Source: Candidatus Binatia bacterium (GTDB lineage: Bacteria; Desulfobacterota; Binatia; HRBIN30). Taken from it: a DNA stretch of 64,000 nucleotides. Positions 1-64,000 of the stretch are shown one piece after another; the stretch's first letter is position 1, and every line of letters begins with the position of its first letter. The notes beneath the pieces are model-generated. The model was not told the origin of the DNA. It made no database searches and saw only the letters and a list, made by a program, of their open reading frames with translations. Both the position numbers and the translations under genes were made by a program. The DNA lies in the NCBI GenBank assembly GCA_038245295.1, contig JBBRSP010000009.1, positions 160,001 through 224,000 on the forward strand. The letters run 5' to 3'.

Positions 1-921
1 GACTAGATCTGCCGGCTTGATCCCGACGAGTCGTTCCATCGCCGGGCTGGCATACTGGATCGTATTGTCGGCATCGACCACGCAGATCGCGTCGGCGGCA
101 TTGCGAATCAGGGCTTCAAAACGCATCACGCTGTCGTGCACGGCCCTCTCCGCGCAAACTCGTTCCGTGATGTCTTCGTGCGCGATCACAACGCGCACCG
201 GTCCGCCGCCCTGGAAGCGCGTAACGCGAACGATGAACCAGCGTTGCTCGGTAGGCGAATGGCACGGGTACTCGAGATGAAACTCGTCAAGCTCACAAGC
301 CATAACAGCGCGAATGCCCGCCGCGACCTGGGCCGCCTCGCTTGAAAACTCTCCCGAAGCCGTGTCGCAGACTTCAAGGTAGTTGCTGTCCAGGGCGCTC
401 GCCTCGCCGCGGAAGTGATTGTTCACTGCAAAGGCGCGCCACGACGCGTTGACCGCGATGATGCGGCCCTCGCGGTCGACGATGGCAACGCTTGACGACA
501 GCGCGTCGAGGGTCGACTGCCTGAATTCCCGCTCAGCGCGTAGCTCGTCCTCGATCCGCTTGCGTTCGGTAATGTCGACGACCGAGGCAATGGCGACCCG
601 TCCCGCCACGGATTCGAGGACTGCAAGTCTGATCTCCAGCGAAACCTCGCTACCGTCTTTGCGAACGCCGCAGAGGTCGCGGTGGGTTCGCTCGTCGCCG
701 ATCGACGGTGCGGCAAAATAGGTGTGGCGGTGTTGCGGATGGGCGGCGCGGAATCGCGGTGGCACGAGGACTTCGACCACCTGTCCTATCAATTCCTCTC
801 GCGAGTATTGGAAGAGTCGCTCCGCTGCCTCATTGACGAAAAGAATCTGGCCGTGCTCGTCGGCTAGGAGAATCGCGATCGGGGCCACCGCGGCTAGCGC
901 GCGAAAGTCTACGCCGCCCAT
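1..921 (-). CDS. Multi-PAS domain sensor protein (kinase or GGDEF-type), runs off the left edge
   Basis: Absent from the ORF track because it has no stop in the window. Manual translation from ATG 921 gives MGGVDFRALAAVAPIAILLADEHGQILFVNEAAERLFQYSREELIGQ...RKDGSE...DITERKR, a second PAS ending EYPCHSPTEQRWF...HEDITER, and the start of a third PAS. Confidence 0.85.
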   Translation of the reverse strand, partial: MGGVDFRALAAVAPIAILLADEHGQILFVNEAAERLFQYSREELIGQVVEVLVPPRFRAAHPQHRHTYFAAPSIGDERTHRDLCGVRKDGSEVSLEIRLAVLESVAGRVAIASVVDITERKRIEDELRAEREFRQSTLDALSSSVAIVDREGRIIAVNASWRAFAVNNHFRGEASALDSNYLEVCDTASGEFSSEAAQVAAGIRAVMACELDEFHLEYPCHSPTEQRWFIVRVTRFQGGGPVRVVIAHEDITERVCAERAVHDSVMRFEALIRNAADAICVVDADNTIQYASPAMERLVGIKPADLV

Positions 922-1052
922 GCTTCACCCAAGACGATCACCTCGTAGCGGAATTCCATTAGGAGCCCCTCTTCGCACTATTGACCGTCCGGACGATGTG
1001 CGAAAGCTCGAATCATGCACTGGCGAAGACTGCAGGGCTGCAACGACGTCGT

Positions 1053-2069
1053 TCAAAAAATTGGGTTGCGGTAGCCTACGCTCCATTCGAAGATTCTACT
1101 GATTGTCGGGCTCAGGAAGATTCGTTTCAGCGGCCACACCGGTGAGTGACAGTCTGCGGGGGAGAGCTTTCCCGTCCACAAATCGGCCAGAGTGTCGACC
1201 GAACGCGCGGCGAGCTCGTCGAGGACCTGCTTGCCGATTTCCGGCGAGGCGATCTTCGGGATACCGGCGTAGGTTTCCTCTTCGAAATACTTCAACGACG
1301 CTTTGAATCCCTGAAACAGCTTGCCGATCGAGGCACGCCCCGGCTTCGATGCCTTCGGAGGCTTACCTTGTTGAGTCAGCTTGATGTCGACGGTCATGCG
1401 GTCGCACTGTTTGTAGATTGGATCGACCTTGTCGCCGATAAGATGCAGCAGCAGCGAAGTTTCGATCACACCACCGTGCGCATCGCCGTCGAGGATCTCC
1501 GGGGTCAGGCCCGGGATCTGGCCCAGTACCTGGCTGAGGTTTGACGTACCCTCGCTGAGCTTCTTAGCGAGGACCGAAAACAACGACACCATCTTGGAGC
1601 CGTAGCGAGTGTTGCTCTGATGACACGCTTCCTCGATCGCCACGAAATGTCGTGGGCCGCCATGAAAGCTCGACACCCAGACGTGTGGAAACCCTTGTTT
1701 GACCAGCGTGCGTCCGAGATCCGCCAACACACGCACGATCGTCGAACTGCGGAACATCAACGAACCGCTATGCGGCAGGACGTCGGCGGCGGTGTAGATG
1801 GGTGGTAAGCGCAGACAGATGATTTCGGGGTGCCGTTCATGCAACAGATCGAGCGTCCGCATCGTCAGCGCGTCGGCTTCGAGGTTATCGCAGATGACCG
1901 GCAGATGCGGTCCGTGGACCTCGAGCGGCGAGCAAGCCACGGTCACCACGCAACGGCTCTTGTCGAGCTCGCGAAAGTCCTTGCCGGTCATGTGCTGCCA
2001 CTCGCGCAAGTACGGCCGCGTCGTTCCTGCATCCATCGCACTACCTCCCAAGCTCTCTGAAACACCCAA
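1053..2069 (-). CDS. Creatininase/creatinine amidohydrolase family protein
   Basis: Motifs SPLEVHGPHLPxxxD, FHGG and DAHGGxxETS. The real start is probably ATG 2036. Confidence 0.85.
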   Translation of the reverse strand: MGVSESLGGSAMDAGTTRPYLREWQHMTGKDFRELDKSRCVVTVACSPLEVHGPHLPVICDNLEADALTMRTLDLLHERHPEIICLRLPPIYTAADVLPHSGSLMFRSSTIVRVLADLGRTLVKQGFPHVWVSSFHGGPRHFVAIEEACHQSNTRYGSKMVSLFSVLAKKLSEGTSNLSQVLGQIPGLTPEILDGDAHGGVIETSLLLHLIGDKVDPIYKQCDRMTVDIKLTQQGKPPKASKPGRASIGKLFQGFKASLKYFEEETYAGIPKIASPEIGKQVLDELAARSVDTLADLWTGKLSPADCHSPVWPLKRIFLSPTISRIFEWSVGYRNPIF

Positions 2070-2144
2070 CGTAACGCGGTGTCGTGGTCATGATAAGATC
2101 ACCAAATCGCCAGATGACCAAATGGCTCGACGTCACTGATCGAA

Positions 2145-4226
2145 TCACCGTAAGCACGGTTCGCCCAGTGAACGCGGCGCTACCACTTCCCCAACGCCGC
2201 CGCGCAGGACGCTATCGATGAAGCAACTGTATTGGAACTTCACGGCATCGAGCTGGGCGAAGATGTGATGTGGCGTCAGGATGCCGTCGCCTTGGTACTG
2301 CGCGACGATGGCCGTGAACGGCCGGCCATCCAGGGAGCGCTGATTGTGAGACTGCGGATACGACAATACCCCCGCCCGTCCGTCGGTGGCGAGAACGTCT
2401 TGCATGCTACTCCACTCAACGGTGCCTGCCTGCTGCACACCGGTGGATAATGCCATGAGGTTGTAGATCGGAATCGGGAAGTCCGGGTCATCTTTGCCGA
2501 CCGGCACGTAGATGTCGCGCGCCGGATGGTTCGGCAACGGGTTGTGCCCGAGACGCGCCGCAAACACCACCGGATCCGATGGTTCGAAGCCCATCTGCAC
2601 CAACTGCATGGCTGGATGCAGGTGCGTCAGCGGCTTGGCCGAGTTGATCAACAGACTGATCACGTCCGGCGACTCGACACCCGGAAGGATCTGTCCGAGC
2701 AGCGTCACCATGCTCCAGTAGCCGCCGGAACCGGTGGGCACGACCGCAACCGCGTGCGGCTCGACGGCGCCGACTTCATTGGTGAACTGACCACCGAGGG
2801 ATTGTCCGAGAAGAACGACGCGTTCGGTCTGCAATCGATAGTCGGTAGCAGTCGCCGGCAACGACAGGCCGCGACACGCGGCAACCACCTCCGGACCGAT
2901 GCGTAACTTGCCGATCGCTTCCAGCAGCAGTCGCTGCTCGATCGTGCCTTGGCGGAAGGTATCGGGATACGCCGCGAGATTGTTGAGATTGAGATACGTC
3001 CGCATGCTCGTGCCCGAGCCAACGCCGGGCAAACGCTCGGGGTTCAAGGGCAACGCAGCGGCCACGGTGGCGATGCCATGTGCCGCCAGGACATGGGCCG
3101 GCCCTTCGCCCTTCTTCGGCGTACCGTTGGGTTCCGTCACCGCGCCGCGATCGACGACTTGCGTCGACAACCCACCGGTGCCGTGGAAGTAGAGCACCAT
3201 CGGGTAGCCGGCGTCCGGCATCGCCGTCAGGGGTAGGTTGATGCTGATCGGCACATCCTCCTGACGCTGCTCGACGGGGAGTAAGTCGTCACCATACACG
3301 AACAAGCCATCACGATTGTACGGCGGCTCACCCTTTTGAAACTGCGGCATACGCACGCTGGCGTTCAGCTCGCAGAAGCGTTCGTGGCTGGCGCCGTCGT
3401 CCGGATCGATGTGCAGATCGCTGACCGCCACGTCGTAGTGATCGACAACCCGGGTGACGAGATCAGCAAGCTCGGCGACGACGTCGCCGGTCGTGAACAC
3501 GGACGCCGCCGCGACATCAGCGCTATCGAAGCCGCGTCGGCGTAGCGTCTCCCACAAGGGGGCATACTGCTCTGCCGCCGCGGCACCGCGCTGTCCCGAC
3601 GGAATCTCTCCAACGCGCAACTGCGCCAAGGCCAACGGCTGCCCCAGCAAGTCGCCGCGCGCATCGCGAAGTTGGCGGCGCACGACAAACGCATACGTAC
3701 GATTCGGATGCAGCACGACGCCGGGCATCGCCGCGACCGCCAGCAGATTTTCCGGCACGTAGCCATCCACCGGTGGCACGGTGGCGACGGTCGGGAACAA
3801 GCGCCCGCGCTCGGGTGATTGTGGATCTACATCGATGAGCCACAGCGGCGACGGCGCATCCGCCGCGATCGGCGCCAATGCCTCACGTCCGCCCAGCGCC
3901 GCGTCGAAGCGAAAGAAACACGCGGGGGTGACCGGATAGCCGTGGCGCAGACCGACGAGCGTTTTCACCGGGCGCAGGATCGCTTGCACGGCCGGGAAAC
4001 CGGCCACGTCGGGAGCGCCGGTCGCGGTAACGCGCAGGTCCGATGTCGTCGGGAAGTCGTAGTAGTGTGCAGGCTCTTGCAGATTGGCATCGAGATCGAA
4101 GGCCACAGTCGTGCCCGCAATCGCCGTGGGCGCCGCCATCGGCGCGCCCGCTTCTTCACGACAGCCGACAAGGGCGGCAAGCAAAGCGGCTGCGGCCACC
4201 GCCAAGCAGATTCGCATCCGGCTCAA
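2145..4226 (-). CDS. Lipoprotein alpha/beta-hydrolase (lipase-like)
   Basis: Signal peptide with lipobox LVG-C, YFHGTGG and nucleophile elbow GQSLGG. Confidence 0.75.
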   Translation of the reverse strand: MSRMRICLAVAAAALLAALVGCREEAGAPMAAPTAIAGTTVAFDLDANLQEPAHYYDFPTTSDLRVTATGAPDVAGFPAVQAILRPVKTLVGLRHGYPVTPACFFRFDAALGGREALAPIAADAPSPLWLIDVDPQSPERGRLFPTVATVPPVDGYVPENLLAVAAMPGVVLHPNRTYAFVVRRQLRDARGDLLGQPLALAQLRVGEIPSGQRGAAAAEQYAPLWETLRRRGFDSADVAAASVFTTGDVVAELADLVTRVVDHYDVAVSDLHIDPDDGASHERFCELNASVRMPQFQKGEPPYNRDGLFVYGDDLLPVEQRQEDVPISINLPLTAMPDAGYPMVLYFHGTGGLSTQVVDRGAVTEPNGTPKKGEGPAHVLAAHGIATVAAALPLNPERLPGVGSGTSMRTYLNLNNLAAYPDTFRQGTIEQRLLLEAIGKLRIGPEVVAACRGLSLPATATDYRLQTERVVLLGQSLGGQFTNEVGAVEPHAVAVVPTGSGGYWSMVTLLGQILPGVESPDVISLLINSAKPLTHLHPAMQLVQMGFEPSDPVVFAARLGHNPLPNHPARDIYVPVGKDDPDFPIPIYNLMALSTGVQQAGTVEWSSMQDVLATDGRAGVLSYPQSHNQRSLDGRPFTAIVAQYQGDGILTPHHIFAQLDAVKFQYSCFIDSVLRGGVGEVVAPRSLGEPCLR

Positions 4227-4762
4227 TTAGCAGTTCCTCGGCTGAGCGCGCCACTCCGTCGCTTTCGCCGGAAGGACTCGAACGAAAGCGAAGCCAAGCC
4301 TGAGGCCACCGGACTGTGCGCCATCCGACAGTTCCTGCGCCAACCCGACGCCGCGTGAGTCAGCCACAAAGACGGCTGCCGAAATCGTCGCGAAAGGTCG
4401 CAAAAGCCGCGAAAGCCTGGGGTGTGCGTGAAGCGTGTCTCTCCGTGAAGGGATTCGCTACTGTCGAAGGAAATGGCAATCACCTTCCCGGCCGCCGCCG
4501 GCGTTGTGTGGTGGCATCGGCGTAGGAAGCCCAATCCGGCCTCGATACTCTGGCTCGCCGCGCCGGTCGTTGTTGTCATCGCCTACGCCAAGCCGCGCCG
4601 GGACGCCAACGAGCCTGGGGCAACCCGCCCGTGGAGCTGATTTCGCCCGGAGCGCGCCAGGACCCGCCCGCCGCCGCCATTGCCTGCGGGATGCCGCGAC
4701 AGCGCAGCCAGCGGTGAATTGATTCCGCTACTCTCGGGTCGCGCAACCACCTTCGAAAATCG

Positions 4763-5130
4763 TTTACACCATGGTTTCTTGAAGCGGAGGGGGTGTAAAT
4801 TAGCGGAACTCTAGGTCTCCTCACGCGACCGTCTACGTAACTACTATTACATGCCAGTCGCGTCAGGAAACTGACGCAAAATGTGCGCTTAGACGCCGTC
4901 GCCTCACGAAAAGACCCTAAAACCCAGCTTTCAGGCGTGGTTGCTTCAAGAAACCATACGTAAAACAACTCTCACTAATCGGCGCGTGAAGCGCCATAGT
5001 GTGCCCCTAATTTTACCTATGGTCGCTTCAAGAAACTATATGCAAAATGATTCTCGCTAACGGAAGCGTGAATCGCTGAAGCCCCGAACTAATCCAATGC
5101 AGGGCCGCTTCAAGAAACCTGGCTTGAAAC
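4763..5130. repeat. Degenerate ~82-bp periodic non-coding array (core GCTTCAAGAAAC) with an inverted copy upstream
   Basis: Core at 4943, 5025 and 5107, with a degenerate copy at 4860. Reverse complement at 4774-4785. Units 4939-5020 and 5021-5102 match at 52/82 positions ungapped. Confidence 0.8.
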
Positions 5131-5358
5131 AACACATGCGAGCCACCGAGCCAAGCCCATGGGAGCGCCAGCTCGAATGTGGGGATCGAAGTCGGAAAAG
5201 GGGATAGGTCCAATTGCCGATCGTTGGCCGCTATTTGGACTTATCCCCATTATCGAGCCCGAGGAGGCGCCGATCATCTATGAGATGGACATCGTCCGAC
5301 CTGAGCGCACGAGCAGTCTGACCTTGCTCGCGAAGATCGCACAGGAACGGGGTCCGAC

Positions 5359-5430
5359 GAGGGACGTTGTAACAACTTTCGCAAGTCTCCCGACGACGAA
5401 CGACAGTTGAGAAAGTTACAACGTCCCCTC
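5359..5430. repeat. Imperfect inverted repeat downstream of the MFS gene (terminator or REP-like)
   Basis: GAGGGACGTTGTAACAACTTTC ... GAAAGTTACAACGTCCCCTC. Confidence 0.5.
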
Positions 5431-5454
5431 GGAAGCCCCTTGGAAGTCGATCAC

Positions 5455-6651
5455 TCAGCGCAGTTGCTTCGGTCGCCAAGGCAGGCCGAGCAAAGTCACC
5501 AGGCAGAACCCGGCGCCGGCGTAGAACGTCGCCGCCGGGCCCAGGCGATCCCACAGCAGGCCGGCAATGACACTCGCCAGCAGCATCGCAAGTCCGCTCG
5601 TCAGGTTGAAGAATCCGTAGGCCGTTCCGCGCAGGTCGGCGGGTGCCGCGGTGGCGACCATCGTGGCGAACAGGCCTTGGGTAATTCCCAGGTGGACGCC
5701 CCATAGCGCGACCCCAGCGAGCACGCCGCTCCACTGCTCTCCGCTGGCAAGCACGAGATCGGCGGCGATCAACACGACGAGGCCGAGGCCGAGCAAGGTG
5801 CTGTGGCGCATGCTGTCGGAGAGTTTGCCAAACGGATACGCCGACAGGGAGTAGACGAGATTCATCGTCACCAACACCAGCGGCACCAGGGCGACGGGAA
5901 TGCCCGATTGCCGGGCGCGCAGCACCAGGAAGGCTTCGCTGAAGCGCGCCAGGGTGAAGACGGCGCCGACAGCCACCACCCACCAATACGCCGCGCCCAG
6001 GCGGCGTAGGTTGGCGCGCCGAATCGGATTGGTGCGTTGCCCGTTGCCAGGCTGATCCGGTTCGCGCAGCCCCAGCGTGAGCAGGGTGACCGACAGTGCT
6101 CCCGGAATGACCGCCACCCAGAAGACGGCGCGGAAATCGTCGTGCCACAGGAGCATGAGGCCAACGCCGAGCAGCGGCCCGAGGAAGGCGCCAACGGTAT
6201 CGAGCGACTGGCGCAACCCGAAGGCCGCACCGCGCAATGACGGCGGCGCAAGGTCGGCCACCATCGCATCACGCGGCGCGCCGCGCACGCCTTTGCCTAC
6301 ACGATCCAGCAAGCGGGCGCCGAGGACGACCGTGGCGTTGGGGGCGAGTGCAAATAGCGGCTTGGTCAACGCCCCCAGAGCGTAGCCAAACACCGCCAGC
6401 CCCTTGCGTCGTCCCAGATAGTCGCTGAGCGCGCCGGAGAACACCTTGACGATCAGTGCCGTCGATTCGGCCAGGCCTTCGATCAATCCGACCGTCAACG
6501 CACTAACGCCGAGGGTTGTGACCAGAAACAGCGGCAGCAAGCTGTGGATCATCTCGGAAGACACATCCATGAGCATGCTGACGAGACCCAGCACCCAAAC
6601 CCCGGCGGGAATGCGCGGCGCCGCCGCTTCGGTGGTTGGGGTGGTATCCAT
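5455..6651 (-). CDS. MFS transporter
   Basis: About 12 hydrophobic segments, motif A-like GALSDYLGRRK and DRVGKGVRGAPRD. Confidence 0.92.
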   Translation of the reverse strand: MDTTPTTEAAAPRIPAGVWVLGLVSMLMDVSSEMIHSLLPLFLVTTLGVSALTVGLIEGLAESTALIVKVFSGALSDYLGRRKGLAVFGYALGALTKPLFALAPNATVVLGARLLDRVGKGVRGAPRDAMVADLAPPSLRGAAFGLRQSLDTVGAFLGPLLGVGLMLLWHDDFRAVFWVAVIPGALSVTLLTLGLREPDQPGNGQRTNPIRRANLRRLGAAYWWVVAVGAVFTLARFSEAFLVLRARQSGIPVALVPLVLVTMNLVYSLSAYPFGKLSDSMRHSTLLGLGLVVLIAADLVLASGEQWSGVLAGVALWGVHLGITQGLFATMVATAAPADLRGTAYGFFNLTSGLAMLLASVIAGLLWDRLGPAATFYAGAGFCLVTLLGLPWRPKQLR

Positions 6652-6834
6652 GCGCGGGGCTCGACCGTCCCTCTATCGAGAGATGCAGCTCAGGGGAACA
6701 GCGAGAGACAACAGAGGGCCCGCGGTGGCAATTCCCAGCTTTCGGCTTGCCCTTCAGGCTCTCACGTTGGATAGCTGATCGCCGGTCCACCTAAATGATC
6801 CTCGCCGCCGTGACTCGGGCGCTCGACGTGGGGC

Positions 6835-6993
6835 TTGATCGGGGCCGGACCGGTCCGACCCCGATCAACACGCCTGCAATGCCCGGCGCAGCCAGAAGCA
6901 ACCACGGACGGCACGGATGGCCACGGATCTAAGGAATTTAGATCCTAAAGAACTTGACGGGTTCGATCCGTGTAATCGGTCCCCATCCGTGGT
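6835..6993. repeat. Two adjacent REP-like palindromic elements
   Basis: A 34-bp palindrome with one mismatched pair at 6835-6868, and ACCACGGACGGCACGGAT...ATCCGTGTAATCGGTCCCCATCCGTGGT at 6901-6993. Confidence 0.65.
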
Positions 6994-7118
6994 GCGCGAA
7001 GCGCTTTCACCAGCTTAGCGGCGCTCCTTCACCGCCGCGTCCTTTGCACGCGAAGGCCAACAGGACTGACCGACATCCCATTCCATCAACGAGGCAACTC
7101 CGCTAGCGGGAAACGATC

Positions 7119-9065
7119 ATGAAGCGTCGCGGCTTCGCGCCGTTCTTTCCGTTTGCCGATCGTGCCGACAACGCGATTGAGCTGTCGCCGATCAAGGCGG
7201 TCGAGCTGCAGGCGAGTCGGCTGTCGGACGTCATCTCTCTTGCCCAGGGCATCCCTAGCTTCGACACGCCGGAGCCGATCAAGCGCTACATCACGGAGAA
7301 GATCGCGTCAGGTGCTTGTGCTAAGTACTCGCTTACTCCTGGCTTGCCGCAGTTGCGTGAGCTGATCAGCGAAACCTTGCGCACTGAGGGTATGCACTAC
7401 GACCCGGATGGCGAGATCATCGTCACCTGCGGGTCGATCGAAGCCATCAGCGCCAGCCTGCTCGCGCTGGTTGGGCCCGGCGATGAAGTTCTCGTCGTGT
7501 CGCCCACCTACGCGTCCTACATTCCCGCCATTCGACTGACCGGCGCCACACCACGCTTCGTGCCGCTCAACGAAGACGCCAACTTCGATCTCGACCCCGA
7601 CGCCATCGCCGCCGCCATCACGCGACGCACGCGCGCCATCCTGTTTAGCAACCCGAACAATCCGACCGGCACGATCTACTCGGTTTCCGAGATGCGCCGA
7701 CTGATGCACCTGGCCGAACGCCACGATCTGCTGGTGATCACGGATGAGGTGTACAAGGATTTTCTCTACACCGATGAGCCACCCGGCAACCCGGCGCTGT
7801 TTCCCGAGTGCCGCAACCGTGTCATTCGGGTCTGTTCGTTCTCGAAGGCCTATGGCATGACCGGCTGGCGCGTCGGCTTTCTGCACACCGATCGACCGCT
7901 CGCTGATTCCATCCTGCGCGTCCACGATGCCCTGGTCACCTGTGCGCCCGTCGCCTCACAATACGGCGCCATCGCCGCCCTCGAATTCGGCGCGCCGTTC
8001 GTCGAGCAGTTCCGCGACGCCTTTCGTATTCGCCGCACCCGCACGATCGAACGGCTCGACGCCTTGCCCGACGTCTTCGACTACCAGAAGCCCAACGCAT
8101 CCTACTTTGCGTTCCCGCGCATCAAGGACTCGGTTCCCCTGGCGCGCGACTCGCGTGCCCTCGCCTCGGAGATCCTGGAACAGGTGCGCGTCGCTCTGGT
8201 GCCCGGCATCGCCTTCGGCCCGACCGGCGAGTCGCATCTGCGCATCTGTTACGCGCGCGAGCTCAACGACATCGATCGCGCCTTTGATCGACTCGACGAT
8301 TACTTCGCCGGTCGCCGGCCGCGTCTCTACTCGACACCCGCCGCAACCAATATCGGGCCGTCGAGACACGGTGTGCGGCGCGCCGCCGTCGCCACCCTGC
8401 AAAGCCTGGCGCGCCTGGCGCTGGCGCGACACCATCCGAAGGTCATCGCCATCGCCGGCGGGCATGGCAAAACCGTCCTCAAGCGTTCGCTCAGCGAAGC
8501 TCTATCGCAGCGGTATCGCGTCCGCGCCAATCCGTTGTCCTACAACACCGATATCGGCCTGCCGCTGGCGATCCTCGACACCGTCGTCGAAGACATGCGC
8601 CCGGCAACGCTGCTGCGACGCGGCGCGCGCGCCGTGGCCAATGCGTTGCAGCCGGCCCACGAGGATATTCTGATTCTCGAGTTTGGAGCGCGGCAGCCCG
8701 GCGATATGCAGCGGCTACTGCGCATCGTCGAGCCGTCGTTGATCGTTGTCATGCCACTGTCGCCGGAATACTCGGAAGAAGTTGAAGGGCTGGCTGTGCA
8801 ACGCGCCGAGATCCGTGTCCTCGTCGACCACGCCGCCGCCCGCAACATCCCCGTCGTCGCCTGCAGCGACGACAGTAGCGTCGCCGAGCTGGCCAAAGGT
8901 CCGCAGGCCCACCTGTTTGGTCGCGACAATCTCAAGAACGCCGATGGCCGGAACTTCGCCGATCTGGGTGGCGTCCTTGTGCCCGTCGAGGATGAGCTGG
9001 TCGGCGACAGTGCGGTGCACGCGGCGATCGCGACCGCGATCGTCCAACGCCTTCTCGATACCTGA
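7119..9065 (+). CDS. Class I/II PLP aminotransferase fused to a C-terminal Mur-ligase (MurF-like) central domain
   Basis: NPNNPTG, DEVY and SFSKAYGMTGWRVG, followed by PKVIAIAGGHGKT, SYNTDIGLPLAIL and ILEFGARQPGDM. Confidence 0.85.
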   Translation: MKRRGFAPFFPFADRADNAIELSPIKAVELQASRLSDVISLAQGIPSFDTPEPIKRYITEKIASGACAKYSLTPGLPQLRELISETLRTEGMHYDPDGEIIVTCGSIEAISASLLALVGPGDEVLVVSPTYASYIPAIRLTGATPRFVPLNEDANFDLDPDAIAAAITRRTRAILFSNPNNPTGTIYSVSEMRRLMHLAERHDLLVITDEVYKDFLYTDEPPGNPALFPECRNRVIRVCSFSKAYGMTGWRVGFLHTDRPLADSILRVHDALVTCAPVASQYGAIAALEFGAPFVEQFRDAFRIRRTRTIERLDALPDVFDYQKPNASYFAFPRIKDSVPLARDSRALASEILEQVRVALVPGIAFGPTGESHLRICYARELNDIDRAFDRLDDYFAGRRPRLYSTPAATNIGPSRHGVRRAAVATLQSLARLALARHHPKVIAIAGGHGKTVLKRSLSEALSQRYRVRANPLSYNTDIGLPLAILDTVVEDMRPATLLRRGARAVANALQPAHEDILILEFGARQPGDMQRLLRIVEPSLIVVMPLSPEYSEEVEGLAVQRAEIRVLVDHAAARNIPVVACSDDSSVAELAKGPQAHLFGRDNLKNADGRNFADLGGVLVPVEDELVGDSAVHAAIATAIVQRLLDT

Positions 9066-9171
9066 CGTTTTGGATAAGGCCCGCCACGGTGCATGCATCT
9101 CACCCTACGGCGGATCGGTAGGCGCAAGCTTCAGCTTGCGGCGTGCAACCCCCACCGAGCCGCGGGCAATG

Positions 9172-11454
9172 CTACGCGTAACGCGCCGCATTCAACGCCG
9201 ACCCTGAGCGGAACCAATCGAGCTGCGACCGGCTATAGGTATGGCGCAGAGCCAGCCGTTCCGTCGTCCCATCCTGATGTCGGATCAGGCACTCGACATC
9301 CTTGCCCGGCGAAAGCGCGGCGAGATCGACCAGACTGAGACGGTCGGTCTCGCAGATGCGCCCGTAGTCAGCCGGATCGATAAACGTCAGCGCCAGCAAA
9401 CCCTGCTTCTTCAGATTCGACTCGTGAATCCGCGCAAAGCCGCGCGCGATGACCGCGGCACCACCGAGAAGACGCGGGCTCAGGGCGGCATGCTCCCGGC
9501 TGCTGCCTTCACCGTAGTTCTTGTCGCCGATGATCACCCACTTCAGCCCGGCAGCCTTGTAGTGTCGCGCCACACGCGAGATCGATTCGCCCGTTTGACC
9601 AGTGACGACGTTGATGCCCTTGCCCACTTCGGTGGTGAACGCGTTCACCGCACCAAGCAGGAGGTTGTCGCTGAACTTGTCGAGATGGCCGCGATAACGC
9701 AGCCATGGACCGGCCGGTGAGATCTGGTCCGTCGTCGTCTTGCCGCGCGTCTTGATGAGCACCGGCATATCGATGAAGTCTTTCCCATCCCATGCCGGCC
9801 ACGGCTCCATCAGCTGGATACGTTCACTGTGCGGATCCACGGCGAGGCGGACACTTTGCCCATCCGCCGGCGGAGCAATGTAGGCAGAGCGGCCGCGCTC
9901 GAACCCCTTGGCGGGAACCTCCGGTGCCGGCCGCGGCGCCTCCAGTCGGAACGATTCGCCGTCGGCGCCGGTGAGTGCGTCGGTCAGCGGATTGAAGCTC
10001 AAGCGGCCGGCCACGGCGAAGGCGGTGACGATCTCCGGACTAGCGATGAAGTTCATCGTCGTCGGTTTGCCGTCATTACGCCCCGGGAAGTTGCGATTAT
10101 ACGATGTGACGATTGCATTGGTCTCGGCGACCTCCTGGCTGCGCCGCCACTGGCCGATACAGGGGCCGCAGGCATTGGCGAGAACCAGACCGTTGATGTC
10201 CTGCAGCGATTGCATCTGGCCATCGCGCTCGATCGTCGCGCGCACCTGCTCGCTCCCGGGTGTGACAAAGAAGGGAGCCGCGGTCTTGAGCCCGTGGGCT
10301 TTCGCCTGCTCCGCAACATCGGCGGAACGGCTCATGTCTTCGTAGGAAGAGTTGGTGCAACTGCCGATGAGGGCAGCGGACACGCGCTCCGGGAAATGGT
10401 TCGCCGCAACCTCGGCGGCAAAACGCGAGATTGGACGAGCGCGATCCGGTGAATGTGGCCCGACAACGTACGGCTCGAGCTTCGCGAGATCGAGATACAC
10501 AACACGGTCATAGTGTCGCTCCGGATCGGCTTCGACCTCGGCGTCGGGTTCGAGAAGATGCTGGTGACGCCTTACGTGTTCGACCAATGCGCCACGCCCG
10601 GTTGCTTCAAGGTATTTGAACATCCGTTCGTCAGCGGCGAACAACGAGGTCGTAGCGCCAAGCTCGGCTCCCATGTTGGTGATCGTTGCTTTGCCGGTAG
10701 CGCTGATCGTGCGCGCGCCGGGGCCGATGTACTCGACGATGGCGTTCGTTCCGCCCGCTACCGTCAGCTGCTCCGCGACATACAAGATGACGTCCTTGGG
10801 CGCCGTCCAGCCGCTCATCGCACCGGTCAAGTAAACCGCGATGTGCCGTGGGTAGAGCAACTCCCATGGCAGTCCGGAGATCACTTCAACCGCGTCAGCA
10901 CCACCGACGCCGACGGCGCATGCCCCCAGGCCACCCGCGTTTGGCGTGTGTGAATCGGTGCCGATGATCATTGCTCCGGGAAAGGCGTAGTTCTCCAGGA
11001 CCACCTGATGAATGATGCCGGCACCGGGAGCCCAGAAACCGGCGCCGAAACGCGCCGCGGCCGAGCGTAGGAAGTCGTAGACCTCGCTATTTTCCGCCAA
11101 CGAGGCGTTGAGATCGTCGCCAGCTCCAGTGCGTGCCTGGATTAAGTGATCGCAGTGGATGGTAGTCGGGACGGCGACGCTGTCGCGCCGCGTCTGCATG
11201 AATTGCAACATGCCGGTCTGCCCGAGAACGTCCTGGAACACGACGCGGTCCGGCCGCAGCGAAAGATAACTGTCGCCGGGAATCATCTCCTGTGTTGCGG
11301 GATCGTCGAGATGCCCGAGGAGGAGTTTGTCGGATAGCGTCAGCGGCCGCTTCAGGCGGCGCCGGACGACGTCGAGATTGTGCGCCATGGTCTCGTAGAC
11401 GTTGGCGACCATCTCCGGGGTGGATGCGATTGTGACCATTGCTCTGTCCTCCAT
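9172..11454 (-). CDS. Aconitate hydratase (mitochondrial-type)
   Basis: HCDHLIQA, GTDSHTPNAGG, IGSCTNSSYED, ANACGPCIGQW and NYGEGSSREHAA. Confidence 0.95.
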   Translation of the reverse strand: MEDRAMVTIASTPEMVANVYETMAHNLDVVRRRLKRPLTLSDKLLLGHLDDPATQEMIPGDSYLSLRPDRVVFQDVLGQTGMLQFMQTRRDSVAVPTTIHCDHLIQARTGAGDDLNASLAENSEVYDFLRSAAARFGAGFWAPGAGIIHQVVLENYAFPGAMIIGTDSHTPNAGGLGACAVGVGGADAVEVISGLPWELLYPRHIAVYLTGAMSGWTAPKDVILYVAEQLTVAGGTNAIVEYIGPGARTISATGKATITNMGAELGATTSLFAADERMFKYLEATGRGALVEHVRRHQHLLEPDAEVEADPERHYDRVVYLDLAKLEPYVVGPHSPDRARPISRFAAEVAANHFPERVSAALIGSCTNSSYEDMSRSADVAEQAKAHGLKTAAPFFVTPGSEQVRATIERDGQMQSLQDINGLVLANACGPCIGQWRRSQEVAETNAIVTSYNRNFPGRNDGKPTTMNFIASPEIVTAFAVAGRLSFNPLTDALTGADGESFRLEAPRPAPEVPAKGFERGRSAYIAPPADGQSVRLAVDPHSERIQLMEPWPAWDGKDFIDMPVLIKTRGKTTTDQISPAGPWLRYRGHLDKFSDNLLLGAVNAFTTEVGKGINVVTGQTGESISRVARHYKAAGLKWVIIGDKNYGEGSSREHAALSPRLLGGAAVIARGFARIHESNLKKQGLLALTFIDPADYGRICETDRLSLVDLAALSPGKDVECLIRHQDGTTERLALRHTYSRSQLDWFRSGSALNAARYA

Positions 11455-11511
11455 GCCTTGGAGTTTGCAAAAGTTCGGTAGCTACGTAAAATGCATTTAT
11501 TATGCTGATTG

Positions 11512-11526
11512 ATGCGTTTTCCGCAT
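11512..11526. promoter_or_regulatory. Putative LysR box (T-N11-A dyad) in the divergent aconitase/LysR promoter
   Basis: ATGCG-TTTTC-CGCAT overlaps the LysR start codon. Confidence 0.55.
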
Positions 11527-12436
11527 GAAACTAGACACACTCGGCGTCGAGGCTTTCATCGCGATTGCCAACCAGGGCAGCTTTCAGAAGGCGGCTGATG
11601 ATCTGTTCATCACGCAGACGGCATTGTCGCGGCGTTTACAGAACCTCGAGGGCCTGCTCGGCGTAAAGCTAATCGAGCGCACGACGCGTTCGGTGGCGCT
11701 GACCAACATCGGCCGCGCCTTTCTGCCGCAGGCACAGCGATTACTCACCGATCTCACCAGTGCACTCGTGGAGATTCACGAGACCGGCAAGGCGCAGCGT
11801 GGCGACGTGTCGATCGCCTGCGTGCCGACGGTGGGCGTTCACTACCTGCCGCGCATCATCCAGGAATATTCGGCGAAGTATCCGAACAACCGGATCAAGA
11901 TCTACGACCACGCGTCTTCCGGGGTGGCCGAGGCGGTGCTGCGACGCGAAGCGGAGTTCGGCATCAACATCGCCGGCACGCACCACAGCGAGCTCGTTAC
12001 GAAGCCGTTGCTGCGTGATCGCTTCGTCCTGATCTGCCGCGACGATCACGCGCTGGCCAAGCGAAAGCGGCTCTCCTGGAAACAGCTCGAGCCTCATGTG
12101 CTGATCTTTGCCGGTCAGGCGAGCGGCAATCGGCCGTTGCTCGACTTTGGGTTGGCGGACGACGCCCCGAAGCTGCAAGCTCACTATGAAGTGCAGCGTA
12201 GCTCAACAGCCGTTGGTCTCGTTGCGGAAGGTGTCGGGGCCGCCGTAGTCCCGAGCCTGGCGATGCAGAAAGGGGCTCATCCGACCATCCGGGTCATCCC
12301 CTTGATCGATCCGGTCATTTCGAGAAGCCTCGTGCTCGTTTCACGCAAAGCCGCCCAGCTCTCGCCGGCGGCGCAGGCGCTGTACGACCTGATCGGGCGC
12401 AGGGCCAGTGCCCCCTCTCCCGGCTTTGCACACTAA
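11525..12436 (+). CDS. LysR family transcriptional regulator
   Basis: HTH GSFQKAADDLFITQTALSRRLQNLE...LIERTTRSV plus a substrate-binding domain; divergent from aconitase. Confidence 0.95.
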   Translation: MKLDTLGVEAFIAIANQGSFQKAADDLFITQTALSRRLQNLEGLLGVKLIERTTRSVALTNIGRAFLPQAQRLLTDLTSALVEIHETGKAQRGDVSIACVPTVGVHYLPRIIQEYSAKYPNNRIKIYDHASSGVAEAVLRREAEFGINIAGTHHSELVTKPLLRDRFVLICRDDHALAKRKRLSWKQLEPHVLIFAGQASGNRPLLDFGLADDAPKLQAHYEVQRSSTAVGLVAEGVGAAVVPSLAMQKGAHPTIRVIPLIDPVISRSLVLVSRKAAQLSPAAQALYDLIGRRASAPSPGFAH

Positions 12437-12451
12437 TTCGCATTGGAGCAC

Positions 12452-12531
12452 TCCGCAGGCTGAAGCCTGCGCCTACCGCGCTGAATTCGAAGCGGAACGG
12501 GGAGGGGTAGGCGCAGGCTTCAGCCTGCGGA
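12452..12531. repeat. GTAG-family REP doublet (REPIN), copy 1
   Basis: TCCGCAGGCTGAAGCCTGCGCCTACC and its perfect reverse complement at 12506-12531. Confidence 0.85.
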
Positions 12532-12671
12532 CAGCCGAGCACAGCCGGACCGTTGGTTTCATGTGCAAAGCAGGGTGAGAGCCCGCATCGGTGCTGAGTC
12601 TCGCCGATCCGACGTCGCCCCGTCTTGTTTGAGATGCCTATCAGCGTACGATAATAGAAGAAGTCCACAGT

Positions 12672-14168
12672 ATGCCCTTGGCCCCAACAACAGACGCAAA
12701 ACCACCGCGCATTCTCCTGACCGGCGCTACCGGCTACGTCGGCGGACGTCTGCTGCCTCAACTGCGCAAGCTCGGCTACCCGGTTCGTTGTCTGGCACGC
12801 CACCCGGAGTTTCTGCGCAGTCGCACTCATGCGGATGTCGAGATTGTCGCCGGCGATTGCCTTGATCGCGACTCCTTGAGCGCGGCGCTGCAGGGTATCA
12901 ACGTCGCGTACTATCTCGTCCACTCGATGGGCTCGAGCGGCGACTTCTCCGAACAAGATCGGCGGGCGGCGGACAACTTCGGCGCCGTCGCGGCAGCCGC
13001 CGGGGTGCGACGCATCATCTTCCTCGGTGGCCTGGCGGCGATGGACGAACAGTTGTCGCCGCATCTGCGCAGCCGCCTCGAGACCGGCGATGTGTTGCGC
13101 CGCAGCGGCGTGCCGGTGATCGAGCTACGCGCGTCGATCATTCTCGGTTCGGGCAGCCTATCCTTTGAATTGATTCGCTCGTTGGTCGAACGGTTACCCA
13201 TCATGATCTGTCCGCGCTGGGTGCGTACGCCGGCGCAGCCGATCGCCATCGAGGACGTGATTGCCTATCTGCTCGCGGCGCTGCGTCTCGACGGAACGGA
13301 CAACCGCATCTTCGAGATCGGTGGCAGCGACCAGGTCTCCTACGCCGACATCATGGCCGAGTATGCTCGTCAACGCGGTCTGCACCGTGTGATGATTCCG
13401 GTGCCGCTTCTGACGCCGCGCCTGTCGTCGTTATGGCTTGGGCTGACGACGTCGCTGTATGCGCGCGTCGGTCGCAAGCTCATCGAAAGCGTCCAGAATC
13501 AGTCGGTCGTGCACGACACCTCGGCCCTGCAGGCGTTCTCCATTCGCCCGCTTGGGCTGCGCCAGGCAATCGAGCGCGCCATCCGCAATGAAGACAACGA
13601 GTTTGCGGCGACCCGTTGGTCAGATGCCATTTCGTCGGCCGGTGCCCTGCCGACCTGGGGCGGCATGCAGTTCGGCACGCGTCTGGTGGATTCCCGCACG
13701 GCTCATGTTGCCGCGCCGCCGGCTCAGGCGTTTGCACCGATCCGTCGCATCGGTGGCAATGCCGGCTGGTATTATGCCACGTGGCTATGGCGCTTGCGTG
13801 GCTTCATCGACTTGTTGTGCGGTGGGGCGGGCATGCGACGCGGTCGGCGTGATCCAGAGAGCGTCGTAGTCGGCGACACACTCGACTTCTGGCGCGTCGA
13901 GGCCTTCGAGCCGGAGCGCCGCTTGCGGCTCGCGGCCCAGATGAAAGTTCCAGGCCGTGCCTGGCTCGAATTTGAAGTTTTGGCCGAGGCCGGTGGTTCG
14001 ACGATTCGCCAGACCGCCGTGTTCGATCCGGCAGGGTTGCTCGGGCTGCTCTATTGGTATGGCGTCTATCCGCTGCATGCCCTCGTGTTCCGCGGCATGT
14101 TGCGCGGAATTGCGGCGCAAGTCGGGGCGCAGCCCGTTTGCGCCACTGACGCACCATCCGCACGATGA
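12672..14168 (+). CDS. YbjT-like NAD(P)-binding SDR protein with C-terminal DUF2867
   Basis: TGATGYVG, YYLVHSM and the C-terminal DFWRVE...MKVPGRAWLEF...QTAVFDPAG. Confidence 0.9.
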   Translation: MPLAPTTDAKPPRILLTGATGYVGGRLLPQLRKLGYPVRCLARHPEFLRSRTHADVEIVAGDCLDRDSLSAALQGINVAYYLVHSMGSSGDFSEQDRRAADNFGAVAAAAGVRRIIFLGGLAAMDEQLSPHLRSRLETGDVLRRSGVPVIELRASIILGSGSLSFELIRSLVERLPIMICPRWVRTPAQPIAIEDVIAYLLAALRLDGTDNRIFEIGGSDQVSYADIMAEYARQRGLHRVMIPVPLLTPRLSSLWLGLTTSLYARVGRKLIESVQNQSVVHDTSALQAFSIRPLGLRQAIERAIRNEDNEFAATRWSDAISSAGALPTWGGMQFGTRLVDSRTAHVAAPPAQAFAPIRRIGGNAGWYYATWLWRLRGFIDLLCGGAGMRRGRRDPESVVVGDTLDFWRVEAFEPERRLRLAAQMKVPGRAWLEFEVLAEAGGSTIRQTAVFDPAGLLGLLYWYGVYPLHALVFRGMLRGIAAQVGAQPVCATDAPSAR

Positions 14169-14241
14169 TGCATTTTTTTGGGGGGGCAACGGCCACATGT
14201 CACCCAGAGGATGACATGTGGCGATCTCATTGGAAGTGGTT

Positions 14242-15099
14242 CTAGTTGCTGTTGCTTCCTGCCAGAGCGCGACGCCCGATGAACAGAAGCATGAAGGCAA
14301 CGGCAACGATCCCGGGCCACGACATTGCCGGTGCGGCCGACGGGGCCAGGCTCACACACGTGCCAACGCTACCCGCGGCATCACAGACTTGGTTGGGACC
14401 GGTGCAAGCGGTGTCGCAGCAAACTCCGTCGGCACAGAATGTCGATGAGCATTGCGTACCGGACATGCACGGGTCGCCATTGTTCTGGGTCAGATCGTAG
14501 TCAATGGTAATCACCATGGAGTCGACGAAGGCACCCGGGTTGTTCGTGTCGCCGTTGGTGATCGTGACCGATTGAGCGACGCCGAAACCGGCGTTGTTGA
14601 TGTCCGCAGCCGTCCAGGTCGTGCTCCACAGGTCCGACGAGCTGCCATATGTTCCCGTAAATGTGGAGCCGCTCCACGTCGTAGCGCTTGCCTTGTTGTC
14701 GGTTTGCAGCACCGTGGCCTTCAGGAGTTTCACATCCACGTCGACTTTATTGGAGTCGGCTCCGAGTTTCGTGATGGCAACGGTAATGCCGTTGATGACC
14801 GCATTGGCGGGAATGGAAAATCCGTAGTTGGTGCACTGCAGCCGGGTGGACGTTTGCCCAGGCGCCAGATCGACCGCTGCAAAGGCGGAATCGGCTGTAC
14901 CCTGGGCACTGGTGGTGCTGCCCCAGATCATGATCATGCCGCCCGCGGCGGCATCGTTCGCGCAGGCGCCGCCGCCAAGCGTTTGAGTGAGCGCGTTTGC
15001 CGTCCCCGTGGTGCTTGCCGCAAGGACGCTCCCAACCGCAACAACCACGGCAGCGCGGCAAACTGTCGCCGCGACTCCACGCAACCAAAGTCGATTCAT
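14242..15099 (-). CDS. Secreted surface protein with Cys-rich motif and IPTL-CTERM-like anchor
   Basis: Signal peptide ending ANA, the motif C..GTQCSSTFCADGVCCDTAC, and C-terminal APAMSWPG-TM-RR. Confidence 0.8.
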   Translation of the reverse strand: MNRLWLRGVAATVCRAAVVVAVGSVLAASTTGTANALTQTLGGGACANDAAAGGMIMIWGSTTSAQGTADSAFAAVDLAPGQTSTRLQCTNYGFSIPANAVINGITVAITKLGADSNKVDVDVKLLKATVLQTDNKASATTWSGSTFTGTYGSSSDLWSTTWTAADINNAGFGVAQSVTITNGDTNNPGAFVDSMVITIDYDLTQNNGDPCMSGTQCSSTFCADGVCCDTACTGPNQVCDAAGSVGTCVSLAPSAAPAMSWPGIVAVAFMLLFIGRRALAGSNSN

Positions 15100-15403
15100 T
15101 TCCCTTACCTCCCCATCGACGCGACCGACACGTCGACGCTGTTAAGCCGCCCCTGTAACAGCTAGGGGTCGAAGTCCGATCGGTTAGTCCCTTTTCTGGG
15201 TCGAGTCAAACGGATCTTTGGGTTGAACCGCTTACTGATTCTCATTTTTGGTGAGGCGATCGCGTGCTTCCGATCTATCATTCGATGTAGTACGGAGGGG
15301 AGTAGGCGAGGATGGGGACGGTACACGGACATGGGGCAGTCTCTCGAAGCCCCCGGCGGACCGCCGACCACGCTGAGCCAACCGGCCGCTAGGAATCGAA
15401 CCG

Positions 15404-16456
15404 ATGAGCTTCCTCCGAATGATCCTCCACGGGACGGCCGCACCAGACCGGATTCTCATTCTTGGTACGGGCCCCGAGGCCCACACCTTGGCCGAGGTGA
15501 TCCGCGGTCAACCTGGAGATTACGTATTCCTCGGCCTTGTCGATCCTGGCGGCAACAGTACCGCGTCCGATAGAGTTTTGGGTGTACCCGATCCTCGCCT
15601 GATTGTCGGGACCCTCGAACAGCTGCCAGAAATTATCACTCACCGACAGCCTGACCGGATTATTATCGCGGCGGTCGCGGACGCCGATAACCACATCTCG
15701 GCACCCGACATCATAGCTGCCCAGCTCAACGGCGTGATCATTGAGACAGCCAGTGCGGCGCAACATCACCTGACCGGCCGATTGACCGCCGCAGCGATGA
15801 AGAGCTCGGTCTTCACCAGATCATCGCGCTCCATGAGCGTCAAACGTGTCTTCAGTATCATCGCGGCGACGGCTGGACTTCTGATCTCTGCACCGCTCAT
15901 GATCGTCATCGCTCTTCTCATCAAGCTCGACTCGCGTGGCCCGGTGTTCTTCGTTCAAGAACGCATCGGCTTGCGCGGCCGTCGCTTCCGCTTGCTCAAG
16001 TTTCGCTCGATGGTTCCCGACGCCCAGCGCACTTCGGCGTGGGCCGGCGACAATGCCGACCGTATCACCGGGGTCGGTAGATGGCTGCGTCACTATCACC
16101 TCGACGAGCTGCCGCAGTTCATCAACATCTTGCGTGGTGACATGGACCTCGTCGGTCCACGCCCTCATCCGCTTTCGAACTACGAACTGTTCGACCGGGA
16201 GATCCCGCACTATTCCTTGCGCTCCGAGATCCGTCCGGGCTTGACGGGATGGGCACAGGTGAGGAATGGCTACGCCGACGACCTCGTCGGTGAGATGGCG
16301 AAGATGCAGTACGACCTCTACTATTTGATGCATCAGTCCTTGGCGTTGGACCTGTGGATCGTTCTTGAAACCTTCAAGATCGTCGGCTTCGGACGCGCCC
16401 CGGTAAACACGCGGCGTCCACAACGACGCACTCTGCGCCCATCCTCTTCCGCATGA
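15404..16456 (+). CDS. Priming sugar transferase (polyprenyl glycosylphosphotransferase)
   Basis: KFRSM, LDELPQFINILRGDMDLVGPRP, RPGLTGWAQV and YDLYY. Confidence 0.93.
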   Translation: MSFLRMILHGTAAPDRILILGTGPEAHTLAEVIRGQPGDYVFLGLVDPGGNSTASDRVLGVPDPRLIVGTLEQLPEIITHRQPDRIIIAAVADADNHISAPDIIAAQLNGVIIETASAAQHHLTGRLTAAAMKSSVFTRSSRSMSVKRVFSIIAATAGLLISAPLMIVIALLIKLDSRGPVFFVQERIGLRGRRFRLLKFRSMVPDAQRTSAWAGDNADRITGVGRWLRHYHLDELPQFINILRGDMDLVGPRPHPLSNYELFDREIPHYSLRSEIRPGLTGWAQVRNGYADDLVGEMAKMQYDLYYLMHQSLALDLWIVLETFKIVGFGRAPVNTRRPQRRTLRPSSSA

Positions 16457-16507
16457 CCGCCGTGTCTGCCCTGCGTTCCTGCAGACCGTGCCGGCACCCC
16501 GCGACGA

Positions 16508-17977
16508 ATGTCACTCGCTGGTGAGACGTTTCACTCGGCGGCGTGGAACCTGTCGACGACCCTCGGTGGTCGCGCGGTTACCGTCATCGGCACCTTGGTA
16601 CTGACACGCTACCTGGCCCCGGAGGCGTATGGCGAAGTCATGGTGGCCTCGACTCTGGTGACCACCGCCCATCAGGTCCTGAATCTCGGCGTCGGACACT
16701 ACATCGTTGCCAAACCGTCGGCGAGCCGCCGGGTCGTATTCCATGCCACGGTATTCTACCTACTCAGCGGCGTCGCGATTGTGGCGTTGCTCCTCGCCTG
16801 CCGCGACCACCTTGGTCTGCTCTTTGATCTCCCCCAGATGGGGCGTTTGATTCCCGGTCTCGCCCTGTCGTTGTGGCTCGAACGTATGGCGTTCATCCCG
16901 GAAAAGATCCTCATCCGCGATATGAGATTTCGCCGTCTCGGGCTGATCCGCAGTTTGGGCGAGCTGACATACACTTTATTTGCCGTAGTACTCGCCGCCG
17001 CCGGTTGGGCCGGGCAGTCCATTGTCGCCGCAAACGTCGCGCGTTCTTTGTGGCGCAGCGCTGCCATCATCGGCAGCGCCGAACGGCGCGCCTGGCTGTC
17101 GCCGTACCAACTGGATCGACGCGTTACCGCAGAGCTCTTCGCCTTCGCCATGCCCATGTGGTTGAGCAACGCCGCCGCCTTCGCGGCTCGTCGTTGGGAC
17201 AACCTGCTTGTCGCGAGGCTATTCGGACCCAGCGCCGCGGGCTTCTACAATCTCGCGTATAGCCTCGCCGAGATCCCGGCAATCCACGTTGGTGAGCAGG
17301 TCGGGGATGTGCTCCTTCCCTCCTTCGCACGCGCCAGCCCCCAACGGCGTCCGGAGGCACTGTTGCGGTCCATCGGCTTGCTCGCCCTCCTGGTCTTCCC
17401 CATGGCGGTCGGTTTAGGAGCCATCGCACCGACCCTGGTCGCCATGATTTTCGACTCGCGTTGGCAGACGATCGCGCCACTCCTCACGGTGCTGTCCGTC
17501 CTCTCCATCGCGAAACCGATCGCCTGGGTGCTGGTGAGCTACCTGCAAGCTCAGAATCGTCCGTGGACGACTCTAGCCCTCGAGCTCTTTCTGGTGGCGA
17601 TGCTCGTGACGTCGATCGCAACCCTGGGGCGTCTCGGCTTGCTCTGGGTGTGTGTCGCCGCCGGGCTTTGCTACGTCGTCTACGCCGCGGCGGCGTTGCT
17701 CATCGTAGCCCGAGTGGATCGCTTTGGTTGGAAGGAGGTCGTAACCCAGATTGGCGGACCACTGGCGGCGTGTGCACCTATGGTCGCCTTGATCCTGGCG
17801 GCGCGCAGCGTCATGAACGCCGCATCGATGCCGAAGGGATTCGCCTTGCCAGTCGAAGTCGTGATTGGCGCAGCCACCTATGCTGGCGCCGCCCTGCTTC
17901 TGACACCTCATCTCGTGCGTGAAGCGAACGCCTTGGTCGTACAAGCGCTGCGGCGTAGGGAGGCCGCGCAACGATGA
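16508..17977 (+). CDS. wzx: Wzx-type polysaccharide flippase
   Basis: Polytopic membrane protein with LTRYLAPEAYG and DNLLVARLFGPSAAGFYNLA. Confidence 0.88.
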   Translation: MSLAGETFHSAAWNLSTTLGGRAVTVIGTLVLTRYLAPEAYGEVMVASTLVTTAHQVLNLGVGHYIVAKPSASRRVVFHATVFYLLSGVAIVALLLACRDHLGLLFDLPQMGRLIPGLALSLWLERMAFIPEKILIRDMRFRRLGLIRSLGELTYTLFAVVLAAAGWAGQSIVAANVARSLWRSAAIIGSAERRAWLSPYQLDRRVTAELFAFAMPMWLSNAAAFAARRWDNLLVARLFGPSAAGFYNLAYSLAEIPAIHVGEQVGDVLLPSFARASPQRRPEALLRSIGLLALLVFPMAVGLGAIAPTLVAMIFDSRWQTIAPLLTVLSVLSIAKPIAWVLVSYLQAQNRPWTTLALELFLVAMLVTSIATLGRLGLLWVCVAAGLCYVVYAAAALLIVARVDRFGWKEVVTQIGGPLAACAPMVALILAARSVMNAASMPKGFALPVEVVIGAATYAGAALLLTPHLVREANALVVQALRRREAAQR

Positions 17978-19056
17978 GTCTCAAAGTGGCCATCGTTGGC
18001 TGCGGCAAGATCGCTGATGCTCATGTCGAAGCGATCCTGACGATGCCAGACATCGGCCGCGTCGTAGCGGCTTGTGATCGCGAAATCCTGCTCGCCGAAC
18101 AGCTGGCGACTCGCTACGGCATCGGCAAGTACTACGACGACCTGGACCAGATGTTGGCGCACGAAAAGCCAGACGTGGTGCACGTCACAACACCGCCACA
18201 GTCGCACTTCGAGATTGCTTGTCGCGCCGTCGACGCGGGCTGTCATCTGTATGTGGAAAAGCCGCTGACGCCGCGGCACCCCGAGGCGGTCGACCTGATC
18301 GATCGCGTCGTCGCGGCCCAGCGCAAGTTGACCATCGGCTACGCGCCGTTCTTCGACCCACCGGCGCTCGAGATGCGTCAGCTGATCCGTGATGGGGTTC
18401 TCGGAACACCAGTCCACGTCGAGAGCTTCTTCGGCTATCCATTGACCGGGCCGTTCGGCAGCGTGATCCTCGGCGACGCCGGCCACTGGGTCCACGGGTT
18501 GCCGGGAAACCTTCTGCAAAACAATATCGACCATCTGCTCAACAAAATCGTCGAGTTTGTCGACGACGCCGCGCCGAAGCTTCAGGTCGCTTTCTATCGG
18601 CGCAACCCAACTCGTTTTTCGGATGCACGCGACAACCTCGTCGACGAGATGCGCCTTTTAGTCGCCGGCGAAAAGGTCTCTGCCTATGGTACGTTCTCCG
18701 CCCACGCGCAGCCGATGAGCCATTTCGGGCGTATCTTCGGGACCAGGAACACCATGACGGTCGACTACATCGGGCGCAGTGTGACGCTCGAGAGCAGCCC
18801 GTCCGGATTCGGCGCCCTCAGTCGTGCGATCTTGCCGTTTGCCCACGCGAGCCAGTACGCACGCGCCGGATTCCGCAACCTGTCGCGCTTTGCACACTCC
18901 GACTATCACTACTTCGCCGGCCTGCGACATCTGATCCGCTTGTTCTACACAAGTATTGTTGACGATGGACCGCTGCCGATCGCCTATCGCGACATCTTGC
19001 GGATCTCGGCCATGACCGCTGAGATCATCGCCCAGTTGCCAGTGAGTCGCTCATGA
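17974..19056 (+). CDS. Gfo/Idh/MocA oxidoreductase
   Basis: VGCGKIA and HLYVEKP. Confidence 0.9.
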   Translation: MSLKVAIVGCGKIADAHVEAILTMPDIGRVVAACDREILLAEQLATRYGIGKYYDDLDQMLAHEKPDVVHVTTPPQSHFEIACRAVDAGCHLYVEKPLTPRHPEAVDLIDRVVAAQRKLTIGYAPFFDPPALEMRQLIRDGVLGTPVHVESFFGYPLTGPFGSVILGDAGHWVHGLPGNLLQNNIDHLLNKIVEFVDDAAPKLQVAFYRRNPTRFSDARDNLVDEMRLLVAGEKVSAYGTFSAHAQPMSHFGRIFGTRNTMTVDYIGRSVTLESSPSGFGALSRAILPFAHASQYARAGFRNLSRFAHSDYHYFAGLRHLIRLFYTSIVDDGPLPIAYRDILRISAMTAEIIAQLPVSRS

Positions 19057-20087
19057 GTGTCCTGGTCACCGGTGCCACCGGCTTCGTCGGCACAACCCTC
19101 GTCCGCAAGCTCCTTGCCGCCGGCGAGCCGACGATTCGCTGCTTCGTCAGGCCGGCCAGCAATGTCGCTACGCTCGACGCCTTGCAGGGGCAATATCCCG
19201 ACCAACGCCTGGAGATCTTCACCGGGAACCTGGCGGTAACCGAGGATGCGCGCCGCGCCGCCGCAGGCGCCACAACGATCTATCATCTGGCCGCCGGTAT
19301 GCGTGGCGCCCCGGCCGAGCTCTTCCTCAATACCGTGGTGACGTCGCGTCACCTGCTCGACGCGGTTGTGCAAACGCGGCCCCAACGTATCGTCCTGGTG
19401 AGCTCGTTCGCTTTATACGGTGTCGCCAATGTTCATCCCGGGCACGTCGTTACGGAATCCACGCCACTCGAGCCACATCCGGAACGCCGCGATCCGTACT
19501 CCCACGCCAAACATCGGCAGGAGAAACTGTTTTGGGAGTACCAACGGGCGCACGATTTACCGCTCGTCGTGTTGCGACCGGGTGTCATCTACGGCCCGGG
19601 CGGGCCGGCACTTTCCAGCCGCATCGGCCTCACTCTTCCAGGCCTCTTTCTGCATCTCGGCGGCAACAATCCGCTGCCATTGTCATTTGTCGACAACTGC
19701 GCCGACGCGATCATCCTGGCCGGCCGCGGCGCCGGACCGGACGGCGAGATCTACAACGTCCATGACGACGATCTGCCAACCTGCGCCGCGTTCCTGCGGC
19801 GCTACCGGCACGAGGTGGAGCGGTTGCGTGTCTTGCACATTCCGTCCTCGCTGCTCAACGGCCTGTCCCGGCTGAGCGAAATGTATAGCGAGTACTCACA
19901 AGGTCAGATGCCGGCGGTGCTGACTCCCTACCGCACGGCAGCCACATGGAAGCCGACGCGCTTCGACAACAGCAAACTCAAGCGACTGGGTTGGCGCCAA
20001 GCCGTGTCGACGGCCGAAGGCATGCAGCGGACCTTCCAGTACTTGCATGCACAACGCCTCGCCGAGCGGGCAGCTAAGGCAGCGTGA
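19053..20087 (+). CDS. NAD-dependent epimerase/dehydratase
   Basis: TGATGFVG, YxxxK (YSHAK) and LRPGVIYGP. Confidence 0.9.
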   Translation: MSVLVTGATGFVGTTLVRKLLAAGEPTIRCFVRPASNVATLDALQGQYPDQRLEIFTGNLAVTEDARRAAAGATTIYHLAAGMRGAPAELFLNTVVTSRHLLDAVVQTRPQRIVLVSSFALYGVANVHPGHVVTESTPLEPHPERRDPYSHAKHRQEKLFWEYQRAHDLPLVVLRPGVIYGPGGPALSSRIGLTLPGLFLHLGGNNPLPLSFVDNCADAIILAGRGAGPDGEIYNVHDDDLPTCAAFLRRYRHEVERLRVLHIPSSLLNGLSRLSEMYSEYSQGQMPAVLTPYRTAATWKPTRFDNSKLKRLGWRQAVSTAEGMQRTFQYLHAQRLAERAAKAA

Positions 20088-20088
20088 G

Positions 20089-21213
20089 ATGATCGCTGCA
20101 CCCAGCTTGTTGCGTGTCACGCATGTCGTGCAGGCGCTCGAACTCGGTGGACTGGAACGACAAGTCATCGAGTTGGTGCGCCGCACCGATCGTCGCGTCG
20201 CCACACCAAAAATCGTTTGCACCGATAGCCTCGGCGGCTTGGCTGCTTTGGCGCCTGGTGCACCATTGTTGTGTATCGACGCGCATCCAGGATTCGACGG
20301 GCGAGCCGTCCTGCGTCTGGCGCGCCATCTTCGTCAAACACGGGCGGATATTCTCCACTCGCATAATCAACGGGCTCATTATCTTTCGCTGGTGGCCGGT
20401 CGACTGGCCGGCGTGCCGGTACACATCAACACGCGACACGGCCCCTACCTGCCGGTGACCCGCCGCGGCATTCTGCGGCGGCGAATGTTGGCGGCGTTGT
20501 CCGACGCAGTTGTTGCGGTGTCCACGGACGTCCGCGATGCGGCGCTTCGCGTCGACCACATCGCACCTGCCAAAGTGCACACCATCTTCAACGGCACCGA
20601 CATCACGGCCACGCGGCTCACACGCCAACAAGCGCGTCAGGCACTCGGCGTGTCCGACGACGTCTTGGTTGTCGGCGCCGTCGGCAGGCTGGCCGCGGAA
20701 AAGGACTATGGCACTCTGGTCGCGGCACTTGGGCAGCTCGGCACGACTCACCCCCACGTGATGGCGCTGATCATCGGTGACGGGCCGCTCTTGGCTGATT
20801 TGACGGCGAGCGCGCAGGCACAGGGTTGTAGCCGGGTGCGCTTCTGCGGTTACCGCCAAGATGCCGTGTCGTTGCTCCCGGCGTTCGACATCTTTGTGCA
20901 GCCGTCGCTTAGAGAAGGTATCGCCCTCGCCGTGATCGAGGCCATGGCGGCGGGCCTACCGGTCGTCGCAACTTCCGTCGGTGGGAATCCCGAAGCCCTT
21001 GGTGGCGGTGAGGCCGGGATCCTCATTCCGGCACGTGACGTCGACGCGCTGAAGACTGCCGTCGCGACGCTAGCCGATGACAGCACACGGCGTCGGCGAT
21101 TCGGCGAGGCTGGCCGCGCGCGCGTGACCAGGCTGTTCTCGATTGCGGCAACGACGCAAGCGTACGAGCGGCTCTACATGGAACAGGCGCGCCACAAGGG
21201 GCTCGCGGTATGA
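20089..21213 (+). CDS. Glycosyltransferase family 4
   Basis: GGLERQV, VGRLAAEK and EGIALAVIEAMAAGLPVV. ATG 20089 follows the upstream stop. Confidence 0.92.
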   Translation: MIAAPSLLRVTHVVQALELGGLERQVIELVRRTDRRVATPKIVCTDSLGGLAALAPGAPLLCIDAHPGFDGRAVLRLARHLRQTRADILHSHNQRAHYLSLVAGRLAGVPVHINTRHGPYLPVTRRGILRRRMLAALSDAVVAVSTDVRDAALRVDHIAPAKVHTIFNGTDITATRLTRQQARQALGVSDDVLVVGAVGRLAAEKDYGTLVAALGQLGTTHPHVMALIIGDGPLLADLTASAQAQGCSRVRFCGYRQDAVSLLPAFDIFVQPSLREGIALAVIEAMAAGLPVVATSVGGNPEALGGGEAGILIPARDVDALKTAVATLADDSTRRRRFGEAGRARVTRLFSIAATTQAYERLYMEQARHKGLAV

Positions 21214-22406
21214 GGATTGTCATCCTGTCGAGCTTGCTGCCGGCGACCGGCCTCAGCGATCGGCCGCCGGACGTGTGGCTGACGACGCGCGCCCTCATCG
21301 AGCGCTGCGAGGCTGTTGTCATCGGCCCCGTGCCCTGGGCTCCGCGGCTACCGCTCAAGACACCCTGGGAACGATACGGTTCGATTCCGCGCTCCGAAGT
21401 TCTCGACAACGTGACGATCCGCCATCCGCGCTACCTGGTCGTCCCCAAGACCGCGCGGTCCCTGCAAGGGCGCTCCTACGCGCGCCAGCTCGAGATCGAG
21501 CTTGCCACACTCCAGGGCAGCTTCCGCCCCGACGCGATCTTCGTCACCTGGGCCTACCCCGACACCTATGCGGCGGTACGCGTCGGCGCCAAATTGGGAC
21601 TTCCGGTGATTGCCAAGGTGGTCGGATCAGATGTGAACCTCCTTCCGGAGGTGGGTCTGCGGCGCGACATCGGATACGCTCTTCACAATGCCGACCGCGT
21701 CGTCGGCATCTGCCAAGACCTGTGCACCAAGGCGATTGCCCTTGGGGCTCGGCCGGATCGTTGTGTCGTGGTCAAGAATGGCCTCGAGCTGCAACAGTTC
21801 CCGATGCGGCCGCGCGACACATGCCGCACGGAGCTGGCGATTCCTCTGACGGCCGACCTGATGGTATACGTTGGCAGCCTGAAACACGTGAAGGGCCCTG
21901 ACCTCTTGATGACTGCTTTCGCCTCGATAGCGACTCAACGCCCCGAAGCTCGCCTCGTCCTGATCGGTGAAGGCCCCCTACGTGCGTCGTTACAAACTCA
22001 AGCGCAGGCGCTCGGTGTCGGCGAGCGCGTGTTGTTCCTCGGTCGAAGGCCCCACACGGAGGTGGCGGCCTGGATGAACGCGGCCGATCTCCTGGTCCTC
22101 CCGAGTCGTTCCGAAGGACTGCCCAACGTTGTGACGGAAGCCTTGGCGTGCGGCACGCCCGTCGTTGCGACGCGTGTCGGTGGCGTCCCGGAAGCATTCG
22201 CAGCCGGCGTCGCCGGCGTCCTGGTCGAAGCGGAAAACAGCGCGGCGCTTGGCCAGGCAATTGTCTTCGCGTTGCAGCAGCCGTTCGCGCGCGACACGGT
22301 TCGTTCTTCCCTGAAGCCGCGGTCATGGAGCACCGCCGCCGCCGAGCTCTTGCAGGTGATCGAAGGTGCGGTGCACGAGCGCCGAAGTGGGGCGGGCGCG
22401 TTGTGA
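21210..22406 (+). CDS. Glycosyltransferase family 4 (TuaC-like)
   Basis: GSDVN and EGLPNVVTEALACGTPVV. Confidence 0.92.
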   Translation: MRIVILSSLLPATGLSDRPPDVWLTTRALIERCEAVVIGPVPWAPRLPLKTPWERYGSIPRSEVLDNVTIRHPRYLVVPKTARSLQGRSYARQLEIELATLQGSFRPDAIFVTWAYPDTYAAVRVGAKLGLPVIAKVVGSDVNLLPEVGLRRDIGYALHNADRVVGICQDLCTKAIALGARPDRCVVVKNGLELQQFPMRPRDTCRTELAIPLTADLMVYVGSLKHVKGPDLLMTAFASIATQRPEARLVLIGEGPLRASLQTQAQALGVGERVLFLGRRPHTEVAAWMNAADLLVLPSRSEGLPNVVTEALACGTPVVATRVGGVPEAFAAGVAGVLVEAENSAALGQAIVFALQQPFARDTVRSSLKPRSWSTAAAELLQVIEGAVHERRSGAGAL

Positions 22407-23578
22407 ATCCTTCCGTTGCCGTCGTCGCACAGGTGGTCTTCTGGTCTGCCGCGCTGGCGTTCGTACACAGCTACCTCCTCTACCCGCTCATCGTCTTCCT
22501 TCTGGCACGCCGTGGCGCCGCGTCGGCGTCGACGGACCGGCAGAACAGCGCCCATCCCAAAGTGTCGTTGCTGGTTGCCGCGTACAACGAAGAGCTGGTC
22601 ATTCGACGCAAAGTCGAGAACTGCCTCGCCTTGCGTTACCCAGGCGAACGAATCGAGATCGTCATCGCCAGTGATGGTTCGACCGACCACACAATGGCAA
22701 TTGCCGAAGAGTACAGCTCGCGCGGTGTCCGCGTCCTCGCGTATCCGCTTCGCCGCGGCAAACCCGCCACCCTCGATCGTGCCGTGCTGCAGACCGACGG
22801 CGACATCCTGGTTTTCTCGGATGCCAATACCTTGCTCGATGCCGACGCCATCGAGATGCTGGTGCGGCATTTCGCCGATGAGCGCATCGGTGCGGTCTGC
22901 GGCGAGCTGATCCTTGAGAGTCCGGGTGGCTCCGGACGCGAAGAGGAGCGCTATTGGCGTTACGAGCAGCGACTCAAGGCGACGGAAAGTGCCGCCGGCA
23001 CCGCGCTGGGAGCCAACGGTGGTATCTATGCCATCCGGCGCGGGCTCTTCGAGCCGCTTCCTGACAATCTTTTGATTGACGACTTCGTCATCCCGATGCG
23101 CGCCGTCGAGAAAGGCTTTCGTGTAGCGTACGACCGCCAGGCGGTGGCGCGCGAGGAGACGGCGCCCGACGCGGCCGCGGAATTTCGTCGTCGTGTCCGC
23201 ATCGGCGCCGGCGGCTTTCAGGCGATCTGGCTGCTGCGCCGCTTGCTGAACCCACGGCGCGGCTTCGTTTGCTTCGCCTTCTTCTCGCACAAGGTATTGC
23301 GCTGGCTCGGGCCGTTCCTGCTGCTCGCCGCCTTCTTGTCGTCCCTCTTGCTCGCCTCGCGACCTATCTACGCACTTGCGGTGATTCTGCAGTTGGGATT
23401 CTACGGTGGCGCAACCGCCGGAGCGTTGATCGAACAATCGGGCCGTTCCTGTCGCCTGCTGCGTCCACTCTACTACTTCGTCATGATCAATCTGGCATTG
23501 GCCGTCGGGTTCGTCCGCTGGCTGCGTGGTACGCAACACGCGGCGTGGGAACGTACGGCGCGGCGCCAAGCGAACTAA
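22403..23578 (+). CDS. Glycosyltransferase family 2 (membrane-bound)
   Basis: AAYNEE, SDGSTD, FSDAN, IDDF and RRVRIGAGG. The GTG start overlaps the upstream TGA. Confidence 0.92.
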   Translation: MNPSVAVVAQVVFWSAALAFVHSYLLYPLIVFLLARRGAASASTDRQNSAHPKVSLLVAAYNEELVIRRKVENCLALRYPGERIEIVIASDGSTDHTMAIAEEYSSRGVRVLAYPLRRGKPATLDRAVLQTDGDILVFSDANTLLDADAIEMLVRHFADERIGAVCGELILESPGGSGREEERYWRYEQRLKATESAAGTALGANGGIYAIRRGLFEPLPDNLLIDDFVIPMRAVEKGFRVAYDRQAVAREETAPDAAAEFRRRVRIGAGGFQAIWLLRRLLNPRRGFVCFAFFSHKVLRWLGPFLLLAAFLSSLLLASRPIYALAVILQLGFYGGATAGALIEQSGRSCRLLRPLYYFVMINLALAVGFVRWLRGTQHAAWERTARRQAN

Positions 23579-23583
23579 CAACG

Positions 23584-24681
23584 ATGCTGCCGCGAAACGT
23601 CGAGCTTTGGCTGCCCGGTCTGCTCGCCTCACAACGCCGACGCGGGGTGAGCGCCGCAACACCGATTGAAGTCTTCTTTTGCATCGCCGATCACTTCGAA
23701 CCAGCCCGCGGTGCGGCCCCGCTGAACGTACAACGCACCCGCGTTGCTGTCTGGACGGAGCATTACCCGCGCCTGGCCGAACAGTTCCGCGACGTAGACG
23801 GGCGGCCGCCACAGCACACCTTTTTCTATCCGCAAGAGGAATATCATCCGGAGCACCTCGACGCCCTCGCCGGCCTTTGCCGCGCCGGCCTCGGTGAGGT
23901 CGAGATTCACCTGCATCATGACGCCGACACGGCGGCCGGACTGCGGGGCAAACTGGAACGCTTCAAGACCCAGCTGCACGGCCACGGGCTGCTGTGCCGC
24001 ACGCGTCACGACGACACGCTGCAGTATGCGTTCATCCATGGCGACTGGGCGCTCGACAACTCACGCCGCGACCGCCGCCTGTGCGGCGTCAACAACGAGC
24101 TCTCTGTGCTCAAGGCAACCGGCTGTTACGCCGACTTCACCATGCCCTCGGCTCCGAGCGAGACGCAAACGGCAACCGTGAATCGGATCTACCGCGCTAC
24201 CGACGATCCGCAAAAACCGAAATCCCATGATACCGGTATTGCCGTCGAGACCGGGCGGCCGGGCCAGGGCGACCTGCTGCTCATCCAAGGCCCGTTGCGG
24301 CTCGATTGGCGTTCGCGCAAATGGGGGCTGCTGCCGCGACTGGAAAACGGCTCGTTGCACGCGTCGAATCCTCCGACCGCTGATCGCTTTCAGCTGTGGC
24401 TCGACGCCGGAGTCGGCGTGATCGGTCGTCCCGAATGGATCTTCGTCAAGGTGTACACACACGGCGCCGTCGAGGAAAACGCCGCCGTGCTTCTCGGACC
24501 AGCCATGCAGCGCTTTCACGCCGACATCGCGCGGCGCTTCAACGACGGCTCACGCTACCGGCTGCACTACGTAACGGCGCGTGAGATGGCAAACCTGGTG
24601 CTCGCCGCCGAAGCCGGAGAGCGTGGCGATCCGAATCAGTTCCGAGACTACCACTTGCTGCCCGTAGCGCAGGGTCGTTGA
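23584..24681 (+). CDS. Conserved EPS-locus protein, putative metal-dependent deacetylase/hydrolase fold
   Basis: IADHFEP, EIHLHH, FIHGDWALDN and YADFTMPSAP. Confidence 0.65.
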   Translation: MLPRNVELWLPGLLASQRRRGVSAATPIEVFFCIADHFEPARGAAPLNVQRTRVAVWTEHYPRLAEQFRDVDGRPPQHTFFYPQEEYHPEHLDALAGLCRAGLGEVEIHLHHDADTAAGLRGKLERFKTQLHGHGLLCRTRHDDTLQYAFIHGDWALDNSRRDRRLCGVNNELSVLKATGCYADFTMPSAPSETQTATVNRIYRATDDPQKPKSHDTGIAVETGRPGQGDLLLIQGPLRLDWRSRKWGLLPRLENGSLHASNPPTADRFQLWLDAGVGVIGRPEWIFVKVYTHGAVEENAAVLLGPAMQRFHADIARRFNDGSRYRLHYVTAREMANLVLAAEAGERGDPNQFRDYHLLPVAQGR

Positions 24682-24699
24682 CGTCGCGGCACTACACGT

Positions 24700-24782
24700 C
24701 GCAGGCTGAAGCCTGCGCCTACCGATCCGCCGCACCGTGATCCGCCGCACGGTGAAATGGTAGGCGCAGGCTTCAGCCTGCG
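24700..24782. repeat. GTAG-family REP doublet, copy 2, between convergent genes
   Basis: Same arms as 12452-12531; the spacer contains GATCCGCCGCAC twice. Confidence 0.85.
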
Positions 24783-24794
24783 GACGACCAATCG

Positions 24795-26096
24795 TTACCC
24801 CGAGAACCGCGCGAGCAAACGTACCAGAACGTAGGTGCCAATGATCCCTCCCATCGTCAGCAATACGATGTTGCGGACAACCGCCAGCGAGATCCTGAGA
24901 TCCGGCGCCGGTTCATACTCACGCGCCAGGGAAACGTGACAGGCGCCCATGCCGACCAATGTGAAGAGGACCATGCCGTATTGGCGCGACAAGAAGCAGC
25001 AGCTGGTCAGGACTCCAACAGCGCAGGTGAGAAGCGACTTGCGCCAGCGTTCAATTTCGATCGGAGCGCCCTCGGGTGATACCGACAGAACTCCCTTGAG
25101 CAGCCAGTAGCAAATCCCCGTGAAGAAGAAGGCGCCGAAAAAGCCGAGCTCGGCGAAGGTATGCACGAAAGAATTGTGGGCGACGCGTTCATGGAACTCC
25201 ATGAAGCGGCCGTACCCGACGCCGAACAGTGGGTGCCACTTGAACATCAGCAGAGCAGCGCCCCACGCTTGCAGTCGGTCCTGAGCCGACGCTTCGGAGC
25301 TCGTGAGCATGCTCAAGCGGGATGGACCGAGGGCAACCACAGCGGCAAACATCCCGGCCGCGACAACCGCGCCGCTGAGCCGGCCAAGGCGGCGAACCGC
25401 TTGCAGCGCCACGACTACGGCGAGGCCGACCATGCCGCCGCGCGAGTTGGTGTAGAACAGAGCGGCAATGATCGGCACCAGAAGGGCGGCGGCGAAGGCA
25501 CGTCGCGGCATCCTCCAGGCTTTCTCGGTTGCTTCATCGATGAGAAACGGCACGGCCATGAGCAGTGCCATGGCGAGATCGTTCGGATCGTTGAAGATGC
25601 CGGTGCCGCGAATACGTCCGTCCAGCAGCGGACGCACGCCGCCGAAACCGAACCTCGTGTGGAACTGTATGACGCCGCTCAACGCCAGGAATACGGTTCC
25701 CAGAATGACGGTGCGCACGAAACCCTCGAACTGCCGCCCATCACGGATCGCGAAGCGCATGAGAAAGTAGTAGAAGACCACTTTGAAGAAATCGGCGAGA
25801 CCAAGGAAGGCGCCGCCAAACCATCCCCAAGCGAGATTCGAAGCAACAATCGCAAGCCAGAAACCCAGGACGAATTTATCGTGCGGCAGATCCCAGAATT
25901 TGCGCGGTTTGGCGAGATACGACAGGCCGGCCAAGGCGACGGAAATCGCCGCGAGCAACTCGACGACCGGGAACGACGCCAATGCCGGCACGAGCTCGCC
26001 CGGGCGTACGTAAATCGCCGCCACGTAGGCGAGCAGGCAGAGGTAGACCACGTCGTTATCCCGCCTGAGATATGGCAGATTGTCGCGAGGCGGCAA
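24795..26096 (-). CDS. O-antigen ligase / Wzy polymerase family membrane protein
   Basis: FNDPNDLA, TNSRGG, PLFGVGYG and AHNSFVHTFAELG. Start uncertain. Confidence 0.9.
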   Translation of the reverse strand: MPPRDNLPYLRRDNDVVYLCLLAYVAAIYVRPGELVPALASFPVVELLAAISVALAGLSYLAKPRKFWDLPHDKFVLGFWLAIVASNLAWGWFGGAFLGLADFFKVVFYYFLMRFAIRDGRQFEGFVRTVILGTVFLALSGVIQFHTRFGFGGVRPLLDGRIRGTGIFNDPNDLAMALLMAVPFLIDEATEKAWRMPRRAFAAALLVPIIAALFYTNSRGGMVGLAVVVALQAVRRLGRLSGAVVAAGMFAAVVALGPSRLSMLTSSEASAQDRLQAWGAALLMFKWHPLFGVGYGRFMEFHERVAHNSFVHTFAELGFFGAFFFTGICYWLLKGVLSVSPEGAPIEIERWRKSLLTCAVGVLTSCCFLSRQYGMVLFTLVGMGACHVSLAREYEPAPDLRISLAVVRNIVLLTMGGIIGTYVLVRLLARFSG

Positions 26097-26134
26097 ACCG
26101 ACGGGCGATGCAGCGTAACAAGGTTCGCCAATCC

Positions 26135-27328
26135 ATGAGCCCGCGTCGACGCCGATCCTTGCAGGAGGCCGGCAGCACCAGCCGCTGGAAAGTCTGGCTC
26201 ACGCGGCTGTCCCTTCTCGTTGTTGGCGTCCTGCTCGCCGGCACGAGCCTCGAACTGGCGGTTCGCGTGTTCAGGCCGATGAATCTCGACTTCTACAACT
26301 GGCAGAAGATCAAACGGGTGTCGCAACGACCTGGGCAGGAGTTCGAGCTCATCCCGGGCGCGCACAGTGACTTCTACGAAGGCGTCCCCGTAACGATCAA
26401 TCAACTCGGTTTGCGTGATGCGGAGATTGCCATCCCGAAGCCGACCGGTACGGTGCGCATCCTGGGCATCGGCGATTCCGTCGCCTTCGGATACGGAGTT
26501 CCTCTCTCGGATACATATCTCAAAGTGCTCGAGTCGGACCTCAACGGCGACGCTGCCGGCGCCCGCCACTACGAGGTCGTCAACGCCGGCATGGAAGCAA
26601 CCGGCCTGGACTACTACTACCGCTTCCTCGAATCGTCGGCGGCGGCGCTCGAACCCGATCTCGTCCTTGTCGGCATCACCCTCAACGATATCGCCGACTA
26701 CCACCACCGCGGTACAGAGCCCGATGCGCGCGCTTTCTCGGACCGCTCGCTGATTCGCCGCGTCAACACCTTCCTGCTCTTTCACTCACAGGCCTATTTC
26801 TCAGGCTATGTAAGCCTGAAGTCGTTGCTCTACCGATCCGGCGTTGTCGATTTCAATCAGGAACATTGGTCGGACATTGCGACCTTGCAACCGCCATCGC
26901 CCGAGCAGCGCGAAGCGTGGGACTCCAGTCGCGAGATGCTGGCCAACATCACAACCTCGGCGCGTAACCACGGCTACCCGTTGGTGTTCGTCGTCTTCCC
27001 CATGGAAGTGCAGTTGGATCAGCGCTCGCTGGAGTTGTATCAGCACCAGCTGCATCTCGCGGTCACCACAGAGGCCCTGCGCGGCGTGCCGCAGGAAGAA
27101 GTGTTGCGATTCGGCGCCGCTTCCGGCGTACCCGTGGTTGACCTCCTGCCGGCGTTCCGTGCCGCCGGATCCAATGATCTGTTTCTGCGCGGCCGCAGCA
27201 TGAGCGCCGATCCGGTGCATCCATCACCCAACGGACATCACGTCGCCGGCCACGAGTTATTTCGCTTCCTCAAGCAGGAGTCGTCCCTCACGACGATCAT
27301 CCGTCACGGGAGTACCTCGGATGGGTAG
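26135..27328 (+). CDS. SGNH/GDSL hydrolase (AlgX-like), membrane anchored
   Basis: GDSVAFG, LND and DPVHPSPNGH. Confidence 0.88.
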   Translation: MSPRRRRSLQEAGSTSRWKVWLTRLSLLVVGVLLAGTSLELAVRVFRPMNLDFYNWQKIKRVSQRPGQEFELIPGAHSDFYEGVPVTINQLGLRDAEIAIPKPTGTVRILGIGDSVAFGYGVPLSDTYLKVLESDLNGDAAGARHYEVVNAGMEATGLDYYYRFLESSAAALEPDLVLVGITLNDIADYHHRGTEPDARAFSDRSLIRRVNTFLLFHSQAYFSGYVSLKSLLYRSGVVDFNQEHWSDIATLQPPSPEQREAWDSSREMLANITTSARNHGYPLVFVVFPMEVQLDQRSLELYQHQLHLAVTTEALRGVPQEEVLRFGAASGVPVVDLLPAFRAAGSNDLFLRGRSMSADPVHPSPNGHHVAGHELFRFLKQESSLTTIIRHGSTSDG

Positions 27329-28394
27329 TCGACCGCTCCTGCAACGCCTGCTCTTGGTCGCAGGAGCCCTGGTAATTTCCCTCGGCGGCCTCGAGGTCGG
27401 TCTGCGCGTGTTCTCGGCGCTGGCGTTCTCGAAGATGATGGTGTTGGATGACACGTTGGGTTGGAAGCATGTCGCCAACGGCACCAAGACGTTCCACGAT
27501 CCACTGGGCGAGTCAGTCCGTATGAGCGTCGATAAGGACGGTCTGCGTGGGCCGCCGCGCGCCGAAACCAAACCGCCGGGAGTGTATCGCATTCTCGCCC
27601 TCGGCGATTCGTTTGCCGAAGGTGCACAGGTCAACAACGACGAACTATTCAGTGCCCGCCTCGAGAATAGTCTACGCCAAACCGAAGTGCTGAATGCCGG
27701 TATTGGTGCCTACTCCACCGTGCAGGAATATCTCTACCTGCAACAACAGGGATTGCGCCTGCAACCCGACCTCGTCCTGCTGTTGTTTTTCGACGACAAC
27801 GATCTCCCCGAGAACACCATGCCCTACTATGCCGGTTTCGGGCCGCGTCCATACGCAAAGATTGTCGACGGTGCGGTCCAACTCGTGCTCAACCCCGATC
27901 CGACGGACTACTTGAAGTACACTCTCCCAGCTCCGTTCCGTCTCGAGCTCAATCGCCACAGCTACCTCTATTACTTTTTGAATCGGCAGATCTATCAGCG
28001 CTGGCGCGCCACGGAGATGCAGCAGTGGGAACAAGACGACGCTCACAAGGTGAATGGGTCCGATCAGTTCCGCATTCTGTTCTGGTTGGTGGACGACATG
28101 CAGAAGCGTCTCGCGGAGCGTGGGATCGATTTCGTTCTAGTCCTCGTGCCGGCCAGTCAGGAGGCGGCCTCCGGACGATCCGCCACCATCGATCGCGTTG
28201 AATCATTTTGCCAGCAGACCGGTATGCGTTGCTTGTCCCTGCTCGAACGTTTCCACCACGAGCCTGACGCCGGGCGGGCACTCTATTTCCTCAACGACAT
28301 CCACTGGACCAAAGAGGGCCATCGTGTCGCCGCCGACGAGATCCGCCGTTACCTCGCTTCCCATATTCCCCCGCTGGCCGAGGCTGAGCACTGA
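27321..28394 (+). CDS. SGNH/GDSL hydrolase (AlgX-like)
   Basis: GDSFAEG, DND and DIHWTKEGH. Confidence 0.88.
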   Translation: MGSRPLLQRLLLVAGALVISLGGLEVGLRVFSALAFSKMMVLDDTLGWKHVANGTKTFHDPLGESVRMSVDKDGLRGPPRAETKPPGVYRILALGDSFAEGAQVNNDELFSARLENSLRQTEVLNAGIGAYSTVQEYLYLQQQGLRLQPDLVLLLFFDDNDLPENTMPYYAGFGPRPYAKIVDGAVQLVLNPDPTDYLKYTLPAPFRLELNRHSYLYYFLNRQIYQRWRATEMQQWEQDDAHKVNGSDQFRILFWLVDDMQKRLAERGIDFVLVLVPASQEAASGRSATIDRVESFCQQTGMRCLSLLERFHHEPDAGRALYFLNDIHWTKEGHRVAADEIRRYLASHIPPLAEAEH

Positions 28395-28425
28395 TGCGCC
28401 GCCGGCATTCACACGGGTGTCGCGC

Positions 28426-29448
28426 GTGATCGCCTATCGCCCCTATGTGGGAGCCGACCACGATGCAGTGCTGGCGCTGCTGACCGAAGGTATGCCGGCG
28501 GCCCATGCGGCTGCGAAGCGCGCCATGTTCCATTGGCAGTTCTTCGAAAATCCTCACGCCGACGGGCATAGCCCCTTCCTCGTGGCGGTTGCCGACGACG
28601 CCATTGTCGGGATCAACGCGATGATGCCGGTCCGCATCGTCTACCACGGGCGTCGGCGTATGGCCGGATGGTCGTGCGATAGCCGGGTCGACGATCGCTT
28701 CCGCGGCCGCGGCATCGTGCCGGAGCTGGTGCGTCGGTTGCAAAGCGACATCGGCATTCTGATGGGCTACGGCATTACCGACTCCATGATGCGGGCGCTC
28801 GACAAGGTTCCATGGGAAACCAGCCCCGATCTCACCGGGTTTTTCTTCTACGCCAACGAGCGCGGCGCGAAAGGTTTGATGAAGAACCTTCACAGTCGTA
28901 TCTCGCGCCGCATGCGCCAAGCGGCGCGACGCGACGACATACGGATAAGCGTCAACCAGGACGTCGACTTCGGCAACGATGTTGATGATCTTTGGACGCG
29001 TAGCGCGCCGACCTACGTCAGCGCCGTCGAGCGCGACGCCGCCTACCTGAACTGGAAGTACCGGCGACATCCATTGCTGTCCTATTGTTGGTACGCCGCC
29101 CTCCGCGACGGGCAGCTCAGCGGAGTGCTCGTGGCACGCCCGGACGCCTCGACGTCGGTGATTGCCGACTATTGCGGGCCGCGCGGCGACGCCGTGCTTC
29201 TGAACCAGCTGCTGCACACCGCCGTCGACGATTTATCCGCCCGCGGCACGGCACGGATCCGCTGCGAAACGACCGACCCGGACGTAGCCTCGGCGCTGCA
29301 ACAGAACGGCTTCCGACAATCTGTCGGCGTCTATCGCTTTCGCTGCGGCTGCAGTGACGGCTCAAGCCCGCACCCCTTGCGCGGCTTCTTCCTGATGACC
29401 GGCGACAGCGACAACGACCTGACCGCCGTGCTGCGTGCCGCGGACTAG
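28426..29448 (+). CDS. GNAT family N-acetyltransferase (two-domain)
   Basis: VDDRFRGRGI, RDAAYLNWKY and terminal GDSD. Start approximate (GTG). Confidence 0.82.
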   Translation: MIAYRPYVGADHDAVLALLTEGMPAAHAAAKRAMFHWQFFENPHADGHSPFLVAVADDAIVGINAMMPVRIVYHGRRRMAGWSCDSRVDDRFRGRGIVPELVRRLQSDIGILMGYGITDSMMRALDKVPWETSPDLTGFFFYANERGAKGLMKNLHSRISRRMRQAARRDDIRISVNQDVDFGNDVDDLWTRSAPTYVSAVERDAAYLNWKYRRHPLLSYCWYAALRDGQLSGVLVARPDASTSVIADYCGPRGDAVLLNQLLHTAVDDLSARGTARIRCETTDPDVASALQQNGFRQSVGVYRFRCGCSDGSSPHPLRGFFLMTGDSDNDLTAVLRAAD

Positions 29449-30944
29449 TCCGCCGAAGGCGAATCCTCGTAACCGCGCAGGTAGAGCGCAACCGGCGGGC
29501 CGTATCCGCAGCGTGCGATCACTTTCTCCATCGCCGCATTGGTCTTGTAGGTGTCGAGGTAGGTGACGGGGTGCCCACGCTGAAGCAGGGCGTTGATCGC
29601 CGACGACAGGGCCAACGTCGCCAGGCCGCGGCCGCGGTATTCAGGATGCGTCCACGCCGGCCCGATGACCGCGTCTTCCGGCTCGACACGGTAGTACGCA
29701 CACCGACCGTAGGTGATCCAGCCGTCACCGACGATGCGCTCGTCGGCGATCACGCAGTAGTAGGCACGCCGCGGTGTGAGCAATTTGGCGGCGACCTTGA
29801 TCAGCTGCGGCCATGAAAAGTGACGCCGCGCCGCGTCTCCGATGGCAAGCAGCGCACCCACCGTCGGGACATCATGATAGACCGCCCCGGGCACGCGCCG
29901 AAGCGCCAGCGGCACGACGCGGCGCTGCCGGTATACCTTCTGAAACGTCAGGTTGGCGGGAATCTCGAGCGTGACCTGCAACGGCTCCGAATCGTTTGAG
30001 GGCAACGCGGCTGAACCACGATCTTCCATCATTTCACCCAAAACCCAGTCAACTCGGTATGGTACGAATGCCATCTTCTTCTTGAACCGCCGCATCGTCG
30101 GCGACGCGCCGAAGAAGTTACCGTAACGGTAGTACCTGACTTGCGGATGATTGCGGTACATCGACTCTGCGATATCAATGATGAGCATCGGCACGATGCC
30201 GTCTGATTGGTGCGCCGCGTGGCCGAGAATGTGGCTGATGCTGCAAATCTCGCCGGCGACCAGGCAGCCGGCATACGCAACCAGCTTGTCGTCACGCAGA
30301 ATTCCGAACCACGGATAGTCGTGTGTCGGGTTCCGCGTCGGCGGATCGGTGCACAACCCTATCCCGTTGCGCAATAATTCCTCGGGAAGCTTGCCTTGGC
30401 GAACATCGGCCGATCGGCAGATCTCGCGAATGCTGTCCTGGTGCGCGTTGATATCGATGCGCTCGCAGCGATACCCAAGGCGGATCGCCTTCCTGTAGTT
30501 GCGCCGCGCCGACGCTTCGATCAGCTCGAAATACTCGCCGAAGGTCAGCGGCAGCGGGCATACGCTGACCCCATGGCGCTCGCGCCGCACGAGCGGTAGC
30601 CGCGGGTGGAAGCGCCGTGATTCCTCGTAGAATTCACGTACGACGCCAGCGAAAAACGGATCGTTGTCGGCCGTCGCGGCATAGTTGAGGTTGATGCGAA
30701 CATGCGGCAGTCCGAGTAGGAGCCAGAGGTCCTGCAGAACAGGATGTTCGCTGAGCCGACGGCTCTGCCGTTGATCAATCGGGTCGGGTGGTGGTGGGTG
30801 CATAACAGCGAGAGCCCATCTGGGCTGCTGCATGCCATAAATGAATGCGACCTCACAGGAGTCAAGCGGTCGATCGCTGTGATGCTTGCCTCGCCGCGCG
30901 AAGTATGACCGAATCCGCCCGCCATCGCCCCGCCGATGAGCCAC
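29445..30944 (-). CDS. Tandem GNAT-domain protein (FemAB-like plus classic GNAT)
   Basis: ARRNYRKAIRLG...LGHAAH..DGI...FKKK, and C-terminal THPEYRGRGLA...N.AM. Real start probably 30803 or 30833. Confidence 0.75.
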   Translation of the reverse strand: MAHRRGDGGRIRSYFARRGKHHSDRPLDSCEVAFIYGMQQPRWALAVMHPPPPDPIDQRQSRRLSEHPVLQDLWLLLGLPHVRINLNYAATADNDPFFAGVVREFYEESRRFHPRLPLVRRERHGVSVCPLPLTFGEYFELIEASARRNYRKAIRLGYRCERIDINAHQDSIREICRSADVRQGKLPEELLRNGIGLCTDPPTRNPTHDYPWFGILRDDKLVAYAGCLVAGEICSISHILGHAAHQSDGIVPMLIIDIAESMYRNHPQVRYYRYGNFFGASPTMRRFKKKMAFVPYRVDWVLGEMMEDRGSAALPSNDSEPLQVTLEIPANLTFQKVYRQRRVVPLALRRVPGAVYHDVPTVGALLAIGDAARRHFSWPQLIKVAAKLLTPRRAYYCVIADERIVGDGWITYGRCAYYRVEPEDAVIGPAWTHPEYRGRGLATLALSSAINALLQRGHPVTYLDTYKTNAAMEKVIARCGYGPPVALYLRGYEDSPSAD

Positions 30945-32534
30945 GGAGCATTGTGCTTATGGACGCAACGCCACGGTATGCCTGAGCGAGATCGCGTCAT
31001 CTCGACGCCACCGAAGATATCCGTGGCAACGTCGGAATCGAGTCGGTTGTTGACGGTCATGAGGCCCGTTGCCGACACGATTCTGCTGACGACACTCGTC
31101 TTCTTCGCCCTGCAGGTCGTCTTTGCGTTCCAATTGCACCGTCCGGCAATCTTCACGATCACCTTTGCGGGAGTCGCCGTTGGCGCGGCGGCGATGCGCT
31201 TTCTTGGACCACCCGTGGGACGTATCAATGCGGCCTTGCTCCTTACCCCGCTGCTGATCGGCATCAGCCTCTTTGAGATCTATTTCGCGGTCATGCACCC
31301 ACGCGACGGCACGGCAGCCTGGCTGGCGGGACGACCCTTCGACAGCCGAACTCTCATGGAGTGTCTTAAGGAGGAGCGCCGCCAGGACCCGTCGGTAGTT
31401 TCCTACCTCATCCCGCGAGCTCTGCTGACGCACCATCTCTTGCTCGAACCGTGGGAGCCGGAAGCCCTGGCCCACACGGTGCGCCCCGACTGGGGGGTTA
31501 CGGTCGATGGCGTTCGCACTCTGCCACTAAGCGGCGTCGCGAACCGACGTACGGTATTCAGCAACGAAAGTGGCCAGCGGATCTACTACGAAAGCGACGA
31601 ACACGGGTTCAACAACCCACATAGTATCTGGGGCGCCGGTGACTTGCAGATCGCCATCCTTGGGGATTCATACTCGCACGGCGCCGGTGTGGCGCCGCAA
31701 GACATCACCGCCGCGCACATCCGCGAACGCTTCCCAAGGACTCTAACACTCGGCATGGCGGCGAACGGGCCGCTGATGGAGTACGCCAGCCTCAAAGAAT
31801 ACGTCGTGGATTTGAAGCCACACATCGTTCTCTGGGCGTACTATATGAACGACCTCTCCGATTTGGATGTCGAGAAGCAATCGCCGCTGCTGCGGCGGTA
31901 TGTCGACGACGATGATTTCCGTCAGGGCCTGGCCGCGAAGCAGCCGAAGGTTGATGAAGTCCTGACGGCCTACCTGGAAGATGTCGAACGCCAAGCCCCG
32001 CAGCATTGGTCGCCAAGGCTGGACGCCGTTGGTCTGACACGACGCTCGACGCCGCTATGGCTCCAGGATCTCATCACGACGGAAGCGCACTCGTCTGTCG
32101 CCGGAGCCCTGCGGCTCGACGGCTCGATCTGGACGGTGACGAAGCGCTTCCTCGAAGTAAACTACTTCGAGCAGCCACCGGACTACGAGCTATTCGAACG
32201 CATTTTGGGGAAGGCCAGGGATACCGTCGCATCGTGGGGCGGACGACTGTACTTCGTCTATCTCCCCGCGGTGTCCTATCTCGGTCGCCGCGGCAATCCA
32301 GTGGTCTTGGATCGCGCCGAAGTGCTGGCTGTGGTGCAACGTCTCGGCATTCCGTTGATCGACGTCCACAAGGTTTTTGCGGAACGACCTGACTCGTACC
32401 GTCTGCGTTTCAACGATGAGTCGCACGCCACCGAAGAAGGGTATGCCCTACATGCAAAGGTCATCCTCGATGGTCTCGCCGCGGCGGTAGAACCAGCGAC
32501 ACTGACGGGCATACCCGACCAACGATCGAACTAA
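30936..32534 (+). CDS. Membrane-anchored SGNH/GDSL hydrolase
   Basis: Three N-terminal TM segments, GDSYSHG, MND and ESHATEEGY. Start uncertain. Confidence 0.82.
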   Translation: MSHGALCLWTQRHGMPERDRVISTPPKISVATSESSRLLTVMRPVADTILLTTLVFFALQVVFAFQLHRPAIFTITFAGVAVGAAAMRFLGPPVGRINAALLLTPLLIGISLFEIYFAVMHPRDGTAAWLAGRPFDSRTLMECLKEERRQDPSVVSYLIPRALLTHHLLLEPWEPEALAHTVRPDWGVTVDGVRTLPLSGVANRRTVFSNESGQRIYYESDEHGFNNPHSIWGAGDLQIAILGDSYSHGAGVAPQDITAAHIRERFPRTLTLGMAANGPLMEYASLKEYVVDLKPHIVLWAYYMNDLSDLDVEKQSPLLRRYVDDDDFRQGLAAKQPKVDEVLTAYLEDVERQAPQHWSPRLDAVGLTRRSTPLWLQDLITTEAHSSVAGALRLDGSIWTVTKRFLEVNYFEQPPDYELFERILGKARDTVASWGGRLYFVYLPAVSYLGRRGNPVVLDRAEVLAVVQRLGIPLIDVHKVFAERPDSYRLRFNDESHATEEGYALHAKVILDGLAAAVEPATLTGIPDQRSN

Positions 32535-32626
32535 TGGCGCACATGCGGAGCTTCCCCGTCCGGTTCGTCGTCGTGCTCAGGAGTATCCGGTATCTGATTG
32601 ATCGTTTGAAACGGCGCAAACACCTC

Positions 32627-32707
32627 CGTCATACCGGCGAAAGCCGGTATCTCGCCAGCTTCCGAGGCTTCCAGCAGGGGGAGATCCCGGTTTTCACCGG
32701 GATGACG
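32627..32707. repeat. REP/dRS3-like palindromic doublet between convergent genes
   Basis: CGTCATACCGGCGAAAGCCGGTATCTC ... GAGATCCCGGTTTTCACCGGGATGACG. Confidence 0.75.
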
Positions 32708-32822
32708 TTGCTCCACTTTGGTTTTGCGACAGTCTCGTTCGCCGGAATGAAGAACCCTCGCCGCCTCGGTCTTCAAATGCACCCACTACCGAGGATCCTG
32801 TTCACCCTGACAATGTCGGAGG

Positions 32823-34247
32823 TCATCCTGCATCTGACGACGAGGCTTCGAGGATCGCTTTGCCCACCATATGACTTGGCTTCGCAACACCGAGCATGGC
32901 GAGCAGCGTCGGCGCAACATCGATCAATGACACTTTGATCGGCTCCACGTTGTGGCGCCGGTCCGGTGTGCGAATCCACAGCATTCCGTCAGGGTGGTGC
33001 ATGCCGCTCTTCAGGCCGTCGACTCGGTAGAACAGGTCGAAGAACGGAATCGGACGATCGACGCCGGCGAGGCGAAGCGAAGTGTCCGCGGGAAGCTCAC
33101 CCGACAGGTAGCAGGCAGCACGGATCTGCGTCCCGGTGCGCTCAACGATCAGGACCGGCTTGTCGTCGGCCGTGCGCACCAGCCGGAGCTGCGCCTCGGC
33201 GCGCCGCGCCTCTGCCTCACTGTCGAAGTCGATGCAGAACTCGTGCGCCATGATCGGTGCGATGCGATACGGTCCCGCAACACCGCTCGTGCTCAGCAAC
33301 ACCTCGAAGTGGCGCGGGCGGTACCATCTCTTCCCGCCGGCCTGTTCATAGGTCACACACGGTTGCTGACTGAGAGCCGTGCAAAACACCAGCGTCGTGT
33401 CATCGCCGACGAATTCGAGGAAGCGGCCCAGCAACTTGTCCATCTGTTGGTACCCGTAGAGAATTGCTTTCTCGTAGATCACTTGTTCGTCCCGGCTCGG
33501 CTTCACATGGAAGGCATCGGGTTGCATGTTACGCCAGTACAGATGCTGGAAGTGTGCTGTACTATTCGAAAAGAACGTCGAGAAGTCGGGACGCTCGCGA
33601 CGGTAGACCCAACGGAACAGATCGAACTGTAGCCTGTCGAGCAGCACGGCACGCTTCCAGCGTGCTCCCGGTTGTGTCCTTTCGATCAGTAACTGCGTGA
33701 CAAGCGCCTTGAGCGTTTCAGCCGACAGCCCATGGTGGGCCATGAAGCGGACGAACTCGAGCTTTTGCCGGGCGCGTAGCGGCACATGATCGAGAGAGCG
33801 GCCGATCACATAGGCCGAAACAAATCGAGTGTACGGTGCCAGCTCATCGGCTGGTTGCGGCGCCACCTTGGTCATCCATGGATCCGGCAAGACCCAACCG
33901 CGGATCGGCGATTGATACTGCAGATTCATCGAGCCACAAAGCCAGACTTTGCCGCCGTGGTCAGACACCACATCCCACACGGCCTTGTCGGACAAGGCGT
34001 GAGCGTCGCCAAGAATCCGCACGTCGTGGGCGCCGTGAGACAGTCCCGTGTGAACGGTGATCCATTGAATCCACGGCTCCAGATCGGGCGCCACCGCTTC
34101 GGCGTCGGTCGTGAACACCTGCGCCTGGTGATAGAACCGCGAAAAGCTCGGCAACTTCCCCTCTGCCATGAAGCGCTGCATAGGCTCCGGGCTGAGCTCG
34201 TTGAACTCGAGAAGAACAACACGTCTTGACGGCATAGATGACGTCAT
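32823..34247 (-). CDS. Alkaline phosphatase superfamily protein
   Basis: LLEFNEL, EPWIQWITVHTG, AHFQH and SGMHHPDG...DVAPTLL. Confidence 0.75.
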   Translation of the reverse strand: MTSSMPSRRVVLLEFNELSPEPMQRFMAEGKLPSFSRFYHQAQVFTTDAEAVAPDLEPWIQWITVHTGLSHGAHDVRILGDAHALSDKAVWDVVSDHGGKVWLCGSMNLQYQSPIRGWVLPDPWMTKVAPQPADELAPYTRFVSAYVIGRSLDHVPLRARQKLEFVRFMAHHGLSAETLKALVTQLLIERTQPGARWKRAVLLDRLQFDLFRWVYRRERPDFSTFFSNSTAHFQHLYWRNMQPDAFHVKPSRDEQVIYEKAILYGYQQMDKLLGRFLEFVGDDTTLVFCTALSQQPCVTYEQAGGKRWYRPRHFEVLLSTSGVAGPYRIAPIMAHEFCIDFDSEAEARRAEAQLRLVRTADDKPVLIVERTGTQIRAACYLSGELPADTSLRLAGVDRPIPFFDLFYRVDGLKSGMHHPDGMLWIRTPDRRHNVEPIKVSLIDVAPTLLAMLGVAKPSHMVGKAILEASSSDAG

Positions 34248-35479
34248 CGCTCCTGTGCCAAACGCTGCGCGCTTTTCGAATCGGCGACGACGCGAGTAAG
34301 GATAGCCGCGAAATCGGCGGCAACGCGACGCCAGCTGTAGTTGGTTTCGACCAACGAAAGCGCCGCTCTTCCCAGCGCCGCGCGCCGCGCCGGCTCACCA
34401 AGCAACGCCGCCACCGCGGTGGCGAACTCCTGCGGCTCGTCCGCCAATACAATGTTCTCACCGTGCTGCACCGGCAGGCCTTCGGCGCCGATCGTCGTCG
34501 AGACGACGGCCTTGCCCATTGCCATAGCCTCGTAGATCTTGAGCCGCGTGCCGCTACCGACGCGCAGCGGAACCATACACACGGCGCTGCGCGCCAGATA
34601 GGGACGAATGTCCTCGACCCATCCGGTGAGTTGCACACACTTCTCGCGGGCCGCCAGCTCGCGCACGCGCGCCGACGGATCGCGCCCAACGATGCATACG
34701 GAAATGTCGGGAACCTGATGCTTGAGTAACGGCAAGATTTGTTCACCGAAGTAGAGAATGCCGTCGTCGTTCGGCATCCAGTCCATCGAACCCGTGAAGA
34801 CGATGGAGTTGGGTTGCTCCGGCTCCGTGCTTGGGCGAAAGAATTCGATATCAACGCCGGTTTGAACGACGCTGACCTTGGTCGGATCTACCCACTCCAC
34901 GAAGACGTCGCGATCGATATCCGACACGGCGAGCACGTGATCGGCGAGATCCAGGTAGCGGCGCTCGGTGGCGTGCGTCGTGCGCCACTCACGTCGACAC
35001 AGGGCGCGCCAAATGGGGTTGGTGGCGACGTCATAGTGTCGTTTCCAGATCTGCGCTTCCACATTGTGTGTGAACAGAACCTTGGGCGTCGCAACCTCCC
35101 ACGGGATCACACCGCCGGCCACCATGAAGTCGCAAACGATGACATCGAAGCTTTCCTCGCGCAGGACCTGTCGCACCCGTGCCGACACCTCCGGACGACA
35201 GTACTTGCGAATCGCATACGGCTCGGACGCAAACAGGTGGCGCGCCAACTGCATCATCTCGGCAAAGCCCCGTTGCGCCGGGAGCTTCAAGGGCACCGAT
35301 TCAACGCGATCGAAGATTGTTCGGAGCCCGGGGTGTTCATCGCCGGCGTGCTCGGCGTGGAAGGAAACAAACGTCACCGAGTGCTGACGCGCCAGCTCTT
35401 TCAGAATGTTGTAGCTGCGGATCTTGCCACCGGTGTCGGGGGGGACCAGGCCACCAGCTTTTACCCACAGGATGCGCAC
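34244..35479 (-). CDS. Glycosyltransferase family 4
   Basis: PPDTGGKIRS, HNVE, GSMDWMPN and GSGTRLKIYEAMAMG. Confidence 0.92.
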   Translation of the reverse strand: MRILWVKAGGLVPPDTGGKIRSYNILKELARQHSVTFVSFHAEHAGDEHPGLRTIFDRVESVPLKLPAQRGFAEMMQLARHLFASEPYAIRKYCRPEVSARVRQVLREESFDVIVCDFMVAGGVIPWEVATPKVLFTHNVEAQIWKRHYDVATNPIWRALCRREWRTTHATERRYLDLADHVLAVSDIDRDVFVEWVDPTKVSVVQTGVDIEFFRPSTEPEQPNSIVFTGSMDWMPNDDGILYFGEQILPLLKHQVPDISVCIVGRDPSARVRELAAREKCVQLTGWVEDIRPYLARSAVCMVPLRVGSGTRLKIYEAMAMGKAVVSTTIGAEGLPVQHGENIVLADEPQEFATAVAALLGEPARRAALGRAALSLVETNYSWRRVAADFAAILTRVVADSKSAQRLAQER

Positions 35480-35491
35480 CGTCGGATCCGC

Positions 35492-36817
35492 CTACCAGCA
35501 GAGCCCGTCGTAGTGTGGATGCGCGCCGAGGCGGCGTGAACGTTCGACGTTGACGAGGTCGATGACCACCTGCTGCGGGCGCAGCAGTGTTTCCATCACC
35601 TGACGATCGACACCGCGTGTACCGATGACGATCGTCTCGGCGGATTGAACAACGTCTTCCAAACGCGGGCGTAGCAAGGATGCGAGGTGGGGAATGACCT
35701 CTTCGATGTATTGCCGGTTTGAGCCGATGAGTTGTCCGAGAGCGACGTTCTCATCCCAGATCTGCAGCTGGCAGCCCTCGCCCAGGAGGCGCTTGACGAG
35801 ATGCACGGCCGGGCTTTCGCGCAGATCGTCGGTCGCTGCCTTGAAGGCCAGACCGAGCATGCCGACCTTCCGATTACCCGTGCGCAACACGAGCTCGACG
35901 GCGCGCTCGAGATGCTCCTGATTGCTCGGCATGATCGCCTCGAGCAACGGTAATCGCAGGTCGAGCTCATTAGCGCGGTAGGTGAGCGCGCGCAGATCTT
36001 TGGGCAAACACGAGCCACCAAAGGCAAAGCCGGGGCGCAGATAGGCGGGGGAGACGTTGAGGACACGATCGGCGAGAAAGACTTCCATCATCGGCTCGAC
36101 ATCGACGCCGAACTGTTTCGCCAACGTGCCGACCTCGTTGGCGAAGCCGACCTTGAGCGCGTGCCAGGAATTACAAACATATTTGACCATCTCGGCGGTA
36201 GCGATGTCGGTCTCGAAGAGACGTCCGGGGGTCCAGGTGTAGAGGGCGCACAGCTGGGCACGGTGAGACGGGTCGGTCGCACCGACGACCGTTATGGCCG
36301 GCCGCAGGAAGTCGTCGACCGCCGTGCCTTCGCGCATGAACTCCGGATTGACACAAACGCCGAACCCCTTCCCCAACGATTTGCCGCTGGCGCGCTCGAG
36401 CGCCGGAATGACGACGGACTCGGTCGTGCCGGGCAGGACGGTGCTGCGCACGACCACCAGGTGGAACGCGTCTTTGACCTTGAGGGCCTCGCCGATCTCC
36501 TGGCAGGCGTGTTCGATGTGGCTCAGCTCAAGCTTGCCGTTGCGTTGCCCCGGCGTGCCGACACAAAGGAAGGAGATGTCGGTTTGCGCCACAGCCGCTT
36601 CCGTATCGGGGGTCGCGTGCAAGCGCCCGGCGGCGTGGGCGTCGGCGATCAGCGCTTCCAGACCGGGCTCTATGATGGTGCTGCGACCGGCTTCCAGCGA
36701 TGCCACCTTGGCGGGATTGACGTCGACCCCAATCACCGTATGTCCGAGGTGCGAAAGACAACCGGCGGTCACCGATCCGACATATCCCAATCCGAAAATG
36801 CTGACTGACCGGCTCAT
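35492..36817 (-). CDS. GDP-mannose/UDP-glucose 6-dehydrogenase (AlgD-like)
   Basis: IFGLGYVG, NPEFMREG, FAFGGSCLPKD and TDDLRESP; start at MSRSV. Confidence 0.95.
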   Translation of the reverse strand: MSRSVSIFGLGYVGSVTAGCLSHLGHTVIGVDVNPAKVASLEAGRSTIIEPGLEALIADAHAAGRLHATPDTEAAVAQTDISFLCVGTPGQRNGKLELSHIEHACQEIGEALKVKDAFHLVVVRSTVLPGTTESVVIPALERASGKSLGKGFGVCVNPEFMREGTAVDDFLRPAITVVGATDPSHRAQLCALYTWTPGRLFETDIATAEMVKYVCNSWHALKVGFANEVGTLAKQFGVDVEPMMEVFLADRVLNVSPAYLRPGFAFGGSCLPKDLRALTYRANELDLRLPLLEAIMPSNQEHLERAVELVLRTGNRKVGMLGLAFKAATDDLRESPAVHLVKRLLGEGCQLQIWDENVALGQLIGSNRQYIEEVIPHLASLLRPRLEDVVQSAETIVIGTRGVDRQVMETLLRPQQVVIDLVNVERSRRLGAHPHYDGLCW

Positions 36818-37113
36818 GCTCGCCCTTCTTCCACAACCCGTGAAGAGACTTTGTACGGGATGCGCAACACGGTCGTCTCGCACAGCTTCCCCGGCCGACG
36901 CAACCGGCCAAGGGAAGGTCGCGGAATTTGTGAGCCGAGGGCGTCGGGGAGACTTCCGGAATTCCCGGTTCTCGTTCTGGCTTCTGGGTTTGCGGTCCTC
37001 GATGCGTTCAGACCTCTCGAGGGCGGCCCGTGCAATGAGGGGCTTATCGGCTTCAACGCATCGAGAATGGAGGACCCTGAACTCAGAAGACGTGACGAGA
37101 ATTAAGACGTAGG

Positions 37114-37503
37114 TCAGGCAGGGGACACGACTGGGAAGCCCAGAAGCGCCGCGCCTTCTGCCATGCGCCCGTCGTAGGTCACCAGGGCCGTCAGCTCCGG
37201 CGCGATAAGGGCTGCGGCGGCAAGGTGGATCGCATCGAGTGAGCGCATCTTCATCGGGTCCAACATGGCTGCGGCATCGAGTAGCGTATCGCTGAGTTGG
37301 ACGAGCTGAAGGGTTTGAAGCAAGGCCCTCGCTCTTTCGAGAGCTGCCGTGCCGTGTTGCCGGGTGGCGCGAAGAACCTCGGTGCGTGCCAAGGCGCACG
37401 AAACACGGTCCGCCGGTTCGCGCTTGAGAAAACTCAGCAGGGCGTGCGATTCCTTCTCGGCGATGACGAGCTTCAACAGGGCGGACGAATCAAGGTAGAG
37501 CAT
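37114..37503 (-). CDS. vapC: VapC PIN-domain toxin
   Basis: YLDSSALLK, E, RSLDAIHLAAA and TYD. Confidence 0.92.
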   Translation of the reverse strand: MLYLDSSALLKLVIAEKESHALLSFLKREPADRVSCALARTEVLRATRQHGTAALERARALLQTLQLVQLSDTLLDAAAMLDPMKMRSLDAIHLAAAALIAPELTALVTYDGRMAEGAALLGFPVVSPA

Positions 37504-37775
37504 CAGCGTTCGTGCGCTCGCATTTTCGCAAGAGTAACCGACGGCGGCTCAAGGCCGCGCCGTAGTTTCAGCGGCGGACCCAACTCGAGCAAGTTGCCCT
37601 TTCCGCGCTTGAGCTTGCCTGCGGCTTCCAACTGATCGAGGAGGGAGCCGGCGACCGGAACCAACCGTGCCACCGGGCGTCCTCGGACGGTAACTTCAAT
37701 GCTCTCGCCGAGACGGACTCGTTCCACCGTGGTGGCGGCGTTCTGCTGCAGCTGTCTGACCCCGATGCTACCCAT
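37503..37775 (-). CDS. Phd/YefM-family antitoxin
   Basis: IGVRQLQQN...GESIEVTVRGRPVARLVP; its stop overlaps the vapC start. Confidence 0.92.
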   Translation of the reverse strand: MGSIGVRQLQQNAATTVERVRLGESIEVTVRGRPVARLVPVAGSLLDQLEAAGKLKRGKGNLLELGPPLKLRRGLEPPSVTLAKMRAHER

Positions 37776-38004
37776 GTGCGGCAAGGTAGCACGAGCCTAG
37801 GTTGACCGCCAAGTCGTCTCTTGTCGAGCTGAGACCTCCCTCGTCGCAGAGCGGCCCAAAAGGGACGGAGCGCCCGTTGCCCGGAACACCCAACCGCCGA
37901 GGCTTCTTTGCCCGAGCTGCTGGAAATAGGTGCGGCCATGCCGTACGACTCCGCTAGACAGAGCCGTGCCGCGCGTGGTGGCGCTGATGGTCAGAGGAGG
38001 GTTC

Positions 38005-39321
38005 ATGTCGGTGTCGCTCAAGAAGGTTCGGGCTCGCGTTGCCTCGCAAAAGAAGTTGCTGCCGTCGCTCTATGGGAAGATCGACTTCCGCCGTATGCCG
38101 GAGCGCTTCACCGAGGATGCGTCGCAAGCCATCGTCAAAGATCGCGCCCCGATGGGCGTGGCGATGACCGACCACGAGCTCGAGCTGGTGCGCGCCTACA
38201 CGATGCTCGGCGACATTGTGGCGGACGCCTATGCGGCGCTGATGCCGAAGTACAAGTTTCGCGACTTGATCCGCATGCTGGGTGAAGCGTGCGACCGCGG
38301 CATAGAGAATGTCGCCGGCGCGCCGCCCGAGCTGGCTGCCTTTGTCCACGACATGGAGCGCAAGCCGGATTGGCTCGACATGGACCTGGTGCGCGAGGGG
38401 GCGCGGTTGGATCTCAACGCGACCGCCAACGTCGCGCCCTACGCCATTCGCGGCGCCTTCATCGCAACGTTCCTCAACAAGTACTCGGCCCTGCCGATGG
38501 CCATCACGGGAACGCTCAGCAACGAGACCGCAGCGCGTCGCGTGCGCGAGACGGCGCACTTCTTCGCCTGCACGGTGTTGCCCGGAGCGCTGGAGCGGTT
38601 CGGCGAAGGCTTCAAGGCGGCCGCGATGGTGCGCCTGATGCACTCCATGGTGCGCGTCAATGCGCTGCGCTCGGGGCGGTGGGACGCCTCGGTCTACGGT
38701 GTACCGATCCCCCAGGTCGACCAGATGCCGGCCGGCTTGATCCCGATTTTCCTGCTCGCCTTCCGCATGCTGCGCGAGGGGAGGCGGACGTTCACACCAG
38801 GCGAGCGCGCCCAGGTCGAGCTGGCGCGTTATCGTTGCTTCCTACTCGGACTCCCCGAGGACCTGCTTGCCGATACGCCGGAGGGCATCGTGCGCATGAT
38901 GACGGCGCGCAACACCACCCTGCGCGACGGCTTCGACGACGAAACCTGCGGCCCGCTCATTCGCGCCACGCTGGCCGCCTATCTGCCGCAGGACCACAGC
39001 CTGGCGAATCAGGTCTACGACCAACTCGAGCGCCGCTTCGCGAAGCTGGTGTTCGTCGAAGCCTTTCTGGGCGGCAACCGCGACCTGGCCAAGAAAATGG
39101 GCGTCGAGATCGGCACCGACGACGTTGTCGTCGGCGCGCTCGTCGGTGCCGGCATCACGCTGCAGATGAAGGCCTTCGAGCTCGCCGAGTGGATCCCCGG
39201 CGTACGCGAGATCGCCACCTCGATCCTGGTGAAAAAGGTCGAGCAACAACTCGCCGACTACGGCCATGCGCGCTTCACCACCGACGCCTCGAGGTACCGG
39301 CCGACGGCGGCGGCCGCTTGA
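38005..39321 (+). CDS. MpaB/Lcp-like (DUF2236) heme oxygenase domain protein
   Basis: PDWLD, RRVRET, VRLMHSMVR and GVPIPQVD; RBS AGGAGG. Confidence 0.85.
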   Translation: MSVSLKKVRARVASQKKLLPSLYGKIDFRRMPERFTEDASQAIVKDRAPMGVAMTDHELELVRAYTMLGDIVADAYAALMPKYKFRDLIRMLGEACDRGIENVAGAPPELAAFVHDMERKPDWLDMDLVREGARLDLNATANVAPYAIRGAFIATFLNKYSALPMAITGTLSNETAARRVRETAHFFACTVLPGALERFGEGFKAAAMVRLMHSMVRVNALRSGRWDASVYGVPIPQVDQMPAGLIPIFLLAFRMLREGRRTFTPGERAQVELARYRCFLLGLPEDLLADTPEGIVRMMTARNTTLRDGFDDETCGPLIRATLAAYLPQDHSLANQVYDQLERRFAKLVFVEAFLGGNRDLAKKMGVEIGTDDVVVGALVGAGITLQMKAFELAEWIPGVREIATSILVKKVEQQLADYGHARFTTDASRYRPTAAAA

Positions 39322-39409
39322 TCCGCGTTCCCCTGCTGCGTTTTGCCTCCTGCCTCTTGCCTGCTGTTTTTGGTTCCCGGCGACCTTGTAGGGCGCCTGC
39401 TCTGAACGG

Positions 39410-40510
39410 TCAGCGCACGCTGTCGATCTGGAAGAGCGGCACGGGCCTGCTGAGGCCCTTGAATTCGTGGTCGCCCAGGCTCGATGCCGCTACCCGATCG
39501 TCGACCGCTGCATGCACGCGATGGGTGACGAGAATCTGTCCGCCGCGCGCCATGGCGCACACGCGGGCGGCGAGGTTCACCACGGTGCCGATCGCCGTGT
39601 ACTCGGTGCGACCCTCGAAGCCGATCTCGCCGCACGTGGCGTAGCCTACGGCGATGCCGATGCCGAGCGTCAGGTCGTGGCCACGCCGCCGCCACTGCTG
39701 CGACAGCGCGGCGGTGCGCTCGCGCATCGCGATGGCCAGTCGCACCGCGTTCCACGCCGGGTCGTCGAGCTGCACGGGATCGTTGAAGAACACGAGCATG
39801 CCGTCGCCGGTGAACTGGGCAATGGTGCCCTCGTGTTCGAAGATCATCGGGCCGACCGCGTGATGGAACTCGCGCAGCACGGCCATGACCTCCTCCGGCT
39901 CGGCCGTCTCGGAGAACGCGGTGAAGCCGCGCAGGTCGCAGAACAACACCGTGATCTCACGGCGGTGACTGGCGAGGATCGAGTCGCCGCCGGCGGCGAT
40001 GGCCTCGGCCAACTGCGGGGTGACGAAGCGCCGCAGCATGTTGAGCCGCTCCACCTCGCGCACCTTCTCGTCGACGCGCTCGCTGAGCCGCGTGTTCCAC
40101 TGCACCAGCTCGTCGGTCATCCGCTTCTTGTCGAGGCAGGCGCCGAGCCGGGCGTGCAGCAGGACGGGATCGAATGGCTTCGGTAGGTAGTCCTCGGCGC
40201 CGAGCTTGATGCAGGCGATGATCGAGTCCATCTCGTCGACGCCGGAGATGACGATGAACGGGATGGTCTTCAAGCGGGCGTCGCCGCTGCGGTGCGTCAG
40301 CAGCCCATAGCCGTCCATCTCCGGCATCTCGATATCGGTGAGCACCACGTCGATCGCCTGTTCGGTGAGAACCGCGATGGCTTCGCGACCGTTGGCTGCC
40401 TCGCGCACCCGGTGCCCTTCGGCTTCGAGTGACATGGCAAGCATGGTACGGTTGAGCGGATCGTCGTCGACGACGAGGATCGTGGCGGGTTTCGTGGGCA
40501 TTGCGTCCAT
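39410..40510 (-). CDS. Response regulator with class III adenylate/guanylate cyclase output
   Basis: REC (DDD, TDIEMP, YLPKP) plus CDLRGFT, GDG and YTAIGTVVNLAAR. Confidence 0.93.
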   Translation of the reverse strand: MDAMPTKPATILVVDDDPLNRTMLAMSLEAEGHRVREAANGREAIAVLTEQAIDVVLTDIEMPEMDGYGLLTHRSGDARLKTIPFIVISGVDEMDSIIACIKLGAEDYLPKPFDPVLLHARLGACLDKKRMTDELVQWNTRLSERVDEKVREVERLNMLRRFVTPQLAEAIAAGGDSILASHRREITVLFCDLRGFTAFSETAEPEEVMAVLREFHHAVGPMIFEHEGTIAQFTGDGMLVFFNDPVQLDDPAWNAVRLAIAMRERTAALSQQWRRRGHDLTLGIGIAVGYATCGEIGFEGRTEYTAIGTVVNLAARVCAMARGGQILVTHRVHAAVDDRVAASSLGDHEFKGLSRPVPLFQIDSVR

Positions 40511-40832
40511 CCTCGCGTCACCAACGCATCATCTGGGCACACGGCGATGTCGGCCGGATCATCCAGCCGCGGCAGAATCACATCCCCATCCTCGAAGCGA
40601 TAGTTTGATGATCCCGCTCGCTCGCAAGTTCACTTCCTATTCGGCACCGACGAACTCGCGCCGCCGAGCCGCGAGGCCTATTCGAAGGTGTCCTATCTTG
40701 ACCGCGGAATGATGTCCAGATCAGCCAAGGTGGGATAGCGCTCCAGTTCACGGTCGTTGACTCTCGCGCTCCAAGTGGTCCAGGATGCCGACGCGCGCGG
40801 GATCGCGCTCGCACGGCGAGGAGGGAATCATC

Positions 40833-42653
40833 ATGGGGCGACGACGGCTCGGCCAGTTTTGTCTCGTATTGGCACTGCTCAGCGCGAGCCTCGCGCCCGA
40901 GGCCTTCGCGCTCTCTACGGCGTTCACCTACCAGGGACAATTGCAGAAGGATGGCGGTTCCTCCAACGGGGCCTGCGATTTCCGCTTCCTGCTGTTCGAC
41001 GCGGTCGGTAGCGGTGCACCGCCGGCGGGCGGCACCCAGATCGGCAACACCGCGGCGCGAGACGCTGTCGACGTATCCGGCGGTGTGTTCACGGTGCCGC
41101 TCGACTTCGGCGCCGCCGCCTTCAGCGCGGGGAACGATCGCTGGCTGCAGATCGCCGTGCGCTGTCCGGCCGGGAGCGGGTCGTACCAGACACTGGCCCC
41201 GCGACAGCCGCTCACGCCGGCGCCGTTCGCGCTCTTTGCCAATGCCATCGCTGACGGATCCGTGAGTACGGCGAAGATCGCACCGGGCGCGGTCACGGCG
41301 TCAAATCTCGCGAACAACGCTGTCACCGCGGCGCAGATCGCCGACGGAAGCGTTACCACCAGCGAGCTCGCCAACGGCGCGGTGAGCACGGCGAAAATCG
41401 GTGACGGCCAGGTCACCAGCGCCAAGCTCGTCGCACCGCTGCGTCTGACGTCGTCGGTGGCGAACACCAAGATCGGCGCTTTCGACGGCACTTCAACCGG
41501 CTCGGACGGCATCGGGGTGAGCGGCACGGCCGGCAGCGGCATCAATTCAGTTGGCGTGTTCGGCTCCGCGAATGCAGGCACCGGCGTGGTCGGTGAAAGT
41601 AACGACGGCGACGGTGTGCGGGGTACGAGTCGTGACGGGGCCGGCGTCTACGGTGAGAGTCTGAGCGCTCCCGGCGTCTGGGGCGAGAGTGCTGATGACG
41701 GAGTGTTTGGAGTTTCGACCGGGTCTGGCGTTGGAGTCAGCGGGGTGGCCATGGAGGGCGCCGGCGTGTACGGCGAGAGTATCAACGGGACTGGCGTCCT
41801 AGGTGAGGGCAAAGCATCCGGGGTCAGGGGATTCAGTGCCACGGGCGAGGGGGTCATTGGAGTGTCCGTAAAGCTCAGCGGCGTCGGCGTGCACGGGATT
41901 GCGAACGTCAGCGGCGACTTGGGTCTGGCGAGGGGCGTGTTTGGCGAGAGTAACGATGGAGTTGGCGTGGTCGGCCTGAGTCACGACAACGTTGGTGTCG
42001 CAGGTGCTGGCAGGATCGGCGTGGCCGGTACCACTCTAGCAGAGGACGGCGCCGGCGTTGGTGGAGAGAGCCTGAGCAACAACGGCGACGGCGTGCGTGG
42101 CAAGGCCACGTTTGGCATCGGCGTGCGCGGCGAAAGCGCCTCGGGCCTCGCCGGCTTGTTTGTCGGTCCCGTAGCAGTGTCTGGCGTGCTGACGGCGGGC
42201 CAGAAGCTGTTCAAGATCGATCACCCGCTCGACCCGGCGAACAAGTACCTCATGCATGCCGCCGTCGAGAGTCCCGAGCTGAAGAACATCTACGACGGCG
42301 TCGTCGTGCTCGACACGAACGGCGAGGCCCTGGTCGAGCTGCCGCAGTGGTTCGAGGCGCTGAACCGCGACTTCCGCTACCAGCTTACGTGCATCGGTGG
42401 TGTCGCGCTCGTATACGTGGCTGACGAGATCAGCGAGGGCCACTTCCGCATCGCCGGCGGGACCCCGGGGCTGAAGGTCTCGTGGCAGATCACCGGCGTT
42501 CGCAAGGATGCGTTTGCCGTCGCCCATCCACTCGTCGTGGAAGCGGAGAAGACGGCCGACGAGCGTGGGCGCTACCTCTATCCCAGGGAACTGGGCATGC
42601 CGGCCTCCCTGTCCGTCGATCGCACCAGTGGTAAATCGATCCCGTTCCCCTAG
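40833..42653 (+). CDS. Secreted fibre/beta-helix repeat protein with C-terminal chaperone-like domain
   Basis: Signal peptide, AFTYQGQL, 10-aa (D/N)GxVxxAKI repeats, GVxG repeats and FKIDHPLDPANKYL.H..VESPE. Confidence 0.8.
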   Translation: MGRRRLGQFCLVLALLSASLAPEAFALSTAFTYQGQLQKDGGSSNGACDFRFLLFDAVGSGAPPAGGTQIGNTAARDAVDVSGGVFTVPLDFGAAAFSAGNDRWLQIAVRCPAGSGSYQTLAPRQPLTPAPFALFANAIADGSVSTAKIAPGAVTASNLANNAVTAAQIADGSVTTSELANGAVSTAKIGDGQVTSAKLVAPLRLTSSVANTKIGAFDGTSTGSDGIGVSGTAGSGINSVGVFGSANAGTGVVGESNDGDGVRGTSRDGAGVYGESLSAPGVWGESADDGVFGVSTGSGVGVSGVAMEGAGVYGESINGTGVLGEGKASGVRGFSATGEGVIGVSVKLSGVGVHGIANVSGDLGLARGVFGESNDGVGVVGLSHDNVGVAGAGRIGVAGTTLAEDGAGVGGESLSNNGDGVRGKATFGIGVRGESASGLAGLFVGPVAVSGVLTAGQKLFKIDHPLDPANKYLMHAAVESPELKNIYDGVVVLDTNGEALVELPQWFEALNRDFRYQLTCIGGVALVYVADEISEGHFRIAGGTPGLKVSWQITGVRKDAFAVAHPLVVEAEKTADERGRYLYPRELGMPASLSVDRTSGKSIPFP

Positions 42654-42692
42654 GCAGAGCTTATGTGAGCTGCCGTCGGCGCGGAGAAGAGC

Positions 42693-45600
42693 CTAAGGTT
42701 TCGCGAGTGCGGCGCGCGCTCCGTCGAATTCCTTGGCGATGCGACTTACCGCCTCGGCGGCGCCGCCGAGCTCGCCGGCGCGGGCCCGCGCCTCGAGTGC
42801 CGCGCACAGCTCTCCCAGCTCGGTCGCTCCGAAACTCGCCGCATTCGATTTCAGCGTGTGGGCGTGGCGGCGAAGCGCGTCGACGTCGCCCGCACCCGCA
42901 GCCTCGGCCATCTTTGCGATCAACACCACCCCGTTGTCGAGGAACGACGCCACCAGACGGGCGAGCGCCTCGGGCTTCGGGGCGATGGTCTGGAGCCGTG
43001 CGAGGGCCTTGGGGTCGAGCACCGTGACGGTCGGACGATCCGCAGCTCGATTCGGCGTCGCCGCCAGCGCCGCGGCAAGCTCCTCGGTGCGGATCGGCTT
43101 GGCGAGGTAGTCGTCCATGCCGGCGGCGAGACACGCTTCGCGATCGCCTTGCATCGCATTCGCGGTCATCGCAACGATGCGCGGCTGCGGGCTCGGCCCG
43201 TCCGAACGGATACGACGGGTGGCCTCCAAGCCATCCATCTCGGGCATCTGCACGTCCATCAGTACCAGGTCGTACGGCAAGCGGTTCACCGCCTCGACCG
43301 CCTCGACGCCGTTGGCGGCGACATCGGCGCGATACCCCATCGATTCCAGCAGCAGGATGGCGAGCTGTTGGTTCACGTTGTTGTCCTCGGCGAGAAGGAT
43401 GCGCAGCGGATGTCGCTCGCCGAGTGATGTGGCCGATCCTTCGTCAATAGTCGCACGCTCGATGGTACCATCGCTCAGCAGCGAGACGAGCACGTCGAAG
43501 AGCTGCGACTGCTTCACCGGCTTGGCGACGACGGCGGCGAATACCGGATCGACCTGCTCGGCGCCGCCGAGCGAGGTGTACAGCACCAGCGGCAGCTCGG
43601 GCCGTAGCGCCCGCAGCCGATGCGCGAGCTCTAGGCCGTCCATGCCGGGCATGTGCATGTCGAGGATCGCCAGGTCGAACAGATCGCCGCGCTCGACGAG
43701 CGCCAGCGCCTCCTCGCCCGTCTCCACCGAATGACCGTGGAGGCCCCAAGCTTCGGTCTGGAGATCGAGGATGCGCCGGTTGATGGCGTTGTCGTCGACC
43801 AGCAGGACGTGCTTGCCGGTCAGCTCGCTCGGTACACCCGCCGCCGCCGCCCGCGACGGAACGTCCGCCGCTGCCGCGATGACGGTGAAGTGGAATGTGG
43901 AACCCTCGCCCGCGACGCTCTCCACCCACATGGTGCCACCCATCAGCTCGGCCAGACGCTTGCTGACGGCGAGACCGAGGCCGGTGCCGCCGTATTTGCG
44001 CGTCGTCGACGAGTCGAGCTGGCTGAACTCCTCGAACAGGCGGTGCACGCGATCGGCGGGGATGCCGATGCCGGTGTCGCGCACGGCGAGGTGCACCTGA
44101 TTGGGCTCGCTGCCGGGCTCGGCGCTGAGCACCACCTCGCCGGTTTCGGTAAACTTCACCGCGTTGCCGAGTAGGTTGACCAGCACCTGACGGAAGCGCG
44201 TGACGTCACCGCTCAGACCCGCGGGCAGGCCCGGATCGATGAGAAAGGCGAGCTCGAGTCCCTTACGCGCCGCCGGCTCGGTGACGAGATCGAACGCCGA
44301 CTCGATACAGGCCCGCAGATCGAACGGGTGCGTCTCCAGCTCCAGCCGGCCGGCATCGATCTTCGAGAAGTCGAGGATGTCGTTGATGATGCCGAGCAGC
44401 GACTCGCCGCTCGAGCGAATGATCTCGGCGAACTCGCGCTGGCGCGGCGCGAGGGCGGTGTCGAGCAGCAGGCCGCTCATGCCGATCACGGCGTTCATCG
44501 GCGTGCGGATCTCGTGGCTCATCGTCGCCAAGAACGACCCCTTCGCCGCGTTCGCCTCCTCGGCGAGGCGCGTCTGCTCCTCGATCTCGCGCAGCAGGCG
44601 GGCGTTGTCGACGGCAATCGCTGCCTGGCCGGCGAAGGTCTGCAGCAACGACACCTGTTCCTCCGAGAATCCGCCGGCGCGATCGCCGACGAAGCCGACG
44701 ACGCCGACGGTCACCCCGTTGCGCACCATCGGCACGACGAGCGAGCTGCTGCGACCCGCGCCGCGCGCCAGCGAGCTCGGGTAGACGTCGGCGGGCAGCG
44801 CGCTCCAATCGCGCACGTGGATCATCTCGCCGCTCATCGCCGCGTCGCCGAGGGGCGAGGAGTCGTCGATGGCGAAGCGGTCACCGGCCACCGAGGTCGC
44901 CGGACCGGCCTGGGCGACGGCAACCAGTTCATCGCCGTCGCGCACGACGATGAGGGCACCCGCCCCACCGCCGAGGCGGTCGGCGTGGTGGACGACCGCG
45001 TCGTAGACCGGCTGGAGATCGAGGCGCGAGGTGCTGACCGCATCGAGCACCTGCGTCATTGCCGTTTGTCGTTCGAGCGCGGCGTCCAGATCGTTGAACA
45101 ACCTGGCGTTGCCGATCGCGATCGCCGCCTGTTCGGCGAAGACCTGGGCGATACGACCGTGCCGCGGCTCGAACGGCCGCACCTCTCTCCGCGTCAGGGT
45201 CAGGATGCCGTAGGGCTCGCCGTCGACGATCAAGGGCGCCAGCAAGCAGCTCCGGACTTCCGTCGGCACACCCGGCATGAGGGCGGTCATGTCGTCAACG
45301 AACCGCACGGTGGTCGACCAGTCCTGCGCTGGTGGACTCGACGATCGAAAATGCCCGACGTTTCCCTGGAGGTGCTCGTAGCTCGTCGCCTGGAGCACGA
45401 ACTCCTCACCTTCGAGGCGACTGATGCTGGCGCCGTCGGCATCGCCCAGACGAGCGGCCTGGGCGACGATGCCGGCGAACACCTTGCGCAGATCACCGGG
45501 GTTGGCGCTGATGAGCGCGAGGACCTCGCTGGTGGAGGTCTGCAGCTCCAGCGACTCGCCCAGCTCGGCGTTGCGCTGTTCGATCTCGACCAGGAGGTGG

Positions 45601-48600
45601 GCGTTGTTCACGGCGACCGCCGCCTGATCCACGAAGGTCTTCAGCAGGGAAACCTCGGCATCGGTGTAGCCGCCGCTCGTGAAGCGGGAGAACGCGACGA
45701 CGCCGACGGCGACGTCGTCGCGAATCATCGGGATGGAGAGGGCGCTCTTGGCGCCGGCTCGCCGGCTCGGCGCGTTCGGGTAGCGATCCGCCGGTTCGTC
45801 ATCCCAATTTCTGATGTGGACGATCTCGCGCCGGTGTGCACTGGCTCCGAACAGGGTGCTGTCGTCAATCGGCATGATTCCGAACGCCGACGAGGCATCA
45901 GGCACCCCCGCCTTCGCCACAACGACGAGTCCATCGCCGCGACGCATCGCCACCAGCGCGCCGGTTCCGCCGCAGAGGCGGTCGGCATGGCGGGCGAGGA
46001 CGTCGAACACCGGCGTCAGATCGGTGCGCGCCGTGCTGACCGCGTCGAGTAGCTCGGTCATCGCCTCTTGTCGGGCGAGCGACTCGGCGAGGTCGTTGAA
46101 CAGACCGGCATTGGTGACGGCGATCACCGCCTGGTCGGCGAACGCTTGCAGGATGGCTGCTTGTGCGGAGGTGAACGGCCTGACCACGCGCCGGCCCAGG
46201 AGGATGTTGCCGAGATGCTTGCCCCGCCCGACGAGCGGGACGATCATCTGGCTGCGGTTCCCGGTCTCGCGGACGAACTCGGCGATGGACGAGTGATCAT
46301 CGGCCGTGACCAAGCTCAGCACGTCGTCGGCCATCAGTGGCTGATCGATGTCCCAAAGTGCCTTGGTGGCCGGCAGGACACGGCCCGTCATGGATCCCGT
46401 TGGGTTGTCGTCGGCGGCGACGGTGACGGTGTCGTCGTCGCGCAGGAGGAGGAAGATGAGACCCTGGTCGGCGTCGCACAGCCGGTGCGCCTGGGCCAGG
46501 ATGCCCTGGAGCACGGTGCGAAGCTCGCCCGGATGCTCGCTGATCAGCCGCAACACCTCGGCCATCGCGGTCTGCAGCTCCAGCGCCGCATCGAGGTCGT
46601 TGAACAGTTTGGCGTTGCCGATGGCGATCGCTGCCTGCTCGGCGAAGACCTCGACGATGCGACCGTGGCGCGGCTCGAACGGGCGGATCTCGGTTCGGTT
46701 CAGGTTGAGGTTGCCGTACACGGCACCGTCGACGAGCAGGGGCGCGGTCAGCATGCTGCGCACTTCCGGCAGCGACGGGTCGAGGGCTGAATAGTCGTCG
46801 ATGAACTGCGTGACGGAGAGATTCGCGACCGTACGGATTGGAATGCGATACCGCCCGACCAGACCCTCGTGCGCCGGATTGCTCGTCGCCTGCAACAACA
46901 AGTGATCACCGTCCAGCACGGATATGCCCGCCCCATAGGCGTCGCACAGACGCGCGGCTTGGCCGACGATACCGTCGAAGACCTTGCGCAGATCACCGGG
47001 GTTGGCGCTGATGAGCGCGAGGATCTCGCTCGTCGCGGTCTGCAGTTCCAGAGACTCGGCGAGATCGCTGTTGCGCTTTTCGATCTCGCGCAGCAGCCGA
47101 GCGTTCTCGACCGCGATCGCCGCCTGGTTGGCGAACGCCTGCAGCAGCGAGACCTCCCCTTCGCTGTAGCCACCTCGCATCAAGCGCATCACGCTGAGGG
47201 CGCCCACGGCCGTGCCATCACGCAGCATCGGGACACACGCCACCTCCGCGCCGGTCGTGCGTAGCACCGGCGAGTTGGCAAAATACTCGGCGGGGCGGCT
47301 GTCCCAGTCGTCGATGGTGATCGCCTTCTCGGACAGGATCGTGGCGCCACTGACCGAGGTATCGTCGAGATCACTCCACTGCCAGTCGAGGCTCGATGCG
47401 ACACCACCGTCGATTGCCGCGACCTGTACCCGGTCACCCTGCCGCAGCACGATCCCGCTAGACTGACTGCCGCACAAGCGGCTCGCATGTCCGACGATGC
47501 GGTCGAACACCGGCTGCAGATCGAAGCGGGCGGTGCTCACCGCGTCGAGCACATCGGTCATCGCCCGTTGCCGCGCCAACGCCGCATCGAGGTCGTTGAA
47601 CAGCTTGGCGTTGGCGATTGCGATCGCTGCCTGCTCGCCGAAGGCATTGAGGATGTTGGCTTCCCGTTCGTCGAACGGGCGCACCTGGTGGCGATACCCC
47701 CCCAACATACCGTACAGCGCGCCGTCGATGTGCAAGCCGACCGCCAGAAAGCTGCGGACGTCTTCCGGTATCGTACGCTCCGGCGCCGAGAGCGCAGATA
47801 GGTCGTCCACACGGATGGTCTCGCCGGCGCTCAGCGCCACGATAGTCGTGCGCACTGCCGGCCACGACAAACCCACCGTTTCGGGATGGTGTGGATTCGC
47901 CAGGAACGTCATCGAGTCACCACCATCGAACCGACAAACGATCCCGGCGTCGGCGTCGCACAGGCGAACCGCCCGTTCGATCAGGCCGTTCATCACCGCG
48001 ATGAGGTCGCCCGGATGGGCGCTGATGAGCGCGAGCACCTCGCTGGTGGCGGTCTTGAGCTTGAGCGACTCGTCGAGTTCGTTGTTGCGACGTTCGATCT
48101 CGCGCAGCAGGCGGGCATTGTCGACGGCGATCGCCGCCTGGTTGGCGAACGTCTGCAGCAGCGCGATCTCCGCATCCGTGTAGCCGCCCCGTTGCGGGCG
48201 GCTGAAGGTGATCGCGCCGAGGGCCGTTCCATCGCGCAGCATCGGCACCGCCACCACCTCGCCGTCGTACGATCGCGCCACGGGCGACAAGGGGTACTGG
48301 TCGGCCGGTCGAGCAGCCCAATCGGGGATCGAGATCACTCGCCCGGTGAGGATGCTTTCACCGCTCGCCGACGTGTCGTCGAGCGGGCCGTGCTCCCACA
48401 GCGCGGGGGCGGCGCTGCTCGTTGCCGCCAAGAGCACGCCGTCACCCTCTCGCACGAAGATCATCGCACCGCTGCCGTTGCACAGGCGGCCCGCATGCGC
48501 GGCGATGCGCTGGAACACGGGCTGCAAATCGACCCGCGCGGTGCTCACCGCGTCGAGGACATCGCCCATCGCCTGTTGCCGCAGCAACGACTCCTCGAGG

Positions 48601-49187
48601 TCGTTGAACAGGCGCGCGTTGGCGATGGCAAGCGACGCCTGTTCGCCGAATGCGGCGAGTGCGGTGAGCTCGTCGTCGCTGAACGGCCGCACCTCGTGGC
48701 GGTACATGTGCAACCCGCCAACGCCGACGCCGTTGGCCGTGAGCGGCACGGAGGCATAGCTGCGCACGCGGGCAACGGTCACCAGTTCCTCGAAGTAGGC
48801 GATGCCCTTGGTCGCCTCGGCAAAATCGTCGACGTGGATCGCGCCGGATGGCGAAAGGGAAAAGCGCTCCGGCTCGGCCGAATCCCGCTTCACCCGCGTG
48901 CCGATGTACGGCGCCATCGCCGGCCCGTGCGAGGCCACGTAGCGGAGGAAGTCGCCCTCATCGAGCGTGATCGAACCGGCCTCTCCCCCGCACAGCTCGG
49001 CCGCCTTGGCGAGGATGCCATGGAGCACGGTCGTCAGGTCCCCGGGGTGGGCGCTGATCAGCCGCAGCGTCTCGGTCGTGGCCGAGAGCATGGCGCGGAC
49101 GAGCTGCGAGCTCGACGAAGCTTTTCGGGTCGGACGCTGCCGCCGACCCGCCGGCCCCTTCTTATCTGGGGCGTCAGTGGCGCTCAT
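42693..49187 (-). CDS. Hybrid sensor histidine kinase: 9 GAF-HisKA-HATPase-2 REC-HPt
   Basis: Nine QAAIA..NA.L linkers, [27 protein letters not shown], two REC domains and AHTLKS. Start set at MSATD. Confidence 0.93.
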
Positions 49188-49307
49188 GCGGGAATGTGGA
49201 TACGCCGTGCTGCTGCGGCGGTCAATCGTCAGTCGGACAGCCTCCAACGGCTTGGGGATCTCACGCAGAGTCGCAAAGGCGCAGAGAGAACACGAGGGCG
49301 TTTGCCC

Positions 49308-49403
49308 GGACACCCACCCTTGAGCGGCGTCGCTTATGTTGGCTCGCTGCGTAGTTGAGCGACCTCTGCGGGAAAGCGTTATCTTTGACGGGGGTGGGTG
49401 TCC
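49308..49403. repeat. Short element bounded by 12-bp inverted repeats at the BVMO 5' break
   Basis: GGACACCCACCC (49308-49319) ... GGGTGGGTGTCC (49392-49403). Confidence 0.6.
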
Positions 49404-49416
49404 TCCTGGTGTCCTC

Positions 49417-51084
49417 TTCGTCGATGATCCGTATGTCGAGCCTGGGTTCACGCGCCCGCCGCTGACCGACGAAGTCGAGGTGGCCGTGATTGGCGGCGGC
49501 TTCGGCGGACTGCTGGTCGGGGCGCGACTGCGTCAGCTCGGCGTCAAGGACATCCGCGTCATCGAAAAGGGGGGCGACTTCGGCGGCACCTGGTACTGGA
49601 ACCGATATCCAGGCGTGGCGTGCGACATCGAGTCGTACGTGTACATGCCGCTGCTTGAAGAGGTCGACTACATTCCCAGGGAGAAGTACAGCCGGGGATC
49701 CGAGATATTCGCTCACTGCAAGGCAATCGCCGAGAAGTTCGACCTCTACCGTAACGTTTGCTTCCAGACCGAAGTGACCGAGCTGCGATGGGACGCGCCC
49801 GGTTGTTGCTGGATCATCGCGACCAATCGCGGCGACGCCATGAAGGCGCGGTTCGTCTGCTTGTCGAATGGCTTCCTACAAAAGCTGAAGCTGCCCGGCA
49901 TCCCCGGAATCGAAACGTTCCAGGGGCATTCCTTCCACACCAGCCGCTGGGACTATTCGTACACGGGCGGCGACTCGAACGGCAATCTGACAGGTCTCCA
50001 CGGCAAGCGTGTTGGCATCATCGGCACCGGCGCGACGGCGGTGCAATGCATCCCTCACCTCGGTGCCGGCGCCTCTCACCTCTACGTCTTCCAGCGCACG
50101 CCGTCGTCCATCGACGTACGGGCCAACCGCCCGACGGATCCCGAATGGGCGAACCACCTCGAGCCCGGCTGGCACCAGAAGAGAATGGACAACTTCCAGA
50201 TCCTCACCGCCGGCGGCTTCCAGGAAGAAGATCTGGTGAACGACGGTTGGACGGACATCATGCGCAAATTGCTGTCGATGATGACGTCGACGGAACATTC
50301 CGACATCGGCCCGGAGACGCTGAGTCGAACCATGGAGATGGCCGACTTCCTCAAAATGGAGCAGATCCGGGCGCGTGTCGACGCGATCGTCAAGGACCCG
50401 GCAACGGCCGAGTCGCTAAAGCCCTACTACCGCCAGTTCTGCAAGCGCCCGTGCTTTCACGACGATTACCTGAAGACGTTCAACTAACCCAACGTCACGC
50501 TCGTCGATACCAACGGCAAGGGCGTTGAGCGCATCACGGAGAAGGGAGTCGTCGTCGATGGCAGGGAGTACGGACTCGATTGCCTCATCTATGCCACCGG
50601 CTTCGAAGTCGGGACCGACTATACGCGCCGTGCCGGCTACCAGATCAACGGACGAGATGGCGTGACGTTGACGCAGAAGTGGAGCGACGGAGCGACGACG
50701 CTGCACGGCATCCACATCCACGGCTTCCCCAACTGCTTCATGATGAGCATCGCCCAGTCCGGCTTCACCGTGAACTTTCCCTACCTGATCAACGAGCAGG
50801 CCAAGCACATCGCCTACGTCGTCGATCGCGCGCTCGAAAAGGGGCTGCGATCGCTCGAGGTCACGCAAGAGGCGGAAACCGAGTGGGTCGAAGCGGTCGT
50901 CGAGCGTTCGGGTCTGACCACCGACCTCAGCGAGAATTGCACCCCAGGTTACTATAACAATGAAGGAATGCCCGGAAGAATCGGCCGGCAGAACGGTTTC
51001 TACTTCGGCGCACCGACGGAGTTCGTCGAAATCCTCGCGCAATGGCGAGCCGACGGTCGGTTGAAGGGTTTGGAATGCCGCTAG
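49417..51084 (+). pseudogene. Baeyer-Villiger monooxygenase (cyclohexanone monooxygenase family), disrupted
   Basis: [24 protein letters not shown] and GTGAT. In-frame TAA at 50485-50487 within TFN*PNVTLVDT; the same frame continues to 51084. No convincing start. Confidence 0.85.
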
Positions 51085-51112
51085 GCACACGTGCCGCCAA
51101 GGAGAGCAGACG

Positions 51113-51580
51113 ATGAACCGAAGCTTCCTCGATCTCGACCGCTACAAATGGCGGGAAGTTACCGGCGAGCCCGGTCAGTCCTTATTGATCCGCCACGACT
51201 ACACCATTCTCGGCTGCGATCTGGCCGCGGGTACGCTCGACATGTTGGTGCGCTGGAGGGGCGACGGCGGCCACTGCCCCATTCATCGACACGTCTCGAC
51301 TACCACCGTCCTGGTGATCGCCGGCGAGCAACACCTGTGGGACCTGTCTCCGGACGGCACGCGTGGCGCGCATCGGGTGCGGCGTACCGGCGACTACGCA
51401 CTCACGGTCGGCGACGACACGCTGCCGCATCTCGAGCGCGGCGGTGCGGAGGGCGGTGTCACCTTCTTCGGCAATCACTCCCGCGACGGGCGGCTCTACG
51501 AGATCTTCGACGAGGAGGGGAAGCTCGTTATGGACGTCACGATGGAGTTGCTACTGGCAGATTGGCAGGCGAACAGCTGA
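51113..51580 (+). CDS. Cupin-fold hypothetical protein
   Basis: CPIHRH...GEQH...PHLE metal-like residues; RBS AGGAG. Confidence 0.7.
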   Translation: MNRSFLDLDRYKWREVTGEPGQSLLIRHDYTILGCDLAAGTLDMLVRWRGDGGHCPIHRHVSTTTVLVIAGEQHLWDLSPDGTRGAHRVRRTGDYALTVGDDTLPHLERGGAEGGVTFFGNHSRDGRLYEIFDEEGKLVMDVTMELLLADWQANS

Positions 51581-51581
51581 A

Positions 51582-52757
51582 ATGGAGTTAGATTTCACGG
51601 CGGAGCAGCGCAAATTCCGCGATGACCTGCGCGCCTATCTCTCCGAGTTGATGACCGGAGCGCTTGCGTGCGAAGTTGCCGGTGGGTTTGAGGGTGGTGG
51701 CCCGGAGTTTCGCAAGGCGATGAAGCGCATGGGCAAGGACGGGTTGCTCGGTCTCAGCTGGCCGAAGCAGTACGGCGGCCAGGAGCGCTCCGCCATCGAG
51801 CAGTTCATCTTCGCTGACGAGATCCAGGCGGTCGGCTTTCCTCTCCCGTTCCTGACCCTGAACACGATCGGGCCGACGCTGCGCAAGTATGGAACCGAGG
51901 AACAACGGCAACACTTCCTGCCGAAGATCCTCGCCGGCGAGATCTTCTTTTCCGTCGGTTACTCCGAGCCCGGTGCCGGAACCGACCTCGCCGCCTTGCA
52001 GACCCGCGCCGTGCGCGACGGCGACGACTGGGTGATCAACGGCCAGAAGATGTGGACCAGCCTGGCCGAATACGCCGACTACGTCTGGCTTGCCGCGCGC
52101 ACGGATCCCGCCGCAGAGAAGCACAGCGGCCTCTCCATCTTCCTCGTGCCGACCGCGTCGAAGGGCTATTCACGGCAGCCGATTCTTACCGTCGGCGGCG
52201 TTTCCACCAATGCAACTTTCTATGACGATGTTCGCGTCCCCGCCGAGAACCTGATCGGCGGCGAGAACAACGGTTGGCGCCTGATCGTCGGGCAGCTCAA
52301 TCATGAACGGATTTCGGTCATGACCGTCGGGCTGTTGCGACGAAACCTCGAGGCGGTGACGCAGTGGGCCAGGGAAACCCAGATGGATGGCCGGCGCGTC
52401 ATCGATAAGGATTGGGTACAGCAGAACCTGGCTCGCATCTACGCCAAGGCCGAGGTGCTGCGTCTGATGAATTGGAAACAAGCCTGGGCGGCGGCGAAGG
52501 GGCAGCCGAACGTGGCGGATTCCTCGTCGATCAAGGTCTACGGCAGTGAGCTGAATATCGAAGCCTATCGCGCCATGCTGGAGGTGACGGGCGCGGCAGG
52601 CATCCTGACCAATGGCAGCCCGGGGGCCGTGCTGCGAGGCAAGATCGAGTCTTCGTATCGCAACGGACTGATCCTCACGTTTGGCGCCGGGACGAACGAG
52701 GTCCAGCGCGACATCATCGCCATGGCCGGCCTCGGCCTACCTCACTACAAGTACTGA
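51582..52757 (+). CDS. Acyl-CoA dehydrogenase (FadE26/ChsE4-like)
   Basis: GYSEPGAGTDLA, INGQKMWTS, LNHER and LILTFGAGTNEVQRDII. Confidence 0.93.
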   Translation: MELDFTAEQRKFRDDLRAYLSELMTGALACEVAGGFEGGGPEFRKAMKRMGKDGLLGLSWPKQYGGQERSAIEQFIFADEIQAVGFPLPFLTLNTIGPTLRKYGTEEQRQHFLPKILAGEIFFSVGYSEPGAGTDLAALQTRAVRDGDDWVINGQKMWTSLAEYADYVWLAARTDPAAEKHSGLSIFLVPTASKGYSRQPILTVGGVSTNATFYDDVRVPAENLIGGENNGWRLIVGQLNHERISVMTVGLLRRNLEAVTQWARETQMDGRRVIDKDWVQQNLARIYAKAEVLRLMNWKQAWAAAKGQPNVADSSSIKVYGSELNIEAYRAMLEVTGAAGILTNGSPGAVLRGKIESSYRNGLILTFGAGTNEVQRDIIAMAGLGLPHYKY

Positions 52758-52798
52758 GCGATCCCGCATCAGCACTACAAAACGAGATGGATTGAGCC

Positions 52799-53932
52799 AT
52801 GGACTTCGGCATTCGAGAAGAAGAGCAGACAGTGATTGACCTGGCGCGCAAAATCCTCGTGGACCGCGTGACCAACCAGCGGATGAAGGCACACGAGGCG
52901 AGCGGCGACGCCTACGATGCCACCCTGTGGCAGAGCCTGGTGCGATCGAATCTGCTCGGGACGGCAATCCCCGAGGCCTACGGTGGAACCGACCTCGGTT
53001 TCCTGGCGCTGTGCTTATTCCTGCAGGAGATCGGGCGGACGGTGGCCCCGGTCCCCGTATTCCCCTCGCTCGTGCTCGGTGCCCTCCCGCTCGCCGAATT
53101 CGGCAGCGAGGCGCAGAAGCAAAAATGGTTGCCCGAGATTGCGCGCGGCGAGCGGATTGTGACGGCCGCGCTGAGTGAGTTCGAGTCAAGCGACCCCCGG
53201 GCGCCAAGGACTCGGGTCGAGTCGACGAGCGACGGATACTGTATCACCGGAATCAAAACGAATGTTCCGAGTGCCGAGCAAGCCTCGCAGATCCTCGTGC
53301 CGGGACGCTTTGACGACGGCTCGATCGGGTTGTTCTTCGTAGAGCCGCGAAGCGACGGCGTGACGCTGGCGACCCAGACGACGTCGGACCGCCAGCCGCA
53401 CGCCCAGCTGCAACTGGTCGGCGTTCGCGTCACCGAGGATGCGCGACTCGATTCGGAAGGGCGGGGAGCCGAGGCTCTGCGCTGGCTGTTCAACCGGGCC
53501 ACGGCAGCGCGATGCATGATGCAGCTCGGCGTGACGGAGCGCGCGCTCGAGATGACCGCGGAGTACAGCCGCAACCGAATCCAGTTCGACCGTGCGCTCG
53601 GCAGCTTTCAGGCCTTCCACCAGCGCGCCGCCGATGCCTACATCAACGTCGAGGCTGTCCGACTCAGCGCCTTGGAAGCGGTCTGGCGCCTCTCCCGGCA
53701 ACTGCCTGCCGATGAACATGTCGCCGTCGCCAAGTTCTGGGCCGCTGAGGGTGGACAGTCGGCTGCCTTCGCCTGCCAGCATCTGCACGGCGGCATCGGC
53801 ATCGACGTCGACTACCCCCTGCATCGCCATTTCTTGTGGGCCATCCAGATCGAGCACGAGCTCGGGTCGGCGCGGCACCAACTCGAGCGCCTGGGCAGGC
53901 AGATGGCGGCGAGCGGGTTGCCTACGGGCTAG
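52799..53932 (+). CDS. Acyl-CoA dehydrogenase partner subunit (FadE27/ChsE5-like)
   Basis: RIQFDRALGSFQA, AKFWA and QHLHGGIGIDVDYPLHR. Confidence 0.92.
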   Translation: MDFGIREEEQTVIDLARKILVDRVTNQRMKAHEASGDAYDATLWQSLVRSNLLGTAIPEAYGGTDLGFLALCLFLQEIGRTVAPVPVFPSLVLGALPLAEFGSEAQKQKWLPEIARGERIVTAALSEFESSDPRAPRTRVESTSDGYCITGIKTNVPSAEQASQILVPGRFDDGSIGLFFVEPRSDGVTLATQTTSDRQPHAQLQLVGVRVTEDARLDSEGRGAEALRWLFNRATAARCMMQLGVTERALEMTAEYSRNRIQFDRALGSFQAFHQRAADAYINVEAVRLSALEAVWRLSRQLPADEHVAVAKFWAAEGGQSAAFACQHLHGGIGIDVDYPLHRHFLWAIQIEHELGSARHQLERLGRQMAASGLPTG

Positions 53933-54794
53933 AAATGTCTCTTAGCGGGTTGCCTGTGAATCGGTCACCAACCTCGCCGCGAAACCCGAAGACGAATGGG
54001 TGCGGCGAGTGCAAGAGGTGAACCAGCGTCTAACTTCGACCCCGATCGGCGTCCAATCGAGACTCCGAGTGACGTCGTGGATATCCAATGTTCCCTGCGG
54101 CTTGTTTGATCTCTGGTGGGTCAATCTTGGATGCCGATCAGGCAGCAGACCTCAAGCCGATTGACAGACAGAGACGCAGATCAAAATGACGGATGTGTTC
54201 TTTTCTTCGATCTCTACCGCCATCGGATCCGTTGGGTTGGCACGGGTTGCTGCTGCGACCGATACTCTCCGACGGCTCGATGCAGGTGAAGTGATCGGGC
54301 GCCGCAAGCTAATCTGGAGGAACCTGGAAACATCTTACGATCTGAGCGTTGGACCGTCCTGCTCTTGGCGTCCGCGACCGCGGCGATTTGTATCCTGCCC
54401 ACCTCCGCAGGCCAACAAGTCGCTGAGCGGTGTCTTCATCCAAGGCGCTGATCTCATGGCACAATCGCCGGGTCTTATGGGTGGGTGTCCCACACGTACT
54501 CCCTCGTCGGGAGGGGCGTACTGGCTCAGGGGGTTCGGCGAGGAGTCCCATCGATGGCGAGAATTGCGGTAGTGTAGATCGGTCCCACGATTTTGATCGG
54601 AGAGTTGCGAAAGTTCGAACAATGGAACGGATTGAGGCACCGGCACACGGCGAAAGCCGCCGGCAACAGCTACTCCCCGCGTCCTGTCGCCACCGCGCTT
54701 ACCTTCGACTCTACGCGATTCTCACGATTGCCGGGAGAATTGCGAGAATCGCAACCGCGTCCCTTAATCGGCCACGCCTCGACACGGCGCGAGC

Positions 54795-55432
54795 TCAAGC
54801 CTCGCCAGTCTGGTTTCCGCGCGGGTGTTGGCGGACGAAGGCCAGGCCGCGATTGCCGAAATGCCCGTGCCCTGCCATGCGCCGGGCCTGTTGGCTCAGC
54901 GCCCGGTCGAGGAGAAAGCCGCAGCGGGCCAGCGCTTCGACCCAGTATTCCTCGGGCTGGCAGTTGACGTGGTGCCAACCCGGCTGACCCGGGGCGGCGT
55001 AGGTCATGAACACGTACTTGCGGCTGGAGGCAAAGGTGGCCAGAAAGTGGTCCGCGAAGCGCTCCTCGACGTGCTCGACGAACTCACAGCTCCACACCAC
55101 GTCGAAGGTCCGCCGCGGGACGAACGGGCCGCGCACGAAGTCGTGTACGATATGTGATTCCGGAACGACACTGTCGCGCTTTGCCTGTGGACTTCCATCA
55201 ACCGCGAGAACCTCGCAACCGGCATCACGAAAGAAGCGGGCGCAGTGACCTTCTCCACAGCCGACGTCGAGAAGCGTGCGTGCCCCGAGCTCGGCGACCA
55301 TCCAGCGCCACATCTGCGGGTACCACGTGGCGGGATCGCCGTGTCGCAACGACGAAACCTCGGGGTCGGCGCGGATGTAACCGCCAAGGTGGCCTGCGTC
55401 GATGTTGGTTACGGGGGTGATGACCGAGTCAC
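54795..55432 (-). CDS. Class I SAM-dependent methyltransferase; apparent 1-nt frameshift near the start
   Basis: LDVGCGEG, VDGS, EFVEHVEE and GWHHVNCQ. The open frame extends to HLGGYI upstream of TTG 55349. The coupled GTG at 55432 is one base out of frame at a C5 run. Confidence 0.8.
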
Positions 55433-57171
55433 GCCGGCGCCCCGAGACCGACCGCGGCTTCCCACGCCGCCACCGTGCGCAGCCGTCCCAACCCGTACCG
55501 ACCGAGGGTGCTCGGATCGCCGCCGACGTAGAACAACGCCTGGAGGCGGCGAAGCATTTCCTGCGTGCGCTCCGTCTGCCACCGAGTGCTTTTTGCTTCC
55601 CAGACCTTGTGCCGATTGCCGTCGGGATAGTTCGCGTAGTCGAGATGCCAGACCTGAATGTCGTCCGGCAGGTACATGTCGTAACCGTGTGTGAACGTGC
55701 GCAACGCGAGCGGCGCCTCGTGCCCCGCGTGGATCATCGCCGCGTCCTCCGGCACCTCGCGAATCCATGCCCCGTGGGTGAAGACGAAGTTGCAGCAGAT
55801 GAGCCCGGTGCTCTGGTGACGGTCGGACTTACGCTGCGGGGACATCTGGATGTCAATCCAGCCGTCGGGCTCGATGCGCCTGCAGGTCAGCAAGGGAACG
55901 CCGTCGTACTCCGTGCCCGCCCACGGCAGAACGACGCGACCCTGCGCATCGAAGGTGAAAGGGGGCGAGCTGGTGGTGAGCAGCGGCTTGCGTCCCGGCT
56001 TGCCTTCGAGTTGGTCGATGAGGTTCTCGTCCCAACCCGGCGCCAGATAGCTGTGCGAGTCGAGGAGCAGGTGATACTCCTCGCCGGCGTAGAGCTTCTG
56101 TATGTCGGCGCGAGCCCAGCCGTAGCCGAGACTGGCGTAGTACGGATAGCGGCGAATGCGGAAGCGTGGGTCGTCGCCATAGTCGTCGAGCTGCTCGTCC
56201 TCGTCGGCTTGCCAACAGATGCCGAAGGTCAAACGCTCCGGGTGTTGCGCTTGCCGGAGCAGGGAGTCGATCGTGAAGGGGAGGAACTGATCTCGGTAGG
56301 AGGCGATCGAAACGAAGATGCGCGGCCGAGCCGCTGGCTGGGGCGCGCGCGCCTTGAAGAAGCGTTGGTGGAACTCGAGGATGTGGTCGGCGCTCAAGCT
56401 GCGGAAATGGTAGTGGAAGGCGTTGGGCACCGGCCGATGCTCGTGCGGCGGCGCCTTCACATAGTCCACCGTGCCCTGTGGGCAGGGGAAAAAGATGTGG
56501 TCGGGGGTGAGCGGCCGTTGCTGCGCGATGTCCTCGAGGAAGGACGCCAGTCGAATCCGGCTCATGTGCGCCGCGATCCAATGTCCCATCGTGACATCGT
56601 CACGAAATCCGAAGGCGTTGCCTTCGATGATCTCGTTCCTGTGGCGCCCCAGCTCGCGCGCAACGTCGACCGACAGGATCATGGAGGCGCCGCTGACGAA
56701 CGGCCCCGTCCCCGACACGTCTATCCCGATAGCGCCGGCCACGACGCGCTGGGGAGACAGCGAATCTGCATAGCGGGCCAAGGTGTGCTGATCGACGTAA
56801 CTAGCAGCACACACCGTGTAGATCAGGTCGTACCTGTCGGTTGCGGCGAGATGCGCGAAGGCGATCAGGCGTTTGCGTAAGATACAATCCACCTGCCGGC
56901 TCAACTGATCGGCGCAGCCGGCGATCAGCACGCCATCGATCTCGCAGATACCGTCGTCCGCAACGACCGGTACCGCTCCACCAATGTGGCGCGATAGCAC
57001 GTCGTACGCCTGTGGATCGCCGGGGTTGCCGTAGAGGTAGTAGATATCGAGGCCAGGCACCGTCGTACTGCCCCAGGTGCGCCGGATCGCCTCGATCAGC
57101 TCATCGTACGGGGGTGAAGCGCATGCGAGTACTACGATGGCGATGCGGTTCGACATTCTGGTTGGGCTCAC
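55429..57171 (-). CDS. Bifunctional glycosyltransferase: GT31-like domain plus GT60 (Skp1 Gnt1-like Hyp GlcNAc-transferase) domain
   Basis: N-terminal IRRTWG, SGASMILS.D and DDVTMG. C-terminal IFVSIASYRD, A.HPERL.FG, SLGYGWAR, LLDSH....GWD and LALRTFTHGYD. Confidence 0.8.
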   Translation of the reverse strand: MSPTRMSNRIAIVVLACASPPYDELIEAIRRTWGSTTVPGLDIYYLYGNPGDPQAYDVLSRHIGGAVPVVADDGICEIDGVLIAGCADQLSRQVDCILRKRLIAFAHLAATDRYDLIYTVCAASYVDQHTLARYADSLSPQRVVAGAIGIDVSGTGPFVSGASMILSVDVARELGRHRNEIIEGNAFGFRDDVTMGHWIAAHMSRIRLASFLEDIAQQRPLTPDHIFFPCPQGTVDYVKAPPHEHRPVPNAFHYHFRSLSADHILEFHQRFFKARAPQPAARPRIFVSIASYRDQFLPFTIDSLLRQAQHPERLTFGICWQADEDEQLDDYGDDPRFRIRRYPYYASLGYGWARADIQKLYAGEEYHLLLDSHSYLAPGWDENLIDQLEGKPGRKPLLTTSSPPFTFDAQGRVVLPWAGTEYDGVPLLTCRRIEPDGWIDIQMSPQRKSDRHQSTGLICCNFVFTHGAWIREVPEDAAMIHAGHEAPLALRTFTHGYDMYLPDDIQVWHLDYANYPDGNRHKVWEAKSTRWQTERTQEMLRRLQALFYVGGDPSTLGRYGLGRLRTVAAWEAAVGLGAPA

Positions 57172-57214
57172 GGGCGCAAGAATGCCATCGACGGGGGAGC
57201 GGCGCTCGCCTCGC

Positions 57215-58354
57215 TCATGCCGGCTCCAGGTCCAGCGCTCCGACGTTGTGGAGCTGATCGATCACCGACTGGAGGCTGCCGCCCAAGGCGCCGGGCGCCA
57301 ACTGGAAACGGTTTTCGAGTCGGCCCTGGAGGTCCGCCAGGTCGAGCTTACCGTCACAGAGCTCCCAAATGGCGGCCGCAGAGGGGTTTAGGGAGAGCGT
57401 GTCGGAGCGACCGGGTATCTCGAGCAGGGTGCGGTCGAGGACGCGGCCGACACGCACGCCGGGACGCCGCCGCGGCCGCAGCATAGCGTGGTCGCCACCT
57501 GCCGCGCGCCGCGCGCAGTACTCTTCGAGCAGGGCAAGGACCTCGTGTCCGCTTCCGGAGCTCGCGCGTCCGGGGTCGACGCTTGTCCACGGCTGGTAGA
57601 GATGCTGGTTCCACACACTGTCGCCGTCGGCCGACTCGATAGGCTGACCGTAATGGATCAATACCGCCTGGCTTGGGCCCGCCCCCGTGTCGACGCCGAG
57701 ATCGGTCACGGCGTGCGCGATACGAGCCTCGGCGGCGGCGATCGCATAGGCCATGTCGGCAACGCGGTCGCTCTTGCCGTCGACTCCGGCCGCCATTTCC
57801 GCCCGGATGATGCTCATTAGCTCCAGCCACCTGGCAGCCATCCGGCGCAAGTCGCTGGCGTGGATGAGCACCGGCAGGGTCACGGGCGGGAGCGCCAGCC
57901 TGCAGTCGACGCAGAAGTTCTCGAGGAACGCCAGGTTGGGCCCCAACCCGAAGTGCTCCGACCCTGATACCCCGCTGCCGTTGTCAGGCAAGGCCGGCCA
58001 GGCGGTCGCCCGCGCTTGCCCCGGCCCGACCTCGGTTTCCACCGAAGCGCGGAACACGCTATCCGGCCGGACCAGCAGGATCGTACCGTCGATGCGCTCC
58101 GTGAACAGCCACTCGAGCAGCGCCGCGGCGGTGTTGTAGGGTGGGTAGCTGTCGCCGGTGTACGGGTGCGGCGACCAGCACGAGGTGGCAACGACACGCG
58201 CGAGGCGCTGGCGCGGGAGCGGCTCTCCCGGTGCGACGGCGGTCAAGCGGACCAACTCCCCCGGCTGCCGAACGCGGCCCCACGAGTACTCGAGGAGCTC
58301 GGAGCGCCACTGCGCCGCATCGTCGGCTATCGTGCAGAAGACGGTGTAGATCAC
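57215..58354 (-). CDS. GT96/GT95-like (plant peptidyl-Ser/Hyp glycosyltransferase-like) domain fused to C-terminal PqqD/RRE
   Basis: IYTVF..QW....YSW.RVRQPG..RL and WSPHPYTGDSYPPYN. C-terminal LNPSAAAIWELCDG...L...G. The GTG overlaps the upstream TGA. Confidence 0.75.
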   Translation of the reverse strand: MIYTVFCTIADDAAQWRSELLEYSWGRVRQPGELVRLTAVAPGEPLPRQRLARVVATSCWSPHPYTGDSYPPYNTAAALLEWLFTERIDGTILLVRPDSVFRASVETEVGPGQARATAWPALPDNGSGVSGSEHFGLGPNLAFLENFCVDCRLALPPVTLPVLIHASDLRRMAARWLELMSIIRAEMAAGVDGKSDRVADMAYAIAAAEARIAHAVTDLGVDTGAGPSQAVLIHYGQPIESADGDSVWNQHLYQPWTSVDPGRASSGSGHEVLALLEEYCARRAAGGDHAMLRPRRRPGVRVGRVLDRTLLEIPGRSDTLSLNPSAAAIWELCDGKLDLADLQGRLENRFQLAPGALGGSLQSVIDQLHNVGALDLEPA

Positions 58355-59301
58355 CCGCCGCCTCCTGCTGCGACGGGAAGACCCACGAACTGAGGGGCGA
58401 CCACACCACCGCGGAAATGGCCCCAGCCGAGGCGCGTGTCGGGATCGGGCTGGGCGGCGCGGTGTAACCACGTCGTGACGGCGAAACGACTGTCGGCAAA
58501 CTCGCCGGACGGACAACGAACCGGCATCGCCTCGTGAAACTCGGCGCTGCGGAAGACCACCATGCGATTGGAAATCGGCTCGACGCTCTCGAAGGTTGCG
58601 GCCGCTCGTCTCTCGCCGTCCTCCTCGATGCAGTCGTACAGTCGCAGCTCGCCCCCGGCGAAGCCGCGCGGCTGGCGGTGGACGTAGTAGATACACGACA
58701 GTTCTCGCGGGCACGTCGGCGACTCATCGGCATGCACCTTGTAGAACTGGCGGCTGCGCGCCGCGGTGAGCTGCGACTCCACCCCGCTCAAAGGTACAAC
58801 AGGTACACCCAAGGTCCTGGCCAGCAGCGGATACCAGACGAGCAGCCGATTCTGCAGCATGCGCGCATGAGCCGAGTCGCCGAAGCGCGGAATCACGAGG
58901 TTCTGCCGGTGCCCTGCCGTGTCTCCGGCGACCGTGCCGGTCTCGAACTGTTCCTCCGATGCCACCGCAAGGACAAGCATGTCCGCGTGTTCCGCCGGGC
59001 TCAAGAAGTCATCGATGGCCATGTAGTGGGCGCGGCGAATGATGATCGGTTGTGCCCCCCCCGTCGCGTGAGGCTGCACCAGCACCGGGGGTTCGCTGAT
59101 CACCGAGACGACCTGGTCGGCGCGGAACGTGCACGCCACGGTTCCCTCTTGCAGCGGCAATTGGATCAGGTCGCGCGACGTCGGGGACGCCAGCGCCGCA
59201 AACAGGGCGCGCAGCTCGGCGGCGTCCTCCGCCAGTGCCACCTCGTGGGTGTGGCCGCCGGCGAGCTGGACACGCAGTCGAATGGTGCGGACAGCGTTCA
59301 T
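58351..59301 (-). CDS. 2OG-Fe(II) oxygenase, PHD/PhyA-type prolyl 4-hydroxylase-like
   Basis: YKVHAD (HxD), GGELRLY, FHE.MPV and SRFAVTTW; ATGA overlap with the upstream gene. Confidence 0.85.
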   Translation of the reverse strand: MNAVRTIRLRVQLAGGHTHEVALAEDAAELRALFAALASPTSRDLIQLPLQEGTVACTFRADQVVSVISEPPVLVQPHATGGAQPIIIRRAHYMAIDDFLSPAEHADMLVLAVASEEQFETGTVAGDTAGHRQNLVIPRFGDSAHARMLQNRLLVWYPLLARTLGVPVVPLSGVESQLTAARSRQFYKVHADESPTCPRELSCIYYVHRQPRGFAGGELRLYDCIEEDGERRAAATFESVEPISNRMVVFRSAEFHEAMPVRCPSGEFADSRFAVTTWLHRAAQPDPDTRLGWGHFRGGVVAPQFVGLPVAAGGGG

Positions 59302-61337
59302 GACCTCACCGTCGGATCGCCCGGATCGTCCAGATCGCGTATTCCGTGCAGATCTTGCCAATCCGACAGTAAGCGCACAGCCTCCTGAGCATCGCTGAAT
59401 CGCAGTTGCGCCGCCGGCCGACGTTCGGCGACCCGGCACAGGCGCTCGACGGCGCGATTACGGTCGATTTGGAAGTCGAGTGATGCAGTGATCAGTTCCG
59501 CAACCGCTGCCGCGGGTGACAGCGACACGAGAGCCGTGCGCCCGCACAGCTGCTGGACTGCAATCACGATGCTCGCCAGCGGAGTGGGCGTCGGGCGGCG
59601 GCCGCCGTCACCGGCGCTAGAGTCCTCGGCGCCGAACGGCAGCACCAGGTTGTCCTGGACGCGAATGCCGACCACGTCCGACTCGAGCAAGTCCCAGCCC
59701 GCGGACTGCATGGCACTGCCGATCGAGTCGTCGCCGTCGGCGAGATCGCCGACGATCACCAGTGCCTCCCCGGCGCGCGTAAAGGCAGCCCCGTGCAACC
59801 ACGCATGCCGCGGCCGCGCTCGGGTCAGGATCGGTACGGCGAGGCGCTTCACAAGGCCGCCGAGCTGGGCTGCGTCCGCTACCTCGCCAAGGTGTTTCCC
59901 GTCGTGCACGACGACATGGTTGGTGGTGCCGGAGACGATTTCGAATTCGGTGATGACATTGCACGGTAGCTGCCCCGGACCGCCGTCGAAGCTTGCGCCG
60001 ACCCGAGACAACACATGCGGAGTGCGGCTGCGGATGGCGATCTGCAGGTTCTCAAAGGTCAAGTAGACGCTGTCCAGCGCTGCTGCTCCGGAGTGAGCGC
60101 GTATGACCAAGGGCGGGTGGGCGGATATATTCGCCGGCGCGCCGGTGGCGAGGCTCTGCGGGGTGAGGAAACTCTCGGGCCACTCGCGCATCCACGCCGG
60201 GTTGATGCGCTGGGTGACGCGATTCCAAGAATACGGCCCCTCGGACTCTTCGATCATGACGCCGCGATCGAGCCCGACGCAGTCGCTGATGGCGTGTCGA
60301 CCACGCTGGAGCGAAACACCGGTGGCGGGTATCTCGTTCCACAGAAACCGGAAGGGCTCGTGCTTGCCGCGATTACCCCGGTAACGCTGGATGAGCGAGG
60401 TGAACGTGCTGGTCATCGTTCCGATGAAGTTCTTCGACTCGGCGGCGACCAGTTGCGAGAGGTAGGCCAGGCTCAGGCTGTCTTGCTGCGGCAGCTGCGT
60501 GAAGTCGGCCGCGTAGGCATCGAGAATGTGCCAATCGATGAAGAAATGACGCGGATAGGCGAGCGTCAGCGGTCGGAAGAAGGGATCGTCACGCTCGTCG
60601 GTGACGATGACGAGGGGATCGTTGCGGTCGAAGATCTGGTCGAGCGCCTCGATCGCGTCCTCCGGCTGCCGGTCGAGCGTGGTGACTCCGTAGGTGACTT
60701 TGAAATCGCCGCGCCGCATATGCACGGCGTTGAACGAGCCGAGGTCCGCCGCCACTCGTTTGGCCAGATCGGCGAACGGTGGCTTGGGGCGCATGTTTTC
60801 GAGAAGGCGATGTACCGAACGCCGCAACTCGGCGTCGAGATAGAACTGGTAAGAGTAGAAGCAAAGATTGTTGCGGCGCCGTGGTTGCGACGGATCGGTG
60901 CCCGGTACAAACGGACTCTCCGAGAGCCTCAGCACGGGGAATCGGTCGAGGTCTTCGCCGACGGTGAGCCAGTGCTCGCGCCCCCGGGCGAAGCCGCGTG
61001 CCTGTGCAGAAGACAGGTCCAGGGTGCACGGGAAGTAGAAGGCCACATCGCCGAGAGAGTGGTCGGTGAGCTCGAGTGCCTCGAGACCCTCCAGATCGAC
61101 CGACGCGCTGTCGGCCCACGGCACCGGCAGGTCGATGAGGTCGGTGATCCGGCTCGGGCGCTCGTTGCTCACCCGGCCGTTGTAGGAAACGATGTTGGCC
61201 GGAGGAGAGATGTTCCCTTCGAGCACCAGAAAGCGATTGGTCAGGTGCGCCAGGATCACGCCGATCTCGATCGACATGACGCCGTTGCTCAGTCCGGCGT
61301 TGCCGGACATGTAGTTGGTGTAAGAGAGATGTCTCAT
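59298..61337 (-). CDS. O-fucosyltransferase-like (GT-B) domain fused to a degenerate HPr-kinase-like domain
   Basis: GLSN...LAHLTNRFLVL, AVHMRRGDF, IVTDE and FIGTMTSTFT. C-terminal LHGAAF..AGEALVIVG...GWDLLESD. Confidence 0.78.
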   Translation of the reverse strand: MRHLSYTNYMSGNAGLSNGVMSIEIGVILAHLTNRFLVLEGNISPPANIVSYNGRVSNERPSRITDLIDLPVPWADSASVDLEGLEALELTDHSLGDVAFYFPCTLDLSSAQARGFARGREHWLTVGEDLDRFPVLRLSESPFVPGTDPSQPRRRNNLCFYSYQFYLDAELRRSVHRLLENMRPKPPFADLAKRVAADLGSFNAVHMRRGDFKVTYGVTTLDRQPEDAIEALDQIFDRNDPLVIVTDERDDPFFRPLTLAYPRHFFIDWHILDAYAADFTQLPQQDSLSLAYLSQLVAAESKNFIGTMTSTFTSLIQRYRGNRGKHEPFRFLWNEIPATGVSLQRGRHAISDCVGLDRGVMIEESEGPYSWNRVTQRINPAWMREWPESFLTPQSLATGAPANISAHPPLVIRAHSGAAALDSVYLTFENLQIAIRSRTPHVLSRVGASFDGGPGQLPCNVITEFEIVSGTTNHVVVHDGKHLGEVADAAQLGGLVKRLAVPILTRARPRHAWLHGAAFTRAGEALVIVGDLADGDDSIGSAMQSAGWDLLESDVVGIRVQDNLVLPFGAEDSSAGDGGRRPTPTPLASIVIAVQQLCGRTALVSLSPAAAVAELITASLDFQIDRNRAVERLCRVAERRPAAQLRFSDAQEAVRLLSDWQDLHGIRDLDDPGDPTVRS

Positions 61338-61939
61338 GGCGCTGATCGAGTCGGCGCGATCGGGTGGTAGTGGACGAAGATGGCAGCGTAGTAGTCGCCG
61401 TGCAGGGGATAAGGCCGCCCATGCGCGAGGCGGGTGCCCTCGTAGAAAACCAACTCGCCGGGTGCCAGATCGATCTGGCTCACCGTGTCATCGATGGTCT
61501 CGAGATGCAGCGGCCACGGGCTGTCGAGTGCGAAGTCGATGCAGATTGCCGAGCTGATGACGTGGGTCGAGCGATCCACGTGAGTAGAGAGGAAGGTGCC
61601 ACGCTGATAGACGCGTATGCCGTAACAATAGGAGACGGCCAGCCGCATGCCCGCCCAGGCCTCGTGCTCCGGCTGCAGATCCAGGGCGAGCTGTGCGTTG
61701 AACTCTTTGTCTTCATAGATGAGGGAAGGAATCGTACCGCGATCGGCATTGCCGATCTCATCGATCTTGCCCTCGGCACGAAAGCGGTCGGCGTTGATCT
61801 GCAGATGGTCGAGCAAGCGGGCGTGGACGGCAGGAGAGAGGGCGCCCCGGCAAAAGCCCAACCCCCGGTAGTGGGCCGCGGCTTGCATTTCACTCTGCCG
61901 TTGCCGGAGGAAGGCAGGGGCTTCGAGCTCGGGAATCAC
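61334..61939 (-). CDS. 2OG-Fe(II) oxygenase
   Basis: YGIRVY..G..L..HVD, WPL, YEG...HGRP and IFVHY. Confidence 0.82.
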   Translation of the reverse strand: MIPELEAPAFLRQRQSEMQAAAHYRGLGFCRGALSPAVHARLLDHLQINADRFRAEGKIDEIGNADRGTIPSLIYEDKEFNAQLALDLQPEHEAWAGMRLAVSYCYGIRVYQRGTFLSTHVDRSTHVISSAICIDFALDSPWPLHLETIDDTVSQIDLAPGELVFYEGTRLAHGRPYPLHGDYYAAIFVHYHPIAPTRSAP

Positions 61940-63255
61940 GACGCCTTCCTCCTGCCAACGGGACGCCGATGGTGCAGCCGGTTGCGGGCGTCCAGGGCCA
62001 GGTCGAAGAAGCGCCGCTCGAGATCGCTCGACGCCCGCGCCCGGTAGCTCTCGAGATCGGCGCGCAAGAGGTCACTTTGGGCGAAGAGGTGTTTGTGCCA
62101 TTCCGAGTTTCGAAACGGGCCGCCGGCGCCGTCGTTGACGTCGCAGTAGTAGTGGTAGAAGGAACCGTCCGGGATCGTCTCCTGCTGCGGCGGCAGCACG
62201 GCGAACTGGGGGGTGTCCAACAACTCGTAGTCGATGCCGTTGGGCGTCAGCGCCATGGCGAAGCACGCCATCTCCGCCACCCAGGTGGCCTGCCCCGGAA
62301 GGTCCAGGACCTTGCCCAGGAGGAACAGGATCTGTGCAGAGCGGAAGCAGTCGCGAATGACCTTCTGGTTGCGCACCGTTTGGCCGGTGACGAACACGGT
62401 CACACCGCCTGGCTTGAGCGGCGTTTCGCAGCCGATCGATGCCAGCAGCTTGTTCAGGTCGATACCGCGGCCGCACGACAAGCCGCTCATGAAAGGCTGT
62501 TCGCCGATCATGGCGTTCCGAGCGAGCGCGTTGCCGCTTGGAAACAGGTCTTCGCGCAGATTGCCGTAGAGGAAGATATCGGTGTCCATGAGGCACACGA
62601 CGTCGTCGGCTTCGACGTAGGGGGCGATCGCATGGAGCGCCTCGACGCGGTTCAGTGCCACGTGGCCGCCGCGGTTCTCCGAGAAGTCGATGTCATGGCT
62701 GCGCCCGTGGTTGGTCCCCGTGAGCGCTTGCACCCCGTAGACGTTCAAGAGACGGGTGAGCTGCGGGGAGAACGAGGTGTGATCGTTGCACACGACCACC
62801 GTGATGTCCCACCCGAGGGGCACCTGGCCTACGAGCGACTCGAAAAGAATCGCCAACTGCCAATGAAAATAAGCGCGGTCTTCAATGCCGAATACAAACC
62901 GAACTGGTGGGCGGCCGGCCACCTCCGCGGCGAGGACGGGGCTGGAGGCATCGGCACGGCCCGGGAGTGCCGCGGCGCCGGTTTCGATCAGGTTGAAATT
63001 GCGAAACGCCAGTAAGGCAGCGGCAACGTCGGCGAGAACATCAACCTCCGCTCCCGCATACTGCGCCCGTAACTCCGCAAGCATGCCGGGAAGCGTGTGG
63101 GTCCCGTCGCAGAGTTTCCAGATCGCCGCCCCGGATTCGTTCAACGCATAGGCCCGGCTCCCCTCCGGGAGCAGCAGCACTATCTCGTTGGCAACTTCAA
63201 AGGCCTTGATGTCGGAACACCGTCTCGGGCGCTGGGTACGTGCCAGATCGGTCAC
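61936..63255 (-). CDS. N-terminal PqqD/RRE fused to a GT95/GT96-like glycosyltransferase
   Basis: EIVLL...YALNESGAAIWKLCDG, then YFHWQ..LFES, NR, MDTD (DxD), WVAEM..FAMA and HY. Confidence 0.78.
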   Translation of the reverse strand: MTDLARTQRPRRCSDIKAFEVANEIVLLLPEGSRAYALNESGAAIWKLCDGTHTLPGMLAELRAQYAGAEVDVLADVAAALLAFRNFNLIETGAAALPGRADASSPVLAAEVAGRPPVRFVFGIEDRAYFHWQLAILFESLVGQVPLGWDITVVVCNDHTSFSPQLTRLLNVYGVQALTGTNHGRSHDIDFSENRGGHVALNRVEALHAIAPYVEADDVVCLMDTDIFLYGNLREDLFPSGNALARNAMIGEQPFMSGLSCGRGIDLNKLLASIGCETPLKPGGVTVFVTGQTVRNQKVIRDCFRSAQILFLLGKVLDLPGQATWVAEMACFAMALTPNGIDYELLDTPQFAVLPPQQETIPDGSFYHYYCDVNDGAGGPFRNSEWHKHLFAQSDLLRADLESYRARASSDLERRFFDLALDARNRLHHRRPVGRRKAS

Positions 63256-63264
63256 TCGTTCCGC

Positions 63265-63750
63265 TTACTTCTTTTCGTCCTCTTCTCGGCCTTTCGAGGG
63301 CTCGACGTGCTCGTCGTTGGCTGCGGTTGCGTTCTTCGCGCGGCGCCGCACGGCAGCCGCACCGACGCCGGCCAGACCAGCCGACAAGGCGGCGAGACCA
63401 CCGGCCGTCAAGGCCGGAGCTTTGACCATCGGAGCCATCGTCGGGGCCGGCGCCCTCGTCGGCGCCATCATCGTCGGCTCCATCATCGGCGCCATGGTCG
63501 GCGGCATGGTCGGCGGCACTTGACCGTGCGCGGTTCGCGCGCCAATGGCCGCACCAAACGGGATCGATAGGATCACAGGTGCTACCCAGGTGCTGAGTGC
63601 CGTTCGGCGTGTGATCGGCCTGGTCAACGCCGGCTGTGAAGCGGCGGACACACCGTGCTCGGAGTCGTCGCGCCCAGCGAGTTGGCGGCGCAGTTCCTCG
63701 ATCTCCGCCAGAAGCTGTTTCTTTGACTTGTCGTTGTCGCCTGACGCCAT
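63265..63750 (-). CDS. Putative precursor/substrate: RR-WxxPxI leader, Pro/Thr/Met repeat core, IPTL-CTERM-like anchor
   Basis: TRRTALSTWVAPVILSIP...AHG|QVPPTMPPTMAPMMEPTMMAPTRAPAPTMAPMVK|APALTAGG-TM-RRR; RBS GAGGAGG. Confidence 0.8.
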   Translation of the reverse strand: MASGDNDKSKKQLLAEIEELRRQLAGRDDSEHGVSAASQPALTRPITRRTALSTWVAPVILSIPFGAAIGARTAHGQVPPTMPPTMAPMMEPTMMAPTRAPAPTMAPMVKAPALTAGGLAALSAGLAGVGAAAVRRRAKNATAANDEHVEPSKGREEDEKK

Positions 63751-63891
63751 GCCACGCCCTCCTCGTCCAGTTTGCCAGGCAATTTCCTATACCGCGGGTG
63801 CGGGCATTGCAATGGCTTTTGAAGGGCCCGCACCCGCGCCGCGGATGGCTCCCGATTCCGCGGCGACCGTGCTAGTGCGAGCCCGCCTACG

Positions 63892-64000
63892 ATGTCCAGT
63901 CCACTGATCTTTGTCGCCATCGCGGCCTACAGCGACCCCGAGTTGCCGCGCACGCTGCGCGACGCGCTCGAGCAGGCACGTTGGCCGGATCGCCTTCGCT
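63892..64000 (+). CDS. Second GT60 (Gnt1-like) glycosyltransferase, runs off the right edge
   Basis: Manual translation MSSPLIFVAIAAYSDPELPRTLRDALEQARWPDRLR parallels IFVSIASYRD..LP.T...L.QA.HPERL in 55429-57171. Confidence 0.75.
   Translation, partial: MSSPLIFVAIAAYSDPELPRTLRDALEQARWPDRLR

What the first reader, a model, noticed from the sequence alone, without database searches (positions are those of the whole stretch)
54795..64000. Candidate new system: RRE-directed hydroxyproline/Thr glycoprotein assembly line (RiPP logic applied to a surface-anchored, extensin-like peptide)
Seen: eight co-oriented genes, mostly joined by 4-bp stop/start overlaps. In order they are a Pro-rich small protein, PqqD-GT, 2OG oxygenase, FucT-like/HPrK-like, a second 2OG oxygenase, GT-PqqD, GT31-like/GT60 and a methyltransferase, plus a divergent second GT60. 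Established: PqqD-like RREs deliver leader-bearing peptides to modifying enzymes. Prolyl hydroxylation followed by Hyp or Ser glycosylation is known from plants and algae (GT95 HPAT, GT96 SERGT) and protist Skp1 (PhyA, GT60 Gnt1). Inference: this operon hydroxylates and glycosylates the Pro/Thr repeats in the cytoplasm, possibly methylates the glycan, then exports and anchors the product. No rSAM, YcaO, lasso cyclase or LanM gene is visible, so it fits no RiPP class I recognise. The locus continues past the window edge.
Basis: partly seen in the sequence, partly recalled or inferred. Interest (0 to 1): 0.95.

Follow-up and report, generated by a model that had tools for sequence, protein, structure and literature searches.

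The report
Bacterial plant-style glycoprotein assembly operon
A rare but well-conserved set of bacterial genes appears to pick out one small proline/threonine-rich protein by a leader tag, hydroxylate and sugar-coat it with enzymes related to those that build plant and protist cell-surface glycoproteins, and send it to the cell surface; this is predicted from sequence and has not been shown at the bench.

Summary
Confirmed and strengthened. The eight genes exist as described, and the core (precursor, RRE-GT, 2OG, FucT-like, P4H, GT-RRE, GT60) recurs in the same order in Binatia-type bacteria, Acidobacteriota and Gammaproteobacteria. A leader-bearing Pro-Thr-repeat precursor lies in 25 of 26 loci with the upstream DNA in view. 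Its leader keeps [ST]RRxxL and WxxPxxL, the core varies, and the tail swaps between sorting-signal types. Both RREs resemble lasso-peptide RREs. One oxygenase is closest to prolyl hydroxylases (Dictyostelium PhyA, PHD, PPHD). Both RRE-fused GTs are homologous to plant GT95/GT96, and two GT60s keep the DSH motif. Corrections: the HPrK-like half lacks Walker A (0 of 17), F mostly lacks DxD and is probably a scaffold, 4 of 7 junctions overlap, and the methyltransferase and GT31-like part are accessory. Leader binding got only weak model support (0.40 vs 0.02). Best reading: cytoplasmic, leader-directed hydroxylation and O-glycosylation, then Tat-type export and anchoring (0.62). It fails membership of lasso, PQQ, glycocin and SRRP systems, and my literature searches found no description. 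No activity is shown.

The parts
63265..63750 (-). A: precursor, 161 aa (N-terminal helix, leader, Pro-Thr core, sorting tail)
   Evidence: homologs beside B in 24 of 26 informative loci
63568..63609 (-). Leader motif, residues 48-61: twin Arg, Leu52, then W55-x-x-P58-x-x-L61 (RRE recognition-type motif inside a Tat-like signal; predicted cleavage after residues 74-76)
   Evidence: R48 R49 L52 W55 P58 L61 invariant in 18 of 18; WxxP class of recognition sequence in PMC12710340; Tat-like features
63421..63522 (-). Core, residues 77-110: five Pro-Thr units (a short example; homologs have 2 to 47)
   Evidence: 296 of 399 core prolines are followed by Thr across 18 precursors
63340..63420 (-). IPTL-CTERM-like tail, residues 111-137: motif, Ala/Gly-rich hydrophobic segment, basic cluster
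   Evidence: TIGR04174 15.8 bits, below the 20.5 cut-off; mean hydropathy 1.65
61936..63255 (-). B: N-terminal RRE (62989-63186) fused to a GT-A glycosyltransferase of the GT95/GT96 clan, DxD intact
   Evidence: (D224 and D226 invariant in 118)
61334..61939 (-). C: 2OG/Fe(II) oxygenase-like protein of an unnamed family (HxD...H invariant); substrate unknown
   Evidence: no Pfam or PDB sequence hit; atlas neighbours unnamed, nearest named cluster 2OG-FeII_Oxy_3 at 0.90
59298..61337 (-). D: O-fucosyltransferase-like domain (HxRRGD invariant) fused to an HPr-kinase-like domain lacking Walker A
   Evidence: (Walker A in 0 of 17)
58351..59301 (-). E: mobile 75-aa 'X' domain plus PHD/PhyA-type prolyl 4-hydroxylase domain (H190, D192, H256, R272 invariant)
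57215..58354 (-). F: GT95/GT96-clan domain with decayed DxD plus C-terminal RRE (57236-57415); probable pseudo-enzyme or scaffold
55429..57171 (-). G: GT31-like accessory domain (residues 1-275, weak support) fused to a core GT60 (DSH intact)
   Evidence: the N-half is a separate gene in six metagenome loci
54795..55349 (-). H: class I SAM methyltransferase, accessory; fused to the X domain or to sulfotransferases/GTs in relatives
63892..64000 (+). I: second GT60, divergent; continues to window-equivalent 64932 (346 aa)

Best explanation
A dedicated, leader-directed glycoprotein assembly line. (1, shown by sequence and synteny) Gene A makes a precursor with a conserved leader, a variable PTxx-repeat core and a swappable tail. 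(2, inferred; weak model support) The RREs of B and F bind WxxPxxL and hold the unfolded core at the enzymes; the X domain and the dead HPrK-like domain probably act as further docking parts. (3, inferred from closest solved relatives) E hydroxylates core prolines to 4-hydroxyproline; C does a second oxidation of unknown target. (4, inferred from family) B (GT95/96-like) and the two GT60s put first sugars on Hyp and/or Thr; F, mostly lacking DxD, likely presents the peptide to the GT60 that always follows it; D adds a GDP-sugar (Fuc or L-Gal); accessory GTs, methyl- and sulfotransferases diversify the glycan per strain. (5, inferred) The glycosylated chain leaves through Tat, signal peptidase removes the leader, and the tail fixes the product at the surface, here through an exosortase-type signal. 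The product is a short mucin/AGP-like surface glycopeptide.
For: Synteny: of 33 loci with B's GT domain, 26 have at least 1.5 kb upstream; 24 have the precursor directly upstream and 25 within the locus. The leader model was trained on the precursors of the genome loci; the 10 loci outside that training set all have it. One leader per host genome. RRE fold: TM 0.86 to TbiB1-leader complex 5v1u, Z 12.8 (rmsd 1.9, 84 aligned) and 12.1 to 6jx3. Co-fold of B's RRE with the leader: weak support, score 0.40, best of 3 controls 0.02; runs 0.02/0.42/0.40, contact agreement at least 8%, partner pLDDT at least 39; the mark was reached by 116 of 157 solved and 2 of 215 mismatched pairs, but at 0.60 or under by only 18 of 157 and by both mismatches; like complexes are solved, so the pass may be from memory. 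E: best PDB sequence hit Dictyostelium PHD/PhyA 6t8m, E 2.4e-13; top folds PHD Z 18.9, PPHD 18.5, Tpa1 17.4, 6t8m 17.0. F profile hits a plant SERGT-like protein at E 2e-29 and a cluster named peptidyl serine alpha-galactosyltransferase at 5e-17; B aligns to the former over 238 columns with WQ, DxD, W..EM and HY in register (E 3.4e-5). Natural fusions join HPAT-like domains to O-FucT, GT60, 2OG and PqqD. GT60 enzymes start Thr-mucin and Skp1-Hyp glycosylation in protists (PMC8724618). Enzymes B-J have no signal peptide or strong membrane segment. Tails swap, and the PVE-type tail tracks a partner module absent from IPTL-type hosts. TatC in 18 of 19 hosts.
Against: No activity, product or expression was observed. 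The co-fold is weak and one of three runs failed. The IPTL tail is below cut-off (15.8 < 20.5), only moderately hydrophobic, and was not found by an HMM of four host tails; the host's best XrtH score is below cut-off (76.5 < 86). XrtH is common in the one family tested (92 of 151) and TatC is in 11 of 14 control genomes, so neither discriminates. No Tat-signal model hit the precursors, and the twin Arg sits late (positions 38-70). Some precursors lack a recognisable tail (6 of 46 'other'). Minimal loci have B next to F without E, D or GT60 in view (L079, L081, L086), so the PhyA-like hydroxylase is not universal. The host has 52 other PT/TP-repeat frames without the leader. A shared fold does not fix substrate.
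Confidence: 0.62

Rival explanations
1. Same dedicated, RRE-directed system, but sugars go on Thr only (mucin type). Hyp is absent or left bare, and the oxygenases act on sugars or other residues.
For: Cores hold more Thr (427) than Pro (399), plus 135 Ser. GT96 acts on Ser and Golgi GT60 starts mucin-type glycosylation on Ser/Thr domains. The tree cannot place B or F nearer HPAT than SERGT. Minimal loci lack E.
Against: E's nearest solved relatives are all protein prolyl hydroxylases; prolines are the most regular core residue; two distinct GT60 ortholog groups are kept side by side.
Confidence: 0.16
2. An ordinary envelope-glycan locus (EPS, LPS or glycolipid tailoring) in which the PqqD domains are vestigial and the Pro-Thr gene is a passenger.
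For: Neighbours are rich in sulfotransferases, GT10, GT61, GT77, GT92 and MBOAT genes. A discrete PqqD plus HPrK-like gene also sits in a polysaccharide-type locus elsewhere in this genome.
Against: The precursor tracks B across phyla with an invariant RRE-type motif; core enzymes belong to peptide-acting families; no flippase, polymerase or ABC exporter family appeared among the window genes or the 86 accessory ORFs scanned.
Confidence: 0.09
3. A general protein O-glycosylation system for the host's many PT-linker proteins, with A only one client or a scaffold.
For: 52 reading frames with PT/TP repeats in the host genome.
Against: Only A has the leader. Full-length B was not found in 25 same-family genomes, so the operon is not a lineage-wide housekeeping system.
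Confidence: 0.07
4. A classical small-molecule RiPP: the modified core is cut into short glycopeptides or released free; the twin Arg is only part of the recognition sequence.
For: Leader/core layout; tail-less precursors exist; no Tat model hit.
Against: No conserved peptidase or transporter in the loci scanned; core length varies from 2 to 47 PT units without cleavage motifs; most precursors end in a sorting-type tail (40 of 46).
Confidence: 0.06

Closest known systems
RRE-dependent RiPPs, especially lasso peptides (TbiB1 5v1u, FusB1/TfuB1 6jx3)
   Same: RRE fold, WxxP-type recognition motif, leader/core precursor encoded with its enzymes
   Different: No lasso cyclase, leader peptidase, rSAM, YcaO or lanthionine synthetase among the genes scanned; product is a long repeat polymer with a sorting tail. 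RRE-glycosyltransferase fusions were noted by RRE-Finder (PMC7470986, PMC12710340, PF00535/GT2 named in the latter), but not these families or this cluster in the passages read.
Serine-rich repeat proteins with accessory Sec (GspB, PsrP, SRRP)
   Same: Repeat-rich surface protein encoded with 2-10 cytoplasmic GTs, long N-terminal signal, C-terminal anchor, an inactive GT partner (GtfB) (PMC6973325). Best functional analogue.
   Different: No shared core component: no GtfA/B-type GT4 in the core, no SecA2/SecY2/Asp genes in the loci scanned, no LPxTG; uses RREs, hydroxylases, GT60 and GT95/96; the product has no folded adhesin domain.
Plant/algal hydroxyproline-rich glycoprotein pathway (P4H, HPAT GT95, SGT1/SERGT GT96)
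   Same: B and F are homologous to GT95/GT96; prolyl hydroxylase present; Pro-rich repeat substrate
   Different: Enzymes are soluble and RRE-fused, not Golgi type II membrane proteins; repeats are PTxx, not Ser-Pro4; E is PHD/PhyA-type rather than closest to algal P4H (Z 18.9 vs 13.5)
Protist Skp1 pathway (PhyA, Gnt1 GT60) and protist mucin initiation (Golgi GT60)
   Same: PhyA-like hydroxylase and two GT60s in the cytoplasm; core resembles PT repeats (PF04886) of diatom and other stramenopile proteins
   Different: Substrate is a dedicated exported repeat peptide, not one proline of a folded Skp1; RRE targeting; operon organisation
Exosortase H / IPTL-CTERM sorting
   Same: Motif, hydrophobic segment, basic cluster at the C-terminus; exosortase-family genes in the host
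   Different: Scores below cut-off; a 24-residue acidic extension follows; most relatives use a different tail (PVE[IL]xxFxI)

Membership tests
RRE-dependent RiPP | RRE fold (three strands, three helices) in a modifying protein | tested here: met
   PF05402 above cut-off in B and F; B model TM 0.86 and Z 12.8 to TbiB1
RRE-dependent RiPP | Co-encoded precursor with conserved leader and variable core | tested here: met
RRE-dependent RiPP | Recognition motif of the W/Y/LxxP class | tested here: met
   W55, P58, L61 invariant in 18 of 18; class described in PMC12710340 section 7
RRE-dependent RiPP | RRE physically binds the leader | tested here: inconclusive
   weak support, 0.40 vs best control 0.02; like complexes are solved
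RRE-dependent RiPP | Leader-dependent modification of the core | not testable with these tools
   needs co-expression and MS
Lasso peptide | Lasso cyclase and B2 leader peptidase in the cluster | tested here: not met
   none among window genes or 86 accessory ORFs of related loci
PQQ biosynthesis | PqqD equivalog with PqqA/B/C/E | tested here: not met
   TIGR03859 33.4 < 46 bits; no other pqq family among the cluster genes
Glycocins | GT2 glycosyltransferase with C39 peptidase-ABC exporter and a short Cys-rich core (features recalled) | tested here: not met
   no C39/ABC family; 5 Cys in about 1,630 core residues
HPr-rel-A system (TIGR04352/04353) | HprK-related kinase A above cut-off with intact Walker A | tested here: not met
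   25.6 < 200 bits; Walker A in 0 of 17
SRRP / accessory Sec | GtfA/GtfB, SecA2/SecY2/Asp genes and LPxTG anchor in the locus | tested here: not met
   none; the rest of the genome was not searched for SecA2
GT95/GT96 (HPAT/SERGT) | Homology to the HPAT/SERGT domain | tested here: met
   F profile E 2e-29 and 5e-17 to plant proteins; B E 3.4e-5; but Pfam HPAT stays below cut-off for window F (16.4 < 23.9) and gives no hit for window B
GT95/GT96 (HPAT/SERGT) | DxD metal-binding motif | tested here: inconclusive
   invariant in B (118 of 118); full DxD in only 2 of 16 F homologs, R-P-D in the window
GT95/GT96 (HPAT/SERGT) | Golgi type II membrane anchor | tested here: not met
   no N-terminal hydrophobic segment
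Protein prolyl 4-hydroxylase (PHD/PhyA/PPHD) | DSBH fold with HxD...H and 2OG-binding Arg, closest to prolyl hydroxylases | tested here: met
   E; activity itself untested
GT60 | PF11397 above cut-off with DSH motif | tested here: met
   G 142.5 and I 155.4 bits vs cut-off 21; DSH
GT60 | Acceptor: Hyp (Gnt1 type) or Thr (Golgi type) | not tested
   no characterised GT60 reference came from any tool; no solved relative
IPTL-CTERM / XrtH substrate | TIGR04174 above cut-off and XrtH in the genome | tested here: not met
   15.8 < 20.5, best homolog 19.3; host XrtH-like 76.5 < 86; three exosortase-family genes above the Pfam cut-off
Tat substrate | [ST]RRxx[hydrophobic], uncharged stretch, AxA cleavage site, TatC in host | tested here: inconclusive
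   59 of 61 precursors start the motif with S or T, uncharged run 15-39 residues, AxA-type site in 43 of 61, but twin Arg at positions 38-70 (set partly selected by the motif) and no Tat model hit; TatC present

The most novel reading that the evidence does not exclude
The first bacterial hydroxyproline-O-glycosylation pathway: a RiPP-type leader/RRE system that drives a PhyA-like prolyl hydroxylase, GT95/96-like and GT60 transferases over a PTxx repeat to make a surface-anchored, strain-variable, often sulfated or methylated 'bacterial AGP/mucin'. Its leader doubles as RRE handle and Tat signal, and its tail is exchanged between an exosortase signal and a beta-strand that completes a split Fn3 domain linked to a C25 peptidase.
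Probability: 0.42. Interest if true: 0.95.

Novelty: categorically new. Interest (0 to 1): 0.87.

Why it matters
If true, it joins three fields that are treated separately: RiPP leader recognition, eukaryote-type Hyp/Thr O-glycosylation, and bacterial surface sorting. It supplies soluble bacterial GT95/96 and GT60 enzymes with their substrate encoded next door, which makes acceptor and donor specificity of these structurally uncharacterised families directly testable. It bears on where plant and protist Hyp/mucin glycosylation enzymes came from (direction not resolved here). A leader-programmable cytoplasmic hydroxylation and glycosylation line would also be a useful glyco-engineering tool. 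Two named strains carry the cluster (Luminiphilus syltensis NOR5-1B and Elongatibacter sediminis CH-27), so native product can be sought.

Tried and rejected
Expression: no RNA holder listed; no evidence either way. Earlier findings of this scan: nothing shown by sequence or by words. Promoter/terminator scan: counts no higher than shuffles (2 vs 1.5; 3 vs 7.6). No tRNA in the 20 kb around the locus or to the contig end. C: no PDB sequence hit; substrate unassigned. D: only E about 1.2 to POFUT1. G N-half: best relevant hits B3GalT5 E 0.068 and CHSY3 E 0.25, with spurious Cmr6 above them, so 'GT31-like' is weak. X domain: atlas hits under 0.9, unnamed; the fold searches were filled by the oxygenase domain, so its fold is untested. 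Full-length B versus F profile alignment matched only the RREs; GT domains alone gave P 0.01. Tree of 129 GT95/96-like domains (quick method; careful search unfinished; hits shorter than 170 aa dropped; 8 rows each of B and F): F clade (99) and SERGT-containing clade (96) are separate, backbone open, B long-branched, so no donor or order of events is claimed. XrtH co-occurrence (19 of 19 hosts, 12 over cut-off; 1 of 41 over cut-off in an order-level sample) was dropped as evidence once the family background proved 92 of 151. An HMM from four host IPTL-like tails did not recover the precursor's tail. Literature: ten full-text searches listed no paper describing this cluster; subscription journals are mostly outside the library. 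RRE-Finder supplements: Fig S7 file was partly garbled and names none of these hosts, two picture files were unreadable; the one text supplement of PMC12710340 had no hit and its large data tables were not seen, so these proteins may sit unremarked in such datasets.


Full report
Observation. Four of seven junctions are 4-bp overlaps; the rest are gaps of 9, 43 and 79 bp. The window is G000:C9:160001-224000. Beyond its edge the second GT60 (I) ends at window-equivalent 64932 and meets a convergent epimerase J, closest among solved structures to GDP-mannose-3',5'-epimerase. Same-order relatives carry record titles such as Candidatus Binatia and Deltaproteobacteria, so the host is probably Binatia-like (inference).

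Conservation. B has 191 homologs among 8,000 scored candidates; the best 120 are 49-100% identical and all but one fragment carry PqqD. Genome and metagenome scans gave loci in Binatia-type bacteria, Acidobacteriota and Gammaproteobacteria. The order A-B-C-D-E-F-GT60 is kept in most. Of 33 loci with B's GT domain, 7 are cut within 1.5 kb upstream; of the other 26, 24 have the precursor directly upstream and 25 somewhere in the locus; the exception is a 5.6-kb contig. Some loci are near-duplicates, and the leader model was trained on the genome loci; the ten loci outside the training set all have the precursor. The cluster is rare and patchy: full-length B in 0 of 25 same-family genomes and 6 of 18 genomes of one sister family (the 18 include unpublished G044, which had only a weak RRE match), 0 of 300 in a phylum sample, 4 of 151 in the family of Luminiphilus. 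These are 'not found in those searched'. Accessory genes vary: sulfotransferases, GT77, GT61, GT10, GT92, MBOAT and methyltransferases, several fused to further PqqD domains (86 of 123 called accessory ORFs scanned). G's N-half is a separate gene elsewhere.

Precursor. In 18 synteny-linked precursors L13, R48, R49, L52, W55, P58 and L61 are invariant. WxxP belongs to the W/Y/LxxP recognition class shared by lasso, PQQ and sactipeptide RREs (PMC12710340, sections 6 and 7 read). The motif is embedded in a Tat-like signal: [ST]RRxxL in 59 of 61, an uncharged run of 15-39 residues, an AxA-type site in 43 of 61 (the Tat rules are recalled, and part of the set was chosen by the motif). Against Tat: the twin Arg lies at positions 38-70 and no Tat model hits. 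The core is hypervariable in length (2 to 47 Pro-Thr units); 296 of 399 prolines are followed by Thr, with four-residue spacing dominant. The window's own core is short (five units). A profile search gave 46 of the best 120 hits with the strict leader pattern: 32 end in PVE[IL]xxFx[IV], 7 in an IPTL-like tail, 1 in FxFDD, 6 other; six more carry a looser leader, and the rest are PT-repeat (PF04886) proteins, several from diatoms and other stramenopiles. The host has one leader but 52 other PT/TP-repeat frames.

Enzymes. B: model pLDDT 90.6; RRE matches TbiB1 (TM 0.86; Z 12.8) and 6jx3 (Z 12.1); the second domain is GT-A, tied among glycogenin, the Skp1 galactosyltransferase Gat1 and LgtC at Z about 14; DxD invariant in 118. 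F: its GT profile, scored against 1.84 billion representatives, gave 450 hits including an 826-aa three-stretch plant-type protein (E 2e-29) and a jujube cluster named peptidyl serine alpha-galactosyltransferase (E 5e-17). Most of the 60 hits scanned pass the Pfam HPAT cut-off, and several fuse this domain to O-FucT, GT60, 2OG or PqqD. B aligns to the same plant-type protein with the key motifs in register. GT95 and GT96 are related families acting on Hyp and Ser of extensins (PMC8012813, passages). F has a full DxD in 2 of 16, so it is probably a non-catalytic presenter like GtfB (inference). E keeps H190, D192, H256, R272; its nearest solved relatives by sequence and fold are Dictyostelium PHD/PhyA, animal PHDs and Pseudomonas PPHD. 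C keeps HxD...H but has no named relative. D has an invariant HxRRGD and links to an O-FucT-positive protein (E 4e-9); its HPrK-like half lacks Walker A in 17 of 17. G and I are two separate GT60 ortholog groups with DSH; GT60 starts both mucin-type and Skp1-Hyp glycosylation in protists (PMC8724618, passages). None of B-J has a signal peptide or strong membrane segment. A 75-aa X domain recurs on E, on GT77 and methyltransferase fusions, and on distant HPAT-like fusions, as a docking module would.

Leader binding. The co-fold of B 8-98 with A 40-78 gave weak support: 0.40 against a best control of 0.02, runs 0.02/0.42/0.40, contact agreement at least 8%, partner pLDDT at least 39. The mark was reached by 116 of 157 solved and 2 of 215 mismatched pairs, but at 0.60 or under by 18 of 157 and both mismatches; similar complexes are solved, so the pass may reflect likeness.

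Export. The window's tail scores 15.8 bits on IPTL-CTERM (cut-off 20.5); the host has three exosortase-family genes, best XrtH score 76.5 against 86. XrtH co-occurrence is not evidence (92 of 151 background). Better evidence comes from relatives. PVE-tailed loci often sit beside a peptidase C25 gene and a small membrane-anchored Fn3-like gene. In 15 of 15 distant homologs of that small protein with the shared motif, PVELxxF-like residues form the strand just before it; in 0 of 16 close homologs do they (four hits lacked the motif and were not counted). The strand-less protein has strong matches in 7 of 7 PVE-tail hosts searched (three were in the model's training set) and in 0 of 8 hosts with other tails (one weak 1e-4 match); among 61 genomes of one family it occurs only in the three that carry B. 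The tail therefore behaves as an exchangeable attachment signal, which supports a surface product. Kin are not independent, so no statistic is claimed.

Mechanism and rivals. Best reading (0.62): RRE-guided cytoplasmic prolyl hydroxylation and O-glycosylation of the PTxx core, strain-specific decoration, Tat export, leader removal and anchoring. Shown: gene content, conservation, folds, catalytic motifs. Inferred: binding, every reaction, the export route. Rivals: Thr-only glycosylation (0.16), ordinary glycan locus (0.09), general system for host PT-linker proteins (0.07), released small glycopeptides (0.06).

Comparison with known systems. It works like an SRRP/accessory-Sec locus (PMC6973325, passages) but shares no core component. 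It uses RiPP logic but fails the tests for lasso, PQQ, glycocin and HPr-rel-A systems. Its enzymes belong with plant HRGP and protist Skp1/mucin pathways but are soluble and RRE-fused. RRE-glycosyltransferase fusions have been mentioned (PMC7470986, passages and Fig S7 file; PMC12710340) without this cluster. PEP-CTERM-type proteins with Thr/Ser-rich regions are presumed glycosylated (bioRxiv 10.1101/2023.06.07.544157, passages). Ten library searches listed no description of the system (listings only, apart from the papers named); unseen supplements and subscription papers could mention members. That no bacterial Hyp-linked glycoprotein is known is my recollection, not contradicted.

Verdict. 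Real, conserved across phyla, and outside every family tested; function predicted, not shown. Interest 0.87.

Noticed in passing
L026:17715-19980, L032:15521-16536, L033:16938-19318, L034:13578-15891, L035:17538-19845: A peptidase C25 gene plus a small membrane-anchored Fn3-like gene lacking its first strand; the missing PVELxxF strand is the C-terminal tail of the local precursor. Possible new donor-strand / sortase-like attachment system, also seen fused to C25 or PPIase domains.
   Followed up: partly
window 59077-59301 (E residues 1-75) and L024, L026, L029, L034, L035, L047, L073, L080, L085: An unnamed 75-aa 'X' domain shuffled among the prolyl hydroxylase, GT77, methyltransferase and HPAT-like/FucT/GT60 fusion proteins; nearest atlas clusters are unnamed and mostly cyanobacterial.
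   Followed up: partly
P0140-P0163, P0212: A sister clade of large fusions joining HPAT-like, O-FucT, GT60 and 2OG domains mostly without an RRE; may be a related system using the X domain instead.
   Followed up: partly
P0157, P0158, P0164, P0168, P0176, P0185, P0189: Stand-alone soluble proteins of about 270-400 aa that pass the Pfam HPAT cut-off; one is from the planctomycete Pan216. GT95/96-like genes are more widespread outside plants than this operon.
   Followed up: no
G000:C2:310860-312442 (L053): A second, discrete PqqD-family gene (161-aa frame) next to an HPr-kinase-like gene inside a polysaccharide-type locus.
   Followed up: partly
G000, many contigs: 52 reading frames with long PT/TP repeats, mostly in large proteins that look extracellular; four proteins end in an AP[AL/VL]S-type hydrophobic tail.
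   Followed up: partly
L069, L070, L072, L077 and P0339, P0340, P0342: A precursor subtype with one or more Cys in the core (RCI motif), a different tail, and often a third discrete RRE gene upstream.
   Followed up: no
G034 (L024, L045) and G043 (L046, L047): Two precursor genes per genome with different tails, and giant sulfotransferase/GT/methyltransferase fusions of 1,100-2,250 aa in several loci.
   Followed up: no
G000:C9:226200-232180 (L001, L002): Beyond the cluster: an OmpA-domain secreted protein, a DUF4351 protein, a SHOCT protein, a ParE/RelE-like toxin with an HTH antitoxin, and an HTH-bearing frame at the contig end.
   Followed up: no
window 42693-53932: Unrelated neighbours: a 2,252-aa frame that reads as a multi-GAF hybrid histidine kinase, a flavin monooxygenase that appears split over two frames (49336-50487 and 50662-51084), and an acyl-CoA dehydrogenase pair.
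   Followed up: no

Follow-up and report, generated by a model that had tools for sequence, protein, structure and literature searches.

The locus

The window (the whole stretch of DNA analysed, 64,000 nucleotides) carries a small precursor gene followed downstream, on the same strand, by seven genes whose predicted products include RRE-bearing glycosyltransferase proteins, putative oxygenases and a methyltransferase (Table 1). The first of these, here called RRE-GT, starts 9 nt past the precursor stop, and on the other side of the precursor gene lies a divergent Gnt1 homologue that is followed by a convergent NDP-sugar epimerase/dehydratase gene.

Table 1. Features of the precursor gene and its surroundings, with positions in the window.
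Feature	Position	Strand	Basis
Precursor gene, 161 aa	63265..63750 (reads 63750->63265)	-	homologues, ribosome-binding site, GC3, codon differences
N-terminal coiled coil (residues 8-25), KSKKQLLAEIEELRRQL	63676..63729	-	profile matches to kinase-type N-termini
TRR	63604-63612	-	located in the reading frame
Twin-arginine motif, h-region and AxA-like site (TRRTAL…AHG↓Q), predicted Tat signal	63523..63612	-	consensus fit, conservation
WVAPVI, predicted RRE recognition motif inside the h-region	63571..63588	-	invariance, motif class
Core, 34 aa, xxPT repeats	63421..63522	-	composition, TRF
APAL-hydrophobic-RRR tail with acidic end, IPTL-CTERM-like below cut-off	63268..63420	-	HMM score, hydropathy
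APALTAGG-hydrophobic-RRR stretch	63340-63420	-	
RRE-GT, GT-A with intact DxD, HPAT-like	61936..63255	-	PqqD, AF2 fold, ESM
RRE1, within RRE-GT	62989-63186	-	
Putative 2OG-Fe(II) oxygenase A (2OGa)	61334..61939	-	invariant HxD…H motif only, 26 sequences
O-FucT-like domain fused to P-loop-less HPr-kinase-like domain	59298..61337	-	sub-cut-off profile, alignment
2OGb, PHD/PhyA-type prolyl-4-hydroxylase homologue	58351..59304	-	PDB sequence match, fold, ligands
N-terminal domain of 2OGb, ~75 aa	59065-59301	-	
HPAT-like domain without conserved DxD, with C-terminal RRE	57215..58354	-	PF23452, ESM
Second RRE, within the preceding protein	57236-57415	-	
GT-like N-terminal domain fused to Gnt1/GT60 homologue (PF11397)	55429..57171	-	142.5 bits
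SAM methyltransferase	54795..55349	-	adjoins the operon in several relatives too
Second Gnt1/GT60 homologue, divergent, 346 aa, extends beyond the window edge	63892..64000	+	profile scan

The precursor and its leader

The plus-strand frame over the precursor interval is interrupted by stops, and the minus-strand gene has a GAGGAGG ribosome-binding site, a GC3 of 0.76 and 10 homologues with E<=0.01. The protein had no match in Pfam, and neither a sigma-70 promoter nor a terminator was found around the gene. Four pairwise comparisons among relatives that are kin, over the 20 leader codons from TRRT on, revealed 40 synonymous and 3 non-synonymous codon differences, so that purifying selection on the predicted leader is visible. 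An earlier note on this DNA had read the frame as a tripartite precursor and had named lack of conservation among its refuting conditions, a check that the reading passes: leader, xxPT core and sorting-signal-like tail were all located on the minus-strand frame, relatives were found, leader codons are constrained and the operon context is kept.

The leader combines the N-terminal coiled coil, the twin arginine, WVAPVI and the AHG↓Q site that the note, which gave no strand, had described; all lie on the minus strand. All 11 phmmer homologues have R48, R49 and WVAPVIL unchanged, and an alignment of 37 leaders agrees on RR and WVAPVIL, its members having been chosen by that motif. Searching the leader profile against 1.84 billion proteins returned 135 matches, 101 with the motif, of which 100 keep the tryptophan, and 34 without it, many being coiled-coil-only. 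In 300 unselected genomes of the phylum the partial leader matches sit at positions 1 to about 40 of large proteins, nine of the ten scanned carrying PAS, GAF or HisKA; because these partial matches are N-terminal coiled coils of PAS/GAF/kinase proteins, a dimerisation helix is suggested for the precursor. In the source genome the bare RR…WxxPxI pattern by itself matches 9 of 62,861 six-frame stretches, and a search for a second leader-bearing gene in that genome found none. Longer fused forms of the precursor were likewise not found, in a weak search that also missed a known 331-aa orthologue.

The leader motif that binds in the RRE cleft is [Y/W]xxPx[L/V/I/F/A] for the lasso-type RRE class (excerpts of PMC13381572 and PMC12710340), and basic residues preceding WxxP can contact the RRE in the StsA case (PMC12710340, same excerpt). 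The proposal that WxxPxI belongs to this motif class held up, and the closest solved folds of the adjoining RREs are the lasso RREs TbiB1 and TfuB1. Compared with the PDB, the leader profile matched no lasso leader, only coiled coils.

The leader also resembles a Tat signal, as had been suggested. With the Tat consensus given as Z-R-R-x-phi-phi (excerpt of PMC13673990), TRRTAL fits and is followed by an h-region (KD 1.72 over 19 aa) and then AHG↓Q; of the 37 leaders, 34 have A-x-[AG] and 27 have [AG]Q. The n-region is not of the short, net-positive kind, being 47 aa long with 7 basic and 8 acidic residues (net charge about -1), and a strict TatP-style pattern fits only 25 of 36 leaders. TatC is encoded in the source genome, and is common anyway (11 of 14 control genomes, whatever the tail type).

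The core repeat

The 34 residues of the core include 10 Pro, 5 Thr and 8 Met, as first reported, and start QVPPTMPPT. Its 12-nt periodicity is real though loose: the exact unit quoted in the note is found twice, and TRF revealed a period of 12 with 5.4 copies, 77% matches and a score of 67 at 63448-63515. The 12-nt period reflects, at codon level, a 4-residue xxPT unit. Across 36 precursors, with locus L053 excluded for its frameshifted precursor, cores range from about 20 to 230 aa with a median composition of 0.245 Pro and 0.20 Thr, and of 452 intervals between PT units, 305 have a spacing of 4. At least 3 PT units occur in 72 of the 86 library matches having a tail. In L053 itself (9579-10000, plus strand) the frame is apparently broken inside the PT repeat, by assembly error or slippage.

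Methionine behaves differently from the PT unit. Its fraction is 0.24 in the window's core as against a median of 0.005, with none of the other cores in the set reaching 0.1, and it is thus an incidental, strain-specific filler at variable repeat positions. The guesses that it binds metal or acts as an oxidant sink consequently lose their family-level basis, Met richness being confined to this strain. About 60 other frames in the source genome carry PT repeats, mostly in large secreted-type proteins, several of which end in APxL-hydrophobic-RR; the PT repeat by itself is ordinary in this genome, and leader plus operon are the special part.

C-terminal tails and candidate anchoring partners

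The comparison of the tail with IPTL-CTERM sorting signals stood as a likeness, in that the tail is of the xPxL-hydrophobic-basic kind, but not as membership, since the TIGR04174 scores of 15.8 and 17.4 bits fall below the cut-off of 20.5. The window's hydrophobic stretch is Ala/Gly-rich and of moderate hydrophobicity only (KD 1.65 over 19 aa). IPTL-CTERM has been predicted on an experimentally identified S-layer protein (excerpt of PMC8671808). Among the 36 precursors the tails are xPxL-hydrophobic-basic in 12, PVELxxF in 11, GRCI…PDSR in 6 and TALFxFDD in 3, with none in 4, the types of L041 and L045 having been assigned by eye, and IFxDGFE is a further type seen. The tail is a swappable module of at least five types and is not conserved.

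The source genome has three exosortase-family genes (PF09721), with XrtH scores of 75.4 and 68.5 bits against a cut-off of 86 and a third gene outside any NCBIfam family, and it has at least five other APxL-hydrophobic-RR tails. The link between XrtH and the tail is weak, since 20 of 23 genomes have XrtH-like genes whatever their tail type. Rhomboids are present in the source genome, but likewise in 14 of 14 control genomes.

The PVELxxF tail comes with its own company. An Ig-like small protein with an N-terminal hydrophobic segment is found in 8 of 8 PVEL-type genomes, drawn from only some three lineages, but in just 1 of the 15 other genomes, and it usually adjoins a C25 peptidase, often straight after the operon. 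C25 is the peptidase family to which the T9SS sortase PorU belongs, and we take PVELxxF to be the first strand of the partner's Ig type. The C25 peptidase together with an Ig-like protein seemingly without its first strand is a candidate new anchoring system outside Bacteroidota; the pair tracks PVELxxF at L055 (17715-20274, minus strand) and at L049, L051, L052, L054, L117, L118 and L120, and is absent from the source genome. A PVEL tail also terminates an unrelated secreted-type protein in one Acidobacteriota genome, and in an Acidobacteriota genome (G063) more RR-leader proteins, with Thr-rich cores and PVELQSFRID tails, lie at L109:455-1054 and L111:1084-1551.

Enzymes of the operon

PF05402 (PqqD) matches RRE1 with 49.6 bits and the second RRE with 37.0 bits, an RRE domain of the beta3-alpha3 fold being encoded next to the precursor. 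In the AF2 model of RRE-GT (pLDDT 90.5), RRE1 superposes on the lasso RRE TbiB1 with a TM of 0.85 and an rmsd of 1.7. The GT domain resembles the GT-A enzymes glycogenin and Skp1 galactosyltransferase (both Z 14.5), and D224-x-D226 and H368 are invariant in 116 sequences. Its likeness to HPAT is linked via ESM features only, there being no Pfam HPAT match for this active GT: HPAT is carried by 16-40% of members in the ESM Atlas clusters nearest to it. The ESM score is 0.97 for both HPAT-like GTs. Those nearest clusters are largely phage proteins (Uroviricota), a hint at phage-encoded GT relatives.

The second HPAT-like protein scores below the Pfam cut-off in the window, and PF23452 (HPAT) is found at E<=0.1 in 16 of 18 of its orthologues (best 2.9e-11). 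Because the DxD is not kept and several lineages have a shortened domain, this protein is likely inactive and would be a pseudo-enzyme scaffold. Aligned by HHalign, the two HPAT-like domains are colinear over 260 columns at a level that is not significant (probability 0.3, E 0.22). In the HPrK-like domain, 17 of 17 orthologues shown lack the P-loop GKT of an active kinase, which the outgroup L033 has; the O-FucT-like domain fused to it scores 27.1 bits against a cut-off of 31.5.

The best PDB sequence match of 2OGb is DdPhyA, the Dictyostelium PhyA (6T8M, E 4.4e-14), and its top folds are PPHD, PHD2 and PhyA. The iron/2OG ligands (HxD…H…R) are invariant in 22 sequences, and a PHD/PhyA-type enzyme is found in 19 of 20 full loci. 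For 2OGa there was no Pfam match and no meaningful PDB sequence match, and the latter also holds for the Gnt1 homologue, whose fused N-terminal domain is perhaps GT31-like. The ~75-aa beta-rich domain at the start of 2OGb recurs in the related loci L028, L046, L054, L055 and L074, where it sits on GT77-like proteins, methyltransferases and sulfotransferases, and is possibly a second docking module. Signal-like N-termini are absent from the operon enzymes, whose best 15-residue KD does not exceed 1.66, compared with 2.71 in a secreted control encoded nearby. In relatives the operon is flanked by many sulfotransferases and chain-extending GTs, and the accessory GTs, methyl- and sulfotransferases differ between lineages.

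Conservation and distribution

RRE-GT has 169 homologues, with PqqD on 116 of the 120 listed, and the closest, at 72-73% identity, include Ca. Binatia. The 61 loci fetched, some of them duplicates, are titled Ca. Binatia, Thermodesulfobacteriota, Ca. Nitrotoga, Polyangia/Myxococcales, Acidobacteriota, Thiohalocapsa, Lysobacterales and Halieaceae; the operon carriers include Luminiphilus syltensis NOR5-1B (Halieaceae), which we take to be cultured. The unpublished genome G044 underlies none of the claims made here. A near-full-length match was found in only 6 of 60 sampled relatives of the window, and the system is therefore patchy. Where it occurs, 18 of the 20 genome loci that extend at least 6.3 kb downstream share one gene order (Binatia, Myxococcota, Acidobacteriota, Pseudomonadota). 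Among the 43 loci that include 600 nt or more of upstream DNA, some of them duplicates, 39 have the precursor as the immediate upstream neighbour of RRE-GT, 38 found by script and one, L074, by eye. In two Acidobacteriota the precursor sits at the distal end of the operon, and one organism has two loci whose GT lacks an RRE. Of the 18 shorter loci, 11 show a truncated tail.

By its profile the leader is present, with 1-3 copies each, in all but one of the 23 GT-bearing genomes (22 of 23), and the one without it is the genome whose GT has no RRE; this count is partly circular, the profile having been built from most of these genomes, other than for genomes G063 and G072 and the extra copies. 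In 300 unselected genomes of the phylum, none among the matches listed covers the whole leader. A conserved leader motif, a variable core and co-occurrence with an RRE are together what marks an RRE-dependent RiPP, and all three are seen here.

Several related arrangements were seen elsewhere. At L149 (G071:C184) two tandem precursor copies lie beside a Gnt1 homologue outside the main operon. PqqD is fused in cis to an RR…PxI leader at L030 (7255-7869 and 9691-10278, minus strand), there with Ser/Gly/Thr repeats, and at L059 (11621-13027, minus strand), there with a secreted-type domain. A different cluster, L035 (2952-10005, plus strand), joins an RR…WTKPLI leader with SP/TP repeats to Gnt1 homologues, a discrete PqqD and a kinase-like domain. 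The source genome has a third PqqD (L104; contig C2, 311957-312442, minus strand), which ends in a lasso-leader-like segment among glycosyltransferase genes and is apparently a separate HPr-rel-A-like system.

Proposed pathway and alternatives

We propose RRE-guided cytoplasmic proline hydroxylation and O-glycosylation, followed by Tat export and surface anchoring, a sequence that as a whole has in our estimate about an even chance of being right. Its steps, for which our estimates are rough and mutually correlated, differ in strength. The precursor is very probably the dedicated substrate of the operon, and we predict with good confidence that its leader binds the RREs. RRE1 and RRE2 would clamp the WxxPxI leader and mask the Tat h-region until modification ends, in the manner of Tat proofreading. 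Meanwhile 2OGb, perhaps with 2OGa, would turn prolines of the (xxPT)n core into hydroxyproline (Hyp), which the Gnt1 homologues and the active HPAT-like enzyme would prime, possibly together with Thr. O-FucT-like, methyl-, sulfo- and lineage-specific glycosyltransferases may then extend and cap the chains, with the DxD-less HPAT domain and the P-loop-less kinase serving as scaffolds. In Toxoplasma, Gnt1 acts on hydroxyproline and depends on PhyA to make it (excerpt of PMC6939170). On balance the predicted Hyp-linked glycans on the core seem probable to us.

The most viable alternative keeps the same RRE, Tat and anchoring logic and places the sugars mainly on Thr/Ser, as in mucins, with the oxygenases modifying few prolines, or sugars. 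Thr is a credible acceptor because GT60 also includes a Trypanosoma polypeptide GlcNAc-transferase; Thr follows Pro in the conserved unit at the prevailing four-residue spacing, and the cores of certain RR-leader proteins in relatives are almost wholly Thr/Ser. We nonetheless consider it unlikely, as the PHD/PhyA-type enzyme keeps an intact HxD…H…R in nearly all full loci, eukaryotic HPAT and Gnt1 both act on Hyp, and certain cores (L088, L089) are ~50% Pro.

Since cytoplasmic enzymes reach the Pro-rich core only before export, the proposed pathway needs a post-translational export route. Tat, which tolerates unstructured hydrophilic cargo and C-terminal anchors (excerpt of PMC13673990), is the likely one: it would export the bulky glycopeptide, signal peptidase would cleave AHG↓Q, and an exosortase-H-like enzyme would handle the APAL tail, other lineages anchoring via other tails. 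Surface anchoring through the tail is predicted with the same leaning as the Hyp-linked glycans. The product might instead be exported and then released, or be the protein primer of a shed polysaccharide, the window's tail being vestigial or a temporary tether. This would suit the 4 of 36 precursors without a tail, the weakly hydrophobic, sub-cut-off tail of the window and the many sulfotransferases and chain-extending GTs around the operon, and it is made improbable by a lineage-specific tail kept in 32 of 36 precursors and by the PVELxxF tail tracking a membrane- or signal-bearing Ig-like partner and C25 peptidase. Slightly less probable still is that nothing is exported and that the protein is a membrane-tethered cytoplasmic scaffold gathering the RRE enzymes for another acceptor, with RR as part of the RRE epitope. 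The long acidic n-region, a dimerising coiled coil, two RREs with two pseudo-enzymes and the absence of a leader peptidase from the cluster genes scanned could all be so explained; an AxA-like site conserved after the h-region and the same tails on proteins with ordinary N-terminal signals speak for export, and a scaffold role would not account for a prolyl hydroxylase encoded next to a variable Pro-rich repeat. Oxygen sensing like that of PhyA-Gnt1-Skp1, with the peptide as signalling substrate and a coiled coil from PAS kinases as output, is very improbable: DdPhyA is the closest solved sequence relative, Skp1 galactosyltransferase is a structural neighbour of the GT and the coiled coil is like kinase N-termini, but the core is multivalent and very variable in length, the protein bears export and sorting signals, and no regulator is kept in the operon.

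A broader form of the proposed pathway, to which we give somewhat less than an even chance, is that RiPP machinery in several phyla makes a plant-style Hyp-rich surface glycoprotein with a dual-use leader and lineage-specific sorting. The motif would double as RRE handle and Tat h-region, so that RRE release licenses export, and the sorting systems would include an undescribed one of PVELxxF tail, C25 peptidase and strand-acceptor Ig protein. If true, this would be a RiPP class that yields a structural glycoprotein of the envelope and not a small bioactive molecule. Hydroxyproline O-glycosylation is a modification of plants, algae and protists; here would be a bacterial instance, and an operon-encoded bacterial counterpart to both the Skp1 and the extensin pathways. 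With soluble, leader-addressable HPAT, Gnt1 and PhyA homologues beside their likely substrate, both the chemistry of eukaryotic Hyp glycosylation and its evolutionary origin become testable, a portable leader directing glycosylation and Tat export would serve glyco-engineering, and the interchangeable tails reveal candidate new sorting signals.

Comparison with known systems

RRE-glycosyltransferase fusions are mentioned generically in excerpts of PMC7470986 and PMC12710340, and Figure S7 of the former, by its legend, shows an RRE-glycosyltransferase cluster, possibly this operon; the full-text literature, most subscription papers aside, yielded no description of this system. Lasso peptides and LPPs (excerpt of PMC13381572) are alike in leader motif class, RRE fold, HPrK-like domain and the pairing of a constant leader with a variable C-terminus. 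In contrast to them, the RREs here are GT-fused, the kinase P-loop is lost, the motif lies within a Tat-like signal, a repetitive core precedes a sorting tail, and the macrolactam synthase, B2 and the SpI leader peptidase are all absent from the cluster genes scanned. A lasso core begins with G, C, S or A and has an Asp/Glu ring acceptor at position 7-9; the QVPPTMPPT core breaks this rule, and with no macrolactam synthase or B2 peptidase found in the scanned cluster, we rejected a lasso peptide. HPr-rel-A (TIGR04352, TIGR04353) likewise places PqqD-family and HprK-related domains near glycosyltransferases, whereas here the score reaches 25.6 bits where the cut-off is 200, the HPrK-like domain has no P-loop and the genes scanned include no nucleotidyltransferase. 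IPTL-CTERM/exosortase H substrates (TIGR04174, TIGR04177) share the xPxL-hydrophobic-basic tail and XrtH-like genes, yet both scores are sub-cut-off here, a long acidic extension runs past the basic cluster, the passenger is a bare repeat and orthologues have other tails.

The eukaryotic parallels lie in the enzymes. The protist Skp1 pathway (excerpts of PMC7864055 and PMC6939170) also has a cytoplasmic PhyA-like hydroxylase and Gnt1-like transferases, and the operon pairs a PHD-type hydroxylase with intact iron/2OG ligands and GT60 in the same way. That pathway acts on one proline of a folded cytoplasmic protein, whereas here an RRE-guided operon would modify a likely exported multi-proline repeat, and no Skp1 gene lies within the operon. 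The plant analogy with an arabinogalactan peptide, which the note had drawn, gains support from the HPAT-like, PhyA-like and Gnt1-like enzymes encoded next door. Plants make Hyp glycans with P4H, HPAT/GT95 and SGT1/GT96, and their extensins, AG peptides and Hyp-arabinosylated peptides resemble the precursor in a Pro-rich repeat flanked by a signal at the N-terminus and an anchor signal at the C-terminus, as well as in HPAT-like enzymes. Plants modify in the ER/Golgi and use Sec and GPI, whereas here modification would be cytoplasmic and pre-export, on an xxPT repeat, with predicted Tat and a sortase-type tail. The parts are known, their combination falls outside the defining tests for lasso peptides, LPP/HPr-rel-A and IPTL-CTERM, and the system is real and conserved, and apparently undescribed.
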